NCBI GenBank assembly: GCA_965198005.1
Contig: CBDAOI010000004.1
Coordinates: forward strand, 192,001-256,000
DNA length: 64,000 nt
Reading direction: 5' to 3'
Origin: Spirochaetia bacterium
Lineage (GTDB): Bacteria > Spirochaetota > Spirochaetia > SZUA-6 > Bin103
In this document: one piece after another, positions 1-64,000 of the stretch
Position numbering within the stretch: the first letter of the stretch is position 1
Layout of the letters: every line of letters begins with the position of its first letter
The notes under the pieces: generated by a model
The model's input: only the letters and a program-made list of their open reading frames with translations
Databases searched by the model: none
What the model was told of the DNA's origin: nothing
Translations under genes and position numbers: made by a program

Positions 1-1102
1 CTGGAGGAACCTGGTCGGCACCGGACCCATGATGCTGACTGACTGGACCGCGGGCAGCTCTATAACATGGACCAAGAATCCTGACTACCGGGGCTACGAC
101 GAAAAATACCCGGAGAACCGCCTGCCCTATATTGACCAGTTAAGAGCCCTGATTATGCCAGAAGTGGCAACACAGCTGGCGGCACTGCGCACGGGTACGG
201 TTGATTACATGGGTCGGTTGGGGGCAGCTCAAATAAGGAATGTCGACCAGGTAGAGAGCCTCGAGCGGACCAACCCCGAACTCGAAATGTGGCCGTCTGG
301 CAACCAGTCGGATAATGGTTTTGCTATGAACATTCAGAAGCCGCCCTTTGACGACATCAGGGTGCGCAAGGCAATGCAGATGGCACTGGACCTCGAGACA
401 TTTAGCAATAGCTTCTTTAAGGGTTATGCAGATCCGATACCTCAGGGACGGTTGGGCCGTTTTATGACAGAGGTTGCCACCCAATTTGAAGATTGGCCCG
501 AAGAGGTCAAGAAAGGCTATATGTATGACCCGGAAGGTGCCGAAGCGTTGCTTGATGCGGCTGGGCTTCCGCGCGGCGCCGACGGGATTAGATTCAAGAC
601 CGTGTTGACCCACCTCGAGCGGTACGATCCGAGCTTTGCAGAATTAGCCGCTTCATACTGGGCTGCGATTGGCGTTGATGTCGAGGTTCAGGTAACGCCG
701 TTAGCTCCATTTGTCGCTGCAAGAAGAAATCGGACTCATGAAATGATGAGTACCGAACCGGGGAAGAACCGTCCAAATGCTAATGCATTGGCGGAATTGA
801 ATTACTTTCATCCGGATACTGCAGGGAACAGCGCCAACGTCAACGACGCGACTTTTGTCGCCATGTTTGAAGCCGCCGCAGCCGCTACCACCTGGGAGGA
901 GAGGAACAGGCTTAGTAAAGAGATGAATATGTACGCGATAGAGCGGTTCTGGGGGATATATGGTCCTATGGCCCTACAGTTTTCGGCGACCCAGCCGTGG
1001 CTGATCGGTTATAACGGTGAAACAAGTTGGCCTTCTTTAGGCAACCTGGTCTTCACCCGCCTCTGGATTGACAGTGAGCTGAAGGAAGCCATGGGTCGCT
1101 AG
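1..1102 (+). CDS. ABC transporter substrate-binding protein, family 5 (Opp/Dpp type), 5'-truncated by window edge
   Basis: Open frame from base 2 (WRNLVGTGPM...); motifs NRLPYID, PFDDIRVRKAMQMALD, YDPEGAEALLDAAG, C-terminal RLWIDSELKEAMGR. Confidence 0.92.
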   Translation, partial: WRNLVGTGPMMLTDWTAGSSITWTKNPDYRGYDEKYPENRLPYIDQLRALIMPEVATQLAALRTGTVDYMGRLGAAQIRNVDQVESLERTNPELEMWPSGNQSDNGFAMNIQKPPFDDIRVRKAMQMALDLETFSNSFFKGYADPIPQGRLGRFMTEVATQFEDWPEEVKKGYMYDPEGAEALLDAAGLPRGADGIRFKTVLTHLERYDPSFAELAASYWAAIGVDVEVQVTPLAPFVAARRNRTHEMMSTEPGKNRPNANALAELNYFHPDTAGNSANVNDATFVAMFEAAAAATTWEERNRLSKEMNMYAIERFWGIYGPMALQFSATQPWLIGYNGETSWPSLGNLVFTRLWIDSELKEAMGR

Positions 1103-1197
1103 AAGGAGCGACTCCCCGCTGGCCACGCAAGAAAGGGGGCTGGGGGTTGCGCTTCCGAGCGCGCTCCCGGCCCTCACTCATTGAATAGGGTGTCCCC

Positions 1198-2163
1198 GTG
1201 AGAGCCTATGTCGTCAGGCGATTATTGCTGATCCTGCCCACGCTGTTCATCTTGAGCATCCTGGTCTTCCTCTCGGTGCGCTTCATCCCCGGCGATGTAA
1301 TAGACGTAATGCTGGGTAGGATGGAAATGTTCGCAGGCGCTTTTGAGGACATTGACCGTGAAGCTCTTGAGCATCAGCTGGGATTAGACGTGCCTGTCCA
1401 CGTGCAGTATGGACGCTGGATAGGAAATATTTTGCGGCACGGCAGCCTTGGCGAATCACTCCTTGGCGGTTACGCGATAGAGGAAAGGATATTAGATAGA
1501 CTGCCGGTAACCATTGAGCTCGGTTTGATGGCAATCCTCATCGGGCTGGTGATTGCGTTGCCCGTGGGCATCTACTCGGCGATTCGCCAGGATACGGCCG
1601 CCGACTTCCTGGGGCGCTCGGTCGCCATCATCGGCCTGGCCACGCCTAACTTCTGGCTCGGCATCATGGTCATGATCTACCCAGCCATCTGGTGGGGCTG
1701 GGCGCCACCGCTGGAGCTGGTTTCCTTCACCGCAGACCCGCTCGGGAATCTCTGGGGGTTCCTGATCCCGAGCCTGATTCTGGGAACGGCCTCGGCGGCC
1801 GCCACCATGCGGATGACGCGCACCATGATGCTGGAGGTGCTCCGGCAGGACTATATCCGGACCGCCTGGTCCAAGGGGCTGAAGGAGCGGGCCGTGGTGA
1901 TCCGACACGCCGTCAAGAATGCCCTCATCCCGGTGGTGTCCCTGATTGGCCTACAGTTGCCGATTCTGGTGGGGGGCGCCGTGATCATGGAGAACATCTT
2001 CAACCTGCCGGGGCTCGGGCGCCTCCTGCTGACTGCCCTCACTGACAGAGACTACCCGATGGTCTCCGGCATCAACCTGTTCTTCGCCACTGGGGTAGTG
2101 GTGATCAATCTGCTCATCGACCTGGTCTACGCGGTCCTGGACCCCAGGGTCCGCTATGACTGA
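1198..2163 (+). CDS. Peptide/nickel ABC transporter permease (DppB/OppB type)
   Basis: Hydrophobic helices; EAA-loop region MLEVLRQDYIRTAWSKGL; ends LDPRVRYD. Confidence 0.93.
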   Translation: MRAYVVRRLLLILPTLFILSILVFLSVRFIPGDVIDVMLGRMEMFAGAFEDIDREALEHQLGLDVPVHVQYGRWIGNILRHGSLGESLLGGYAIEERILDRLPVTIELGLMAILIGLVIALPVGIYSAIRQDTAADFLGRSVAIIGLATPNFWLGIMVMIYPAIWWGWAPPLELVSFTADPLGNLWGFLIPSLILGTASAAATMRMTRTMMLEVLRQDYIRTAWSKGLKERAVVIRHAVKNALIPVVSLIGLQLPILVGGAVIMENIFNLPGLGRLLLTALTDRDYPMVSGINLFFATGVVVINLLIDLVYAVLDPRVRYD

Positions 2164-2620
2164 GTTCTTGCGCCGGCTGGTCAAGGAGAAGCCGCTGAGC
2201 ATCATCGCCGGGGTCGTCATCCTGCTGTTGATTCTCGTGGCGATCTTTGCCGATGTTCTGGCGCCTTTTCCGCATGATGAAGTAAACATCGTAGACCGGA
2301 TGCAGGCGCCCTCGGTCAGTGAGATCTGAGCCCTGGGTGCCGCTGCCGCCAGCTCGGTCTAAGGAAGCCCCGACGTTGATGGTGAACACGATGATGATCG
2401 GAGCGCCGATATTGGGCAGGACGTGGCGGATGAGGGTGCGCCACCTGGTGCTGCCGATCGCCTCTGCCGCCTGGAAATAGACGTTCTCCTTTACCCCAAT
2501 AACCGCGCCGCGGATTACCCTAGAGCCGCCGATGCCACCGGTGACGCCCGCGGTGCGGGATCTGCTCGACCCGCGGTTGCGGGGCGGTGGCGCCATCCCT
2601 GGCGCCCAGGTGGCATGTAG
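2156..2620 (+). pseudogene. Scrambled DppC/OppC-type permease: N-terminus on +, middle segment inverted, C-terminus on +
   Basis: 2156-2328 + MTEFLRRLVKEKPL...; ~2362-2545 - GGSRVIRGAVIGVKENVYFQAAEAIGS...; ~2549-2620 + DLLDPRLRGGG. Confidence 0.85.
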
Positions 2621-2973
2621 CTCCCGGGGTTCGACGGATCGATGACGAAGCCTGTGGCCGGTTGGCGGTGACGCGACCGGTGGATCATCCCCCCCTCCCC
2701 CCCCGGGGGGGCGCGTGACCGAGTACCCAAGCAACCGATAACTCCGGACCGCTCGTCGAGCCGCATCTATCACCCGTTCGCCATCAGCGCCGCTGACGAC
2801 TTGGCGGCTCCGTTCGACCTCCACACCCATCGCACCACGGTGCTGCGCGGCACCGTGCGCGCCGAGCCGTGGCCCGACCATCATCAGCATGCCACACCCG
2901 CCGGAGTTTCCGGCCAAAGAAAACACGGGTACCGGGACGCAGTCCCGATCCCGAAAACGAGGAGGAGTACATT

Positions 2974-4001
2974 ATGACTCCAAGACTCATGTTGCTGCCG
3001 CTGGCGCTCGCGCTGGTGGCTACCATTACGTTCGCCAGCGGCGAAAGCGACACCGCAGCCGCGGCCGAGAAGGAGATGGTGCTCGACCCGACCACCGGCG
3101 AGATGGTCACCGCGCCCGAGTATGGCGGCACGATCAGAGCGGTCGTGAACTTCAAGAACGAGGGAATCGACCCCTACTACCGCTACACCGCGGGGGCCTG
3201 GATCGGGCTGGTCAACGAGAAGCTCGGCGTCGCCGACTGGGCGATCGACCGGAGCGTGGTCGGTTATACCACGCTATTCCTGCCCGATGAGGCCATCACC
3301 GGACAACTGGCCGAGAGCTGGGAGAACCCGGATCCGCTTACCTACGTGTTCAAGATCCGCGACGGCGTGTTCTGGCACGACAAGGCACCGGTGAACGGCC
3401 GGCAGCTCACCGCGCACGACGTCGAGTACAGCTGGCAGCGGCTCGTCTGGGGTGTGGACGGCGGCGAGCCGAGCCCGGATGTCGGGGGGTCTGAAGTCGG
3501 CACGATACGACCCGACCGCCATCACCTCACTGATGCGCTCCGGACAGGCGGACTTCATCGGGTTCGGGCTCAACTCCCATCTGACCAGTGTCGACTCGGC
3601 GGTCAATCTGCAGAAGACCAATCCCGACCTGGTGCTGCACCCGTATGCCTACCGTTCGGAAACGGCGATCGGTTTCAACGTCCAGAAGGAGCCCTGGAGC
3701 GACATCCGCGTGCGCCAAGCCTTGACCCTGGCCATCGACCAAGAGGCCATCGCCGAGAACTACCAGCAGGGTTGGGGCGATGCAAGCCCGGTCGGCCCTG
3801 TTGGCAAAGCGGTCCTCGGGTATACGGTTCCGTTCGAGGAATGGCCCGACGAGGTCAAGCAGTACTATCGGTACGACCCCGAGGAGGCGGAGAGGTTGCT
3901 CGACGAGGCCGGTTATCCGCGCGGCGACGACGGCGTTCGCTTCAGTTGTCCTCATGTACCTGTGGGTGGACCAGGATATGAAGCGGGAGATGGGCTTCTG
4001 A
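2974..4001 (+). pseudogene. Family-5 substrate-binding protein with internal deletions and frameshifts
   Basis: RBS GGAGGAG; signal peptide and EKEMVLDPTTGEMV motif; frame change near 3490; terminal LWVDQDMKREMGF in a third frame; ~1 kb versus 1.78 kb for the intact paralogue. Confidence 0.88.
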
Positions 4002-4019
4002 GCACAGCGTAAGCCCGCC

Positions 4020-4047
4020 GAGGAGCCCGCCTCCGGGCGGGCTCCTC
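4020..4047 (+). terminator. GC-rich stem-loop after SBP gene
   Basis: GAGGAGCCCGCC-TCCG-GGCGGGCTCCTC, perfect 12-bp stem; related hairpins at ~5514-5535 and 14295-14316. Confidence 0.65.
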
Positions 4048-4156
4048 GCTCCAACCGCCGAGACACGACACCGTCAACCAGCCGCCGGCAGTCTCGCCCG
4101 CGCTCAGCGCTCGACACTACGCTGTGGTATGCTCTGTGTGGAATGGAGGATAGCCC

Positions 4157-4250
4157 ATGGCCAGCCCGCTACCCGCTCCCGCCAAGGTTCCACTACCCCT
4201 CATCCGACGGCCGGCCGATGGCGGAAAGCGACTTCCAGCGCACGCCGCTA
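4157..4250 (+). pseudogene. Uma2 (DUF820) family endonuclease N-terminal remnant
   Basis: RBS GGAGG; after a frameshift reads YPSSDGRPMAESDFQRTPL, typical of Uma2 N-termini. Confidence 0.55.
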
Positions 4251-4349
4251 CGGCAGCCCGCGCAGCCGCGGAAGCACGGGTGGCCGGGTGCTGCATCATG
4301 AGTCACGACGCGAGGGCAGCGGGCCGATTCTACGAAAGAGTGGGCATCC

Positions 4350-4633
4350 GTGATTCCCACCGTGTACATTGAGACGACGGTTGTCAGCTACCTTGCGGCG
4401 CGATCTTCGCGCGATCTCGTGATCGCTGCGTATCAAGAAATAACGCGAGAGTGGTGGCGTGATGCCCCATCGCCGTAACGCACGGCATCGACTATCTGGT
4501 ACCGTGGAATTTCCGGCATCTTGCTAACGCAACCATGCGGTCCCGGATCGAACAGGTTTGTCGAGATGCGGGTTACGAGCCAACAATCATCTGTACACCA
4601 AACGAACTCATGGAGGATGATGATGAAGAGTGA
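4350..4633 (+). pseudogene. PIN-domain toxin with central deletion
   Basis: VYIETTVVSYLAARSSRDLVIAA...ITREWW, then in another frame IAVTHGIDYLVPWNFRHLAN...ICTPNELM. Confidence 0.75.
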
Positions 4634-4814
4634 GAGTGATCCCATAGTCGCCGAAGTGCGGGCGGCGCGTGCGAAGTATGCTGCCGAGTTCGGCTACGAC
4701 GTCAAAGCTATTTTCGAGGACATTCGATCCCGGAAACAGGCCACCGGTCGCACCTATGTGCGATATCCGGCTCGTCGTTTGGCAGCAACCACTCGACTAG
4801 CGTCAAACGAATAG
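4623..4814 (+). CDS. Small putative antitoxin partner of the PIN gene
   Basis: DPIVAEVRAARAKYAAEFGYDVKAIFEDIR; overlaps the PIN stop codon. Confidence 0.6.
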   Translation: MKSESDPIVAEVRAARAKYAAEFGYDVKAIFEDIRSRKQATGRTYVRYPARRLAATTRLASNE

Positions 4815-5059
4815 GGACCGATGGAGCGCGAGTTGATGGTGGTAACCGGCCACGACGGCACGCGCTTCGTCGATCTGCTCAGCGAGTAACGTGGCGCTGA
4901 CGCTGGTGGTGTACGGCCGGTGGGCGCGGTCAGCGACGTGGTCGTGCTGCTGCTGTTCCTGCTGAGCTGCACACGGTAGACGTCATGCTCACGAGTGCGA
5001 CGAGCGCGTGGGTCACTGTGGATTGCGGACGTTTCAACACCCACGGCGCTGGGTACGCA

Positions 5060-5155
5060 CGGTTGGTCGCCTTATCGTCGACTCCGATAATCAAGTCGAC
5101 GTCGCTGCCGACGCCCCAGTCCCCGCGCGCGTACGAGCCGAAGTATCCGACTCTT
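5060..5155 (-). pseudogene. Minimal nucleotidyltransferase (MNT) fragment
   Basis: Reverse strand reads [23 protein letters not shown] (GS...DxD motif). Confidence 0.7.
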
Positions 5156-5188
5156 CGGGGCGGGAAGTGAGGTTACTACATTCCCCGG

Positions 5189-5293
5189 TCAGGAGTGCAC
5201 CTGCTTGCGATGTTTCCGAATCACCGGCGCCAAAGCTCGAAGAGCTTCATTTACAGCCGTTCCGTCGGTGAACACGTCGAGGAGATCGGGATC
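5189..5293 (-). pseudogene. Antitoxin-like C-terminal fragment
   Basis: DPDLLDVFTDGTAVNEALRAL resembles small BrnT-associated antitoxin tails. Confidence 0.45.
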
Positions 5294-5299
5294 GTGGGC

Positions 5300-5489
5300 G
5301 CGAAAGGCCGACCTGCGCATCGCCGAGGGGATATGGGTGATACGGGGGCCGAGAGCTCCCCTGTTCAATGTCGGCCAGCCATGGCTCAAGGGCTACAACG
5401 GGGAAGGTGATCTGGGCGATCTTCAGAGAATGCCGATCTACGCCCGCCTCTGGATCGACCAGGATCTGAAGCGCGAGATGGGATCCTGA
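5300..5489 (+). pseudogene. Family-5 SBP C-terminal remnant
   Basis: FNVGQPWLKGYNGE...ARLWIDQDLKREMGS, homologous to the ends of the other SBPs. Confidence 0.85.
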
Positions 5490-5653
5490 GAGCGAAATGC
5501 CGTAGCCAGCAAGGGGCCCGCCTTTGGGCCGGCTCACTGAATAAAATTGACCCGTAGACGCGAGCTGGGGGTCGGGCGCCTTCCAGGCGCGCGCCCTCCA
5601 GTTCATTTGTGCCAGGGGGAGTAACAGCAAGAAATGACAGTTCTTCCGTCGAC

Positions 5654-6619
5654 ATGAGAGCGTACGTCATCCGCCGCGTCCCGCTGCTGATCCCCACCTT
5701 CTTCCTGCTGACGATTCTGGTGTTCCTGTCGGTGCGGTTCATACCAGGGGATGCCATAGACACGCTTCTGTACCGGATGGAGGATGGGGCCGGCGGCGGG
5801 GACCACATCGACCGGGCGGAGCTCGAGCGGCGGCTGGGGCTCGACGTGCCGGTGCCGGTGCAGTATGGCCGCTGGATGGGCGGCATAATCTTGCGCGGCG
5901 ATCTGGGCAAGCCTCTGTTGAAGGCGGAGCCGGTCGGTCAACTGATCGCCGGGCGGCTGCCGACCACCATCGAGTTGGGCGTGGTGGTGCTGGTCGTAGG
6001 GATGCTGATCGGCGTGCCGATCGGCATCTACTCGGCGGTGCGGCAAGACACGGTGGGCGACTACGTCGGTCGCTCCTTCGCCATCTTCGGCCTGGCGACG
6101 CCCAACTTCTGGCTGGCCACCATCATCCTCATCTTCCCGGCGATCTGGTGGGGTTGGTCGCCGCCGCTGCGGCTGGTGCGCCTGAGCGACGACTTCGTCG
6201 GCCACTTCGGCATCTTCATCGTGCCGGGTCTGATGCTCGGCACCTACCTGGCGGCCAGTACCATGCGCATGACCCGCACCATGATGCTGGAGGTGCTCCG
6301 GCAGGACTACATTCGCACCGCGTGGGCAAAGGGGCTGCGCGAGCGCCTGGTCATCCTCCGCCACGTCATCAAGAACGCGCTGATTCCGGTGGTGACGCTG
6401 GTGGGGCTGCAAGTGCCTATCTTGGTCGGGGGCGCGGTCATCATGGAGCAGATGTTCGCCATCCCCGGCCTGGGACGCCTGATGATCGGTGCCCTGATCG
6501 ACCGCGACTACCCGTTGATCTCGGGGATCAACCTGTTCTTCGCCGGCGCGGTCATGGTCATCAACCTGCTGGTCGACGTGCTGTACGCCTACCTGGACCC
6601 GCGCGTCCAGTACGGGTGA
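5654..6619 (+). CDS. Peptide ABC transporter permease (DppB/OppB type)
   Basis: MRAYVIRR start; paralogue of 1198-2163. Confidence 0.92.
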   Translation: MRAYVIRRVPLLIPTFFLLTILVFLSVRFIPGDAIDTLLYRMEDGAGGGDHIDRAELERRLGLDVPVPVQYGRWMGGIILRGDLGKPLLKAEPVGQLIAGRLPTTIELGVVVLVVGMLIGVPIGIYSAVRQDTVGDYVGRSFAIFGLATPNFWLATIILIFPAIWWGWSPPLRLVRLSDDFVGHFGIFIVPGLMLGTYLAASTMRMTRTMMLEVLRQDYIRTAWAKGLRERLVILRHVIKNALIPVVTLVGLQVPILVGGAVIMEQMFAIPGLGRLMIGALIDRDYPLISGINLFFAGAVMVINLLVDVLYAYLDPRVQYG

Positions 6620-6788
6620 GGGGACACGACCGCTGCGTGACATGGAAGACGATGAAATCGAAACACTTGCGTTGCCCGCTGGCCGGCACCTTCGGACCAG
6701 GGCACGGTTACTCCGTGACACGGACGACGACGACAACGACGCACGCGGCCGGGCACGGCGGCCTGCACGTTCGGACCGGGAGACCGCT

Positions 6789-7803
6789 ATGGGTGAGGTG
6801 ACCGTGCGGCAGGCGCTACCGGCGCAGGGGGCGAAGCGGGCGAAGGGGCAGTCGTTCCTGCGCGACCTGCTGCGCCGGCTGATACGGGAGCGGCCGGTGG
6901 GCGCGGTCAGCGCCGCGATCGTGCTGCTGCTGTGCTAGCTAGCTAGCTAGCTAGCTAGCTAGCTAGCTAGTCGCCATCTTCGCCGACCTCCTGGCGCCGT
7001 TCCACTTCATGGACATGACCATGATCGACAGGCTCAAGGGGCCGTCGAGCACCTACCCGCTGGGCACCGACCACATCGGCCGCGACCTCTTCAGCCGCCT
7101 GCTGTACGGCGCGCGGGTGTCGCTCGGGGTGGGGTTCGCCGCCACCACCCTGAGCGTGGTGGTGTCGCTGCTGATCGGCGGGGTGGCGGGGTTCGTGGGC
7201 GGCAAGCTCGACCTGGCGGTGCAGCGCTTCGTCGACGCCTGGATGTCGTTCCCGGGCCTGCTGCTGCTGCTGACGGTCATGACCATCATCGGCCAGGGCA
7301 TCCCGCAGATCATCGGCATGCTGGGGCTGGCCTCCGGGGTGGCCAACTCGCGGGTGGTGCGCGGGGCGGTGATCGGCATCAAGGGCAACCCGTACTTCGA
7401 GGCGGCGCATGCGATCGGCAGCCCGTCGTGGCGGACGCTGCTGCGCCACGTGTGGCCGAACATCACGGCGCCGATCATCATCATCTACTCGATCACCATC
7501 GGCTGGGCGATCATCGCGGAGGCGTCTTTGAGCTTTCTGGGGTTCGGGCTGCCGCCGGACGTGCCGAGCTGGGGGACGATGCTGAGCCGTGAGGGGCGGC
7601 AGTACATGGAGATGGCGCCGCGGCTGGCGATGTGGCCGGGGGTGGCGCTGACGCTGGTGGTGTACAGCCTGAACATGGTGGGCGACGCGCTGCGCGACCT
7701 GCTCGACCCGCGGCTGCGCGGCGGCGGCGCGGTGGCCGGCGGCGGCGGGGTAGGCGCCCGCGCCGCCGAGCGCGCAACGAAGGCGCTGCAGAAGCTGATT
7801 TAA
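6789..7803 (+). pseudogene. DppC/OppC-type permease interrupted by (CTAG)9
   Basis: N-terminus ...RERPVGAVSAAIVLLLC then TAG; frame resumes VAIFADLLAPF...YPLGTDHIGRD...GDALRDLLDPR. Confidence 0.88.
6935..6970. repeat. Perfect tetranucleotide microsatellite (CTAG)x9
   Basis: Read directly: 36 nt, self-complementary, stop codons in all six frames. Confidence 0.97.
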
Positions 7804-7879
7804 TATAAAGAAATGAGGGGTCCGAGCGAATCCTTCTAACTCACCGCCGGCCCGTGTGTTATGGATCTCGGTTTACGGT

Positions 7880-7990
7880 CGTGAGACGAGTTCTGTAGCT
7901 AGGCCAGAACGCTGTTGCTCGTACCAGCGCACCGCCGCAGCGAACTCTTCGCGAGCAGCCGCGAGGTTCCGAACGCGTCGGCTCACCTGC
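7880..7990 (-). pseudogene. RelE/ParE-like toxin N-terminal remnant
   Basis: Reverse strand AAREEFAAAVRWYEQQRSGLATEL. Confidence 0.55.
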
Positions 7991-8203
7991 CAAGGATGCC
8001 GCGCTCGATCCTGCGCCTGGTGTCATCCCAAGACTCAAGTTCGGCGGAGCCTGACGAGACCGCACAGTACCGCGAGGCACGTTAGTTCACTGCCGGCCCC
8101 TCGCCTACTCTCAAGGTATGCCTGCAATCGCAGGTAACCGCCGATTCTTTGCCGCGAGGACCGTCGCAGCGGCCACCTCCCGGGGCGCACGGGCGGGACT
8201 GCT

Positions 8204-8440
8204 ATCTCGCCCGCCGACGGTCCTGTCGTCGTCACCGGCGCGAGCGGGTATATCGGCTCCTGGATCGTCTACGATCTGATGGCGCAAGGCTACCGCGTCC
8301 ATGCCTGCGTCCGGGATTTGAACAATGCTGCGAAGGTCGACCATCTGACCGCGCTCAACAACGATCGCGACCTTCGTGGCGAGGTCGAGCTGTTTCGTGG
8401 CGAGCTGTTCGAGCGCGGCAGCTACGACGACGCGTTCTGG
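8204..8440 (+). pseudogene. NAD-dependent epimerase/dehydratase N-terminal fragment
   Basis: PVVVTGASGYIGSWIVYDLMAQGYRVHACVRD Rossmann motif; truncated after ~80 aa. Confidence 0.75.
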
Positions 8441-8493
8441 CCGCAGCGCGGCGTGCTTGCGCCATGAACCACTCCGTGGTTATAGTATGAACC

Positions 8494-8748
8494 ATGAAGT
8501 CAATCACGATTCATAAGCTCGACGACGACCTCGCCGGCGAGCTGGAACGACATGCTCGGCGTGAAGGAGTGTCGATCAACCGGATGGTAAAGCGACTGCT
8601 GCGTGCATCGCTCGGTCTTGAGAAACCCGCCGCGGTCGATCGGCGGGCAGATTTCGAGGACCTGTTTGGCGGCTGGTCCGAGGAAGAAGAGCGACGGTTC
8701 AAAGACCGGCTGGCGGATCTGGAACACGTAGCTCCCGACGAATGGTAG
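8494..8748 (+). CDS. Ribbon-helix-helix antitoxin (FitA/VapB-like)
   Basis: MKSITIHKLDDDL...GVSINRMVKRLL; directly upstream of a PIN gene. Confidence 0.8.
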   Translation: MKSITIHKLDDDLAGELERHARREGVSINRMVKRLLRASLGLEKPAAVDRRADFEDLFGGWSEEEERRFKDRLADLEHVAPDEW

Positions 8749-8754
8749 TATCCC

Positions 8755-9156
8755 ATGAAATCGATCATGCTTGACACCAACGCCTACAGTGCCTACCGCC
8801 GCGGAAACTCGGACGTGCTGGAAGCGCTTGGCAAGGCCGAGAGGGTGTACATGTCGGTGTTCGTTCTGGGCAAGCTTCTGTACGGCTTCCGTGGCGGAAA
8901 TCGATATGTCCGGAACCGGCGCGAGCTCAGTTCCTTTCTCGACAAGCCGTCGGTGTTCGTGGCCACCGCTACCGAAGAAACGTCCGAGCAGTTCGCGGTA
9001 ACCAAGGAGGCCCTCCGCCAAGCCGGCACGCCGCTGCCCATGAATGACGTGTGGATCGCAGCTCATTGTCTTCAGTTGGGCGCCACCATCGTCACGCTCG
9101 ACGGACACTTCAGCACCGTTCCGGGGCTGCGCGTCTGGCCGCCGGCCGCCTCATGA
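8755..9156 (+). CDS. vapC: VapC-family PIN toxin
   Basis: MLDTNAY, PMNDVWIAA, TLDGHF motifs. Confidence 0.85.
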   Translation: MKSIMLDTNAYSAYRRGNSDVLEALGKAERVYMSVFVLGKLLYGFRGGNRYVRNRRELSSFLDKPSVFVATATEETSEQFAVTKEALRQAGTPLPMNDVWIAAHCLQLGATIVTLDGHFSTVPGLRVWPPAAS

Positions 9157-9654
9157 GGGCCGGCAGCCACGCGCTCGCCGCGGCAGAGCGCGCCCGACTG
9201 CCCGGTCGTGCTGAATCGCCACCCGCGCCCCGGCGATACCCGGCGCCGATTCTGGCAATTGGCGCCCTCGGCGGGCCGTCATTCGCCGGCGATTGACTGC
9301 CTGGGTGTTGGCACACTCGCTGCGCACCGATCGTCGCAGCTTTCGTCATCTGCAGCTCCGGTACTGAAGATCGCCTGCAGGCATGTATCGACGGGGCAGC
9401 AAAGATTCGTCAAGAACCGACATTACGCATTCCTGACAATCGTATGTCGCGCTTGTATGGTTGATGGCGTGGAGTGGTGGGGTCCGGTCACCGCAATATC
9501 GGGTGCAGCAGTAGCGGTAGTGGCGATTGCGGCCGCAATCACCAGACCATTCAAGAGCATCCGGGATGAAGCTCGGCAGGCCCATGCCCTGATCGGGGAG
9601 AACATCAATGCCGTGCGCACCGACTTGGCCGCCAAGATCGACGGCGTGCGCACC

Positions 9655-9910
9655 GCAGGATGACGAGCCCGGCGATGATGCTCAGTGGCTTCTCCTTGAC
9701 CAGCCTCGCAAGGAAATCAGTCATAGCGAACCCTGGGGTCCAAGACAGCGTAGATCAGATCGATCATAAGATTGATCCCCACCACCCCAGTGGCGAAGAA
9801 CAGGTTGATTCCGGAGACCACGGCGCCCCCGACGAGGATCGGCAACTGCAGGCCGATCAGGGACACCACCGGGATCAGGGCATTCTTGACGGCGTGTCGG
9901 ATCACGACCG
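9655..9910 (-). pseudogene. Inverted remnant of a dppB 3' end / dppC 5' start
   Basis: VIRHAVKNALIPVVSLIGLQLPILVGGAV joined to VSGINLFF...LDPRVRYD (~29 codons deleted), then MTDFLARLVKEKPL; highly similar to 1896-2225. Confidence 0.85.
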
Positions 9911-10797
9911 GAGCCCAACTCGGCGGGTCGGCGCCAGCACATTCGCAGGCGTCCGCGGTCATGCCACCGGAGCCCGCACCCGCGCCGCCGGCGGGAGCCG
10001 GGCCGTTGCTGCCCGAGCCTGCTGCCTCGGCGAGTGTTGCATCGGTGCCCGCCGCGGGACAGGCTGCGGCGTCAGGACCAGTGGGAGCCGGCCGCTTACG
10101 GCCCGAGCCGGCAGCTTCGGGGGGTGCCGCCGCGGTGTCGGCCGCGGGCGCGGCTACGCAGTCGGCGGGAGAGCCGCAGTCGCCCGCAGTCGTGGCGCGG
10201 GAGCCCGCACCGGCGCCGCCGGCGGTTGCACTCACCCCAGCGTGGACCGCGGAGCAGCAGGCCGAGCTGGTAGAGCTGGTTGCCAACAAGTCGGCGCGCG
10301 AGACGGAGAAGCTCCTGGCCGAGTTGGAGCCGGAGTTGAGGCTGCCGCGGGAGCGGGAGCGCGCCCTCGGCGGCGGCCGCTACGAGGTGCGGGTGATCCT
10401 GGACCAGACCAGCGTGGAGGCGATCTCAAACTTGAAGAGCTGGCTGTCGCACGTGAACCCGGGCTTTACCACTGGCCAACTGCTGGCCTATCTGCTGCAG
10501 CAGGCCCAGCGGACGTACGATCCGGTGCGCGAGCGGGGTCGCGCGGGGAAGCGGACGCCCGCGCCCGGCGGGCAACGCACTGCGCGCGAGCGGGGCACGG
10601 CACGTGAGACACGCGAGCACAGTAGCGCGATCAGCGGCGGCGGTGAGTCCGGAGGTGGCGCGATTGCCGCCGGTGCCCCTGATGACCGTGAGCCGGCGCC
10701 GGGTGCGGTAGCGCGAAGCTCGGCTCCCGCTGCTGCGGCTGCTGCGGCTGCTGCCGGGTCGCCGGCCGCCGGCCCGGCAGCAGCCCGGTCAGCCTGA
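9911..10797 (+). pseudogene. Fragment of an Ala/Pro-rich repetitive protein, possibly DUF222/HNH-type
   Basis: Internal repeats (EPAPAPPA x2, GAG..L.PEPAAS x2) flank a globular stretch KSARETEKLLAEL...LKSWLSHVNP; no clear start, no HNH motif retained. Confidence 0.4.
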
Positions 10798-10991
10798 TAC
10801 GGCCGGCGGCCATGCCTGTCCGCCACCTGCATGCCGCCTCGTCGGGCACATCGGGCACGATCACTCTGCGGGCGGTGGATGAGATCCTCGCTGCGGTTCC
10901 GGAACGAACCGTTCCCGAGTGGGACCGTTTGCCGGACACGCGTTCCTGAGCCGAGCAACGAGGTCGCCACACGCCGGCTGCGCGGGCGAGG

Positions 10992-11925
10992 TCAGCCGTC
11001 CTGGTCGCGGAATCGCCGGAGCGCGGCAAGGAATTCCGCCCCATCCGCGCAGCCAAGCGCCGCCGCCAGCAGCGCCTCCTCGGACGCCGCGGCGAACGCT
11101 TCCGTAGCGGTGGAGAACCTCGCCGACACTGCAATGCCGCGTGATTGCAGAATCTGACGGACCATCTGCGCACGACCTTCCGCACGGCCCTGCTCGAATC
11201 CCTGGCGCCGCTGCGAACGGAGCAGCGGATCGTCGTCCGGGCCGGTGCCTGCGCGCGCGCGCGGACGGCGCCGGCTCGTTCAGCGCCAGGTGAATCTCGT
11301 CCGCCCGCCAGCCGGGAAACGCCCGGCTCTCGGCCGCCACCCGGAACCGACCATGCTCCAGCAGATGAATCGTCAGTCCCGGGCGGCGCCCGCGTGCCCG
11401 CCTCGGCGACAGCGTGTCCGGCACCTCCACCCACACTTCCGGAAAGCCCCAGTCCTCGTACAGCGCCAGCTTGCCCCGCCGCGCGTCCGTGGTGTGATCC
11501 ACCTCCAGCACCACGTCGGGGAAGTCGTCCTCGCCCACCACCATGGCCGCCGGCCCTGGCTTGGCCCGCGCCGGATGCAGGTACACCGACTCGTCCGCCT
11601 GCATGATGCGCCGCGGCTCGCCGCCGGCGTCGCGCAGCAGCAGGTCCATCGAGCCGTAGCATTCGGTCGGTGAACCGCGCACCGTGGCGATCAACTCCGC
11701 CAATCTCGTGAACAGCCGCGACGGGCGCTCGTGATAGGGAGTGGTGGGCTCGCAGATCCAGGCGGTCTCGGTGGCCGCATCCCAATACTCGAGGCGCCCC
11801 TCGAAGCGGTCGATCTCGGTGCGCGGCAGGCGGACGGGCTTGCAGCCCGGGAATGCCGGCGGCTGGGCGTGCCGGGGTTGCGCTACTTCGTACCGCCTGG
11901 TTGGCGGTGCTTTGGTGCCGGCCAT
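10992..11925 (-). pseudogene. Uma2 (PD-(D/E)xK) family endonuclease, interrupted near the 3' end
   Basis: QADESVY...PDVVLEVDHTTDARRGKLALYEDWGFPEVWV; probable C-terminal helix at ~10992-11140 separated by unrelated sequence. Confidence 0.75.
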
Positions 11926-12494
11926 GGCGGCAGCGTAGGCCAGCTCGCGCGGGCCTGCAGGGCCGGCGGGCCGGACCCGCCGGCCCTTCGAAAGCGAAGC
12001 GATCGAGACCGAGGCAGTTGCCGGCAGTGCCGTGGCGGACTCTGGCGTGACCGGGCGGGCTTGGTGGTGCAGCCGCCAGCGGCGCCAGGGCCGCCGGAAA
12101 AAAGTGAAGAAAGTGCAATTGAGCGCTTGATCGCTTTGGCGCGGGTGTGCGATGGTGTCGGGGTTGGGGACTCGAACGGATTACGGATGATGCCTGACTA
12201 CGCAATGCAGCCCTGCCACCGGCCAGACCCGTTCACGCCGCCGACCGGCGTCGACCTGCGTCTGACCGGTACGCATACAGGAGGTGCCCGTGAAGCTGTA
12301 ATCCACCGCGGGACGCGATCAACGCAGTTGCGCCTGACCGCCCCCCGGGGTCAGTTCGAGGTTGTCGCCCTCGTTGGAACCGCCTGCACCGCACACTACA
12401 CAGAGCGGCAGACAGGCAACGAGAGCAGGCGAGGGGCCGGCACGAATATCAGCACATGCTCTCGAACGAGAATCGAGAATCGGAGGTTCTTCTC

Positions 12495-14270
12495 ATGAAC
12501 TACGTTTCCAAAATCGGTTTACTGACACTGGCGCTCGCGCTGGTGGCTACCGTTACGTTTGCCGCCGCCGAGGGCGAGGAGGCTGCCGCGGCCGAGAAGG
12601 AGATGGTGCTCGATCCATCCACCGGCGAGATGGTGGAGGCGCCGCGGTATGGCGGGACCCTCAGCTACGCCCGACCCGGAGCCGCTGAGCATTGCGATGT
12701 CTGGTCGATCAGTGGCTTTGCAACCTTTTACATCGGCCCGGTAGTCGAGAAACTCGTCATCGGCGACTGGGCGATTGGCAGGAGCGAGCATAACTGGCGC
12801 AGCTATAACGTGCCGTTCTCGGTCATGCGAGGACAGTTGGCGGAGAGTTGGGAAACGCCGGACGACACCACGATCATCGTCAAGGTCCGCCCGGGCGTTT
12901 ACTGGCACGACAAGCCACCGATGAACGGTCGGGAGCTGACCGCCAGCGATATCGAGTTCAACTATCATCGCCTCTTGGGGCTCGGCAGCGGCTTCAGCGA
13001 ACCCACGCCGTTCAGTTGGACGCTCCCTGCCGTCACATCCGTGACGGCCACCGACAAATCGACGGTAGTCTTCAAGCTGACGAGGCCGGACCTCTTTGGG
13101 GTGCGCAAGGCATTCGACACGTGGGATACGTGGATCTACCCTCCGGAGGTCATCCAGCAACACGGCGACATAAAGGATTGCAGGAATCTGGTGGGTACCG
13201 GGCCCATGGAGCTGACGGACCTCGTGGAAGGCAGCTCCATGACGTGGACCCGGGTTCCCGACTACTGGGGGTTCGACGAGAAGTTCCCGGACAACCGCCT
13301 GCCCTACGTCGACGAGCTGAACGCCCTGATCATGCCGGATGCGGCGGCGCGGATCGCGGCCCTGCGCTCGGGTCAACTCGATATGTTGGCGACTTTCGGC
13401 GACTCTCAAATGAGGTCACTCGACCAGGTGGAGAGCCTGCGCCGGACCGATCCCGACATCAGGATGTGGGAGATCGCGTTTCGGTCCGACAACGCATTCT
13501 CGTTCGTAAACCAGCAGAATCCACCTTTCGATGACATCCGGGTGCGCCGCGCCATGCAGATGGCTCTGGACCCGGAGACGATTGCGAACACCTACTTCAA
13601 GGGTATGGCCGATCCGACGCCGCAGGGAATGATCCACAGCGACAATGTCGGGACTGGCACGCCGTTCGACGAGTGGCCGGAGGAGGTCAAGCAGTACTAC
13701 CGCTACGATCCGGAACGGGCCAAGCAGCTTCTGGCCGAGGCGGGCTATCCCGATGGCTTCAAGACCCGTCTGGACTATGGGAATCGCTTCGATGCGAACT
13801 ACGCAGAGCTCGTCATTGGCTACTGGGGTGAGATTGGCGTCGACGTCGAGCTGTCCGTTAAACCCGGGCCGGAGATGGTAGCCATCCAGCGGGGGCATAC
13901 CACGGACGGAATGATGCACTTTTCCAGCGCTGCCACCTATGCCGATGCCGGCACGCTTAAGGCGGTTTTCACCTCCGGCTCCACCAGCAACTTTGGCAAC
14001 ATCAACGACCCGGATTTCGACGCTCTGATCGAACGCGCGGAGGCAGCCGCGACGCTGGAGGAGCGGAATCGGCTCACCAAAGAGGCGAATCTGTACGCCA
14101 TAGCCCAGCACTGGGAAGCCGTGGGTCCGACCAGCCCACAGTTCAACGTCGCCCAGCCGTGGGTCAAAGGCTATAACGGGGAGATATCGCTCGGCATGCA
14201 GGGCCAGTTCTTGACGCTGACGGCCCGCGTCTGGATCGATCAGGATCTGAAGCGGGATCTCGGATTCTGA
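12495..14270 (+). CDS. ABC transporter substrate-binding protein, family 5, intact
   Basis: RBS GGAGG; signal peptide; LAESWE, LVGTGP, DIRVRRAM motifs; ends RVWIDQDLKRDLGF. Confidence 0.94.
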   Translation: MNYVSKIGLLTLALALVATVTFAAAEGEEAAAAEKEMVLDPSTGEMVEAPRYGGTLSYARPGAAEHCDVWSISGFATFYIGPVVEKLVIGDWAIGRSEHNWRSYNVPFSVMRGQLAESWETPDDTTIIVKVRPGVYWHDKPPMNGRELTASDIEFNYHRLLGLGSGFSEPTPFSWTLPAVTSVTATDKSTVVFKLTRPDLFGVRKAFDTWDTWIYPPEVIQQHGDIKDCRNLVGTGPMELTDLVEGSSMTWTRVPDYWGFDEKFPDNRLPYVDELNALIMPDAAARIAALRSGQLDMLATFGDSQMRSLDQVESLRRTDPDIRMWEIAFRSDNAFSFVNQQNPPFDDIRVRRAMQMALDPETIANTYFKGMADPTPQGMIHSDNVGTGTPFDEWPEEVKQYYRYDPERAKQLLAEAGYPDGFKTRLDYGNRFDANYAELVIGYWGEIGVDVELSVKPGPEMVAIQRGHTTDGMMHFSSAATYADAGTLKAVFTSGSTSNFGNINDPDFDALIERAEAAATLEERNRLTKEANLYAIAQHWEAVGPTSPQFNVAQPWVKGYNGEISLGMQGQFLTLTARVWIDQDLKRDLGF

Positions 14271-14294
14271 GCGAATTGCGACTCCACGAGCCGC

Positions 14295-14316
14295 GAGCCC
14301 GCCTGAGGGCGGGCTC
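14295..14316 (+). terminator. Stem-loop after SBP gene
   Basis: GAGCCCGCC-TGAG-GGCGGGCTC. Confidence 0.6.
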
Positions 14317-14382
14317 CGCTGCCACATGACAGAGTGGGACGGCGGCGTGTGCTGCCGTCCCACTTTCGAGACCCCCTGCAAA

Positions 14383-15348
14383 ATGCGAACGTACATCATC
14401 CGCCGCGTCCTGCTGCTGATCCCGACGTTCCTCCTGTTGACGGTTCTGGTGTTTCTCTCGGTGCGCTTTCTTCCCGGCGACGTCATTGACGCCATGATGG
14501 ACCGGCTGGCGAGGAGCGAAGGCGGGATGGCGCACTTCGACCGCGAGAGGGTCGAGCGCATTCTCGGGCTGGATGTGCCAGCGCACGTGCAATACGTGCG
14601 CTGGCTGGGCGGCATCTTCCTGCACGGCACCCTGGGTGAGTCACTCCTCGGCGGAGTTGCAGTCGAAGAAAAGATCATCGGCCGGCTGCCGATCACCGTC
14701 GAGTTGGGTGTGCTGTCCATCCTCATCGGGTTGGTCATCGCCGTGCCGGTGGGCATCTACTCTGCGGTGCGGCAGGACACGGCAGGCGACTACGCCGGCC
14801 GCTCCATCGCCATCATCGGCCTGGCGACGCCCAATTTCTGGCTCGCCACCATGGTGCTGACCTTTCCCGCGATCTGGTGGGCGTGGGCGCCGCCGCTGCG
14901 TATGGTGGCGTTTGTCGATGATCCGATCCGGAACCTCAGCCACATGCTTATTCCCAGCCTCATTCTGGGCACCTACCTGTCGGCGACCGTGATGCGCATG
15001 ACGCGCACCATGATGCTGGAGGTGCTGCGCCAGGACTTCATCCGCACCGCCTGGGCGAAGGGACTGAAGGAGCGGGTGATCATCCTCCGGCACGTCATCA
15101 AGAATGCGCTGATCCCGGTGGTGACCCTGATCGGCCTGCAGCTCCCGATCCTGGTCGGCGGCTCGGTGATCATGGAGAACATGTTCGCGCTGCCGGGGCT
15201 GGGCCGTCTGATGCTCGACGCGCTCTCGGCGCGCGACTACCCGGTGGTGTCGGGCATCAACCTGTTCTTCGCGACCGCGGTGATGACGATCAACCTGATG
15301 ATCGACATTCTCTACGGCTACTTGGACCCGCGGGTGCAGTACCGGTAG
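14383..15348 (+). CDS. Peptide ABC transporter permease (DppB/OppB type)
   Basis: Third paralogue, MRTYIIRR...LDPRVQYR. Confidence 0.92.
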   Translation: MRTYIIRRVLLLIPTFLLLTVLVFLSVRFLPGDVIDAMMDRLARSEGGMAHFDRERVERILGLDVPAHVQYVRWLGGIFLHGTLGESLLGGVAVEEKIIGRLPITVELGVLSILIGLVIAVPVGIYSAVRQDTAGDYAGRSIAIIGLATPNFWLATMVLTFPAIWWAWAPPLRMVAFVDDPIRNLSHMLIPSLILGTYLSATVMRMTRTMMLEVLRQDFIRTAWAKGLKERVIILRHVIKNALIPVVTLIGLQLPILVGGSVIMENMFALPGLGRLMLDALSARDYPVVSGINLFFATAVMTINLMIDILYGYLDPRVQYR

Positions 15349-15359
15349 GAGTCGGGCGC

Positions 15360-15830
15360 GTGCGACAGACTCCTGGCGGAGGGTGGGGATGGGCCGCGAG
15401 CGCGGTGGTGGTCCTGCTGCTGGCGGTCGACCGGTTGGGCGACCCGTCGGCTACCTACCTGCTGGGCACCGACCAGCTCGGCCGCGACGTGCTGAGCCGG
15501 CTGATACACGGTGCCCGCACCTCGCTCGGCGTGGGCTTTGCCGCCACCCTGTTGAGCACCGTGGTGGCGCTGCTGGTCGGCGGCGTGGCCGGCTTCGTCG
15601 GCGGCAAGCTGTATATTCTCTGGTGCAGCGATTCGTCGACGCCTGGATGTCCTTCCCCGGTCTGTTGCTGCTGCTGACGATCATAACCATCGTCGGCCAG
15701 GGCATCCCGCAGATCATCGTCGTGCTCGGCGTCACTTCCGGCATCGGCAACTCGCGGGTCATTCGTAGCGCCGTGATCGGCATCAAGGAGCCGAGGCCAG
15801 CCTGAGCTTCCTGGGCTTCGGCCTGCACTC
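15360..15830 (+). pseudogene. DppC/OppC-type permease, deleted and frameshifted
   Basis: YLLGTDQLGRDVLSRL and VQRFVDAWMSFPGLLLLL in different frames; ends after ASLSFLGFGL. Confidence 0.85.
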
Positions 15831-15921
15831 CCGCTGCACGCCGTAAATGCACACCGGAAAGGGGTGGCAGGTTCCATGACCCGCCACCCCGTGCGTGCGT
15901 TCGTAACGAGTTCCGCCTGCG

Positions 15922-16110
15922 TCAGAATCCCATTTCCGCCTTCAGGTCCAGGTCGAGCCAGAGCCGGACGAGTAGTGCGCGTCGAACTCGCGCGCGATCC
16001 GGATCCGCTCGTCCTCGCTCGTGACGTTGTTGAACTCGTCGTAGAGCCGCGTCATGGTCTCGTCGCCAAGCCCGCCCAGATACTCGACCTCCTGTCTGAG
16101 CCCCTGGGCG
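15922..16110 (-). pseudogene. Family-5 SBP C-terminal remnant
   Basis: LYDEFNNVTSEDERIRIAREFD and VRLWLDLDLKAEMGF. Confidence 0.7.
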
Positions 16111-16145
16111 GTCCTGGGCGGTTCCGGGCGGTGCAACGGCCTCGG

Positions 16146-17516
16146 TCAGCTTCGCGCCGCGGGCGGCGGGTGCGCGTTCCACGGGGGCAGATGGAGGGAG
16201 AAGGTGCTGCCGCGCTTGACGGTGCTGGTGATCTCCACCGTGCCGCCGTGCGCCTGGGCGATGTGCTTGACGATCGCCAGGCCGAGACCGGTGCCGCCGG
16301 TCGCATCCGGCGCCGGGTCGTTGCGAGCGCGCTCGACCCGGTAGAAGCGTTCGAAGATGCGCGGCAGGTGCTCCTCCGGAATGCCGATCCCGGCGTCGGC
16401 CACCTCCACCACCACCTCCCGGCGGTCGCGGCGGGCGCTCACGGTGACGGCCGACTCGCGGTGGCTGTGCTTGATCGCGTTGTCGATCAGGTTGCCGAGC
16501 GCCTGCACCAGGAGCTGCTCGTTCGCCCGGCAGGTAAGGGCGGGGTCGCAGGCGGTGCGCAGCCGCACGCGGTGGAGCGCGGCGGCCGGTTGACATGACT
16601 GCACGGCCGCGGCGATGACCGGCGCCAGGGCGGCCTCCACGAACGAGATCTCGCGCCGCTCCTCGCCGAGCTCCAGAGCGGACAGACTCAACAGATCCTC
16701 GATGATCGCCCCCAGCCGGGTGGCCTCCTGCTGGATGATGCGCAGGAACCGTTCTGCTTCGGGGCCGGCGTACGTCTTCCGGTCGAGCAGGGTCTCCACG
16801 AATCCGCTGATCGAGGTGATCGGCGTGCGCAGCTCGTGGGAGACGTTGGCCACGAAGTCGCGCCGCATGTGCTCCAGGCGGCGCAGGCGGGTGACGTCGC
16901 GCAGCACCACCAGCACGCCGGTGGCCGCGTCGGGCGCGCTGAACGGCTGGCTCTGCGCCTGCAGCCAGCGCATGCCGCCGGCGGCCACGTGCAGGTCGGC
17001 TTCGGCGCCGGCGCCCTCGCGCAGCGCCGCCTGCACCATGGTGTCCAACCCGTACTGCGACAGCGCGGCGAGCACGCGCGGACGGGCGGCGATCCCGGAC
17101 GCCGAGGCCACCCCCAGCATGGTCGCGCCGGCCAGGTTGATGTCGCGCAGGCGGCCGTTGCGACGGAACACCAGCACGCCCTGGGGCAGATCGCCGATCA
17201 CCGTGCTCAGCCGGCGGTAGCGGCGCTCCAGCCGCCGGTGGCGCTTGGCGGCGGCCGCGACCACCTGCTCCAGCGCCAGTCCGGCGCCCGGCTCGTGCCC
17301 CGCGGCCGGCGCGAGCAACGCCACCCCGCGCGCGGCGGGCGCAACGTACAGCCGGCGCACCAGCAGGTAGACCGCCGCCGCGGCCGCCAGCGGCGGCACC
17401 GCCACCAGCGCCGCGAACGCCGGGCCGCCCAACCCTCCGGCGACCGCCAGCGCACCGGCCGCCACCCCCACGGCGGCCAGCGCCGCCAGCGCTCCGGCAA
17501 CCGCGGCGGCACGCAT
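16146..17516 (-). CDS. Sensor histidine kinase, PhoR-like (TM, PAS, HisKA, HATPase)
   Basis: FVANVSHELRTP, NLIDNAIK, DAGIGI, FERFYRV, GTGLGLAIVKH. Confidence 0.9.
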   Translation of the reverse strand: MRAAAVAGALAALAAVGVAAGALAVAGGLGGPAFAALVAVPPLAAAAAVYLLVRRLYVAPAARGVALLAPAAGHEPGAGLALEQVVAAAAKRHRRLERRYRRLSTVIGDLPQGVLVFRRNGRLRDINLAGATMLGVASASGIAARPRVLAALSQYGLDTMVQAALREGAGAEADLHVAAGGMRWLQAQSQPFSAPDAATGVLVVLRDVTRLRRLEHMRRDFVANVSHELRTPITSISGFVETLLDRKTYAGPEAERFLRIIQQEATRLGAIIEDLLSLSALELGEERREISFVEAALAPVIAAAVQSCQPAAALHRVRLRTACDPALTCRANEQLLVQALGNLIDNAIKHSHRESAVTVSARRDRREVVVEVADAGIGIPEEHLPRIFERFYRVERARNDPAPDATGGTGLGLAIVKHIAQAHGGTVEITSTVKRGSTFSLHLPPWNAHPPPAARS

Positions 17517-17518
17517 CG

Positions 17519-18229
17519 CTAAGTGTCCTGAAACCGGTAGCCCACGCCGCGCACGGTCTCGATCAGCGCCCCGCCGCGGCCGAGCTTCTTGCGCAGCCCG
17601 GCGATCACCACGTCGATCGAGCGGTCGGTCACCGGGTAGTCGGGGCCGTGCACCGCCGACACCAGTTGATTGCGGGTGAACACCCAGCCCGGATGCTGGG
17701 CGAGAAAGTTGAGCATCGCGAACTCGGTGGCGGTGAGATACAGACTCCGGTCGCCGATACGCACCTCGCGTTTGCCGGGATGAATGCTCAGGTCGCCGAT
17801 CGCCAGCGGCGCCCGTTCGTCCCGCACCTCGGCCCCGTGGCGGCGCAGCACCGCCTTGACGCGGGCAATCAGCACGCGGATGCTGAACGGCTTGGTGACG
17901 TAGTCCTCGGCCCCCCGTTCCAGACCGGTAACGATATCCGCCTCCTCGCCCTTGGCAGTGATCATGATGATCGGGACGCCGCGGGTGAGCACGTTCGACT
18001 TGAGGATCCGGCACAGCGCCAGTCCGTCGATCCCGGGCAGCATGAGGTCCAGCAGGATCAGCGACACGGTGGTCCGGTTCACGATGCGCAGCGCTTCCTC
18101 GCTGGCCCGCGCGGCCAGCGTCGCGTACCCCTCGCGGCCGAGGTTGAAGCGAATCAGCTCCAGGATGTTGTCGTCATCCTCCACCACCAGAATCCGATTG
18201 CCCGGGTCCGCGGCGGCGCGACTACTCAT
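17519..18229 (-). CDS. OmpR/PhoB-family response regulator
   Basis: ILVVEDD, LLDLMLPG, DYVTKPFS, IETVRGVGYRF. Confidence 0.93.
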   Translation of the reverse strand: MSSRAAADPGNRILVVEDDDNILELIRFNLGREGYATLAARASEEALRIVNRTTVSLILLDLMLPGIDGLALCRILKSNVLTRGVPIIMITAKGEEADIVTGLERGAEDYVTKPFSIRVLIARVKAVLRRHGAEVRDERAPLAIGDLSIHPGKREVRIGDRSLYLTATEFAMLNFLAQHPGWVFTRNQLVSAVHGPDYPVTDRSIDVVIAGLRKKLGRGGALIETVRGVGYRFQDT

Positions 18230-19535
18230 TTGGGGCGGCGCCGGCGATCGGTGCGCGCTTCGCCGCCAGGCGCGCTCCCTTCCACTCCGGCCGGACGCCG
18301 ATGATCGCGAGCGCGGTGACGTACGCGTAGAACCCCATGAAGAACAGCGTATAGGGGATGACGCGCGCCAGCGCGCGCAGGCGGCGGCGGGAGTGCAGCA
18401 GGGCTGCGGTGGCGGCCAGCGAGCCGATGCTGAGCAGCGAGGTGAGCGGCAGCACCGCCAGCCACGGCACCAGCAGCGCCCACGGCGCCGCGGCCACGCT
18501 CGTGATCAGGAACAGCGTGATGTAGCGGTAGCTCCACCCCGTGGCCGGGTCGTGGCTGAAGAAGGCGCCGCCGTTCCAGCGCACGTGCTGGTTGACGAAG
18601 CGGCCCCAGCTCTCCTGCGGCTCGGTGGTGATGCGGGTCTCGGCGAGCGTGGACCCGACGACCCGCCAGCCGCGCCGGCGCGCGGCTTCGATCAGCGCCG
18701 CATCCTCGGTCAGGGTGTAGCCCAGCGCCCGGAATCCCCCGATCTGGTCCAGCACGGTCGCGCGCAGCGCCAGGTTGTTGCCGAAGCAGCCGGTGGCCAC
18801 GCCGAGGCCGGCGGTGCCGGTGGAGTACTGGTGCACCAGCGGCTGATCGAACGCCTGATAGCGGTCGCGAAACTGCGGCCGGCCCGGCGCCCTGCTGCGC
18901 ACCGCCAGTTGCCCGAAGAAGACGCCGGTGCGGGCGGAATCGAAGTAGGCGGCGATCCGCTCCACCCAGGTCGGCGGGACGGTGCAGTCCGCATCGGTAA
19001 AGATCAGCAGCTCGCCGGAGGCGGCCGCCACGCCGAGGTCCAGCGCCTGCTGCTTGCCGTTGCACCCCTCCGGCGGCTGCCGGTTGCGCACGACCCGTAC
19101 CCGGTAGGGCGCCTCCGCCCGATGCGCCGCCATGATCGCCGCGGTGGCGTCGGTGGAGCGGTCATCCACCAGCACCAGCTCGAACCCGGTCCAGGTCTGG
19201 GCCGCCAGGGAGGCCAGCAGCCGCGGCAGCGCCTGCTCCTCGTTCATTGCCGCCACCACCACCGACACCGCCAGCCCGTACGCGGGGGCGGTCCCGGCGC
19301 CGGCAGCGGCCGCGGTGGAGGTGCCGGCGCCAGCGGCCGCGGTGGAACTGCCGTCGGCAATGGCAGTGCCGGCGGCAGCAGCGCGGGTGGTTCCGCGCGC
19401 GCGCCCGTGCGCCCGCCCGTGCGCCCGGTCCCGGACGCGGGCGGCCACTACGCCCACGACCAGCGCCCAGTGAATCAGCAGAATGGTGGCGCACACCGTT
19501 ACCGCGATCCACTGCAGTGCGCTGGCCGGGATCAT
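18222..19535 (-). CDS. Glycosyltransferase family 2, membrane-bound
   Basis: VDDRSTD, FTDADC, TED, QHVRW motifs; terminal TM helices. Confidence 0.88.
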   Translation of the reverse strand: MIPASALQWIAVTVCATILLIHWALVVGVVAARVRDRAHGRAHGRARGTTRAAAAGTAIADGSSTAAAGAGTSTAAAAGAGTAPAYGLAVSVVVAAMNEEQALPRLLASLAAQTWTGFELVLVDDRSTDATAAIMAAHRAEAPYRVRVVRNRQPPEGCNGKQQALDLGVAAASGELLIFTDADCTVPPTWVERIAAYFDSARTGVFFGQLAVRSRAPGRPQFRDRYQAFDQPLVHQYSTGTAGLGVATGCFGNNLALRATVLDQIGGFRALGYTLTEDAALIEAARRRGWRVVGSTLAETRITTEPQESWGRFVNQHVRWNGGAFFSHDPATGWSYRYITLFLITSVAAAPWALLVPWLAVLPLTSLLSIGSLAATAALLHSRRRLRALARVIPYTLFFMGFYAYVTALAIIGVRPEWKGARLAAKRAPIAGAAPNE

Positions 19536-21406
19536 GGCAGCGCCCGCTCCAGCACGCGGTTGAGGCGCCGCGCGAACGCCACCGGGTCGTCGAGTTGCGC
19601 CCCCTCGATCAGCAGCGCCTGCTCCAGCAACAGGCGGCCGGCGTCTTCCAGCAGCCCGTCGTCGGCCTGGTCCGCCGCCAGCGCTTCGAGCCTGGTGACG
19701 ATGGCGTGGTCGGGATTGATCTCCAGCACCGGCTGAAACCGATCCGCCTCCTGGCCCAGTGCCCGCAACACGTGCTGCATCGACACCGTGGGATCGTTCT
19801 CGTCCGCCACGATGCAGCTCGGCGAATCGCTCAGGCGCGCGCTCGCCTTCACGTCTTTCACCCGGTCGCCGAGCACTTGCTTGATCCGCTTGAGCAGCGG
19901 TTCGACCTGCTTGGCGCGCTGCTTGGAAAGGTCGGTCTCGAGGTCGTCGGCGGTGTCGCTGCGGTTGACCGACTTCAGCTCATGCTCCTGGTACTTGCCG
20001 ATGGTGGGGATCACGAACGCGTCGATCTCGTCGTCCATCAGCAGCACTTCGAGGTTCTGCTTGCGGTACACCTCAAGCAGCGGCGACTGGCGCAGGTTGG
20101 CGCCGCGCTCGCCGGTGAGGTAGTAGATCGCCTTCTGCTCCGGCTGCATCCGCCCTACGTAGTCCTTGAGGCTGGTGAGGTCGTCGTCGTGGGTCGTGCC
20201 GAAGCGCACCAGCTCCAGCAGCGTGTCGCGGTTGGCGAAGTCCTGGTACAGCCCCTCCTTGAGCGGCCGCCCGAACTCGGTCACGAACGTGGTGTAGAGC
20301 TCGGGATTGTTGGTCAGGTCCTGGAACTCGCCGAGCAGCTTCTTGACCGAGGCGTTGCGGATGCTGGTCAGCAGCCGGTTCTGCTGCAGCAACTCGCGGC
20401 TCACGTTGAGCGGCAGATCCTCGGAGTCGATCACGCCGCGCACGAAGCGCAGCCAGGTGGGCAGCAGCTCCTTGTCGTCGTCGGTGATGAACACCCGCTT
20501 CACGTACAGCTTCACGCCGGGCCGGTAGTCGGCGTAGTACAGGTCGGGCGGCGCCTTCTTCGGCACGAAGAACAGTGTGGTGTACTCCTGGGTGCCCTCG
20601 GCGTGGGTGTGGACGTAGTGCAGCGGGTCTTCGTCGTCGTGCGTGAGGGCGCGGTAGAACTCGAAGTAGTCGCTGTCGTTCAGTTCCGACTTGGGCCGTT
20701 TCCAGAGCGCCGAGGCGGCGTTGATCTGCTCGCTGCGCCGCTCGGTCTGCTGGTCCCTGGTCTCCGTGTAGTGGAGGTGGATCGGGTAGGGGATGTGGTT
20801 GGAGTACTTCTTGACCAGGGAGTCGATCCGCCAGCGCGAGGCGAACTCGGCGCCCGCTTCGTTGAGCTGCAGGGTGACGGTGGTGCCGGCGCCGGTGTAT
20901 TCGGCAGGAGCGATCTCGAAGGAACCGCGGCCGTCGCTCACCCAGCGGTGGGCCTGAGTCTCGCCGGCGCGCAGGCTGAGCACCTCGACCCGGTCGGCCA
21001 CCATGAAGCTGGAGTAGAACCCCACCCCGAACTGGCCGATCAGGTTGCTGTCGCCAGGGGCGCCGGCCTTGGCTTCCTGCTGCATGGCGTCGAGGAACCG
21101 CTGGGTGCCGGAGTGGGCGATGGTGCCGAGGTTGTCGCGCAGCTCGTCGGCGCTCATGCCGATGCCGCTGTCGGCCACCGTCAGCGTGTTCGGCTTGCTC
21201 TCGCTGTCGAAGGAGATGTCGACGCGCGGCGTGAACGGCACGCCCTTGAAGTCGGCGTCGGTGAGCGTCAGGTAGCGCAGCTTGTCCAGCGCGTCGGAGG
21301 CGTTGGAGACCAGCTCGCGCAGGAAGATCTCCTGGTGCGAGTACAGCGAGTGGATGATGAGGTCCAGCAATTGGCTGACCTCGGTCTTGAAACGGTGCTT
21401 TGCCAT
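19532..21406 (-). CDS. htpG: Molecular chaperone HtpG (Hsp90)
   Basis: [38 protein letters not shown]. Confidence 0.97.
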
Positions 21407-21472
21407 CGCTTGCTTGCGGTCCGTCCTTTGCTCAGTGTAACGGTCGGCCCGGCCCGGCCGGGCGCGCGGCGG

Positions 21473-22564
<1,092 letters not shown>

Positions 22565-22779
22565 GACGCGCCTTCAGAGTAACGACGCGGCGGCCCGCCG
22601 GTCAAACAGTCCGCGCCCGCCGCGCCCGCCGTGTCCGCCAGCCATGCGAGTTCTCAATTGACACGGGGTGCGATCATCGGGGAGCATGGTACTTGCCATA
22701 AATGTGGGAACAATGCAGTTTGAGGATCTCACTGCGGGATTGACACCCGACGCCAAACAACTACCGGTGCGTATCAATG

Positions 22780-22853
22780 GATACCGCACGGTCTACGTGC
22801 GGTTCGTGGGGACCCACGCCGAGTATGACTCGGTAAACGTGGAGGAGGTGTGA
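22780..22853 (+). pseudogene. HigB toxin C-terminal remnant
   Basis: YRTVYVRFVGTHAEYD, typical HigB tail; no HigB N-terminus upstream. Confidence 0.7.
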
Positions 22854-22854
22854 G

Positions 22855-24075
22855 ATGGCCGAGGTCAAGCCGATCCGAACGGAGTCGGACTACGTAGCCG
22901 CGCTGGCCCGAGTCGACGAGCTGATGGATGCCGAGGTGGGAAGCCCGGAAGGGGAAGAGCTGGATGTTCTGGTCGACCTGGTCGAGCTGTATGAGAGCAA
23001 GCACGTGCCGATTGACTACCCCAGCCCCATCGCCGCGATCGAGTTCCGCATGGACCAGGCGGGTCTGGCGCCGCGCGATCTGGTCCCGTTCATCGGCAGC
23101 CGCGCCAAGGTGTCGGAAGTCCTGTCCGGCAAGCGCGCAATCACCATCCAAATGGCGCGTGCGCTCCATGAGCATCTGGGGATCTCCGCGGAGGTGCTGC
23201 TGCAGAGGCCGGGGTCAACTGCCGATCAGCGGCTGGACCAGATCCAGTGGAGCCGGTTCCCCCTCAAGGAGATGGCCAAGCGGAAGTGGATTCCGGACGT
23301 CCCTGACTTGGCGCAACGGGCGGAGGATCTGATCCGCGATCTGATCGACCGTGCCGGCGGTTGGCAGGTCGCCCGAGCCGCCTTGTACCGCAAGAACGAC
23401 CACCTGCGTACGAACGCCAAGACCGACCCTTATGCACTTGACGCTTGGTGCTGGCAGGTGCTGGCGACGGCCAACGGCAACCCGTCCGAGGCCGCGTACG
23501 CCCCCGGCACCGTCACGTTGGGGTTTCTCAGGCACGTAGCCCGGTTGAGTTGGCTGGAGGACGGCCCGCTTGTCGCCCAGCAGTTACTAGCGCAGCACGG
23601 GATCCCGTTGGTCATTGAGAGCCATCTGCCCCGTACCTGTCTCGACGGAGCCGCGCTCCGCCTCGGCGACGGCCGGCCGGTGGTCGCGCTCACCCTCCGC
23701 TACGACCGAATCGACAGTTTCTGGTTCTGCCTGCTCCACGAGCTGGCGCACGTAGGCCGCCACTTGGGCCAAGACACCGGAACCGCGTTCGTAGATGACC
23801 TTTCTCTCCGCAGACCGGAACGGGGATTGGAAGACGAGCGCGAAGCAGAAGCCGACGCATGGGCAGCCGAAGCGCTCATCCCCGGCGCGGAGTGGGAAAC
23901 CAGCCCGGTACGGACGAACCCGACCCCCTTGGGCGTCATGAGTCTCGCCCACCACCTGCAGGTGCACCCCGCCACGGTCGCGGGCCGGATCCGGTTCGAA
24001 CGCCAGGACTATCGCCTGCTCTCCCAATTCGTCGGCACCGGCAAGGTCCGCCAGCATTTCGGCCGAACCCGATGA
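22855..24075 (+). CDS. HigA-like HTH antitoxin fused to ImmA/IrrE metallopeptidase domain
   Basis: KPIRTESDY...VSEVLSGKRAIT (HigA/HTH); FWFCLLHELAH (HExxH); EAEADAWA. Confidence 0.88.
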   Translation: MAEVKPIRTESDYVAALARVDELMDAEVGSPEGEELDVLVDLVELYESKHVPIDYPSPIAAIEFRMDQAGLAPRDLVPFIGSRAKVSEVLSGKRAITIQMARALHEHLGISAEVLLQRPGSTADQRLDQIQWSRFPLKEMAKRKWIPDVPDLAQRAEDLIRDLIDRAGGWQVARAALYRKNDHLRTNAKTDPYALDAWCWQVLATANGNPSEAAYAPGTVTLGFLRHVARLSWLEDGPLVAQQLLAQHGIPLVIESHLPRTCLDGAALRLGDGRPVVALTLRYDRIDSFWFCLLHELAHVGRHLGQDTGTAFVDDLSLRRPERGLEDEREAEADAWAAEALIPGAEWETSPVRTNPTPLGVMSLAHHLQVHPATVAGRIRFERQDYRLLSQFVGTGKVRQHFGRTR

Positions 24076-24122
24076 ACCGCACGCGTGTCCGCTTCGAGCC
24101 ATGATCCCATCAATCTGAAGGC

Positions 24123-24239
24123 ATGAACCGTATGAAGGACAAACTAATCAAGCTATTCATGTGGGGTTATCAGCCACATTTTCGTCTCCACTATGAAATC
24201 TGTATGAACAATTCAAGAGGAGCCGATGGACGTTGGTGA
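24123..24239 (+). pseudogene. Short remnant resembling the N-terminus of sensor-domain diadenylate-cyclase proteins
   Basis: IKLFMWGYQPHFR motif recalled from that family; ORF ends after 38 aa. Confidence 0.4.
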
Positions 24240-24504
24240 GATTAGGAGAGAATGGAGAGTATTCTCTTCAGATCCCGGCCTCAACGACAGCTACTTTGAG
24301 AACGAGGCGACTGGCGATGACATCTCGTAGCATGTGGATGGCATAGCGCGCTCTCTGTCGCGATACGCTCGAAGGAGCCGAGTGCGTAGTCACAGTCAGC
24401 CTACTGATTTGCTGCTTGGTCCCGTAAGCTGCTTCATCTGTGCTGACTACTCGCAGATCAGGTTCTGCGTCGCGGCGGTAGCGCGGATGGTGCTATGAGG
24501 TGGC

Positions 24505-25569
24505 TTGGTGTACGGTCAGTGCCGCGCATCATGCTGTCACGACAAGCCCCGACGGCTATACTCCGTGGTCGTGCGCCACTCCTGTCCGCTCGATCCGTTT
24601 GTCCCCGAGTCGCTTCGCTGTCTGTCGGATCCGGCACGCGATCTTCCGCGCTTGGCGAAGAGCCGGTCGGCGGTTGCGGCGATCGAGGCTGCCGTGGTCG
24701 AGGTTCCCACGCGGCACCGGCTACTGCTCGGCGACGCCCGGCGCGCGTCTCTGCCCGCCGGGTCGGTCCAGCTCGTGGTCACCTCGCCGCCGTACTGGAT
24801 TCTCAAGGAGTACCGCCAGGCCGACGGCCAGTTGGGGTGGATCGAGGACTATGAGGAGTTTCTCAGTCAGCTCGACCAGGTGTGGCGCATGTGCTACACG
24901 GCACTGGTGCCGGGGGGACGGCTCGTATGCGTTGTCGGCGATGTTTGCCTTGCGCGGCGCAAGAACCGCGGCAAGCACACGGTCGTGCCGTTGCACGCTT
25001 CGATTCAGGAGCACTGCCGGGAGATTGGCTTCGACAACCTGGCGCCGATCATATGGAGCAAGATCGCCAACGCGGCCTACGAGGTAGAGCGCGGCACCGG
25101 TGGGTTCCTGGGCAAGCCCTATGAGCCCAACGCCGTAATCAAGAACGACGTCGAATTCATCCTGATGCAGCGGAAAGGAGGCGGCTACCGAAAGCCCGGC
25201 CTTGCTGCAAGGATACTCAGTCTGCTATCGGAGCCCTCCTTCAAGCGGTTCTTTCAACAGATCTGGACCGACATCCCGGGTGAGTCGACCCGCGACCACC
25301 CGGCCCCCTATCCGGTTGCCCTGGCGGACCGGCTGATCCGGATGTTCAGTTTCGTCGGGGATACGGTGCTCGATCCGTTCAACGGAACAGCGACCACTCA
25401 GGTCGCGGCTGCGGCGTGTGGCAGAAACAGCATCGGCATCGAGGTAGACCCCGTATACTTCGCAGATGGGCTCGACCGTCTACGCCGCGAAAGCGGCGGT
25501 CTTCTGAGCACGGCCCAAGTGTCCACCGGCGAGGTGGGCACCCGTAGCGGCCTCCCCGCCACGGCGTAA
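24505..25569 (+). CDS. DNA amino-methyltransferase, beta-class order (N4-C/N6-A)
   Basis: VTSPPY (motif IV) precedes HPAPYP and VLDPFNGTATT (motif I); start uncertain. Confidence 0.9.
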   Translation: MVYGQCRASCCHDKPRRLYSVVVRHSCPLDPFVPESLRCLSDPARDLPRLAKSRSAVAAIEAAVVEVPTRHRLLLGDARRASLPAGSVQLVVTSPPYWILKEYRQADGQLGWIEDYEEFLSQLDQVWRMCYTALVPGGRLVCVVGDVCLARRKNRGKHTVVPLHASIQEHCREIGFDNLAPIIWSKIANAAYEVERGTGGFLGKPYEPNAVIKNDVEFILMQRKGGGYRKPGLAARILSLLSEPSFKRFFQQIWTDIPGESTRDHPAPYPVALADRLIRMFSFVGDTVLDPFNGTATTQVAAAACGRNSIGIEVDPVYFADGLDRLRRESGGLLSTAQVSTGEVGTRSGLPATA

Positions 25570-25578
25570 GCCGGACGC

Positions 25579-25740
25579 ATGATCACTGCCCAGCAAGCAG
25601 TCGACCACCTGTACCGCGTCGCCGTCACGGAGAACAAGGCAACCTCGACGGCACGCCTCGACACGCTCGCCGAGTTCTGCGTGCAGGAACTGAGCCGGCG
25701 CGGCCTGATCGGAATCGAGCAGGAAGCTTCGATTCCAGAG
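25579..25740 (+). pseudogene. Probable restriction endonuclease 5' remnant
   Basis: Starts 9 nt after the MTase; ~53 protein-like codons (TSTARLDTLAEFCVQELSRRGL...EASIP), then unrelated sequence. Confidence 0.5.
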
Positions 25741-25849
25741 TCATCCCAGCCGGCGTCGAAGCCGTTCGTAGACATCTCCGCGGCGTGCGGCTCTACCGGA
25801 ATGCGGAGCGGTGGCGGAGGGTGGGGAGCAGGGCCTGCAGGTAGCAGGC

Positions 25850-26378
25850 CCACTGCGGGGTGGTCGGCCAGGACTCGCCGTACCGCGGCGTCGATGGCGG
25901 CGCGCAGGGGTGGGGGGGCGGTGGCGGGTATCTCGTGGCGGTCGAGCACCTGTGGGGCGGCGTGCGGGGTGATGAGGATGTCCACCCACAGGTCGCGCCA
26001 GTCGAAGCGATGGGCGGTGAGCGCCACCCGGTCGCAGACGTTGAAGTAGAGGGCGCGCGGCGCGGCGAGGTCGGGCGCCATCCAGGCGTACAGGTTGTAG
26101 GGGCGGTCTTCCCAGAACAGGCCGAAGGTCACCGTGCCGCGCGGCAGGTACAGGCCGCCGACATCGTAGGCGCGGTCGCTGACGAAGTGCAGCACGCCGT
26201 GGCGCGGGCGGAGCAGCAGCACGCGGGCGCGGAAGCGGTTGCGGCGCCCGTCGGGGTAGCGCTTCTCCTCGAGGCACAGGCGCGGGTAGCGGCGCACGGC
26301 GCGGCGCGGCGCGGCGGCAGCGGCGCGGCCGGCGCCGTACGCTTCCCCGCGTGGGGCGGCGCCGCCGATGCCGGTCAC
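25850..26378 (-). CDS. DUF402-family protein, 3' end apparently lost at the islet junction
   Basis: FWEDRPYNLYAW...LYFNVCD...WRDLWVDIL...VLDRHE. Confidence 0.65.
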
Positions 26379-26833
26379 GGGCGCCACCGGTAGGCGGCGA
26401 GGTCGACGTGGCCGGCGCCGTCCACGGCCACCCCTTCGGCCCGCAGCAACGCGCGCTGGCGCTCCAGCCCGTTGCCCTGCGGCAGGCGAATGACGCCGCC
26501 CGCGCCGAGCACCCGATGCCACGGCAGACCGCGTCCGGCGTAGACCCGCAACGCCCAGGCCACCTGCCGCGCGGCGCGCGCGTTCCCCGCCTGCGCCGCC
26601 ACCTGGCCGTAGGTCGCAACCCGGCCGTGCGGGATCGCCGCCACCACGCGGGCGATGCGCGGCAGCAGACCTTCGCCGGGTACCGGTGCCGCCGGGTCGG
26701 CTCGTGCAGTTGCCAGCGCCTCCAGCGCCTCCAGCGCCGCCGGTGCCGCCGGGGACAAGAGTTGCGCTACTTCGTCCTCCGCCGCAGACCGCCGGACAGC
26801 GCCGCGCCGGGAGCGAAGCGTCGGTACGCTCAC
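26375..26833 (-). CDS. Alkyltransferase-like (MGMT/ATL) protein
   Basis: IPHGRVATYGQVA and PWHRV (Trp in place of the catalytic Cys). Confidence 0.85.
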   Translation of the reverse strand: MSVPTLRSRRGAVRRSAAEDEVAQLLSPAAPAALEALEALATARADPAAPVPGEGLLPRIARVVAAIPHGRVATYGQVAAQAGNARAARQVAWALRVYAGRGLPWHRVLGAGGVIRLPQGNGLERQRALLRAEGVAVDGAGHVDLAAYRWRP

Positions 26834-27900
26834 CAGCGCAGGGCGCCGTGGAACGCCACCGTGCCGGGCCGGCCGCGCTCGGCCGCCACGATCCGGCCCA
26901 CCGGGTAGCAGGCCACGCCAGCGGCGCCAGCCGCCGACCGCACTGCGTCCTCGGCGCCCGGCGCCACCACCGCCACCATCCCCACGCCGACGTTGAACAC
27001 GCGCAGCATCTCGGCGTCGGCCACGGCGCCGGCGGCGCGCAACACCGAGAAAATCTCCGGCATCTCGACGCGGGACCGATCGAGCTCCGCGCGCACCCCG
27101 GCGGGCAGCACCCGCCGCAGGTTGTCGCCGATGCCGCCGCCGGTGACGTGGGCCAGCCCGTGCAGCTCGGCGCGGCGTAGGCAGGGGCGCAGGGCGGTCA
27201 GGTAGCAGCGGTGCGGTTGCAGGAGCTGCTGCAGCACCGTCGTTGCCCCCAACCGGCGCCCGCCCAGGGCGGGGTCGTTCTGCAGCAACTGCCGCACCAG
27301 CGAGAACCCGTTGGTGTGGACGCCGTTCGAGGCCAGCGCCAGCACCGTGTCGCCGGCGGCGATCCTGCTGCCGTCGATCACCGCCGCCCGCTCCACCACC
27401 CCGACCACGCTCGCCACCAGGACGTAGGTGCCGCGTTCCAGCACGCCCGGCTGCTCGGAGGTTTCGCCGCCGGTGAGGCTGCACCCCTGGGCGCGGCACG
27501 CCGCCGCCAGCGCCGCCACCAGCGCGGTCACCACCTCCCGCTCCAGGTGGCCGCAGATCACGGCGTCCTGCACCGCCAGCGGCAGCGCCCCCATCACCAC
27601 GATGTCGTTGATCAGGTGGTGTACCAGATCGAAGCAGATCGAGCGCACGGCCCCGTGCGCCAGCGCCAGCTTCTGCTTGCTGCCCGGTTCCTCGGTCTTG
27701 AACACCAGCACCGGGTGGTCGTAGTCCGGGAAGGCGGCGTCGATCAGGGTGGCGAACGGCCCGACTCCGCTGAGGATGCGGGGGTCGCGCGGCGCCAGCA
27801 GGGCCGCCATCTCCCGCTTGGCGGCGTCCGCCGTGTCGATGTCCACCCCGGCGGCGGCATAGGTCGAGCTGCTGCCCGCGCGCACTGGGTTGCGTGCCAT
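26830..27900 (-). CDS. purM: Phosphoribosylformylglycinamidine cyclo-ligase
   Basis: YAAAGVDI, GGETSEQPG, SNGVHTNGFSL, AHVTGGG, VFNVGVG. Confidence 0.93.
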   Translation of the reverse strand: MARNPVRAGSSSTYAAAGVDIDTADAAKREMAALLAPRDPRILSGVGPFATLIDAAFPDYDHPVLVFKTEEPGSKQKLALAHGAVRSICFDLVHHLINDIVVMGALPLAVQDAVICGHLEREVVTALVAALAAACRAQGCSLTGGETSEQPGVLERGTYVLVASVVGVVERAAVIDGSRIAAGDTVLALASNGVHTNGFSLVRQLLQNDPALGGRRLGATTVLQQLLQPHRCYLTALRPCLRRAELHGLAHVTGGGIGDNLRRVLPAGVRAELDRSRVEMPEIFSVLRAAGAVADAEMLRVFNVGVGMVAVVAPGAEDAVRSAAGAAGVACYPVGRIVAAERGRPGTVAFHGALRW

Positions 27901-27905
27901 CGGCG

Positions 27906-28793
27906 TCAGCGGTCGGGTTGGTCCTTGATGCGCACCATGATGCGCCGGTGCGTAGTGTCGCGCCGCACGTCGAACGCATCGCCGCGGGCCGCGATCAGCC
28001 TGGACAGCTTCGACGCTCCGAAGCTGCGCGGGTCGAAGGCGGGGTCGAGCTTGGTCAAGTTGTTGGCGATCTTGCGCAGGTCGACCCACGCCGACTCCTG
28101 GTCCACCATCTCGTGCGCCTCGATGATGGTCGCGATCAGGTCCTGATCGTCCACCGCCGCGGGATCGACGCTTAAGCCGTCACTTGCGGTGCCGGCTCCG
28201 GTGCCGGCTCCGGTGCCGGAGCCATCGCCGGCCCCCGCTCCATCGCCGGCTCCCGCTCCATCGCCGGCGGTGCCAGCTCCATCGCCAGTCTCGCCGGGAC
28301 CCTCGCGCCGCCGCGTGCGCCGCCGGCGGCTGTCCCCCTGGTAGGTCTTCATGATGTTCTCGACGTAGCGAAACTCGTTGCAGGCATTGACGAACGGCTT
28401 GGGGGTGTGATTCTTGCCGATGCCGATAACCTCCATCCCCGCCTCGCGCAGGCGGATCGCCAGCTTGGTGTAGTCGCTGTCGCTGGACACGATCACGAAT
28501 CCTCCGACGTGATCGCTGTAGAGGATGTCCATGGCGTCGATGATCATGGCCGAGTCGGTCGCGTTCTTGCCGACCGTGTTGCGGAATTGCTGGACCGGCT
28601 GGATCGCGTGGACCGGCAGTTTCCTTTTCCATGATTCGAGCTGGTTCGTGGTCCAGTCGCCGTAGATCCGGCGGATGGTCACGACGCCGAACTTCACGAC
28701 TTCCTTCATGACGAATTCGATTTGCGTTGCCTGCGCGTTGTCGCCGTCGATCAGGACGGCAAGGCGGCGCTCGGCGCCGGTACTGGTGTTCAT
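27906..28793 (-). CDS. NYN (LabA/DUF88) domain protein with C-terminal OST-HTH
   Basis: LIDGDN, GKNATDSAMIIDAMD, SSDSDY, FDPRSFG; Gly/Ala/Asp repeat linker. Confidence 0.88.
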   Translation of the reverse strand: MNTSTGAERRLAVLIDGDNAQATQIEFVMKEVVKFGVVTIRRIYGDWTTNQLESWKRKLPVHAIQPVQQFRNTVGKNATDSAMIIDAMDILYSDHVGGFVIVSSDSDYTKLAIRLREAGMEVIGIGKNHTPKPFVNACNEFRYVENIMKTYQGDSRRRRTRRREGPGETGDGAGTAGDGAGAGDGAGAGDGSGTGAGTGAGTASDGLSVDPAAVDDQDLIATIIEAHEMVDQESAWVDLRKIANNLTKLDPAFDPRSFGASKLSRLIAARGDAFDVRRDTTHRRIMVRIKDQPDR

Positions 28794-28872
28794 AAGTTGT
28801 CCCCTCTCGGTAAGTGTACCCGGCGGCCGGGTGGCCGTGCACCGCGGCCGCTGCCGGGCGGCAGGGTTGTAT

Positions 28873-29649
28873 TCAGCCCTGGTCGGTCGCACCGCCCGGC
28901 CCGTCGCCGTGGCGGTTGATGATCTCGATCTGCACGGCTCCCGAAGCGCGTGCAATATACTTCGCGAATGCCGCCACCCGATAGCCGCGGTCGAGCAGCC
29001 GCCAGAGCCGGCGCACCGCCGCCGCGGGGGTGTCCGGCAGCGGCAGCAGGAACGGCTCACCGGTGAACGGCGGCAACGGCGTGCCGTCGCCATCATAGGT
29101 GGTGATGCAGTGGCCCCACCCCGGCCGCGCTCGGCGGTACGCGTAGTGCTGGAAGCTCACCTGCCGCGGGTCGTTGGCGGCCGTCTTGATGATCGCCAGC
29201 TCGTACCCGCCGCCGCCCGGCACCGTCACCATCCCGGCGATGCGCGGCGTATAGTGCGGGGGGTCGGGCTCCACGTCCCGGCGCGCGAAGGCCGCCGTGA
29301 ACGAAGTGCCGCGCGCCAGCCCGTCGGCGATGGTGGCGGTCTGGTCACCGTTGCCGACCACGTGCGCCGGCCCCACTACTACGGTCGCATCATACAGGAT
29401 GAGACGGGGGTCGATCTCCCCCGCGGGTGACGAAGGCGCTGCCGGCACCGCCGCCGGGTCCGCGACCACGACCCGGACCGAGCCGTCCTCCCGCAGCGCA
29501 AAGCGCCGTTGCTGACTGCCCGCGCTGCGGCCCATGATCCAGTAGAGCTGGACGCTGGATGCACCGTCGGCACTGCAGCCGATTACCAGCCCGCGGCCGG
29601 GGTACGCGGTATCCGCCAGCCAGCTCTGATCCTTCACGCCCGCCAGCAT
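28873..29649 (-). CDS. Stand-alone IMP cyclohydrolase (PurO-like, Ntn fold)
   Basis: YPGRGLVIG, YWIMGRS, VGNGDQT, EPDPPHYTPRI; adjacent to purM. Confidence 0.8.
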   Translation of the reverse strand: MLAGVKDQSWLADTAYPGRGLVIGCSADGASSVQLYWIMGRSAGSQQRRFALREDGSVRVVVADPAAVPAAPSSPAGEIDPRLILYDATVVVGPAHVVGNGDQTATIADGLARGTSFTAAFARRDVEPDPPHYTPRIAGMVTVPGGGGYELAIIKTAANDPRQVSFQHYAYRRARPGWGHCITTYDGDGTPLPPFTGEPFLLPLPDTPAAAVRRLWRLLDRGYRVAAFAKYIARASGAVQIEIINRHGDGPGGATDQG

Positions 29650-29708
29650 AGCACACGGCCCGGCCGCCGGCATCCGGCCGCCCCGCCGCCCCGCCGCCGT
29701 GGGCAGCC

Positions 29709-31337
29709 GTGGGCAGCCGTGGAACCGCCGAGCTTTACAGCGGATTCGCCGCCGGTTTACCGTCGCGCCGTGATCTCGTCCGCCAACCGACCGCGGCACG
29801 CGCCGCAGCAGCCGCCAGCGGCAACGCCGGCAGCGCGGCCCGTTCCGGCGTGAGCTCGAACTCGGCCGCACCGGCCTCCGCGCCCGTGCCCGCGCTGCCG
29901 CCCGTGCCCGCGCCGCCGACCGCCGACCGTGCGTACGCCGCCGCGGTCCGGCGCCTGCTCGGCCTGACCGACTTCAACGCCGCTGGCAGCGCCGCTCAGG
30001 CCGAGCGCCAGCGGTACCGGAAGCAGCGTATGCAGGCACTGCTGGAGCGCCTCGGCAACCCCCATCTTGCGGTCCCTGCGATCCACCTCGCGGGCACCAA
30101 CGGCAAGGGCTCGACCGCGGCCATGATCGCCTCGATTCTCAGCCATGCCGGACTCCGCGCGGGGTTGTTTACCTCGCCGCACCTGCACTCCTTCGTCGAA
30201 CGCATCCGCCTCGGGCTGCGACCGATCAGCCGGGGCGACTTCGCCACCCTGTTGGCGCAGGTGTGGCCCCAGGCGCAGGCGCTGGCACGCAGTTCGCACC
30301 TGCCGGGGGCGGCCGGCGCGGTCACCACGCTCGAGCTGCTCACCGCGATGGCATTCCAGTACTTCCGCGCGGCGGGCGCCCACTACCAGGTGATCGAGGT
30401 GTTCGTCGGCGGGCGCGACGACACCACCAACGTGGTACACCCCGCGCTGGCGGTGATCACCAACATCAGCCGCGACCACCTCCCGGTCCTGGGCAGGACG
30501 CTGCTGGACGTGGCGCGGGCCAAGGCCGGAATCATCAAACGCGGCGTGCCGGTGGTAGTCGCCCCGCAACGGCCGCTCGTGCGCAGGTGTCTGGCCGCCA
30601 CCGCGCGGGAGCAGGCGGCGCCGCTGATCGAGGTGCCGCGCCGTCCGCAGGCGGCGCTCCCGGCGAGCGACCCGATCATGCACCCTTGCCAGGACCTGAG
30701 TTGGCACGGCCGCCGCGGCCACTACCGCGTGGCGCTCCCGCTGCGCGGCCGCGTGCAGCGGGAAAACGCCGCGCTGGCGATAACCGCAGCCGAGTGCCTC
30801 ATGGACCACCCCGGCGGCGGCGGCATTACCCGTGCCGCGGTCCACGCCGGACTGGCAAACGTCTCCTGGCCCGCGAGATTCGAACTGCTGCAGCGCGCGC
30901 CGGTCACCGTAATTGCCGACGGCGCGCACTGCCCGCGCGCCATGCGCTGTCTGGTCAGCGACCTCAAGCGGCTGCAACCTGAACGGAGAATCGTCGCCCT
31001 GGTCGGCGCGCAACGCGGGCACGACGTAGTGCCCACGCTCCGCCTGCTGCACCCGCTGGTGAGCCGGATGATCGTGACACGGTCGCATCACCCGCGCGCC
31101 GTGCCGGCAACCGAGCTGGCTGCGGCGTTGCACACGGGAGGCGTGACGGCTCAGGCCACAACGCTGCCGACGGCCGCCGCCCTGCGCCGGCTGCTTGGGG
31201 ATATGTCTGCCGGGGACCTGGTGCTGGCCACCGGTTCATTGTCCGTGGCGGCCGAAGCGCGCGAGGCGCTGCAGCCCGAGATCGAAGCCGACTGGCGCTT
31301 GCCCGCCGCGGGCGGGCGGAACGCGCCGGTCAGGTGA
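29709..31337 (+). CDS. folC: Folylpolyglutamate/dihydrofolate synthase
   Basis: HLAGTNGKGST, FTSPHL, GGRDDTTNV, WPARFE, DGAH, TGSL; true start probably downstream of 29709. Confidence 0.9.
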   Translation: MGSRGTAELYSGFAAGLPSRRDLVRQPTAARAAAAASGNAGSAARSGVSSNSAAPASAPVPALPPVPAPPTADRAYAAAVRRLLGLTDFNAAGSAAQAERQRYRKQRMQALLERLGNPHLAVPAIHLAGTNGKGSTAAMIASILSHAGLRAGLFTSPHLHSFVERIRLGLRPISRGDFATLLAQVWPQAQALARSSHLPGAAGAVTTLELLTAMAFQYFRAAGAHYQVIEVFVGGRDDTTNVVHPALAVITNISRDHLPVLGRTLLDVARAKAGIIKRGVPVVVAPQRPLVRRCLAATAREQAAPLIEVPRRPQAALPASDPIMHPCQDLSWHGRRGHYRVALPLRGRVQRENAALAITAAECLMDHPGGGGITRAAVHAGLANVSWPARFELLQRAPVTVIADGAHCPRAMRCLVSDLKRLQPERRIVALVGAQRGHDVVPTLRLLHPLVSRMIVTRSHHPRAVPATELAAALHTGGVTAQATTLPTAAALRRLLGDMSAGDLVLATGSLSVAAEAREALQPEIEADWRLPAAGGRNAPVR

Positions 31338-31512
31338 TGTCAGTGTCTCGTACGGTCTTCCGCTTGGCCTCGCGGGCGTTCTCCATCGCCTCGTCACACA
31401 CCGCGCGTACCTTGTCGGATAGTGCCTCCGCGACCGAGGCAGCAGTATTCATTCCACCCGCAGTCTTGATGTAGTCCTTGACTTTAGATGTAACGATCAG
31501 AATGTCTGCCAT
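31330..31512 (-). CDS. Bacterial histone-fold protein (Bd0055/HBb-like)
   Basis: 60 aa; ILIVTSKVKDYIK...MNTA...EALSDKV...AKRKTVRDTDI; strong RBS AAGGAG. Confidence 0.88.
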   Translation of the reverse strand: MADILIVTSKVKDYIKTAGGMNTAASVAEALSDKVRAVCDEAMENAREAKRKTVRDTDIT

Positions 31513-31690
31513 GCTAGCTCCTTTTGGAAGATTGGCCTTACTGTATCAAGAACCGCCAATCGCGTCAGTCCTCGCGTGCAGACTCAGCAATTCCTGATGG
31601 CCGAACCGGAGAGAAACTCCGTAACTTGTTTGATAACATATTGTTATGAAGCTCCTGATTCAAGCGCCGCCCGCCGATTATCCGGTCGCG

Positions 31691-32098
31691 ACCATGGCGG
31701 CCGCGCGGCGGAGGCGCTCGCGGGCGCCCTGCGGCAGCAGGGCGAGTTGCGACACCTTGGCGCCGGCGAACAGCATCGCCCGCGGGCCGCGGCGCGGGGT
31801 GACCGTAGCGGCCATTGATCAGCAAGCCGCAGCTGCCGCAGATCCGCAGGTCCCTTATGGCAGTCGTGCGCCTGGAGCGCGCCGCAGCTACACGTGATGG
31901 GAGCGGCAGGATGGCGGCGCGGAAGGGGCGTGATCGGAATCGGCGGGCGCGAGCGAGCTCCCCGCCGGGTAACTGCCGATGTGGGGGGCAGCACGAAGTA
32001 GCCGTCCGCCAGCCCCGACATCAGGGCGCTGGGCCGAGCGGGTTGGCGCCGTGGTCGGAAGAGTTGGCCTCGCCGAGCACCAACAGCCCAGGCACCGA
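31691..32098 (-). pseudogene. Condensed, partly inverted, diverged copy of sdhB/sdhA segments
   Basis: 31691-31778 matches ~35398-35485; ~31781-31804 is inverted ~35760-35783; ~31808-31845 matches ~35787-35824; ~31913-32098 matches ~36512-36699. Confidence 0.88.
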
Positions 32099-32148
32099 CT
32101 GTCAGGTGTTTGCGTGAACCACCATAGTCTCATACCGTGTGCCAGCCG

Positions 32149-32525
32149 ATGAGCTACCGCGAGCCCCTACCGGAAGGATGTCCACCCGATGAGGCAGAAG
32201 AGATCAACACCCAACGGGACGTGTTCCGCTTGGTGCGGGACAGAACGCCGACGGAGGAGGATTTCAGGTCACAGCGCGCGGAGAGACCGGGCCGTACATT
32301 CCGAGGTGTCACCGAATGCCAGGCAAGCGGGTTGTCTGTGCACACCGATCGTCGCGATACCGAACGGCGCTGAAGATTCCCAGCCTGCGCGGGCGCTTTA
32401 TCTGTCGACTACGATTGGAAGCAGGCGCGGGTAGGATTCAGCAGACGGGAGCGCCCTCCCATCACACTTGGTGGCCGCTGGCGGATTTTGATATTCTGAG
32501 TCGTTGTAAAGTGGAAGGACCATGA
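32149..32525 (+). pseudogene. Small hypothetical protein with a single frameshift near 32368
   Basis: PLPEGCPP..VFRLV..DFRS..CQASGLSV, then LKIPSLRG...SHHTWWP in the next frame; ATGA overlap with the next gene. Confidence 0.65.
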
Positions 32526-33667
32526 AGGTAGTCAAGGCAGCGAGCATACTCTACTACTACGACGGCCCTCAGGTGATCGAGGCTCGCGACACCATCGGTG
32601 GACACTATATTGCAGTGATGGTAGCCCCCGAGGAGAAACACGATCGCTACCTTGTGACTGGCGTTGCCCCGGAGCGGCTGCGCCAGTTTCGATCCGGCAG
32701 GCTCGACTTGCGGGCGCTGCTGGCCGAATCGGACACGGGCGAGTGGTTTATCGGGTCGGCCCCGGCCGGCCCGGACCAGCTCATGGCGCTCGAGGCGCAG
32801 CACACATCCCTCGTTCACAGCGGATTGCTGCCCGACGGTGGCTTCATGTTGCATGACCGGCCCTCGGACGATCTCGCACTGAATGAGGCTCGCTTGCGTA
32901 ACAACTTGGTGATAGAGGTCACTACCGACCCTCCAGAGGCTACACAAGGGCATCGTATCCGAGTAGGTGCGCTCACCGGGCTGCTGAGTCACTTTCAATC
33001 CATGGTCACTCATGCTTATCGCGCCGCTTTCCGAGACCTGTCAACTAGTACTCGGCGCAACATCGATTCGGAAGATGCTCATCTGATGGATGTCGTAGTC
33101 CCTGCTGCCGCGGGTTCATTTCGTGTTGTGCTGGAGGCATCTCAAGAGCCAGACCTGTTTGGCCTTCGCGACCTGGCGCGTGCTTTACAACGAGTCGATA
33201 TGCTCTTCGAGCATACGGATGATCCGCAGCAGTCGCTCATTTCCTTGAAGCAACATCGTGGACATCTGGCCGGATCCTATCTGCGACTCGTCGGCTTCCT
33301 CCTACAACACAAGATGAGTTTCAGCTATTCGTGGGCACAGCCAACGTCAGTAAAGGCCAGCTTCCGATCTGTATCTGAGTCTCAGGCACAGTCACTCGTG
33401 GAAGTTCTTTCGGAAGTATCGAATCTCGGTAGCGAGTCAGTCACGCTTGTCGGAGAATTCGAGAAAGTGAACCGCGGTATAGGGTCCTGGGGATTGCTGA
33501 CGAAAGATGGAGTGCACTCTGGTAGGGTGAAGGATGGCGGGCCAAGTTTGAATGGTCTGAGAGTTGGACGGAGTTACAGATTTATCTGCGCCGAGGAAAT
33601 AGAGGAAGTCACAGGTACGGGTCGCGAATCTCGCACGCTATACTTGAATGAATTCGAACCAGCATGA
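32522..33667 (+). CDS. Hypothetical protein, DUF6575-like N-terminus
   Basis: 381-aa ORF, lower GC; ILYYYDGPQVIEARDTIGGHYIAV. Confidence 0.7.
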   Translation: MKVVKAASILYYYDGPQVIEARDTIGGHYIAVMVAPEEKHDRYLVTGVAPERLRQFRSGRLDLRALLAESDTGEWFIGSAPAGPDQLMALEAQHTSLVHSGLLPDGGFMLHDRPSDDLALNEARLRNNLVIEVTTDPPEATQGHRIRVGALTGLLSHFQSMVTHAYRAAFRDLSTSTRRNIDSEDAHLMDVVVPAAAGSFRVVLEASQEPDLFGLRDLARALQRVDMLFEHTDDPQQSLISLKQHRGHLAGSYLRLVGFLLQHKMSFSYSWAQPTSVKASFRSVSESQAQSLVEVLSEVSNLGSESVTLVGEFEKVNRGIGSWGLLTKDGVHSGRVKDGGPSLNGLRVGRSYRFICAEEIEEVTGTGRESRTLYLNEFEPA

Positions 33668-33937
33668 CCCTCAATGCTTCCGAATGGCTTAAGCGATTGG
33701 TACGCAAAGGATACTCCCAGGAGGCCTCCCGGTGGGAGAACCCTCAGCCTGGCCCGTACCCGATGGGAAACGAAACCAAATGAATGCGATGACGATGCAA
33801 TAGAGAGAGTAGGCCACTATGCTCCAACGGTGCGTGAAATCCCGAATATAGATCACGAACAGCTTCGAGGGAAGACTGGCGCTCCCATTACCCATTCCAT
33901 CGCGGTTCCTCCAGAGTAGCGGCGGCGCCGAGTGGCG

Positions 33938-34498
33938 TCAGCAACCCGGGAGCAGTGGGCGCGGTTTCGTTTGCAGGTCGCAGTCCTTCACCCCGTCGAT
34001 GTTGACGGTATTCCACCCCAACACCCCGGTCAGGTTGGCGGCATACAGGTTTGCGCCGCTCAGATCCGCATCGGTCAGATTGGCACGGCTCAGGTCGGCA
34101 ACACCCAACAACGCGAACTCAAGGGACGCGCCGGTCAGATCAGCGTCGGTAAGGTTCACCTCCCACAGACTTGCCCCGCTCAGCACGGCACCGCGCAGGC
34201 TCGCTCCGCTCAAATAAGCGCGGGTCAGAACGGCGAAGGTCAGGTTGGCACCAGACAGATCGACACGGAGCAGATTTGCCCCGATCAGGTCTGCGCCGAT
34301 CAGGTTCGCGTCGCGCAGGATTGCGTCGTCCATAATCGCGCCGTGTAGATCGGCGCCGCTCAGGTCCGTTCCGATCAGGATCGTTTCGCTCAGGTACGCG
34401 CGTGTCAACTCTGCATCGCTCAGATCGGCCCGGCTCAGGTCGGCCCGGTCGAAGTCGGCACGGGTCAGGCCTGCACCGCTCCGATCCACACCCGCCAA
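33938..34498 (-). CDS. Pentapeptide repeat protein (possibly a fragment)
   Basis: Continuous A(D/N)LxG/R repeats. Confidence 0.85.
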   Translation of the reverse strand: MAGVDRSGAGLTRADFDRADLSRADLSDAELTRAYLSETILIGTDLSGADLHGAIMDDAILRDANLIGADLIGANLLRVDLSGANLTFAVLTRAYLSGASLRGAVLSGASLWEVNLTDADLTGASLEFALLGVADLSRANLTDADLSGANLYAANLTGVLGWNTVNIDGVKDCDLQTKPRPLLPGC

Positions 34499-34499
34499 G

Positions 34500-35255
34500 T
34501 CGCGAATTGAATCGCTCCATCGTAGTCAGCCTTCGAGTAGTTGAAATGGTACTCTTTATCCAACGTACTAGCTAGATCGTGTATCGTATCGGACATGTTT
34601 TTTCGATTCTGTAAAGCGAAGTGTGTGAGCTCGAATACAAGATTGTAGCGTGACGTACCGTTGGGATTGAAGTTAGTCACTAGATCGATGAGCTTCTTCT
34701 TGCACCGGTCAATCCGATCTCTGTCGCGAATGAACAGTGCCATTCGATATGCAGCTACGATTGCCTGTGTTACCAACAGTCCGAAATCATGATTCGGATA
34801 GATGGCGTCCTGGTTCACGTAAGAATCAACACACTGCAAGTAGGAATCGACCGCTCGCCGTGCATGTGCCACCGTCCGCTCTGCTGCCGTCCACAAAACG
34901 TGGGCGTATCGCGCAACAAGCGTGGGATTATTAGTCCTGCTAAGTCGATGATTCAAGTACGAACGATGTTGCTTTTGGAACGTCATAGGATCCGGCCATT
35001 CAAAGGAATTGCCGTCTTTGTCAGTTCCGGAGAATGGGCCTACCAAGTCGCCATCTTGAAGATCGAAGTGCAGCGCATCGACTTCGATCTGAGCCAGATG
35101 CGCTTCATCAGTCTCGCCGGCGGCGTAAAGCCTGTCGCGAGTGTTCTGCGCAATCTCGCCAAGTGACTGGATATGCGGGAACTCGTGGGCGTGAGCGTCC
35201 GCGTAAGCTTCGAAATCGCTTAGTCGGTCGAAAGTGGGTAGGTCCGAACTCTTCG
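34500..35255 (-). pseudogene. N-terminal part of a large helical protein (DUF4209-associated type), truncated
   Basis: Low-GC open frame YLNHRLSRTNNPTLVARYAHVLW...AVDSYL; no clear start; runs into the pentapeptide ORF. Confidence 0.45.
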
Positions 35256-35261
35256 TTCGGG

Positions 35262-36005
35262 TCAGGGGGTGAGCTTGGCGGCGAGGAATTCGCGGTTGAG
35301 GCGGGCGATGTTGGCGAAGGAGATCTCCTTGGGGCAGTCGCCCTCGCACTCGCGCTCGTTGGTGCAGGCGCCGAAGCCCTCGGCGTCCATGGCGGCCACC
35401 ATGGCGGCGGCGCGGCGGCGACGCTCGGGGGCGCCCTGCGGCAGCAGGGCGAGTTGCGCCACCTTGGCACCGGCGAACAGCATGGCCGCGGCGTTCTTGC
35501 AGGAGGCGACGCAGGCGCCGCAGCCGATGCAGGCGGCGGCGTCCATCGCCTGGTCGGCGTCCGCGCGCGGCACCGGCAACGAGTTGGCCTCCGGCGCGCT
35601 GCCGGTGTTGACCGAGATGAAGCCGCCGGCCTGAATCACGCGGTCGAAGGCGGAGCGGTCCACCACCAGGTCCTTGAGCACCGGAAAGGCGCGCGCCCGC
35701 CACGGCTCCAGCACGATCCGTTCGCCGTCGTGGAAGTGGCGCAGGTGGAGTTGGCACACGGTCACCCCGCGCCGCGGCCCGTGGGCGCGGCCGTTGATCA
35801 GGAAGCCGCAGCTCCCGCAAATCCCCTCGCGGCAGTCATGCTCGAACGCCACCGGCTCCTCGCCGGCACGCTCCAGCCGCTCGTTGAGGACGTCGAGCAG
35901 CTCCAGGAACGACATGTCGGGCACCGCCTCGTCCATCTCGTAGCTCACGAAGCGGCCGGCGTCCCGCGGCCCCGACTGGCGCCAGATCTCCAGGTGCAGT
36001 TTCAT
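35262..36005 (-). CDS. sdhB: Succinate dehydrogenase/fumarate reductase iron-sulfur subunit
   Basis: [32 protein letters not shown]. Confidence 0.95.
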
Positions 36006-36031
36006 GCCGCCGCTCCCATCACCCATTCCCT

Positions 36032-37959
<1,928 letters not shown>

Positions 37960-37960
<1 letters not shown>

Positions 37961-38619
37961 CAGGCCAGACTCCGGGCGAAGAACACGATCGGCAGCGACG
38001 CGAAGGCCGCGGCGAACCCCACCGCCAGCACCAGCCCCACCCCGTGCAGCAGGGGCGTGTAGCGCTGGTGCTCAAGGCCGAGCGTGCGCAGCGCGCTCAG
38101 GAAGCCGTGCGCCAGGTGCAGGCCGAGCAGCACCATGGCGATCACGTACAGCGCCGCGTAGCCGGGCAGGGCGAAGGTCTCGGCGACCACCTTGTACAGC
38201 GATTCGCCCGCGGCCGCGCGCCCGAAGCGCGCCTCCCAGAAGAAGTTGCGCAGGTGCACGACGATGAAGATGAACACCACGCTGCCGCTGACGATCATGC
38301 TGCGCGAGGCCAGGGTGCTGAACCCGGCATGCCGCTTCACGCGGTAGCGCTGCGGGCGGGCGCGCCGGTTGCGGATGGTAAGCTGCACGCCGCTGACGGC
38401 GTGTGCCACGATCGCCAGGAACAGCACCACCTCGACGACCCGCACCAGCGCGTTGCCGGAGATCGACGCGGCGTGGTGGTTGAATGCCTCCTCGCCGACG
38501 TACAGGTACAGGTTCCCGTACAGGTGAACGGCGAGGAACAGCACCAGGAACAGGCCGGTGACCGCCATCAGCACCTTCTTGCCGATGGACGTGCAAAGCA
38601 GATCGAGCAACCAACGCAT
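37960..38619 (-). CDS. sdhC: Succinate dehydrogenase cytochrome b subunit
   Basis: [12 protein letters not shown]; five TM helices with His ligands; upstream of sdhA. Confidence 0.92.
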
Positions 38620-38740
38620 GGGCGAGTGAGAGACAGTCCTACTCTACCCTAGACCTCGGCGCCGCCGCCAGTGGCTGCTTGAGAGGATTGACAGGATGGA
38701 TACGCCGTCCAGGCCGGCAGCCCAAACGAGTCCACCAGAC

Positions 38741-40081
38741 TCACGGCGCCCGGAGCTCTACCGCGGTTTCATATAGCCTCGTACGTTGGTGCACGGTACC
38801 CACACGTACTGAAGAGTTGACGATACTGTTGCCGGTTCGTTTGCTTCGCACTTCGTGCAGTTCGACAACCTTGAATCCTTCTCTTTCGGCGATTTCCGCG
38901 AATAGTCGGTCCGTTTGAAACTCCATGCCTTGGAGGATGTTGTTTCCGATGACGACGACGACGGTACTACCGGGACGCATGCGAGAAAGTGTAAGGGCAC
39001 AGAAACGCTGACAGTCATTGAAGTAGGCGGCAGCGTAGTTGGCCCACCCTGCGCCACCGTAGGCACCTTTCTCCGGATGTAGCGCCCTCAGTTCCTCCAA
39101 TTGTTTGGCCAAGTGGTCGAGCGGTGGCTCAAGGGCGATTTCCGGACCGGATCGCACGGTCTGCCAGAATTGACCGAAGTTCTGCTGTTCCATTGTCTTC
39201 AGGTTGCTGGCCTCCTTGGTCATTCCCAACCAGAAGAGATGCGGGCGAGTATTCCTGATGTAATGATAGTTGTTCAGATATGGCGGCGAAGTGATAAGCG
39301 CATCGATGCTGCGCGCCTCCGTTCTCTGCACATGATCGAAGTATGACAGTGGATGGACTATCGCCCGCGGTACTTGTTCGTGTTGTTTCATCCAACCCTG
39401 AAACGTAACGATGTCATCACGCATTCCCAACAGCTTTCGGCGTACTATACCGAACACGTCGGCATGCTGGATAGTGGGTTTTCCGGCGCCGGCTCGCGTG
39501 CCGAGACTCGGCTCATAGGAGTAGTTGGAAAAACTCACCATCACCGAACCAAAGGCCACACGAAACAGGTCCATTACCCATGCTTTGGTACGTTGCATAA
39601 TGAAATCCATGCAGGCCAATACTTGTCGTTCTACGTCGTCGCTGAAGAACGGAACGCGACTCCGAAAGCCGCCGGGGCGTTTGGAAGATGGATTGATTGT
39701 CAACCAGGATTCGTCGTCACCATAGTCCTCGAACTGAGTGATTGAAGTCTCGAATTCGGCCACGTCGTATCGATTGGAAGCGGCCTTGACTCGGCAGGCA
39801 AGCGCAGCGTACGGGTTGATTTCGTAACCAACGGCGTCGTCGCCTTGTTTGAGCGCTTCGATCAGCGTGGTGCCGACTCCCGCAAACGGATCCAGAACGC
39901 GCATCCTGCGGCGGCGGGTCCGTACGCGGTCGAGCACGTCGGCTACGAACGATCCCGAAAATCCAGCGATCCACGGGACCCAGCGATGCAGAGTTCGATC
40001 ATGGTTCTCGGCAAACGCCGTGTCCCGGAATGTCGCCGCTTCCGGCGCAGCAAGCGTCGGCAGGCGGGTCCGGCTCACCAT
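38741..40081 (-). CDS. DNA amino-methyltransferase, alpha-class order (likely N4-C)
   Basis: VLDPFAGVGTT (motif I) before ITSPPY (motif IV); lower GC than flanks. Confidence 0.88.
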   Translation of the reverse strand: MVSRTRLPTLAAPEAATFRDTAFAENHDRTLHRWVPWIAGFSGSFVADVLDRVRTRRRRMRVLDPFAGVGTTLIEALKQGDDAVGYEINPYAALACRVKAASNRYDVAEFETSITQFEDYGDDESWLTINPSSKRPGGFRSRVPFFSDDVERQVLACMDFIMQRTKAWVMDLFRVAFGSVMVSFSNYSYEPSLGTRAGAGKPTIQHADVFGIVRRKLLGMRDDIVTFQGWMKQHEQVPRAIVHPLSYFDHVQRTEARSIDALITSPPYLNNYHYIRNTRPHLFWLGMTKEASNLKTMEQQNFGQFWQTVRSGPEIALEPPLDHLAKQLEELRALHPEKGAYGGAGWANYAAAYFNDCQRFCALTLSRMRPGSTVVVVIGNNILQGMEFQTDRLFAEIAEREGFKVVELHEVRSKRTGNSIVNSSVRVGTVHQRTRLYETAVELRAP

Positions 40082-40234
40082 GCAGAGGGAACTATCTTCG
40101 CTCATATTCCCGTAAGCTATCTCAATGGTTACACAGATGAACGTCAAGGCCTCGGCCAGCGCAGGATCTCTGCAGGGGAACTATCTTCGCTCATATTCCC
40201 GTAAGCTATCTCATGGTTACACAGAGGTCAAGGC
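40081..40234. repeat. Imperfect tandem duplication (~65-70 nt unit, 90-nt period)
   Basis: GGGAACTATCTTCGCTCATATTCCCGTAAGCTATCTCA occurs twice (copies begin 40081 and 40171). Confidence 0.93.
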
Positions 40235-40337
40235 TGAACCAGTCGGGGTGAACCTCGGTGTGCGCCAGCGGGAGCCGGCGGGGCCCGCGGCGGTGACTGG
40301 TCGCGGCGCCGGTTTGGGCGTAGATTGAGACTGGATT

Positions 40338-41666
40338 ATGGTTACCAAGGAACAGGCGCTTGCCGCGCTGGCGCAGATTGTCGACCCCGATCTGGGGCGG
40401 GACATCGTCGCGCTCGGGTTCATCACCAATCTGGAGATCGACGACGGGCACGTGCTGGTGGAGATTCGCATCACGACTCCCGCGTGTCCGGTGCGCGACC
40501 AGTTCAAGTCCGAGGCGGAGCGGCTGGTGGGGGCGCTACCGGGGACCCGCTCGGTCACCGTGACCATCACCAGCGCGCCGCCGCAGTCCGCCGCCCGACG
40601 CACCGCCACGCAGCGCCCGCCGGCGGAGCGCGAGAGCGGGCTGGGCCAGGTGGGGGCGCTGATCGCCGTCGCCTCCTGCAAGGGCGGAGTGGGCAAGTCA
40701 ACCGTGGCGGCGGCGCTGGCGTGCGAGCTGGCGCAGCGCGGCCACCGCGTCGGGCTGCTGGACACCGACATCTTCGGGCCGTCGATTCCGACCCTGTTCG
40801 ACTGCCGCGGCCTGGAGCTGCAGGCCGGTCCCGGCAACATGCTGCTGCCGGCGCAGGTCGGCGCCCTCAAGCTGATGTCGTTCGGCTTCTGGCTCGGCGA
40901 CGCCCCGGCGGTGATGCGCGGGCCGATGGTGACCAACTACATCCAGCAGCTCCTGCACGGCGTGCACTGGGGCGAGCTGGACTACCTGTTCCTCGACCTG
41001 CCGCCCGGCACCGGCGACATTCAGCTCACCATCACCCAGGCGGTGCAGTTGGGCGGAGCGGTGGTGGTCACCACCCCGCAGCCGCTGGCGCTGGCGGACG
41101 TCGGCAAGGGCATCCTGATGTTCGACAAGGTGAGGGTGCCGGTGCTGGGAGTGGTCGAGAACATGGCCTACTTCGAAGCCGGGGGCGAGCGCCACGCGGT
41201 GTTCGGCAGCGACGGCGCGCGCCAGCTCCAGGAGCGGTTCGGGGTGGACGTGCTGGGGCAGCTCCCGCTCGACCCACAGCGCTACGGGCGCACCTTCGGC
41301 GGGGAGCAGGACCTGCCGGAGGTCGCGCAGGCCGCGGACCGGATGGTGCGCGCGCTGGGCAAGGCGTCGGTGGCGCAGGAGAGCATCAGCGTCGAGCACG
41401 ACGCCGCGCGGATCACGCTGCGCTGGGCCGACGGCAAGACCGTGTCGGTGGCCAACCGGGAGTTGCGCGCAAGCTGCCGCTGCGCCCACTGCATCAACGA
41501 GTTCACCGGCGAGCGCACCGCCGACCCGGCGGCGATTCCGGCCGACATCCAGCCGCAGGAGATCCGCACCGTCGGCAACTACGCCCTGTCGATCACCTGG
41601 AGCGACGGCCACAGCACCGGTCTGTTCCCCTATCCGACGATCGAACAGCTTGCGGCCGCGACATGA
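40338..41666 (+). CDS. Mrp/NBP35 Fe-S carrier ATPase with N-terminal DUF59 and C-terminal DUF971 (HCF101-like architecture)
   Basis: DPDLGRDIV..TTPACP; KGGVGKST; DLPPGTGD; ENM; LRASCRCAHC...GNYAL. Confidence 0.9.
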   Translation: MVTKEQALAALAQIVDPDLGRDIVALGFITNLEIDDGHVLVEIRITTPACPVRDQFKSEAERLVGALPGTRSVTVTITSAPPQSAARRTATQRPPAERESGLGQVGALIAVASCKGGVGKSTVAAALACELAQRGHRVGLLDTDIFGPSIPTLFDCRGLELQAGPGNMLLPAQVGALKLMSFGFWLGDAPAVMRGPMVTNYIQQLLHGVHWGELDYLFLDLPPGTGDIQLTITQAVQLGGAVVVTTPQPLALADVGKGILMFDKVRVPVLGVVENMAYFEAGGERHAVFGSDGARQLQERFGVDVLGQLPLDPQRYGRTFGGEQDLPEVAQAADRMVRALGKASVAQESISVEHDAARITLRWADGKTVSVANRELRASCRCAHCINEFTGERTADPAAIPADIQPQEIRTVGNYALSITWSDGHSTGLFPYPTIEQLAAAT

Positions 41667-41880
41667 GTCACAGCCTGCGCATCTGCGTCGGGCCGACCTG
41701 CGGCGTCAACTTCTCGAGTGACCTGCTGGTCGAGGCCGAGGACCATCCCCGCGCCGACCTGGAAATGCAGCGTTGCGGGTGCCTCGGCCATTGCGAAGAG
41801 GGGCCCAACCTGATGCTCGACGGCACCGTGCACGTCGGCATGACCCCGGAGCGGTTGCGCGTGGCAGTGGCGGTCCTGCC
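41663..41880 (+). CDS. Thioredoxin-like [2Fe-2S] ferredoxin; native stop unclear
   Basis: ICVGPTC...GCLGHCEEGPN; ATGA overlap with the Mrp gene. Confidence 0.7.
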
Positions 41881-41899
41881 GGCAGCGCCGGGAGCTGGT

Positions 41900-42275
41900 A
41901 CGGCAGATCAGCACGGAGCTGCGCGGCCGGCAGCCGCTGCCGCCGCTGTGCCCGGAAGCGCCGTGGAGCTGCGACCTGAGCCGCCGGATCGCCGCGGCCG
42001 GCCTGCCGCCGGCGCTGGCGAGCGCCCTGCAGGCGGCAGACTCCTTCTCGCGCGCCACGAGCTTGACGATGGCCGACGAGTCGAGGTAGCTGACCCGTTC
42101 AGCGCTCATCGCTGCGCAGGCGCGCGAGCCGGACTGACGGCGGCTCCGTTCCAGGATCGAGATCGACCGGCTCAGGGAGGTCGTTCGCCGAGCCCGTGGC
42201 CTCCTCCAGGTCGCCCGCCGCGCGCAGTTGGTCGAGCGGCGAGGAGTTGGGAATCGGGATCAGCAGGGCGATCGG
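41900..42275 (-). pseudogene. Decayed Phd/VapC toxin-antitoxin pair
   Basis: Antitoxin tail PIALLIP...VRLARLRSDER overlaps MSAERVSYLDSSAIVKLVAREKES (PIN N-terminus), which then degenerates. Confidence 0.7.
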
Positions 42276-42340
42276 GGTGCTACTTGTAGCACTTTTGGAA
42301 GCATCGATCAACGCCCTCAATCTAGAGCGTTTGCGTCGGG

Positions 42341-43711
42341 TCAGTCGAGGACGGCGAGCATCTCCGTTACCGTGGTGAATTTCTCGCGTGGTTTGCCGTG
42401 CGGCTGGCCGCGCGCCACCTCGGCGGCGTCGATCCGCTGCCAGTCGGCGTAGCTGATCACGCGTACGTTGCGCGCTGCCAGCAGCTCCTGCAGCGGCGCC
42501 GTGTCCGGGTTCGCGCAACCCGGCAGCGACGGCAGGTCCTGCAGCAGCTTGGCCACCGTTTCCCCGCTGTCGGGCTTGTTGGTGCCGATCACGCCGGAGG
42601 GGCCGCGCTTGATCCAGCCGGCGGCGTACAGCCCCGGCACCGGCGCGCCGTCGTCGACGATCCGCCCCGCATCGTTGGGGAACACCCCGCGCCGCGCCTC
42701 GAACGGCACGCCCGGCATCTCGATCCCCCGGTAGCCGACGCTGCGGAAGAACAGGCCGCAGTCCATGGCCGTGGTCGCGCCGGTGCCTTCCGCCCACTGA
42801 TTGCCCGCGTCGCCGGCCAGCCGGTTGCGCTCCAGCACCAGCGACTCCACCCTGCCGTTGCCGGCCAGCTCGCGCGGGCTGCGGAAGAAGTGCACTACGA
42901 TGCGGCGGCTCTTCCCGGCCGGCTGCAGGACGCGCTGCTCCGCCAGCACCTTCCAGTTGCGGCCGGCGCCGATGTTCGCCGGATCGTCCAGTTCCGCCTG
43001 GCTCGCGGGGTTCAGCTCGAAGTCCCCCAGGTCGTTGAACACCAGGTCGCAGTCCGCCAGCTCGCCCAGCTCGCGGATCTCCTTGTTGGTGAACGCCGCC
43101 TGCACCGGCCCGCGCCGGCCGACCATGTGCACTTCCTTCACCTTGCTCTCGGCCAGGGCGTCGAGCGCATGGGCCGCGATGTCGGTGTGCTTCAGCTCGT
43201 CCACCGTCTTGGCCAGCACGCGGGTCACGTCCACCGCTACGTTGCCCTGGCCGATCACCACGGCCACCTCCTGCGAGAGGTCGAACGAGCGCCCCAGATA
43301 GTCGGGATGGCCGTTGTACCAGCCGACGAACTCGGTGGCGGTGTGACTGCCGGGCAGCTCGACGCCGGGAATGCCCAACGTGCGGTCGGTCTCCGCGCCA
43401 CAGGTAAAGATGACCGCGTCGTAGTGCCCGCGCAGCTCGGCCACGCTCAGGTCGCGCCCCACCTGCACGTTGCCCAGAAAGCTGAAGGCGTGATCCTTGG
43501 CGATTCGCTCGTAGACGCGGATCACGTTCTTGATCTTGGGATGGTCGGGAGCGACCCCGCCGCGCACCAGGCCGAACGGGGTCGGCAGGCGATCGTACAT
43601 GTCGACGGCCACCTCCTGATCCGCCTTGATCAGGGTGTCGGCCGCGTAGAATCCGGAAGGGCCACTGCCCACGATGGCGACCCGCGCGGGGCGCCCTGAG
43701 ATCGTGCTCAT
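42341..43711 (-). CDS. Ferredoxin--NADP+ reductase (FprA/adrenodoxin-reductase type)
   Basis: [43 protein letters not shown]. Confidence 0.92.
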
Positions 43712-44042
43712 GCTGTCTCCTGGGGAATAACGCGTCTCGGCGATTGCTCCGGCTCTGGCCGCGGGCGCGCTTCGACGCTACTGTTCCATCATATGATGGT
43801 CCCTGCGGCTGTCAACCGCCGTCCAGCCCAGGTCGTGCGGGCCGTCCGCGCCGGAGCCCGGCGGCGTTCCGGAGCGCCCCGGTGCTGATCGCCGGGAAAG
43901 TGCTGCAGGCGGCGGCGCTGGCCTATCTGGGGGTGAGCTACGCCGTCACGCTGCCGGCCACCCCGCGCGGCCGCGACCTGGCGATCGCCGCCGGCGTGTT
44001 TGTGGTGGGCTGGCTGCTGATACGGGGCCGGGCGGGCAGGAC

Positions 44043-44198
44043 GTGACGCACGAGGAACCCGGCAGCGACCAGTCCCGCCGCACGGTTCTCAAGTTCGACA
44101 GCGGCCGCCGCGGCTTTATACGGGCCATCGTGACCCTGGCGATCGCCGCCGGCGGCCTGCTGGTATTTGCCGTGTACTTTTTCTGGAACCTGCTGTAG
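44043..44198 (+). CDS. Small single-TM hypothetical protein
   Basis: VLKFDSGRRGFIRAIVTLAIAAGGLLVFAVYFFWNLL. Confidence 0.4.
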   Translation: MTHEEPGSDQSRRTVLKFDSGRRGFIRAIVTLAIAAGGLLVFAVYFFWNLL

Positions 44199-44252
44199 CC
44201 GCTCCGTCCCGTGCAGTCTGTGTGGTACCGTAGCGCGGCGCCGGCAGCCGTG

Positions 44253-44582
44253 CTATTCCGCCGCGGCCGCTTCCGAACCGGATGACGCACCGGGGCCCAG
44301 GCTGCGGAGGGTGTCCTTTACCTGCCGGATCCTCTCAAACCCGTCGTGAATCTGATCGAACAGGTCGGCGCGCGCCTTGATGCCTTCCTGCACGAGGAAG
44401 GCGATGGCCGCCGCGCGGCTGGTCACGAGCTCCGCCTCGACCAGTTCGTCGATGCGTTTCAGGCTGTCGGCATCGGGGCGCACCGACACCGAGTTGGCAC
44501 GCGCATCCAGCGCGCCCGTGACGGCACCGGTGACGGCATCGGTCGCACCCGACACGATGTTCTCCACTCTCTTCTTGAGCAT
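44253..44582 (-). CDS. Hypothetical protein with RHH-like segment
   Basis: VSVRPDADSLKRIDELVEAELVTSRAAAIAFLVQEGI; RBS GAGG. Confidence 0.6.
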   Translation of the reverse strand: MLKKRVENIVSGATDAVTGAVTGALDARANSVSVRPDADSLKRIDELVEAELVTSRAAAIAFLVQEGIKARADLFDQIHDGFERIRQVKDTLRSLGPGASSGSEAAAAE

Positions 44583-44666
44583 TCTCTTACCTCTTGTTCT
44601 TGGCTTGGCCGCATTCTGCGCAACGATGATTGTGAGCAGTGAAGTCTACTATAACATGTTCGAGCG

Positions 44667-45629
44667 CTATCCGGTCACGACGTTGCGCGGTGTCCCCTCC
44701 AGAAACGCGATCACGTTCTCGATCGCACCCTGGTTGAGCAGCTCGACGCCCTCGGGGGTCATGTCGGCGGCGTGCGGCGTCAGCACCACGCGCTCGCACC
44801 GCACTAGGGGGTCGTCCGGCGCCGGCGGCTCCTGCTCGAAGACGTCGACCGCCGCGCCGCCGAGGGTGCCGCGCTTGAGCGCGGCCGCCAGCGCTGCCCC
44901 GTCGACCAGTCCCGCGCGCGCAGTGTTGATCAGCAGCGCGCCGGGCTTCATCATGGCCAGTTGCCGCGCCCCGATGATGCTCCGGGACTGTTCACTCAGG
45001 CGGAGGTGCAGGCTGACCACGTCGCTTGCGGCCAGCAGTTCGTCCAGTTCCACGTAGCGCACGCCCAGCCGCGCCGCCCGCTCGGGGTGCGGCGCGAAGG
45101 TCCAGGCCATCACCTCCATGCCGACCGCATTGCCCAGGCGCGCCATCTCGGCGCCGGTGTCGCCGGTGCCGACGATGCCCAGCCGCTTGCCTTGCAGATA
45201 GACGCCGTCGGTGCGCGGCCAGTCGCCGGCGCGGATCCGGACGGTGTGATAGGCGGCGTGCTTGGCCAGCGCGAACATCAGCCCGAAGGCGTGCTCGGCC
45301 ACCACCGGCGCGGTGCGCCCCGGCTGATTGCTCACGACCACGCCGCACCGGTGCGCCGCCTGCAGGTCGATCATGTCGGTGCCGATCGAGCAGGTGGCGA
45401 TGAGGCGCAGCTCAGGCAGGCGCCGCAGCACCTCCGCCGGCCAGCGCACGGCCCCGCGGGAGTTGATCACGATCTGCGCCCCGTCGGCGCGGGCCACCAG
45501 CTCGGCGGCGCTCTGCGGCCGGTCGCGGAACACGAGCACCTCGTCGATCTCGGCGCGTGCGCGCAGCTTCTCGAGCTGGGATGACTCCTGGATCTGCGGC
45601 GGATCGTCACCGGGAACGACAACGCGCAT
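44667..45629 (-). CDS. D-isomer-specific 2-hydroxyacid dehydrogenase (SerA-like)
   Basis: GIVGTGDTG, DVVSLH, LINTAR, DVFEQEP, LTPH. Confidence 0.9.
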   Translation of the reverse strand: MRVVVPGDDPPQIQESSQLEKLRARAEIDEVLVFRDRPQSAAELVARADGAQIVINSRGAVRWPAEVLRRLPELRLIATCSIGTDMIDLQAAHRCGVVVSNQPGRTAPVVAEHAFGLMFALAKHAAYHTVRIRAGDWPRTDGVYLQGKRLGIVGTGDTGAEMARLGNAVGMEVMAWTFAPHPERAARLGVRYVELDELLAASDVVSLHLRLSEQSRSIIGARQLAMMKPGALLINTARAGLVDGAALAAALKRGTLGGAAVDVFEQEPPAPDDPLVRCERVVLTPHAADMTPEGVELLNQGAIENVIAFLEGTPRNVVTG

Positions 45630-45663
45630 CACGCGCCAACGCTCGCGCAGCGGCTGGTTTCCG

Positions 45664-46185
45664 TCAACCGGCTTCGTCCGGCGCGCCCTGCGTGTCCGCG
45701 CCACGGCAGGGAGCGGTCATCGCCACCACGACACCGGTGATGTCCCGGAACGCGCCGTGCTCACGCCACAGCACGTAGTGGAAGTGCAGGAAGGCGACCG
45801 CCACCAGGGTGCCGTGCAGGAAGCGGGGCACGGCGCGGGCGGCCACGGCGCCGCCGAGCACCGCCTGCACCAGGAACAGCAGGATGTTGAGGTAGATCTG
45901 GCCGGACACCGCCCCCCGGATGGCGCGCGCCCGGGCGCTGAGGTCCGGGCCCGGCGGCGGCTCGGGCCGCGCCTCCAGGTATTCGCGGATGTTGGTGGCG
46001 GTGCCCACGAAGAAGAAGATGGTGAGGGTCTGGGTGAACAGGTAGATGATCGAGGTCAGAAACGCGAAGGTGGGGTGCGGGGCGCCGAACACGGCAAACC
46101 CGAAGATCCCCTGCAGGCCGCTGAGCAGAAACAGCACGTAGGTGAGCGCCCCCATCAGATAGCAGACGTACATGAACAGCCACAT
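45664..46185 (-). CDS. Four-TM membrane protein with His residues
   Basis: Hydrophobic helices; co-oriented with the ferredoxin genes. Confidence 0.65.
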   Translation of the reverse strand: MWLFMYVCYLMGALTYVLFLLSGLQGIFGFAVFGAPHPTFAFLTSIIYLFTQTLTIFFFVGTATNIREYLEARPEPPPGPDLSARARAIRGAVSGQIYLNILLFLVQAVLGGAVAARAVPRFLHGTLVAVAFLHFHYVLWREHGAFRDITGVVVAMTAPCRGADTQGAPDEAG

Positions 46186-46250
46186 TGGAGTTGCTCGGGA
46201 TGGCGGGCGGCAGCCGGCGGTGCGCCTGACGGCCGGTGCCGCCTCAGGCG

Positions 46251-46586
46251 TCAGGCGTCGATGCCAATGCCGTACTGGGCTTCGAACTCGGCGGTCGGCA
46301 GCATCCGGATCGCGTCCCAGGTGAGCTGCGTGCACACCCGGGCGCAGATCTGGCAGCCGATGCACTCGTTGAAGCGAATCTGCACCGGCGGGATCGGACG
46401 ATTGTCGTAGACCTCCTGCTCCACCGCCTGGATACAGTCGACCGGGCAGAACGGCACGCACACCTGACAGCCGGTGCAGCTGTCCTCATCCACCACCGCC
46501 ATCAGCTTGGGCTTGCGCTTCTTGGTCTGCATGGCCTTGGGCAACTCGGGGATCGATTTGTAGAAATTCTGCCGCACTTTGGCCAT
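46251..46586 (-). CDS. 4Fe-4S dicluster ferredoxin
   Basis: CTGCQVCVPFCP and CIGCQICARVC. Confidence 0.9.
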   Translation of the reverse strand: MAKVRQNFYKSIPELPKAMQTKKRKPKLMAVVDEDSCTGCQVCVPFCPVDCIQAVEQEVYDNRPIPPVQIRFNECIGCQICARVCTQLTWDAIRMLPTAEFEAQYGIGIDA

Positions 46587-46626
46587 GTCGTACTAAACCT
46601 CGGTCAACGTTCGTCCGCCAGCGCCG

Positions 46627-46881
46627 CTACTTGAAGTACTCGGCGTTGATCTCAGCGAAGTGAGCCCACTTGTCCGGGAGCTCGCTCTCCTCGAAGATGG
46701 CGTCCACCGGACACTCCGGTACGCACGCCGCACAGTCGATGCACTCGTCGGGATCGATGTAGAGCTGTTTGTCCGCCGGCTCATCGTACCCTTCCACCGG
46801 GTGGATGCAGTCCACGGGGCAGACCTCCACGCAGGAGGTGTCACAGGTACCGATGCACGGCTCAGCGATGATATATGCCAT
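46627..46881 (-). CDS. Ferredoxin (FdxA-like)
   Basis: CIGTCDTSCVEVCPVDCI; CIDCAACVPECP. Confidence 0.92.
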   Translation of the reverse strand: MAYIIAEPCIGTCDTSCVEVCPVDCIHPVEGYDEPADKQLYIDPDECIDCAACVPECPVDAIFEESELPDKWAHFAEINAEYFK

Positions 46882-46940
46882 GGGTGAAAACTAATCTAAC
46901 GAACGGCGCGGGTTTGTCAAGCGGTACTTGAGCAGTGATC

Positions 46941-47972
46941 ATGGGAACCATGCCGACTCCCCCGCCGGTACGCTTCTACGCCCATCCGCTGTGCGCCGGC
47001 CATGAGGCCGGCCCCGGCCACCCGGAGCGGCCGCAGCGCATGGCCGCGGTCGCCGCGGCGCTGGCGCGCGCCGACCTCACGGACCGGCTGCAGGTGTGCC
47101 AGCCGGCGCCCGCCCCGCGCGCCGCCCTGGAACGGGTGCACGCCGCCTCCTACGTGGAGCTGATCCTGGGCCTGCGCGGCCACAGCCGCCGTCTGGACGC
47201 CGACACCAGCGTCGGGCCCGGCAGCGTGGCGGCCGCGCTGCATGCCGCCGGCGCCGCCCTCGAAGCGACCGCGGCGGTGCTCGGCGGCGCCGCGCGCACC
47301 GCGTTCTGCGCCGTACGTCCGCCGGGGCACCACGCCGAGCGCGACCGCGCGATGGGGTTCTGCCTGTTCAACAACGTGGCGGTGGCGGCCGCCGCCGCGC
47401 TCGCCGGCACGCTGCCGGCGCCCAATCCCGGTGCCGCGACCCCTCCCGCCGCCACTCCGCCCGGCCGCGCCTCCACGCCGGTGCAACGGGTGCTGATCTT
47501 CGATCCCGACGTCCACCACGGCAACGGCACCCAGCACGTCTTCTACGCCTCCGCCGCGGTGCACTACGTCTCCATCCACCAGTACCCGTTCTATCCCGGC
47601 ACCGGTGCGGCGCGCGAACGCGGCGTCGGTGCGGGGGCCGGCTACACCCTGAACGTGCCGCTGCCCGCCGGATCCGGCGACGACGAGTATCTCGCCGCGA
47701 CCGAGCGACTGGTCCTGCCGGAGGTGCGGGCGTTCGCCCCGCAACTGGTCATCTTCTCGGCCGGCTTCGACGCCCACCGGCGCGATCCGCTGGCGATGAT
47801 GCGGGTTACCACCGCCGGCTTCATGAGCATGTACCGGCTGCTGCTGGACGAGCTGGACCGGTCCCGGATCCCGCACCTGTTCGTGCTGGAAGGCGGGTAC
47901 AGCCTGCCGGCCCTGGAAGAGTGCGCCGCCGCCCTGCTCACCGAGCTGACCGACCGGTACGCGCCGCGGTGA
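46941..47972 (+). CDS. Zn-dependent deacetylase (HDAC/AcuC family)
   Basis: HPERPQR, RPPGHHA, GFCLFNN, DVHHGNGT, SAGFD, LEGGY. Confidence 0.92.
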   Translation: MGTMPTPPPVRFYAHPLCAGHEAGPGHPERPQRMAAVAAALARADLTDRLQVCQPAPAPRAALERVHAASYVELILGLRGHSRRLDADTSVGPGSVAAALHAAGAALEATAAVLGGAARTAFCAVRPPGHHAERDRAMGFCLFNNVAVAAAAALAGTLPAPNPGAATPPAATPPGRASTPVQRVLIFDPDVHHGNGTQHVFYASAAVHYVSIHQYPFYPGTGAARERGVGAGAGYTLNVPLPAGSGDDEYLAATERLVLPEVRAFAPQLVIFSAGFDAHRRDPLAMMRVTTAGFMSMYRLLLDELDRSRIPHLFVLEGGYSLPALEECAAALLTELTDRYAPR

Positions 47973-48002
47973 CGTCGAGGCGGGACTGCCGCGCGCTCAC
48001 GG

Positions 48003-48431
48003 TCACCAGCCGAACTCCGAGTAGGGGCGGCCGGCCAGGGCCAGGATGATGGCCTGACGGACGTAGGGAATGGTGTTGGCCGGCAGCGCGGCGGTGGAAA
48101 ACCAGCGCAGGTCGTCGCACTTGTGCGGTTCCCGGTTGCGCGGCGCTCCCGACCACCTGCGGCAGCGGAAGAAAAAGCCGACGCTCTCGCGGTCGGAGCG
48201 CCGGTGCATGACGTGGCACAGCTCCAGCGCGCCGGGCGAGATCACGATACCCGCCTCTTCGTGCGCCTCCCGGATCAGCGCGCGCGAGGCCGGCTCGTTG
48301 CCGTCGACGTGGCCGGCGACGACACTGTAATTGCCGTCCTCGTAGCCGGTTCCGTACCGCCGCAGCATCAGGATGCGGTCCCGGTCCAGCAACAGCAGGT
48401 AGACCTCGGGAACGAGTCGAAACCGCAGCAT
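48003..48431 (-). CDS. NUDIX hydrolase
   Basis: AGHVDGNE...LIREAHEEAG; NREPHKC. Confidence 0.88.
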   Translation of the reverse strand: MLRFRLVPEVYLLLLDRDRILMLRRYGTGYEDGNYSVVAGHVDGNEPASRALIREAHEEAGIVISPGALELCHVMHRRSDRESVGFFFRCRRWSGAPRNREPHKCDDLRWFSTAALPANTIPYVRQAIILALAGRPYSEFGW

Positions 48432-48574
48432 GCGCCATGCTACCCCGCGGCCAGCCGCCGCGGCACCCATCGCGCCGAGCTGGCCGCGGCCGCCGCGGGT
48501 TGCGTCCGCGGGGTCCGCGGGTCCGCGGGTGCCCGGTGTTGATGATGGCGCGGCATCTCCGTAGACTGCCGGGG

Positions 48575-49549
48575 ATGGACCCCGCCGACCAGCGGCCCGA
48601 GGTATCGGTGCCCGACCACAGTGGCAACGGCACGCCGCCCCCGGACAGCGTCAGGCCCGGCGCCAACGGCGCCCCGCCCGAGGCTGCCTCCGCGCAGCAG
48701 CCCGAGCAGCGTTCGTTCATCAGCGTCATCATCCATTCCTTCTTCATCATTCCGTTTCTGATCGCGGTGTTCGCCGGGCTGCTGGTGGTCACCTGGCGCA
48801 TCCTGACCAATGAGCCGCAGACGGTGTACGACTACATTGCCGACGTGAAGGTGGGCGGCGCCACCAAGCGCTGGCAGGCGGCGTTCGAGCTGTCCAAGCT
48901 TCTGGCCGACCCGGAGCGGGTCCCGCAGGAGCGGCGGTTCGTGGCGGAAATGCTGGGAGTGTTCGAGGCGGCCGAGCGCGACGACCCGCGCGTGCGCCAG
49001 TACCTGGCGCTGGCCATGGCGCGTGCCGGGCACGAGGCGTTCATCGAGCCGCTCGCGGTCGCGGTCGCGGAGGAGTCGGACGGGACCCGGTTCATGCTGC
49101 TGGTGGCGCTCGGGCTGTTCGGCGCCGGCGAGGTGCTGCCGGCGGTGGCGCCGTATCTGAACGACACCTCGGCGCGGGTGCGCTCGGGGGCCGCCACCGC
49201 CCTGGGACTGGCCGGGAATCCGGCGGCGGTCGCCCCGCTGCAGCGGGCGTTGCACGATCCCGAGCCCGCGGTGACCTGGGACGCGGCCCTGGCGCTGGCG
49301 CGGTTGGGCGATCTGAGCGGCAAGGAGATACTGCTCGAGCTGCTCGAGCGCGACTACCTGCAGACCTTCCCGAACGTGGACGACCGCGACGGCAACCTGC
49401 TCATGGCGACGGTGATCGAGGTGACTGCGCCGCTGGGCGATCCCGACCTGGAGGCGCGCATCGCCACCCTGGCGCGGGAGGATGCAAGTTTGAACGTAAG
49501 AAGAATTGCACAGCAGGCCGTAAGTGATTATGGTAAGCGCGGAAGGTGA
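48575..49549 (+). CDS. Membrane-anchored HEAT-repeat protein
   Basis: One TM helix, then repeats such as VRSGAATALG and VTWDAALALARLG. Confidence 0.8.
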   Translation: MDPADQRPEVSVPDHSGNGTPPPDSVRPGANGAPPEAASAQQPEQRSFISVIIHSFFIIPFLIAVFAGLLVVTWRILTNEPQTVYDYIADVKVGGATKRWQAAFELSKLLADPERVPQERRFVAEMLGVFEAAERDDPRVRQYLALAMARAGHEAFIEPLAVAVAEESDGTRFMLLVALGLFGAGEVLPAVAPYLNDTSARVRSGAATALGLAGNPAAVAPLQRALHDPEPAVTWDAALALARLGDLSGKEILLELLERDYLQTFPNVDDRDGNLLMATVIEVTAPLGDPDLEARIATLAREDASLNVRRIAQQAVSDYGKRGR

Positions 49550-49610
49550 CCTACCGGGCGGCCCGGCAACCACCGGGGCCGCGAGTGTCCACGAGCATGA
49601 GTAGAGGAAG

Positions 49611-50417
49611 ATGAGCCAGGAAGACGCGAAAGCCGGCGAAGCGCCGCAAGCGGCAGGCCCGGCCGGCGGATCCGAGGAGCAACCGGCCGCGGCCGTGGCC
49701 GGAACGCCCGAGGCCGCGGAGCGGGCCCCCCGGTCCTCCCGAGCAGCCGCGGCCGGGGAGGGCGCTGCAGCCCCCGGCGGCGTGGCGGGCGGCGCGGCGG
49801 GACGGCCACCGGCTCGTGCGGCCGGCCGTAGTGCGCGCGCGGCCCGCGCCGGTGCCGCCGGCGCCCGCTCCACCGCAGCCGTGAGCGCGCGCCCCGGCGC
49901 CGCCGGGGCCGTGGCTGCGGCCGGCACCGGTGACGTGTCGCGGCGCGGCTTCCTGTCCTGGATCACCGCCGGCTGGCTGGCGTTCGGGGCGCTGACCGCC
50001 GGCACCCTGATCGGGACGGTGCGTTTCCTGTTTCCCAACGTGCTGTTCGAGCCGCCGCAGACCTTCCGCGCCGGGTTCCCCGAGGAGTACACCGTGGGCG
50101 ACGTGTCGACCCGGTTCAAGGACCAGTTCGCCGTGTGGATCGTGCGTACGCCGACCGAGATCTACGTCCTGTCGACCGTCTGCACCCACCTCGGCTGCAC
50201 CCCCAACTGGCTGTCCGGCGAGCAGAAGTTCAAGTGCCCGTGCCACGGCAGCGGGTTCCGCAAGACCGGCATCAACTTCGAGGGCCCGGCGCCGCGGCCG
50301 CTGGAGCGCTACCGCGTGACCATGGCCGACGACGGTCAGATCCTGGTCGACAAGACCCGCAAATACCAGTGGGAGAAGGACGAGTGGAGCGACCCCGAGT
50401 CGTTCCTGGCCGTGTAG
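49611..50417 (+). CDS. Rieske iron-sulfur subunit
   Basis: Tat motif SRRGFL; CTHLGC and CPCHGS; GPAPRPL. Confidence 0.94.
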   Translation: MSQEDAKAGEAPQAAGPAGGSEEQPAAAVAGTPEAAERAPRSSRAAAAGEGAAAPGGVAGGAAGRPPARAAGRSARAARAGAAGARSTAAVSARPGAAGAVAAAGTGDVSRRGFLSWITAGWLAFGALTAGTLIGTVRFLFPNVLFEPPQTFRAGFPEEYTVGDVSTRFKDQFAVWIVRTPTEIYVLSTVCTHLGCTPNWLSGEQKFKCPCHGSGFRKTGINFEGPAPRPLERYRVTMADDGQILVDKTRKYQWEKDEWSDPESFLAV

Positions 50418-50455
50418 CGAGCGCAGCATGACGAACACGAGGAGCAAGGCGATCG

Positions 50456-51301
<846 letters not shown>

Positions 51302-51328
51302 AGCGCACCGGGACGCAGGCGTAAGGCG

Positions 51329-52435
51329 ATGCTCAAACAATTCTTCAACTGGGTCTCCAACCCCGCCGTTCTGTTCACGATCTTCATCGTCGGGTTCTTC
51401 TTCGTCTTTCCGCCCGGCGGCAAGCTGTACAAGCTCAACCGCCGCCTGAAGCTCGACCTGCTGTGGACGCCGGCGGGCGGCATCGTGTTCTTCGGGCTGC
51501 TGGCGATCTTCTTCCTGTGGGGCATCACCGACGCCAACTTCCGCCTCATCGTGTTCAAGCCGGACAACATCCCGATCACGGCGCTGCTGTTTCTGGTGCC
51601 GTTCTTCCTCTGGCACTCCATGAAGCAGGCGCGCGAGAACGACCTGCGCGCCGAAAAGGGCGAGCCGCCGCAGGAGGCGCTGGACAACGAGAAGGTGCTG
51701 GTGTGGCCCGACTTGGTGTACGTCGAGTTCATCTCGCTGATCCTGTCGATGGCGCTGATGATCGTCTGGTCGCTGTTCCTCAAGGCGCCGCTGGAGGAGC
51801 CGGCCAACCCGACCGTGTCGCCCAACCCGTCCAAGGCGCCGTGGTACTTCCTCGGCTTGCAGGAGATGCTGGTCTACTACGACCCGTGGCTGGCGGGGGT
51901 GGTGTTGCCGACCCTGATCATCGTCGGGCTGATCGCCATCCCCTACATGGACGTCAACGCCGGCGGCCAGGGGTACTACAGCTACAAGCCGCGCATGAAG
52001 TCGATCAGCATCTTTCTGTTCGGCTTCGTGGTGATGTGGATCTTTCTGATCCTGGTGGGCACCTTCCTGCGCGGCCCCAACTGGAATTTCTTTGGACCAT
52101 TCGAATTCTGGGATCCCAACAAGCGCGAGGTGTTGAACAACGTCAACCTCTCCGAGTACGTCTACATCTTTCTGCTACGCACCGGCTTACCTGAAAATAT
52201 TCTGGTGCGCGAGCTGTTCGGGATTCTGTTGATCCTGGGGTACTTCGCCATCGTCCCGGGGCTGCTGGCGCAGACCGCCTTCAAGCGGCTGTTCCAGCGT
52301 CTGGGGGTGGTACGCTACAGCTTCTTCATCGTGTTGCTGCTGATGGGGCTGGCGCTGCCGATCAAGATGTATACGCGCTGGCTGTTCAACCTGAAGTACA
52401 TCGTCTCGATCCCGGAATTCTTCTTGAACGTATAA
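51329..52435 (+). CDS. Cytochrome b C-terminal / subunit IV-like protein, extended
   Basis: VWPDLVY...PLEEPANP...KAPWYFLGLQE. Confidence 0.88.
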   Translation: MLKQFFNWVSNPAVLFTIFIVGFFFVFPPGGKLYKLNRRLKLDLLWTPAGGIVFFGLLAIFFLWGITDANFRLIVFKPDNIPITALLFLVPFFLWHSMKQARENDLRAEKGEPPQEALDNEKVLVWPDLVYVEFISLILSMALMIVWSLFLKAPLEEPANPTVSPNPSKAPWYFLGLQEMLVYYDPWLAGVVLPTLIIVGLIAIPYMDVNAGGQGYYSYKPRMKSISIFLFGFVVMWIFLILVGTFLRGPNWNFFGPFEFWDPNKREVLNNVNLSEYVYIFLLRTGLPENILVRELFGILLILGYFAIVPGLLAQTAFKRLFQRLGVVRYSFFIVLLLMGLALPIKMYTRWLFNLKYIVSIPEFFLNV

Positions 52436-55363
52436 ATGGCAGTCCGTCCTCAACCACCGCCGCCGCCGGAAGAGCGGCACTACAAGATCGGGACCCTCAA
52501 CAAGTGGTTCGCGATCGGCAGCATCGTGCTGCTGATCACCATCATCGCCTCGTTCGCGCAGGATTACGGGCGCGAGTGGAAGCGCTGGCAGCGGCAGTTC
52601 CGGCGCATCGACCGCGAGGTCACGCGCGGCGCGTACGACGAGATGGCGGCCGAGATGGCGAACAGCGCGGCCACGGCGCGGGCGCGCGAGCAGGTAGCCG
52701 CCGCCGAGGAGGCGCTGCAGGCGCGCCAGGACGACGTGCGCGCCGCCGAACGCGAGGTGGACCGCCTGCAGGCGCGGTTCGACGTGGCCAACTCCCGCTT
52801 CCAGAACGTGAAGGCGCAGATGGAGCGCGCCCGTTATCGCGACGAGCAGGCCGCGGCCGGCACCGAGGGGCTGGGCCTGCGGCGCGAACGCACCTCCGGC
52901 GAGCTGGAGCGCTGGCAGACCGAGTTCGCCGGCGCTTCGGTGGCGCAGGAGGAGGCGCAGCTCGCCCTGGAGCAGGCGCAGGCGGCGTTGCAGGGTTTCG
53001 AGGACGAGGTGCGCGCGGCGCGGCGGGCGCGCGATGAGGAGTCGCGCGAGGCCGACCTGTTGATGCGGCGCCTGGTGCGGATGGACCCGGAGTTCTCGCC
53101 CATGGGCGTGAAGATCGCCAACATTATCCGCGACCTGCCGATTCTGGATCTGTCGCAGCCGACGCTGAAGGTGGAGCAGGTGGTCCTGCCCGACGTCAAG
53201 GAGAACCTCAACTTCGTCCAGGTGCCGCGCGTGGACCGGTGCGTGACCTGTCACCTGGGGGTGGACCGCGCCGACCTGGCCGGGATCGAGAACCCGCACG
53301 GGGCGCACCCGCGGCTGGCGCTGTTCGTGGCCAGCGATTCGCCCCATCCGCTGGAGGAGTTCGGCTGCACGAGCTGCCACGGCGGGCGCGGCCGCGCCAC
53401 CGACTTCGTGGGCACGGTGCACCGCCCCGACTCCGAGGAGCAGCTCCACGACTGGGAACGCCGCCTCGGCTGGGAGGAGTACCACCTGTGGGAGGAGCCG
53501 ATGCATCCGCTGCGCTATGCGGAGGCGGGCTGCTTCCAGTGCCACAGCGGCCAGGCGCAGATCCGCGGCGCCGAGAAGCTCAGCTACGGCCTGCACCTGA
53601 TCGAGCAGGCGGGGTGCTACTCGTGTCACGAGATCGCGAGCTTCGCCGGCCATCCGCAGCGCGGCCCCAGCCTGCGCAGCGTGGCGGACAAGCTCTCCCC
53701 CGAATTCGCGTTCCAGTGGATCAAGGACCCCGCCGGGTTCCGCTCCCAGACCTGGATGCCGGCCTACTTCGGCCAGAGCAACAACAGCGACCCCGTGGCC
53801 ATGGCGCGCGCTGATCAGGAAGTGCATGCCATCGTCGCCTACCTGTTCGCCAACAGCACCGAGTATGCAAGGGAGGAAATTCCGGTGGCCGGAGACCCGG
53901 TACGCGGCGAAGAGCTGGTGGCGTCGGTGGGCTGCATGGCGTGTCACGAGACACCGGACGAGACCACCGGCGCCACCGGGCGTACGGTCACCAGCCAGCA
54001 GGAGTTGCGCCGCCAGTTCGGTCCCAACTTCCAGGGGCTGGGCAGCAAGACCTCGGCGCAGTGGGTCTACAACTGGCTCAAGGATCCCTCCCGCTACCAT
54101 CCCGGAACCCGCATGCCCAGCCTGCGGCTGGCCGATCAGGAAGCGGCCGACATCACCGCCTACCTGACGGGCTCCACCGACGCGGCGTTCGCGGGGCGGC
54201 CGGTGCCGGCGGTGGACGAGGCGGTGATCGACCGGATCGCGCTCGACTTCCTGTCCAACACGGCGCCGATGATTACCGCTCAGGACCAGCTCGCGGCCAT
54301 GAACCGCGGAGAGAAGCTGGAGTACGCCGGCGAACGGCTGATCTCCCACTACGGCTGCTTCGCGTGCCACGACATCGCCGGCTTCGAGGACGCGCAGCCG
54401 ATTGGGACCGCGCTCACCGACATCGGCCGCAAGGCCCTGCATCAGTTCGACTACGGCTTTCTCGGCGACCGGATCGAGCACAGCCGTACCTCGTGGTGGA
54501 CGGCCAAGTTGACCGACCCGCGGGTGTTCGACCTGCACCGCGACCTGGAGCCGCTGCAGCAGAGCCGGATGCCCGACTTCCGCCTCACCGACCAGCAGGT
54601 GGAGGCGATGGTCACGGCGCTGGCCGGCTTCGTGGAGCTCGACCCGAACGTCACCAGGATCGTGCCGCGCACGCCGCGCGACCTGCGCCTAGAGACGGGG
54701 CAGCACCTGGTGCGGCAAATGAACTGCCAGGGCTGCCACGTGATCGAGGGCGAGGGCGGCGCGGTGGTGGCGCAGGTGGCCGACTGGCTGGAACGGTTCG
54801 GGGGACGCTCCAGCGCCGATGCCGAGACCCTGGCGCCCAGCTTCGCGCCGCCCGACCTGCTGGGCGAGGGGCGCAAGGTGCAGACCGACTGGCTGTTCGC
54901 GTTTTTCCACCAGCCGTCGCCGATCCGGCCGTGGCTGCGCATGCGCATGCCCAGCTACGGCATGAGCGCCGAGCGCCGCAACGCGCTGATCGCCTACTTC
55001 ACGGCGCTGGACGACGCGGCCTATCCGTTCGCCGAGCAGGTGCAGCCGGAGCTGACGCAGGAGGAACTGGACGCGGCCCTGACCATGTTCTCGCCCAACT
55101 ACTTCAACTGCACCACCTGCCACATCCAGGGCGACCAGGTCCCGCCCGGCACCCCGGACCGCTGGGCGCCCGACTTCGCGCTGGCGTCGCAGCGGCTGCG
55201 TCCCGACTGGATCATCGACTGGCTGGCCGACCCGCAGTCGCTGATGCCCGGCACCCGCATGCCCGCGTTCTACCCGCTCGGCGCACCCGGCGTGCTCGAC
55301 AGCGACACCGCCCACCAGCTCGAAGTCCTGCGCGACTACCTGCTGACCCTGGGGTCACCCTGA
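52436..55363 (+). CDS. Membrane-anchored multiheme cytochrome c (8 CxxCH) with coiled coil
   Basis: CVTCH, CTSCH, CFQCH, CYSCH, CMACH, CFACH, CQGCH, CTTCH. Confidence 0.92.
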   Translation: MAVRPQPPPPPEERHYKIGTLNKWFAIGSIVLLITIIASFAQDYGREWKRWQRQFRRIDREVTRGAYDEMAAEMANSAATARAREQVAAAEEALQARQDDVRAAEREVDRLQARFDVANSRFQNVKAQMERARYRDEQAAAGTEGLGLRRERTSGELERWQTEFAGASVAQEEAQLALEQAQAALQGFEDEVRAARRARDEESREADLLMRRLVRMDPEFSPMGVKIANIIRDLPILDLSQPTLKVEQVVLPDVKENLNFVQVPRVDRCVTCHLGVDRADLAGIENPHGAHPRLALFVASDSPHPLEEFGCTSCHGGRGRATDFVGTVHRPDSEEQLHDWERRLGWEEYHLWEEPMHPLRYAEAGCFQCHSGQAQIRGAEKLSYGLHLIEQAGCYSCHEIASFAGHPQRGPSLRSVADKLSPEFAFQWIKDPAGFRSQTWMPAYFGQSNNSDPVAMARADQEVHAIVAYLFANSTEYAREEIPVAGDPVRGEELVASVGCMACHETPDETTGATGRTVTSQQELRRQFGPNFQGLGSKTSAQWVYNWLKDPSRYHPGTRMPSLRLADQEAADITAYLTGSTDAAFAGRPVPAVDEAVIDRIALDFLSNTAPMITAQDQLAAMNRGEKLEYAGERLISHYGCFACHDIAGFEDAQPIGTALTDIGRKALHQFDYGFLGDRIEHSRTSWWTAKLTDPRVFDLHRDLEPLQQSRMPDFRLTDQQVEAMVTALAGFVELDPNVTRIVPRTPRDLRLETGQHLVRQMNCQGCHVIEGEGGAVVAQVADWLERFGGRSSADAETLAPSFAPPDLLGEGRKVQTDWLFAFFHQPSPIRPWLRMRMPSYGMSAERRNALIAYFTALDDAAYPFAEQVQPELTQEELDAALTMFSPNYFNCTTCHIQGDQVPPGTPDRWAPDFALASQRLRPDWIIDWLADPQSLMPGTRMPAFYPLGAPGVLDSDTAHQLEVLRDYLLTLGSP

Positions 55364-55364
55364 C

Positions 55365-56153
55365 ATGCCGACCTTCGAACAGGGCTTCGCCGCGGTCGAA
55401 GCGGCCGCCGAGGCGGCGGAGGCCGCCGCCAAGAAGTTGGCCGCTACCGCCCGAAGGTTGCGGAGAGCAGCTCAGGAGGGAGCCATTGGCAAGATTCGGC
55501 GTGAGGGTGAGCAGTTCGTCGACGCGCTGGCTACGGCCGGCGAGACGGTAACCGGTGCGACGGCGAGCTGGCCATTCGCAGAGCCCGAGGAGACGGCCTA
55601 TCTGAACGAGCGATACGCAGACGAATTGCGTGGCGCGGCCGCGGCAGTCGGGCTTGATGTCAGCCTCCGTGACGATGCGCTCGTATGTTCGCCGTCCATT
55701 ATCCGACTGCTTCCTGCAGATCGCGCGCTGAAAGTCGACGGCAAGAAGCGCGCGGCCATTCGCCCATCGAGGCTGGTCGCAGATCTGCGTGCGATTCAGC
55801 AACGGATGCGGCCAAAGAGCGACGCCCAACACCAGCGCTTTCTGGAGGCGTTGTACAAGGCGTCAAAGGTAATCCGGGGCAAGTCGACGGATTCCCTGTT
55901 CGACGCCACTCGCGTCGTTTCGCTCGCAGACGTGTACGCGGTGTTTACGTCGCTGCCGGGGAGCAGCTTGCAGTACACGAAGACCGATTTTGCGCGCGAT
56001 ATCTACTTGTTGGACAGCTCATCGATCGCAAGGACCAAATCAGGATCACAAGTGAGCTTCACGGGCTCGGTCAGACAGAGTTCCGGGATCTTCTCGTTCG
56101 TTGACGCCAACGGCAACGTAATCCGCTATTATGGCGTGCAGTTTACGGAGTAA
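55365..56153 (+). CDS. Hypothetical protein (N-terminal helical/coiled region, possible C-terminal winged helix)
   Basis: 262-aa intact ORF; first gene of a tightly spaced trio. Confidence 0.75.
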   Translation: MPTFEQGFAAVEAAAEAAEAAAKKLAATARRLRRAAQEGAIGKIRREGEQFVDALATAGETVTGATASWPFAEPEETAYLNERYADELRGAAAAVGLDVSLRDDALVCSPSIIRLLPADRALKVDGKKRAAIRPSRLVADLRAIQQRMRPKSDAQHQRFLEALYKASKVIRGKSTDSLFDATRVVSLADVYAVFTSLPGSSLQYTKTDFARDIYLLDSSSIARTKSGSQVSFTGSVRQSSGIFSFVDANGNVIRYYGVQFTE

Positions 56154-56158
56154 GGCCC

Positions 56159-57109
56159 ATGCACGTAGCTGAGTGGCTTGGAAGGGTCGAGGTGGACTAT
56201 CTCGCTACGTTCATCGAGCAAGGCGGGGCAGCGGTCAAGTTCGTCGTGGGTGACGGCCGGCTGCGATCAGAGGTCTGTTCCGGACTCACTACCGTCGCAG
56301 AGGAGCGCGGGTACTTGGTGCTGAGCGTGAATGCTGCTGAGCATCGGTTCCACATGCCACAGGACATTTTTTTTGCGCTTGCGGCTCAGGTTGACTGGCG
56401 GCTGGCGGCGCGTCGCTTCCTCCTCCAGTTGGCGCAAAGCGAAGGCTACCGAATCGATGGTGTGGAAGCGGCCCAAGAGGACGTGCTGCAGGCCGTTGCC
56501 GAGCGCAACGACGTGTCCAAGGCGTACCTCTTCACGAATCTGAATCCGCGGCTGCAGCGCCAAGTCTTCTTTGACGTGAACATGGCCAAGGATTTCCGCG
56601 TAGCCATGTCCCACTTGTGCGTGTTTGAACGCGCTCCTGACGTACCGTACCCGGGGCAGCCGATCGTCGACTGGCTTACCGGCGCCAACACGCGCATTTC
56701 AAACGTCAAGCCGTTTTCAATCTACAATCCGATAAATCGCACCACGGCACGCCACCTGCTGCGATCCGCCTGCTACTGGTTCCACAAGGCCGGCTATCCG
56801 GGGACGGTGCTGGTGCTCGACAACGCCCGAGTTACAGAACGGAAACGGCCGGCTGATGGATCGCGGTACTACACCAGAGCCATGACCATGGACCACTACG
56901 AGATACTGCGCGAATTCATCGACGGCGCGGACCGGCTGGTCGCAACCTTGCTCGTATCCTGCTCGGACGGTGCGTTTCTGGATCAGGAAGCCGATCGGCA
57001 GTCACGCGGAGTAGGCATTTACCCAGCCTTGCAGACCAGGATCATCGATGATGTGCGCGACAAACGGATGGAGAATCCATCAGCGGCGCTATGCCGGTTG
57101 ACGATTTAG
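56159..57109 (+). CDS. BrxD/DUF2791-like ATPase paralogue with degenerate Walker motifs
   Basis: AAVKFVVGDGRLRS at the Walker A position; GYPGTVLVLDN at Walker B; YEILREFID; YPALQTRI. Confidence 0.65.
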   Translation: MHVAEWLGRVEVDYLATFIEQGGAAVKFVVGDGRLRSEVCSGLTTVAEERGYLVLSVNAAEHRFHMPQDIFFALAAQVDWRLAARRFLLQLAQSEGYRIDGVEAAQEDVLQAVAERNDVSKAYLFTNLNPRLQRQVFFDVNMAKDFRVAMSHLCVFERAPDVPYPGQPIVDWLTGANTRISNVKPFSIYNPINRTTARHLLRSACYWFHKAGYPGTVLVLDNARVTERKRPADGSRYYTRAMTMDHYEILREFIDGADRLVATLLVSCSDGAFLDQEADRQSRGVGIYPALQTRIIDDVRDKRMENPSAALCRLTI

Positions 57110-57118
57110 GAACAGAGC

Positions 57119-58366
57119 ATGGAAGACCTTCCTGAACAGCTTGCATGTCGTCGCGCCATAGAGGCGTTGCGCAACGGCGTTCCCAATCGGGAGGCGGTGC
57201 GCATTCTCGGGAGCACGCAGCCGCAGGCGGAGCAGCAGTTCCAGGCACGCTTAAGCCAGGGAGGAGCAGACAATCTGGGCGGCATGCTGATCTCCGGTGA
57301 CTTCGGCACCGGCAAGTCGCATCTGCTGGAGCATTTTGAGCACCTCGCGCTGGACCGAAACTTCGTCTGCAGTCGGGTTGCCGTAAGCAAAGAGACGCCG
57401 TTCTACGACTTGGCAAAGATGTTTCGCGCGGCGGCCGACAACGGTGCTCTCCCCGACGGCAGAGTGGGCGCCATGGTCGACGAGATCGGGACCCGGCTGG
57501 CGGGTCCCAAAGACGAACGTTACGCTCGGTTCTTCAGGTGGGCGGATGCTTCCGACAATGGGCTGCACCGCATCTTCCCTGCTACGCTGATGGTGCACGA
57601 ACGGCTGCCGGACCAGGAGGCACTCAACGCGATCAGGTGGTTCTGGTCCGGTGACAGGGTGGCCGTGGGTGACATAAAGCGAGGCCTCCGTCAGATCGGC
57701 CAACAAGGCGCCTACACGTTCCGCGCTCCGAAGCTCCGCGAACTGCCACCGCAACGTCTACGCTTCGTACTGGAGATGATCAAGACGGCCGGCTATCGTG
57801 GCTGGGTGGTGCTCATTGACGAGTTGGAGCTGATCGGCAGCTACAGCCTGCTGCAGCGTGCGCGATCGTACGCGGAACTGGCCCGTTGGATGGGCGCGGC
57901 GGACGACGACTCGTATCCCGGGCTGGTGGTCGTGGCGGCCATCACGGAGGACTTCGTCGAGGCGATCCTGGAGAAGAAGGGAGACCGCCTCAAGGTACCA
58001 GCGCGGCTGCGTGAGCGTGATGAAGCACGCATGGCGCGGCAGGCAGAACTCGGTATGCAATGGCTCACCTCACGTCGCGCAAGGCTGAGCGAGGTGACCG
58101 ACGACGCGGTGGAAGCCGCGGTCGAGCACATCAGACGCATCTACAGCCGGGCATACGACTGGGCTCCACCAGCCGGTACGGCTGCCATTGGCGGTGCCGG
58201 CCACCAGAAGCGGATGCGGTACAAAGTACGCGCTGCTATCACCACGTGGGATCTGCAGCGGTTGCGCCCGGACTCTGACCCCGATGTGGAGACCGAGGAG
58301 TACCACCTGACGTACCGCGAGGATCACGACCTTGAAGTCGAGGCCCCGGAAGACTCGACGACCTGA
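57119..58366 (+). CDS. BrxD/DUF2791-like P-loop ATPase
   Basis: AIEALRNGVP; GDFGTGKSH (Walker A); GYRGWVVLIDELE (Walker B); RARSYAEL. Confidence 0.82.
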   Translation: MEDLPEQLACRRAIEALRNGVPNREAVRILGSTQPQAEQQFQARLSQGGADNLGGMLISGDFGTGKSHLLEHFEHLALDRNFVCSRVAVSKETPFYDLAKMFRAAADNGALPDGRVGAMVDEIGTRLAGPKDERYARFFRWADASDNGLHRIFPATLMVHERLPDQEALNAIRWFWSGDRVAVGDIKRGLRQIGQQGAYTFRAPKLRELPPQRLRFVLEMIKTAGYRGWVVLIDELELIGSYSLLQRARSYAELARWMGAADDDSYPGLVVVAAITEDFVEAILEKKGDRLKVPARLRERDEARMARQAELGMQWLTSRRARLSEVTDDAVEAAVEHIRRIYSRAYDWAPPAGTAAIGGAGHQKRMRYKVRAAITTWDLQRLRPDSDPDVETEEYHLTYREDHDLEVEAPEDSTT

Positions 58367-58406
58367 TGTGTCGGCGTGCGCCATGATGGGGAAGACAACA
58401 CGTTAA

Positions 58407-59003
58407 CTGGGCACTCTGAGGCCGTTCAGCGACATCGCAGGGCGCCATGTCTTACGGCTAAACAATACTCCTCAGCAGCGTCAGCAGCTTGCGCAGCGAT
58501 TGCAGGCCGCTGGTTGTCCGGTGAAACTGGACGGAACTGACTGGCAGACTCAGGGTGACTTTGATGCAGCTCTCAAGTTGGCGCAAGTGTCGCGTGATTC
58601 AGCAGTGACAGTCGAAGATCCGCAACTCACTACAGAGGCAAAACACGTACTTAGCGAAGCGGCACTGGATGCTGATCGGATGATACACAAGATCAGGACC
58701 CTCGGTGGCATGGAAATCAGGACCCATGGCACGACATTCGGAACAATGGGTGACCCTGAGTCGGAAGCAAACTGGGAAGGAGCTCTTGGTGAGCTGGTGG
58801 AGCGGGGACTTGCCAAAGACAAGAATAACAAGGACACAGTTTTCCTGGTGACCCGTGAAGGTTTTCGAGTTGCGCGGCAACTGTCGAATGGTGCGTCACA
58901 ACGAGCCTACTCAACCCCTTCCGACTATCCGGACATGGAGCGTTTGAGCCACGCAATCGTGCAGTTCCTCGGGCTGCGAAAGACCACGGTCGCCACCGTG
59001 TAG
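58407..59003 (+). pseudogene. 5'-truncated TIR-like nucleotide-binding protein with C-terminal wHTH-like domain
   Basis: Open frame after TAA: LRPFSDIAGRHVLRLNNTPQQRQQLAQRLQAAGCPV..GTDW; later WEGALGELVERGL...FLVTREGF. Confidence 0.55.
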
Positions 59004-59083
59004 GCGGGAGCCGGGTGTGCCATGCGTAAACGCTCGCTGTCTTGATTCTGACCACTGGTGCCGGTGGCTGATTCCACTGTTCA

Positions 59084-59557
59084 TCAGCGGCGGGTGTCGC
59101 CCGAGCGGGCGCTCTGCGCGGCCTGAATGTCCGGGGGCCAGTGGCTCTTGATGTATGCAAGCACGGCCCATACGTCGCCGTCGTCCAGTACGTCCTCGTA
59201 TACCGGCATGGCACTCTTGAAGCCTGGGCCGGCCACGGAGGCAGAGCCGAACTTGGTGATCCGGAACAGGATCTGATCGGAATGGTGCCAAGTGTGGCCG
59301 GTTACGTCGTGGGGCGGCGCCGGCAGGGTACCGTCGGGCTTCATCTGCCGCCAGTTCGGCTGCCCTTCGAGACGCAGGCCGTGACAGGATGCGCAGTTCT
59401 CCTGGTAGACGATCCGGCCGCGCGCCACCAGCTTCGCGTCGCTGGCGTCGGCTTGGTCGGGTTCGTCGTTCTGGCGTACGACGTAGCCCGCCGCGGCGAG
59501 GATCGCGGCCGCCGTCAAAGCGGTAACGGTGATGATGGTGAGGACGCGTCTGCTCAT
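59084..59557 (-). CDS. Monoheme cytochrome c
   Basis: N-terminal TM; CASCHG; PAPPHD.TGHTWHH; MP. Confidence 0.88.
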   Translation of the reverse strand: MSRRVLTIITVTALTAAAILAAAGYVVRQNDEPDQADASDAKLVARGRIVYQENCASCHGLRLEGQPNWRQMKPDGTLPAPPHDVTGHTWHHSDQILFRITKFGSASVAGPGFKSAMPVYEDVLDDGDVWAVLAYIKSHWPPDIQAAQSARSGDTRR

Positions 59558-59584
59558 GCGACTCGGCAAGGGGCAATGGACCTC

Positions 59585-59605
59585 ACCCCCCTGGGGTATT
59601 ATACT
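59585..59605. promoter_or_regulatory. CsoR-type operator overlapping a -10 element
   Basis: ACCCCCCTGGGGTA C/G-tract pseudo-palindrome followed by TATACT, between divergent genes. Confidence 0.75.
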
Positions 59606-59635
59606 GGTTTTGTGCCCTTGCAGGAAATGGCAGGA

Positions 59636-59947
59636 ATGACGGCCGACCGCAGCGATGACACCGCCACCCGCCGCGGCCCCCATCCGGTCGACGAAGCCGC
59701 GTTGCGCCGGTTGCGCAGTATCGAGGGGCAAGTCTCCGGGATTCGCCGTATGATCGAGGAAGAGCGCTACTGTACCGACATCCTGACTCAGGTGTCCGCC
59801 GTGCGTGCCGCCCTCAACTCCCTCGGGTTGACCGTGCTCAAACGCCATCTCGACCACTGCGTGGCTGACGCCGCCCGCAGCAACGACCGGGAATTGCCGC
59901 AGGTGGTAGACGAGCTGATGGCGGTGCTGGCGCGGACCAGCTTCTGA
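59636..59947 (+). CDS. csoR: CsoR/RcnR-family metal-sensing repressor
   Basis: [12 protein letters not shown]...YCTDILTQ...HLDHCV. Confidence 0.9.
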
Positions 59948-59949
59948 CC

Positions 59950-62193
<2,244 letters not shown>

Positions 62194-62281
62194 GGCAGCG
62201 GGCAAACAGCATAAGCTCCAGTTGCATCAAGTGGGGCCTCACGTCGGCCAGATCGGGTGTGTACTCGTCCTTCAGGGAGCG

Positions 62282-64000
62282 CTAGCCCGTGTTGCGCAGG
62301 CCGGCGGCGAGGCCGTTGACGGTGAGCAGGATCGCCCGCTCGAGGCGCGGGTCCACCTCGGCGGCGCTGCGGTGGCGCTCGAGCAGGACGATCTGCAGCA
62401 GGTGGAGCGGCTCCAGGTAGGCCGAGCGCACGTCCAGGGTGCGCTTGAGCACGGGGTAGTCGGCCAGCAGCGCGGGCTTGCCGGTGGTGGCCAGCACCTG
62501 CTCTACCGAGCGCTGGTGCTCGGCGGCGATCAGCTCGAAGATCTGCCGGTGGGCGGCCGGCACCAGGGCGTCCACGTAGCGTTTGGCGGTGACCAGATCG
62601 GTCTTGGCCAGGGTCATCTCCACGTTGGAGACGAACATGCGGAAGAACGGCCAGCGCTCGTACATCTCGGTCAGGCAGTCCACCCCCGCCGCGCGCGCCG
62701 CCGTCAGGCCGCTGCCCACTCCGTACCAGCCGGGCACCACCTGCCGGGTCTGGGTCCAGCCGAACACCCACGGGATGGCGCGCATGCCGTCGATGCCGGC
62801 GCCGGTGCCGGGCCGGCGCGACGGGCGCGAGCCGATCTTGAGCGACGCCAGCTCCTCCACCGGGGTGGCGGTCAGGAAGTAGGGTACCAGGGAGGGATGA
62901 TCGACCAAGCCCCGATAGGCGGCATAGGCGGCCCGCGAGGCGATCGCCATGGCGGAGTTCCAGCGCTCCAGGTCCGCCGCCGGCCGTTCGGCGCTGCGGT
63001 GCAGCACGGTCGCCTCGATCGAGGCCGCCAGGGTCAGCTCCAGGTTGTCGCGCGCCAGCCGCGGCAGGCCGTACTTGTCGGCCACCACCTCGCCCTGCTC
63101 GGTGATCTTGATGGTGCCGTCCACGGTGCCCCAGGGCTGAGCCAGAATCGCCTCGGCGGTGGGGCCGCCGCCGCGCCCGACGGTGCCGCCGCGGCCGTGG
63201 AAGAAGCGCAACCGCACGCCGCATTCGGCCGCCACCTCGCGCAGGCGGCGTGCGCACCGGTGCAGCCCCCACTGCGCGGTGGTGATGCCGCCCAGCTTGT
63301 TGGAGTCGGAGTAGCCGAGCATCACCTCCTGCGGGCCGCCGCGCAGCCGCAGCAGCTCGCGGTAGGCCGGCGTGCGCAGCAGCGTGCCGAGAGTGGCGTC
63401 TGCCTGCCGGATCGAATCGGGGGTCTCGAACAGCGGCACGAATCCGATCGCGACCTGTCCCGCCGCCAAGTCCACCAGGCCGGCTTCGCGCGCCAGCACC
63501 ACCGCGGCGAGCACGTCGTCGGCGCCGAGGGTCTCGGAGATGACGTAGCTCTCGATGGCGCGCGCCCCGAACCGGTCCAACGCGGCGCGGACCACCTGCA
63601 TCGTGGCCAGCGTCACGCCCGCCTCGTCGGGCAGCCGGGTGGCCGGGGTGCCGATGGGGCGCCGGTGCGCCAGCTCGGTGGCGAGCAGCTCGAACCGCTC
63701 CGCGGGGGAGAGCGCCGCGTAGTCGGGCGCGTCGGGCAGGCGGCGGTACAGCGCGGCCAGGGTGGCGTGGTGCTTCTCGGCGTGTTCGCGGACGTCGAGC
63801 GTCGCCAGGTGGAAGCCGAAGGCGGCCGCCCGGCGCAGCAGGCGGCGCACCGGCCCGTCCGCGATCACCCCACCGCGGTGGGCGCGTAGCGAGCGCTGCA
63901 GCAGTTCCAACTCCGCCACCAGCTCGTCGGCGGTCAGGTAGTCGTGGCGCGGCACGTGGCGCGCGTGCTCGGCGATCCGGCGGCGCGTGTTCTCCAGCCG
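62282..64000 (-). CDS. ppc: Phosphoenolpyruvate carboxylase, 5' part beyond the window
   Basis: QEVMLGYSDSNK, FHGRGGTVGRGG, ITEQGE, RAIPWVF, AAGLRNTG. Confidence 0.96.
   Translation of the reverse strand, partial: RLENTRRRIAEHARHVPRHDYLTADELVAELELLQRSLRAHRGGVIADGPVRRLLRRAAAFGFHLATLDVREHAEKHHATLAALYRRLPDAPDYAALSPAERFELLATELAHRRPIGTPATRLPDEAGVTLATMQVVRAALDRFGARAIESYVISETLGADDVLAAVVLAREAGLVDLAAGQVAIGFVPLFETPDSIRQADATLGTLLRTPAYRELLRLRGGPQEVMLGYSDSNKLGGITTAQWGLHRCARRLREVAAECGVRLRFFHGRGGTVGRGGGPTAEAILAQPWGTVDGTIKITEQGEVVADKYGLPRLARDNLELTLAASIEATVLHRSAERPAADLERWNSAMAIASRAAYAAYRGLVDHPSLVPYFLTATPVEELASLKIGSRPSRRPGTGAGIDGMRAIPWVFGWTQTRQVVPGWYGVGSGLTAARAAGVDCLTEMYERWPFFRMFVSNVEMTLAKTDLVTAKRYVDALVPAAHRQIFELIAAEHQRSVEQVLATTGKPALLADYPVLKRTLDVRSAYLEPLHLLQIVLLERHRSAAEVDPRLERAILLTVNGLAAGLRNTG

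Follow-up and report, generated by a model that had tools for sequence, protein, structure and literature searches.

A small histone related to HBb of Bdellovibrio, encoded beside folC in a high-GC Spirochaetia genome

It was only in 2023-2025 that bacterial histones came to be seen as chromatin proteins and, to our knowledge, work on them has been limited to HBb and two Leptospira proteins. In a stretch of 64,000 nucleotides from a Spirochaetia bacterium (hereafter the window), a 60-aa ORF at the 3' end of folC had been predicted from the letters alone to encode such a protein. The locus raises the question of whether this ORF is a gene, whether its product belongs with HBb (Bd0055) of Bdellovibrio bacteriovorus or with the histones of Leptospira, and what it may do in the cell. 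The features concerned are as follows, in positions of the window.

29709..31337, plus strand: folC (folylpolyglutamate/dihydrofolate synthase), by TIGR01499 and the Pfam domains Mur_ligase_M and Mur_ligase_C
31330..31512, minus strand: histone-fold CDS, alpha3-truncated and HBb-type by its sequence, 60 aa, stop codon included (ORF, PF00808, PDB matches, AlphaFold2 model, pN/pS)
31518..31525, minus strand: Shine-Dalgarno-like AAAAGGAG, read from the sequence, with 5 nt between its GGAG and the ATG
31540..31568, minus strand: promoter-like CTGACG-17 nt-TACAGT, 8/12 to the sigma-70 consensus, a putative promoter

The ORF at 31330..31512 is a genuine gene that encodes a histone-fold protein. In the ORF list it comprises an intact ATG, with no earlier start between it and the in-frame stop upstream, 60 codons and a TGA stop. 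As had been predicted, a ribosome-binding site lies upstream, and the gene is convergent on the folC end, with which it shares 8 bases (31330-31337); GGAG likewise precedes the orthologous genes in the two closest of the loci described below (L001 and L002). A search with histone-fold profiles had been proposed as a check, and here the Pfam model CBFD_NFYB_HMF (PF00808) matched residues 26-59 with 24.4 bits (gathering cut-off 21.4, E 3.6e-5); the core histone and TAF models of Pfam scored under their cut-offs. A homologous-protein search gave 52 proteins including the window's own, the other 51 being 40-73 aa long and 72-93% identical to it, and PF00808 was precomputed on 27 of the 52. Comparison with the L001 orthologue yielded a pN of 0.069 and a pS of 0.572, which indicates that the frame is maintained as coding; the gene is under purifying selection. 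A chance ORF, or a dead and unexpressed remnant, might be argued from the short length of 60 aa, the overlap with the 3' end of folC and a promoter scan that was empty in the window. However, the family E-values, the 51 homologues of similar length, the strongly purifying selection, the intact start and ribosome-binding site and a position beside folC kept in two other genomes all speak against this explanation, which we consider effectively refuted.

It had also been supposed that annotation may miss so short a gene. This is plausible, as archaea_histone (NF043032), the only histone model of NCBIfam, gave 25.9 bits against a cut-off of 50, so that the NCBI pipeline would not name the protein from it; yet JGI gives the name 'histone H3/H4' to 8 of the 52 close homologues. 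A profile search of six-frame segments returned this gene as its one hit (next best E 2), and thus no second histone-fold ORF in the window.

The 60-aa product is a small histone whose bacterial kind was first investigated in Bdellovibrio. When the single sequence was compared with the PDB by phmmer, HBb/Bd0055 (8FVX, 8CMP) was matched with 41.8 bits (E 7e-10) in an alignment ungapped over residues 1-59, HLp of Leptospira perolatii (9QT0) with 38.1 bits (E 1.1e-8), archaeal HTkC (9F2C) with 20.9 bits (E 0.0037) and HMfB with 15.5 bits (E 0.21). A profile of 51 clade members raised these scores to 63.9 bits for HBb (E 1.3e-16), 51.6 for HLp, 26.9 for HTkC and 20 for HMfB (E 0.0066), placing HBb 12 bits above HLp. 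The AlphaFold2 model, which was built on a 24-row alignment, has a mean pLDDT of 88.1 and a helix-loop-long helix-loop-one-turn helix architecture, with helices at 2-19, 26-48 and 56-58. In a Foldseek comparison with the PDB, the top five matches were HBb chains (TM 0.85-0.88, 44-45% identity), followed by HLp (TM 0.81-0.87), HTkC and then many eukaryotic and archaeal histone-fold chains; all matches above rank 10 were histone-fold proteins. The original prediction had made itself answerable to a three-helix histone fold and to similarity with Bd0055 or HMf. The model and its structural matches show this fold, and the sequence similarity is significant for HBb and HLp and, more weakly, for HMfB.

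A dimer model had been proposed as a further check, and a handshake homodimer was predicted with a score of 0.90 (best of three controls, 0.00). The runs agree in 100% of contacts with a partner pLDDT of at least 94, and the predicted contacts, 35 with 35 and 22-24 with 53-54, are those of a handshake. Of 30 proteins solved as one-chain pairs, 20 reach the mark applied, as does one of 23 solved as single chains; since dimers of HBb and HLp have already been solved, the pass may reflect likeness to them and is no independent proof.

As to the type of histone, HBb and related 'bacterial dimers' are reported to bend DNA as dimers (PMC11317129), while Hocher et al. report end-on coating for HBb instead (PMC10627809); the face-to-face histone HLp is described as forming tetramers that wrap about 60 bp and depend on R49 and N53 (PMC12701072). 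According to Schwab et al., the lack of R48 and N52 (HMM-logo numbering) distinguishes bacterial dimers, and alpha3-truncated histones have a helix 3 of only 3-4 residues and a helix 2 some 4-5 residues shorter than nucleosomal histones (PMC11390915). In the window's protein, helix 3 is confined to residues 56-58, the chain ends at residue 60, and a 4-residue gap opens against an archaeal nucleosomal histone. By alignment, the face-to-face Arg/Asn pair as given for HLp is absent, with N45 in place of R49 and A49 in place of N53. Ten residues are named as important DNA contacts of HBb (N22, R57, S9, T53, T8, S24, K10, K12, K52 and K16), R57 being the second most frequent contact in the simulations (PMC11317129). 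Eight of these are kept (T8, S9, K10, K12, K16, N22, K52 and T53), among them members of the helix 1 lysines and S-K motif described for bacterial dimers (PMC10627809, PMC11390915), and two are changed, S24 to A24 and R57 to T57. The RD clamp (R51/D58) is kept, and an arginine is found at 55 instead of 57, as in HLp.

With both face-to-face tetramer residues missing and eight of the ten HBb contacts kept, the protein is, on sequence grounds, a 'bacterial dimer', an alpha3-truncated histone of the HBb type; this category is defined by CLANS clustering and was judged here by proxies, namely the tree and the PDB matches of the sequence, the clade profile and the structure. The motif in the original prediction is present throughout (VTSKVK at residues 7-12, M21-N22-T23, L31-S32 and R51-K52-T53-V54...D58-I59). 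It had been ascribed to Bd0055 and the Leptospira histone alike, which holds for overall similarity to HLp (E 1e-8) and fails for the MNT loop, as this is common to HBb and absent in HLp; the loop thus points to the HBb (dimer) type and not to the Leptospira (tetramer) type.

HBb (PDB 8CMP, 8FVX, 9EZZ, 9F0E) is of similar length and has the same T-S-K start of helix 1, K12, K16, M-N-T loop 1, R-K-T loop 2, R51/D58 clamp, short helix 2 and one-turn helix 3, together with the predicted handshake dimer and the lack of face-to-face tetramer residues. The differences are R55 and T57 for M55 and R57 of HBb, which brings the arginine two residues earlier, A24 for S24, A49 for D49 (which reinforces the clamp in HBb), the absence of the few extra C-terminal residues of HBb, a net charge of 0, and a host genome of about 67-72% G+C whose closest records are labelled Spirochaetia and not Bdellovibrionota. 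With HLp (PDB 9QT0-9QT2; 43% identity) the protein has in common the alpha3-truncated fold, the S-K-V-K motif of helix 1 and the V-R-x-T-D ending of loop 2/helix 3; its loop 1, in contrast, is one residue longer and carries M-N-T, and nothing in the protein points to the wrapping of about 60 bp described for HLp tetramers (PMC12701072). The archaeal nucleosomal histone HMfB (PDB 1A7W; TM 0.71) shares the histone fold, RKT loop and RD clamp, with a sequence match that is weak but detectable. Compared with archaeal nucleosomal histones, helix 2 is about four residues shorter, and helix 3, with its single turn, precludes the four-helix-bundle tetramer interface of hypernucleosomes. The kept contacts and the arginine at 55 together describe an apparent HBb-type histone with an HLp-like loop 2/helix 3 ending.

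The close homologues form a clade, a tight set of 59-60-aa proteins around the window's protein, with a C-terminal signature of V-R-D/G-T/S-D-I/V. The clade alignment, which takes in 51 of the 52 proteins, has 22 invariant columns, including N22, T23, R51, K52, T53, V54, R55 and D58; the 24-row wider alignment likewise shows no variation at R51, K52, T53 and D58, the residues of the RD clamp and RKT loop 2. S9, K10, K12 and K16, that is, the helix 1 lysines and S-K motif, are at least 90% conserved among the 51 members, in which N45 is invariant and A49 is conserved to at least 90%. The window's copy has a net charge of 0 and a pI of 6.15, against a clade median of +3 and 9.25, and the differences in charge map to residues 13, 17-18 and 48, none of which is a listed HBb DNA contact. 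An exhaustive search of representative proteins found 482 at E <= 0.001, including doublets in tandem as well as proteins whose N-terminal domain is rich in cysteine, architectures for which Schwab et al. describe doublet and ZZ-type histones (PMC11390915).

One member of the clade is already on record. MPNH01000014.1-34, a 60-aa protein of 'Spirochaetaceae bacterium bin103' (GCA_002238925.1), appears in Supplementary Table S1 of Hocher et al. 2023 as a census entry only, with no experiments, and no other row there has the loop-1 motif of the clade. Its sequence is that of the L001 protein; with the window's protein it shares 90% identity, and the six substitutions between them make it basic (pI 8.9 in Table S1) where the window's copy is neutral. 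A literature search, with most subscription journals outside its scope, found no paper characterising a clade member. The suggestion that no histone may be characterised in this lineage has therefore held up as regards experiment in the papers covered; the clade itself was known, as Table S1 and the JGI names attest.

Genome contigs were scanned for the histone, giving at least 600 stretches, of which 540 were confirmed and the best 80 loci kept. Among these best 80 of at least 540 loci, the record titles point to Bdellovibrionota in 34 cases, Myxococcota in 19, Planctomycetota in seven, Spirochaetota in five, Gemmatimonadota in three, Nitrospirota, Pseudomonadota and Thermodesulfobacteriota in two each and Binatota in one, with no phylum label in five. 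The closest genome records among the matches listed are high-GC MAGs labelled Spirochaetia. Two loci, L001 and L002, carry a histone 90% identical to that of the window, and the next locus of the 80 drops to 63%; both lie on chromosomes of about 5.0 Mb titled 'MAG: Spirochaetia bacterium', with a locus G+C of 0.69-0.72. On the folC side both are syntenic with the window, sharing folC, an IMP-cyclohydrolase-like gene and an NYN-domain gene. The synteny block of L001 also holds purM, and a search with the window's PurM found no match in the L002 locus. In both loci, synteny with the window stops at the promoter region of the histone gene. Adjacency to folC was seen in L001 and L002 only (two of the best 80 of at least 540 loci) and was thus rejected as a general feature, and none of these 80 loci has two histone domains. 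The histone is all that the window has in common with L006, L010 and L046, three other high-GC loci, which are labelled Spirochaetaceae, and with L014, which is labelled Planctomycetales; the histones of these four loci fall in other clades of the tree.

That tree, a quick maximum-likelihood one, has 91 rows (the window, 80 locus domains and 10 hand-picked of 50 clade proteins) and 60 columns, too few for deeper relations, with SH-aLRT support only. The window, L001, L002 and the 10 picked proteins form one clade with a support of 96, within a weakly supported group of mostly Myxococcota-labelled rows. Its neighbours in the tree are HBb-type singlets, from which a long stem (0.51) sets the clade apart.

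The upstream region gives the gene a possible promoter. The CTGACG-17-TACAGT pattern is unique within the window and has a TG one base before the second hexamer; as it scores 8/12, under the 9/12 threshold of the promoter scan, it was not called, and the scan called nothing in the window. The site aligns with stronger, called sites in L001 (CTGACG-17-TATAGT, 9/12) and L002 (GTGACG-18-TATAGT, 9/12), each of which is the one promoter-like site called upstream of the respective histone gene. The site at 31540..31568 is a positionally conserved promoter-like element and a candidate promoter of the gene. A scan of the window found no minus-strand terminator downstream of the histone gene, and Rfam gave 0 matches across the whole window. 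On the opposite strand, FolC matched TIGR01499 with 323.7 bits (cut-off 162.65); the family match starts only at residue 106, and the true start of folC is thus probably downstream of 29709.

Local G+C is 0.52-0.62 across 31300-31700, compared with 0.70-0.74 on both flanks, and 0.56 in the histone gene. The GC3 of the gene is 0.67, as against 0.87-0.94 in folC, htpG, sdhA and a tRNA synthetase gene of the same window, whose codon bias it therefore lacks. Recent horizontal transfer into this genome was considered on account of the low G+C and rejected, because the L001 and L002 orthologues share the GC3 dip (0.72 and 0.82); an older transfer of the gene is possible.

Our preferred interpretation, which we hold to be probable, is that the gene encodes a minimal alpha3-truncated histone of the HBb/Bd0055 type that would act as a non-specific, nucleoid-associated DNA binder; DNA binding, bending or coating, abundance and the nucleoid role are extrapolated from its relatives. 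[quoted passage not shown] DNA would presumably be bound without sequence specificity, and by analogy with HBb the dimers may bend it or coat it closely packed, resulting in a nucleoid-associated protein. A non-specific DNA-bending or DNA-coating nucleoid protein is thus the most likely role by analogy. Several observations count against the nucleoid reading: the net charge of 0 (pI 6.15), low for a general DNA binder, the changed HBb contacts S24 and R57, the GC3 of 0.67 and the empty promoter scan in the window.

Some of these observations would also fit a different role. Some histone-fold proteins are specialised DNA- or protein-binding factors, and the window's protein could likewise be a low-abundance factor of this kind rather than a global chromatin protein. 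The neutral charge of the window's copy, the loss of the contact reported for HBb R57 and a GC3 lower than in folC, htpG, sdhA and the tRNA synthetase gene would agree with this, as would the caution of Schwab et al. that not every prokaryotic 'histone' need organise the genome (PMC11390915). However, eight of ten DNA contacts and the RKT loop vary little or not at all in the 51 clade members, the other members are basic (median pI 9.25), the gene stands alone and has a promoter-like site of its own as well as a strong ribosome-binding site, and HBb and the L. interrogans histone are reported to be highly abundant (PMC10627809). We therefore regard a specialised factor as unlikely.

Two further explanations start from the C-terminal end of the protein. 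The protein may be functionally face-to-face like HLp, its dimers pairing, through contacts other than the canonical Arg/Asn pair, into a closed tetramer with about 60 bp of DNA wrapped around it. In support, V54-R55-D56-T57-D58 is nearer to V-R-P-T-D of HLp than to V-M-A-R-D of HBb, T57 aligns with HLp T61, which is described as part of the tetramer interface (PMC12701072), and the structural match to HLp is almost as good as that to HBb. Yet the pair that predicted face-to-face tetramers conserve (R49 and N53 in HLp) is replaced by N45 and A49, in the window's protein as in the rest of the clade, and the clade profile favours HBb by its 12 bits, leaving a tetramer of this sort quite improbable. 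Alternatively, because R55 is shared with HLp while the face-to-face pair is missing, the clade might represent an intermediate bacterial histone type with its own DNA-binding geometry or a higher-oligomer mode, the neutral copy even being tuned for weaker or regulated binding; this deserves to be kept in mind, though we doubt it.

With the family, its distribution over bacterial phyla and a member of the same clade all in print already, the window's protein is a sound but ordinary addition, and the current picture of bacterial histones is unchanged. What the gene adds is a well-supported histone from a high-GC lineage outside Leptospira, with closest records in Spirochaetia. With 51 proteins at 72-93% identity and a C-terminal signature of its own, the clade is a reasonable candidate for DNA-binding variability within the HBb type, and it raises the question of whether its altered C-terminal contacts and the neutral charge of the window's copy change DNA binding, and whether assemblies larger than the dimer form.

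Starting a few hundred bases further upstream than the histone promoter, the stretch at 32100-35300 has a G + C content of 0.44-0.66 against about 0.70-0.78 in its surroundings. The start of this stretch coincides with the end of synteny with L001 and L002, the two orthologous histone loci. In addition to small unassigned ORFs, the stretch encodes two proteins:

32522-33667, plus strand: protein of 381 aa that weakly matches DUF6575
33938-34498, minus strand: pentapeptide-repeat protein whose top NCBIfam matches are HetL/Qnr-like, every one below the cut-off

The low-G + C stretch is probably an inserted island. On the flanks of the region there are also two DNA methylase genes and a peptidase-like ORF, which hint at restriction-modification or mobile-element remnants:

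22855-24075, plus strand: IrrE/M78-like peptidase ORF (match below the cut-off)
24505-25569, plus strand: N6/N4 DNA methylase gene
38741-40147, minus strand: N6/N4 DNA methylase gene

Further along the window, two neighbouring plus-strand ORFs of 316 and 415 aa (56159-58366) matched the BREX BrxC/BrxD ATPase family, with E values of 2.8e-9 and 1.4e-22, respectively, and may represent a split or duplicated defence ATPase. They immediately follow a respiratory cluster comprising a Rieske protein, a split cytochrome b and a multihaem cytochrome c of 975 aa.

Closer to the histone gene, a short palindrome (ATAACA-ATA-TGTTAT, read on the minus strand) was observed at 31633-31647, within an AT-richer stretch, with the promoter-like -35 hexamer lying about 65 nt downstream of it. 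The alignment showed it to be absent from the upstream regions of both L001 and L002, and it could be an operator or a chance occurrence. On the folC side, a minus-strand gene (27906-29096) encodes a fusion of an NYN ribonuclease domain and an OST-HTH/LOTUS domain, joined by a low-complexity linker rich in Gly, Ala, Asp and Thr. This gene is conserved at 66-71% identity across the two orthologous loci, adjoining purM in L001 and an IMP-cyclohydrolase-like gene in L002.

A 345-aa protein encoded roughly 15 kb away from the histone (46935-47972, plus strand) showed a strong Pfam Hist_deacetyl match (E = 2.3e-88) and no NCBIfam match. Deacetylase-like enzymes of this kind are widespread in bacteria, and no tie between this gene and the histone was seen in the window. 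At the opposite end, positions 29-15348 carry genes for peptide-type ABC transporters in three sets, made up of permeases and SBP_bac_5 binding proteins, and between these sets lie two other ORFs:

8755-9156: PIN-domain ORF
10861-11925: Uma2-like ORF

Some of the binding-protein ORFs are short (3452-4012, 186 aa), pointing to fragments or pseudogenes.

Among the top-scoring database relatives of the histone (P0053-P0064) were tandem double-histone proteins of 126-162 aa, and others in which a cysteine-rich N-terminal domain is fused to two histone folds (216-274 aa); neither form occurs in the 64-kb window. The matches listed from the genome-contig scan (the best 80 of at least 540 confirmed) included three high-GC (0.69-0.72) loci labelled 'uncultured Spirochaetaceae', L006, L010 and L046. 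Their histones are of a different type from that in the window, ending in V-L-D-R-D and grouping with Myxococcota-labelled sequences. Either some bin labels are unreliable, or these lineages harbor two histone types.

Follow-up and report, generated by a model that had tools for sequence, protein, structure and literature searches.

What do two BrxD-like ATPase genes do when they lie intact behind a respiratory operon, in a stretch of DNA that encodes no PglZ? We addressed this question for a module of three genes, here called O1, O2 and O3, in a 64,000-nucleotide stretch of spirochaete DNA (the window). The reading that we prefer, with a probability of roughly 0.55, is that the trio represents the front, sensor or loader, half of a widespread and unnamed candidate-defence operon and is kept here without the effector.

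Layout of the locus

The trio follows a cytochrome operon almost without interruption. O1 (55365..56153, 262 aa), O2 (56159..57109, 316 aa) and O3 (57119..58366, 415 aa) appear in the open reading frame list as intact plus-strand genes with intergenic gaps of 5 and 9 nt. O1 starts 1 nt past the stop codon of a gene (52436..55363, plus strand; Pfam Cytochrom_C and others) for a multihaem cytochrome c of 975 aa; this gene lies outside the module and is the final one of a Rieske/cytochrome b/cytochrome c operon. The reading frame coordinates agree in all these respects with the preliminary description, which had also noted a less GC-skewed codon use than in the flanks. GC3 is indeed 0.72-0.75 in the trio versus 0.93 in the cytochrome genes, and overall GC amounts to 0.58-0.63 over positions 55500-58499 versus 0.68-0.73 upstream. 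O3 is followed on the plus strand by a low-GC stretch (58367..59083; GC 0.554) at the site that is occupied in other organisms by O4 and an SNF2 helicase. In the window this stretch holds only an orphan ORF of 167 aa (58500-59003), which has no Pfam, PADLOC or NCBIfam match and is unrelated to O4. Gene fragments are found elsewhere in the window; positions 3452-4012, for instance, encode 186 aa of a solute-binding protein.

A promoter scan of positions 49000-59300 returned no promoter-like site, and terminator-like sites in this interval numbered 3 compared with 5.4 expected, an uninformative result. Neither a sigma-70-like promoter nor a terminator was detected between the cytochrome c gene and O1. 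Contigs from RNA libraries cover the three genes in part; uncovered bins are uninformative and the contigs are no proof of transcription. One of these contigs passes from the 3' end of the cytochrome gene into sequence that does not match the window and that may represent the O1 start of a related strain. DNA of the window's lineage was also encountered in sponge-metagenome libraries.

The ATPase pair and O1

O3 is an active-looking AAA+ ATPase of the DUF2791/BrxD-like, ORC/Cdc6-STAND type, as judged from its motifs and profile matches. It scores 80.7 bits (E 1.4e-22) with PF10923 (BrxC_BrxD, formerly DUF2791), well placed with respect to the gathering cut-off of 22.2 bits that both O2 and O3 pass, and it also matches the Pfam model AAA_16 (E 4.2e-6). 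The Walker A motif GDFGTGKS is located at residues 60-67 and the Walker B motif LIDELE at residues 232-237. The 29 homologues share residues G60, G63, G65, K66, S67, D234, E235 and E237 without exception, which bears out the canonical Walker motifs first described for this protein, and an N-terminal EALRxGVPN motif is invariant as well. In the literature, the name DUF2791 was found only inside a section on DUF2971.

O2 matches PF10923 over nearly its entire length (residues 18-315 on profile positions 43-332; 36.8 bits, E 2.8e-9) and the PADLOC BrxD model with an E-value of 1.6e-9; the Pfam and PADLOC BrxD models are the top matches for both ATPases. The P-loop position of O2 reads VVGDGRLRSE and the Walker B position VLVLDN, in keeping with the missing GKS and the DN reported initially. 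GK[ST] is present in 0 of 34 O2 homologues, and the residue after D221 varies (N, I, V, T, A, S or F) but is never acidic, so that O2 is a pseudo-ATPase family-wide. Judged by these columns, O2 is a catalytically dead DUF2791/BrxD-like P-loop protein whose inactivation is ancient. Direct similarity between O2 and O3 is weak (BLASTP E 0.13), and alignment of the two families with hhalign gives an E-value of 7.8e-4 at a probability of 24.9% over 209 co-linear columns in which the Walker B positions are aligned. The case for paralogy comes mainly from the co-linear match of both proteins to PF10923. Together with the motif columns, the PF10923 scores substantiate the initial view of a BrxD-like pair with one active and one degenerate member. 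PDB searches with the O3 and O2 profiles gave no match better than E 0.012, and the matches were confined to the P-loop regions of BrxC, TnsC and DnaC-like loaders. A predicted complex of O2, O3 and O1, with O1 as the scored partner, gave an ipSAE of 0.00 in both runs, a value that, obtained without controls, is evidence neither for nor against an assembly.

O1 belongs to no known family, with no match in Pfam, NCBIfam or PADLOC. Homologues form 68 clusters, and a profile search extended these to 911 representatives at E ≤ 1e-3 (clusters at 50% identity). The cluster names of eight O1 homologues are uninformative, the ESM Atlas returned 'hypothetical protein' clusters only, and PDB sequence searches with O1 and O3 as single proteins gave nothing useful. 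The AF2 model of O1 (pLDDT 89.3) has a long helical hairpin at the N-terminus (residues 4-66), followed by a short segment of helix and beta structure and then by a C-terminal domain (ca. 149-262), which was also modelled separately (pLDDT 84.9). Foldseek found no match at E ≤ 1e-3 with either the full-length or the C-terminal model. In VIA, full-length O1 retrieved coiled-coil and helical-hairpin proteins only, over residues 1-112; a weak ZorA match (E 0.03) likewise falls on the O1 coiled coil. Nearly all of the best 50 VIA matches to the C-terminal model are winged-helix domains, weak throughout with a top Z of 5.9, and include ORC/Cdc6, ESCRT-II, kleisin C-terminal, forkhead and linker-histone domains aligned to residues 58-171 of that model. 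The predicted C-terminal domain thus looks like a winged-helix fold (Z no higher than 5.9). The preliminary description had cast O1 as a DNA-binding or scaffold partner of the ATPases, a proposal with which this winged-helix-like domain is in weak agreement.

Conservation of the trio and absence of the helicase half

The trio is a conserved unit with a patchy distribution. Thirteen genomes of the window's family share the same gene order, which is kept in 7/7 genome loci and in five further family genomes. O2 follows O1 in 52 of 59 metagenome loci, the other seven contigs stopping no more than 182 nt past O1, and O3 follows O2 in 35 loci, the other 17 contigs stopping inside the O2 match or at most about 100 nt beyond. 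All metagenome contigs of sufficient length therefore contain the trio. Among 23 other genomes of the family, 13 carry the trio and 10 do not; it is present in 0 of 17 genomes from the other families of the order and in 0 of 400 others sampled in the phylum. No relatives of O1 were found on sequenced plasmids, phages or IMG/VR viral contigs.

The trio occupies the same chromosomal place in seven genomes. The junction of cytochrome c and O1 recurs in loci L001, L002, L003, L004, L007 and L089, and in 7 of 13 genomes it is 1 nt long or overlapping. In a sister genus the trio is placed elsewhere, for example behind an oxidoreductase gene in L005, L086 and L087. The window and L001-L007 form a single clade in the O3 tree (100/100), and helicase-bearing loci lie outside it. 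Given the presence in 13 of the 23 other family genomes, the shared place in seven and a synonymous divergence of 0.58-1.67, the recent arrival once offered to account for the intact state of the genes is unlikely.

The close junction raises the question of whether the trio was exapted for a host function after the helicase was lost, perhaps with co-expression from the cytochrome bc-type operon. The abutting or overlapping junction with no promoter or terminator found in it, the RNA-library contig that leaves the cytochrome 3' end for a possible related-strain O1 start, and long-term retention under selection would all suit such a role, but the alternative location in the sister genus indicates that the trio does not need to be linked to the bc operon, 10 of 23 other family genomes do without the trio, unlike a core function, GC3 of the trio is well under that of the bc operon, and the RNA-library contigs cannot stand as proof of transcription. 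We regard exaptation as rather improbable. Neighbours of the trio in some other loci are defence-like and comprise SRA-HNH, type I HsdS/HsdM, NERD, PIN, HepT/MNT, SocA and DUF4276 with AAA_21; an IS110 transposase was observed as well. About half of the surveyed loci have housekeeping neighbours only, for example SHMT/NrdR/RibD, Sdh and hydantoinase.

The native operon comprises five genes, O1, O2, O3, O4 and O5, the last encoding a ZorD-like SWI2/SNF2 helicase with an Mrr-type nuclease in some cases. Of the 23 metagenome loci whose contigs extend 2 kb or more past O3, 22 have an SNF2 helicase as the next gene on the same strand (20 of 21 with two near-duplicate pairs merged). All 12 helicases scanned contain the Pfam domains SNF2-rel_dom and Helicase_C, three of the 12 carry Mrr_cat at the C-terminus, and the best PADLOC model is ZorD with E-values of 1e-70 to 1e-77. 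O4, a domain of about 185 aa that has no PADLOC match, is present in 20 of 23 loci, either free or as the N-terminus of the helicase. The recurrent fusions of O4 to the helicase suggest that the two are obligate partners in the native system.

The window's clade lacks this second half. Neither a helicase nor O4 follows O3 in any of 13 clade genomes (5.6 kb checked in the window and 8 to 10 kb in the other loci), tblastn with five helicases and eight O4 proteins found no match in the 64-kb window, and O4 is absent from the whole window genome, which is 90% complete. Since the helicase is present, outside the clade, at 22 of the 23 loci that have room for it, the trio in the window is a reduced, derived form of the five-gene operon. 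The initial characterization of the module as stand-alone does not survive this comparison, the native state being a trio with an SNF2 helicase behind it, whether or not this helicase carries an Mrr nuclease.

Two SNF2 genes elsewhere in the genome were considered as partners in trans and set aside. One, of about 1400 aa and 36% identical to the module helicase, does not track the trio in the family (both in 10 genomes, trio only in four, SNF2 only in five, neither in five). The second (1074 aa) is no marker of the trio either, since many of the searched genomes contain relatives at similar identity.

A self-sufficient three-gene machine for defence or DNA transactions, to which the helicase seen in other organisms is an optional addition, would explain how the trio persists without a helicase in 13 genomes of two genera, under purifying selection and in at least two chromosomal contexts. 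Locus L043, from an unrelated branch of the O3 tree, is likewise without a helicase, although a 2-kb insertion between its O1 and O2 means that it may be a damaged copy. Since the helicase lies directly downstream in nearly every locus with room outside the clade and O4 is repeatedly fused to it, we consider self-sufficiency unlikely.

The genes of the trio are maintained by purifying selection, as had been suspected from their intact state. Based on 21 to 28 pairs per gene, median dN/dS is 0.20 for O1, 0.15 for O2 and 0.14 for O3, and the cytochrome gene next to them gives 0.22; these values are rough as dS between copies spans 0.58-1.67, exceeds 1 in many pairs and is partly saturated. In 11 of the 13 genomes none of the three ORFs is interrupted; O2 of L005 and O3 of L087 contain frameshifts, and as both are MAG assemblies these may be assembly errors. 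These numbers bear on the idea that the trio is the decaying remnant of a defence operon with a deleted effector, heading towards pseudogenization. The missing effector half, the two frameshifts, the low GC3 and the orphan low-GC ORF downstream could be taken as traces of decay, yet dN/dS is not above that of the neighbouring respiratory gene and reading frames have stayed open despite the synonymous divergence. Decay is accordingly an improbable outcome. Retention of an intact trio under purifying selection without a helicase instead suggests a function here that is independent of a helicase of its own.

Relation to known systems and proposed function

The resemblance of the pair to BrxD does not extend to a BREX locus. 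The NCBIfam BrxD equivalog NF033438 gives 33.6 bits for O2 and 67 bits for O3, both below the cut-off of 350 bits. No PglX, PglZ, PglW or BrxC occurs among 94 proteins flanking 21 related loci or among the genes that flank the trio in the window, and the only PglZ match in the genome lies about 660 kb away, so that the absence of other BREX genes, noted at the outset, is upheld. Could O2 and O3 nevertheless be a dispersed BREX component, a BrxD serving this distant locus? The top rank of the BrxD models in Pfam and PADLOC and the position of the distant PglZ-domain gene beside a DUF6079 P-loop protein lend the idea some appeal, but that locus thereby has an ATPase of its own, the equivalog scores are far too low, and the flanks are free of BREX families. 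BrxD and BrxHI form a tight dyad in type 2 BREX according to the accessible text of a 2026 BREX survey (PMC12839542), and no such dyad is seen here; O2 and O3 have neither the BREX locus nor the paired BrxHI that characterize a type 2 BrxD. We judge a dispersed BREX origin highly improbable.

The full operon does share its logic with that dyad in that an ORC/Cdc6-type PF10923 AAA+ ATPase is encoded beside an SF2 helicase. In the accessible text of the same survey, BrxD is proposed to load or activate the helicase, its role in type 2 BREX being called uncharacterised (PMC12839542). By analogy, we infer that this loading logic may extend to O2/O3 and the SNF2 helicase of the full operon. Differences from BrxD/BrxHI are the duplication of the ATPase into a live and a dead copy and the class of the helicase, SWI2/SNF2 and ZorD-like instead of the Ski2-like BrxHI, the window having none at all; O1 and O4 have no BREX counterpart. 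A parallel for the pair itself is offered by BrxB, an iSTAND protein that according to the accessible survey text (PMC12839542) accompanies BrxC, such that an active ORC/Cdc6-STAND ATPase is joined by a same-fold partner with degenerate Walker motifs, as O3 is by O2. O2, however, is full-length and matches PF10923, in contrast to the compact iSTAND BrxB, and no BrxB match to O2 was seen in PADLOC or Pfam scans.

In type I Zorya, ZorD is a SWI2/SNF2 helicase with an Mrr-like nuclease. The operon helicase is closest to this protein, down to the C-terminal Mrr_cat domain of some members, but neither ZorA/ZorB (MotA/ExbB-type) nor ZorC is found among the 94 flanking proteins and no ZorD-like helicase lies by the trio in the window; the ZorA/ZorB, ZorC and ZorD set of a type I system is thus not present. 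Shango, which has demonstrated anti-phage activity, consists of the TerB-like SngA, the ATPase SngB and the helicase SngC (bioRxiv 10.1101/2022.11.11.516204) and, as far as the accessible text describes it, resembles the operon in combining a non-enzymatic protein, a P-loop ATPase and a helicase in a small operon. Its single ATPase and DEAD/DEAH-annotated helicase differ from a live/dead pair with an SNF2 helicase. O3 matches PADLOC SngB weakly (E 2.3e-6) over 37 residues around the P-loop (56-92), O1 has no TerB match in Pfam, and the window has no helicase, leaving the TerB protein, SngB and SngC combination unrepresented. PADLOC 2.0.0 does not cover the five-gene cluster and no description was found in the openly accessible full-text literature; the accessible text of the BREX survey (PMC12839542) does not describe the trio, and its supplements may list such loci.

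ATPases of the ORC/Cdc6 type form hetero-oligomers. In the preferred reading of the trio as a sensor or loader half, O2 and O3 would form a hetero-oligomeric ATP switch, which O1, with its coiled coil and winged-helix-like domain, would tether to DNA or to a partner. The complete system would use this O1-O2-O3 assembly to recruit or license the helicase-nuclease on foreign DNA through O4, an activity that would make the complete operon a candidate anti-phage or anti-plasmid system. The O4-helicase half would have been lost in the window's spirochaete family, most simply once. Purifying selection would since have preserved the three genes intact, and they would have travelled together between at least two sites on the chromosome. 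Our guess is that the trio still serves here as a DNA-binding sensor that depends on nucleotide, either by itself or together with an unlinked effector. The complete proposal is tentative and, taken as a whole, more doubtful than the sensor-half reading. It holds that the five-gene cluster is a new defence system against phages or plasmids, whose O1/O2/O3 hetero-oligomer would sense foreign DNA and license a translocase-nuclease via O4, and that in the window's lineage the sensor half would have turned into a module that needs no effector and has its own function.

Should the five-gene cluster prove to be a defence system, it would contribute a family of hundreds of sequence clusters (911 O1 representatives) and, if the proposed mechanism is true, provide a tractable case for BrxD-type ORC/Cdc6-like ATPases that work with helicases. 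The helicase-less clade is a natural experiment, in which selection is seen to maintain the ATPase-adaptor half although the nuclease-helicase is missing. PF10923 matches have been tallied as 'Pgl/BREX' genes in metagenome surveys, as in the accessible text of one example (PMC5099237), and the trio family would inflate Pgl/BREX counts obtained in this way.

Layout of the trio and its two PF10923 ATPases

The trio consists of three intact, co-directional ORFs on the plus strand, O1 (55365-56153, 262 aa), O2 (56159-57109, 316 aa) and O3 (57119-58366, 415 aa), separated by gaps of 5 nt (O1/O2) and 9 nt (O2/O3). O1 starts 1 nt past the stop of a 975-aa ORF, identified through Pfam as a multihaem cytochrome c, which is the last gene of a Rieske/cytochrome b/cytochrome c operon. 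GC content drops from ~0.70 to 0.58-0.63 over the trio and GC3 is 0.72-0.75 compared with 0.93 in the cytochrome genes. O3 carries a Walker A motif (GDFGTGKS, residues 60-67) and a Walker B motif (LIDELE, residues 232-237), while O2 contains no GK[ST] P-loop and has a Walker B aspartate that is not followed by an acidic residue. The preliminary description was accurate on all these points, namely ORF spacing, cytochrome abutment, lower GC, the O3 motifs and their loss in O2. The segment just 3' of the trio (58367-59083) has a GC content of 0.55 and holds an orphan 167-aa ORF. This site differs among relatives, with a CAP12/Pycsar-type TIR protein and an AAA_16 ATPase in L001, DUF4143/AAA_14 ATPases in L005 and L006, and glycogen-metabolism genes directly after the trio in L003 and L007.

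Both O2 (36.8 bits) and O3 (80.7 bits) score above the 22.2-bit gathering cut-off of Pfam PF10923 (BrxC_BrxD, formerly DUF2791) and BrxD is the top PADLOC model for each. Their scores against the NCBIfam BrxD equivalog are 33.6 and 67 bits, respectively, where 350 are needed. Judged by these profiles, O2 and O3 classify as members of the superfamily, yet not as BrxD itself. Direct comparison of O2 with O3 reveals weak similarity (BLASTP E 0.13), and a profile-profile comparison of 34 O2 homologues with 29 O3 homologues gives E 7.8e-4 and a probability of 24.9% over 209 co-linear columns in which the Walker B strands coincide. The motif loss in O2 is ancient, since none of its 34 homologues possesses a Walker A motif and the invariant D221 is never followed by an acidic residue. 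The 29 O3 homologues are all identical at the Walker residues and at an N-terminal EALRxGVPN motif. Of the two PF10923 ATPases, these conservation patterns indicate that one is live and the other permanently dead.

O1 has no match in Pfam, NCBIfam or PADLOC. A word-indexed search returned relatives in 68 clusters at 39-85% identity, and a profile search returned 911 representatives at E<=1e-3 (669 at 1e-10, 294 at 1e-30), almost all of ~260 aa, indicating that O1 represents a real, sizeable family, although no member bears an informative name. The confident AlphaFold model of O1 (pLDDT 89.3) comprises a long helical hairpin (4-66), a short helical and beta-meander region and a C-terminal alpha/beta domain. 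Fold searches with the full model yielded only coiled-coil look-alikes and the C-terminal part was therefore folded separately (pLDDT 84.9). Its matches are almost uniformly winged-helix domains, but with low scores (Z at most 5.9), and include ORC/Cdc6, ESCRT-II, kleisin C-termini, forkhead, linker histone and HxlR-type regulators. Foldseek found nothing at E<=1e-3 with the C-terminal model. A winged-helix C-terminus, and hence DNA or partner binding, is a lead suggested by the model rather than a result.

A conserved unit followed by a helicase in other organisms

The view of the three genes as one module held up in every locus with room for them. Scanning one genome per species with O3 identified 7 loci, in MAGs labelled Spirochaetia, all of which keep the O1-O2-O3 order, and the trio is also present in 5 further genomes of the window's family. 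A metagenome scan with an O1 alignment identified 59 loci (O1 identity 30-86%). O2 follows O1 in 52 of them, the remaining 7 contigs stopping within 182 nt of O1, and O3 follows O2 in 35, the other 17 contigs stopping inside the O2 match or at most about 100 nt past it; no locus with enough contig lacks the next trio gene. The metagenome locus L043 is the sole one noted in which O1 and O2 are separated, by a 2-kb insertion (10771-12767) carrying a 444-aa ORF on the opposite strand.

The point on which the first reading chiefly needs correcting is its proposal that the trio is stand-alone. Of 23 metagenome loci whose contigs run on for 2 kb or more past O3, 22 have a SWI2/SNF2 helicase next or next-but-one on the same strand (20/21 when two near-duplicate pairs are each taken once), L043 being the only locus with room and without it. 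All 12 helicases scanned contain SNF2-rel_dom and Helicase_C, 3 of them also a C-terminal Mrr_cat restriction-endonuclease domain, and in PADLOC they score best against ZorD (E 1e-70 to 1e-77), followed by DpdE and DrmD. O4, a ~185-aa ORF matching no known family, is often found between O3 and the helicase, and O4 sequence also makes up the first ~180 residues of helicases of the longer type (about 700 aa). This fission and fusion pattern indicates that O4 is tied to the helicase. The helicase in 22/23 loci together with O4, free or fused, in 20/23 makes the native unit O1-O2-O3-O4-helicase with an optional nuclease. PglZ, PglX, PglW and BrxC are absent from the 94 flanking proteins of 21 distinct loci, in agreement with the earlier statement that no BREX gene accompanies the trio. 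The neighbours across these loci are a mix of housekeeping and defence or mobile-type genes, the latter including SRA-HNH, HsdS/HsdM, NERD, PIN, HepT/MNT, SocA, DUF4276+AAA_21 and IS110. In metagenome contig L037 (4586-17677), the five-gene module and a PIN-domain gene are flanked by sdhC-sdhA-sdhB and a second sdhA-sdhB pair, which looks as if the module had entered a duplicated succinate dehydrogenase operon or landed next to it.

The reduced form in the window's clade

By tblastn, neither helicase nor O4 was found at the trio in the window, L001-L007 or five further family genomes (0/13), and O4 is found nowhere in the window's genome (90% complete). In the O3 tree, built by maximum likelihood, the window and L001-L007 group as a single clade (support 100/100) on a long stem and the helicase-bearing loci fall in other parts of the tree. 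These data indicate loss of the O4-helicase half in the window's clade; a single loss would be the simplest account, depending on where the O3 tree is rooted. The SNF2 genes of the window's genome share 35-36% identity with the module helicase and come without O4. The closest of them was considered as a trio partner and rejected because the two do not co-vary across the family (both 10, trio only 4, SNF2 only 5, neither 5).

Selection on the trio was assessed from median pairwise dN/dS, which is 0.20 (O1), 0.15 (O2) and 0.14 (O3); the adjacent cytochrome gene has 0.22. These ratios are rough because pairwise dS (0.58-1.67) is partly saturated. Eleven of 13 genomes keep the whole trio free of interruptions; O2 of L005 and O3 of L087 carry one frameshift each, either of which could be an assembly error. 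The trio occurs in 13/23 other family genomes, 0/17 from the order's other families and 0/400 others sampled in the phylum, a patchy distribution, and occupies at least two chromosomal sites: the end of a bc-type operon in 7/13 genomes and, in sister-genus loci L005, L086 and L087, a position after an oxidoreductase gene. The substitution ratios indicate purifying selection in the window's clade. A decaying remnant is argued against by dN/dS of 0.14-0.20 and the open frames, and the recent arrival suggested earlier by this selection, the divergence among copies, the presence in 13 of the 23 other family genomes and the shared site. Selection, open frames, patchy distribution and multiple sites together show that the trio moves and persists as one unit.

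Proposed function, RNA-library matches and other loci

O2 and O3 would form a hetero-oligomeric nucleotide switch, by analogy with ORC/Cdc6-STAND AAA+ proteins and with the BrxD-BrxHI proposal for type 2 BREX (PMC12839542), and O1 may contact DNA or a partner through its putative winged helix and its coiled coil. When complete, the system would use the O1-O3 assembly to recruit or activate the SNF2 helicase-nuclease via O4 on foreign DNA. The window's trio would have to act without this effector, in either continued defence or a host function. The known arrangements that come closest are the type 2 BREX dyad of BrxD and BrxHI, Shango (TerB protein, ATPase, helicase; 10.1101/2022.11.11.516204), ZorD of Zorya and the active/inactive STAND pair of BrxC and BrxB. 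Tested for membership of BrxD, Shango and Zorya, the module fits none of the three. PADLOC 2.0.0 contains no model for O1 or O4, and no description of the module was found by full-text searches of the main text of open-access papers. We rate the module as belonging with conflict systems that combine AAA+ ATPases and a helicase-nuclease, the window holding a reduced form. O2/O3-like proteins would also enter 'Pgl' gene counts without being BREX, as a 2016 sponge metagenome survey counted PF10923 among these genes (PMC5099237).

Four metatranscriptome libraries from one study, labelled sponge metagenome, contain 24-34% of the stretch's sampled words. Contigs from these libraries cover parts of O1, O2 and O3 with zero mismatches and two bridge the O2/O3 junction, a weak hint that the trio is transcribed, as the contigs may stem from contaminating DNA. 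Another contig carries the 3' end of the cytochrome gene (55234-55350) and then 255 letters that disagree with the window sequence and, by our reading, seem to begin like the O1 homologue of a related strain. Sequence near-identical to 54800-58600 is present in metatranscriptome runs X10, X11, X13 and X14 and in DNA-type runs of several studies.

Elsewhere in the genome, about 660 kb from the trio, a separate one-strand cluster (G000:C4:~909,700-919,200; L015 9731-19223), in part of low GC3, encodes a PglZ-domain protein (550 aa), a RelA_SpoT-domain protein (219 aa), two ORFs without family (689 and 279 aa) and a DUF6079 P-loop protein (824 aa, 1207 bits). This cluster appears to be a BREX-related or PglZ-based system in its own right. 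The genome also has another PF10923 match of lower strength (E 1.4e-7), a 365-aa ORF directly 3' of a 677-aa ORF without family (G000:C4:~1,805,500-1,808,700; L014 7554-10681, minus strand); the pair is set within short low-GC3 ORFs in what looks like an island. Within the window, peptide/oligopeptide ABC-transporter genes at 2-4012 and 12456-14270 are apparently fragmented in part: SBP_bac_5 matches a 366-aa end-cut ORF, a 186-aa piece (profile positions 160-286 only) and a full 604-aa copy, and a 270-aa ORF gives only a partial permease match. These fragments are compatible with the earlier remark on broken accessory genes. The window also contains ORFs for a Uma2-family putative endonuclease (10861-11925) and two N6_N4 DNA methylase matches, at 24505-25569 and at 38741-40147, the latter covering only 30 profile residues.
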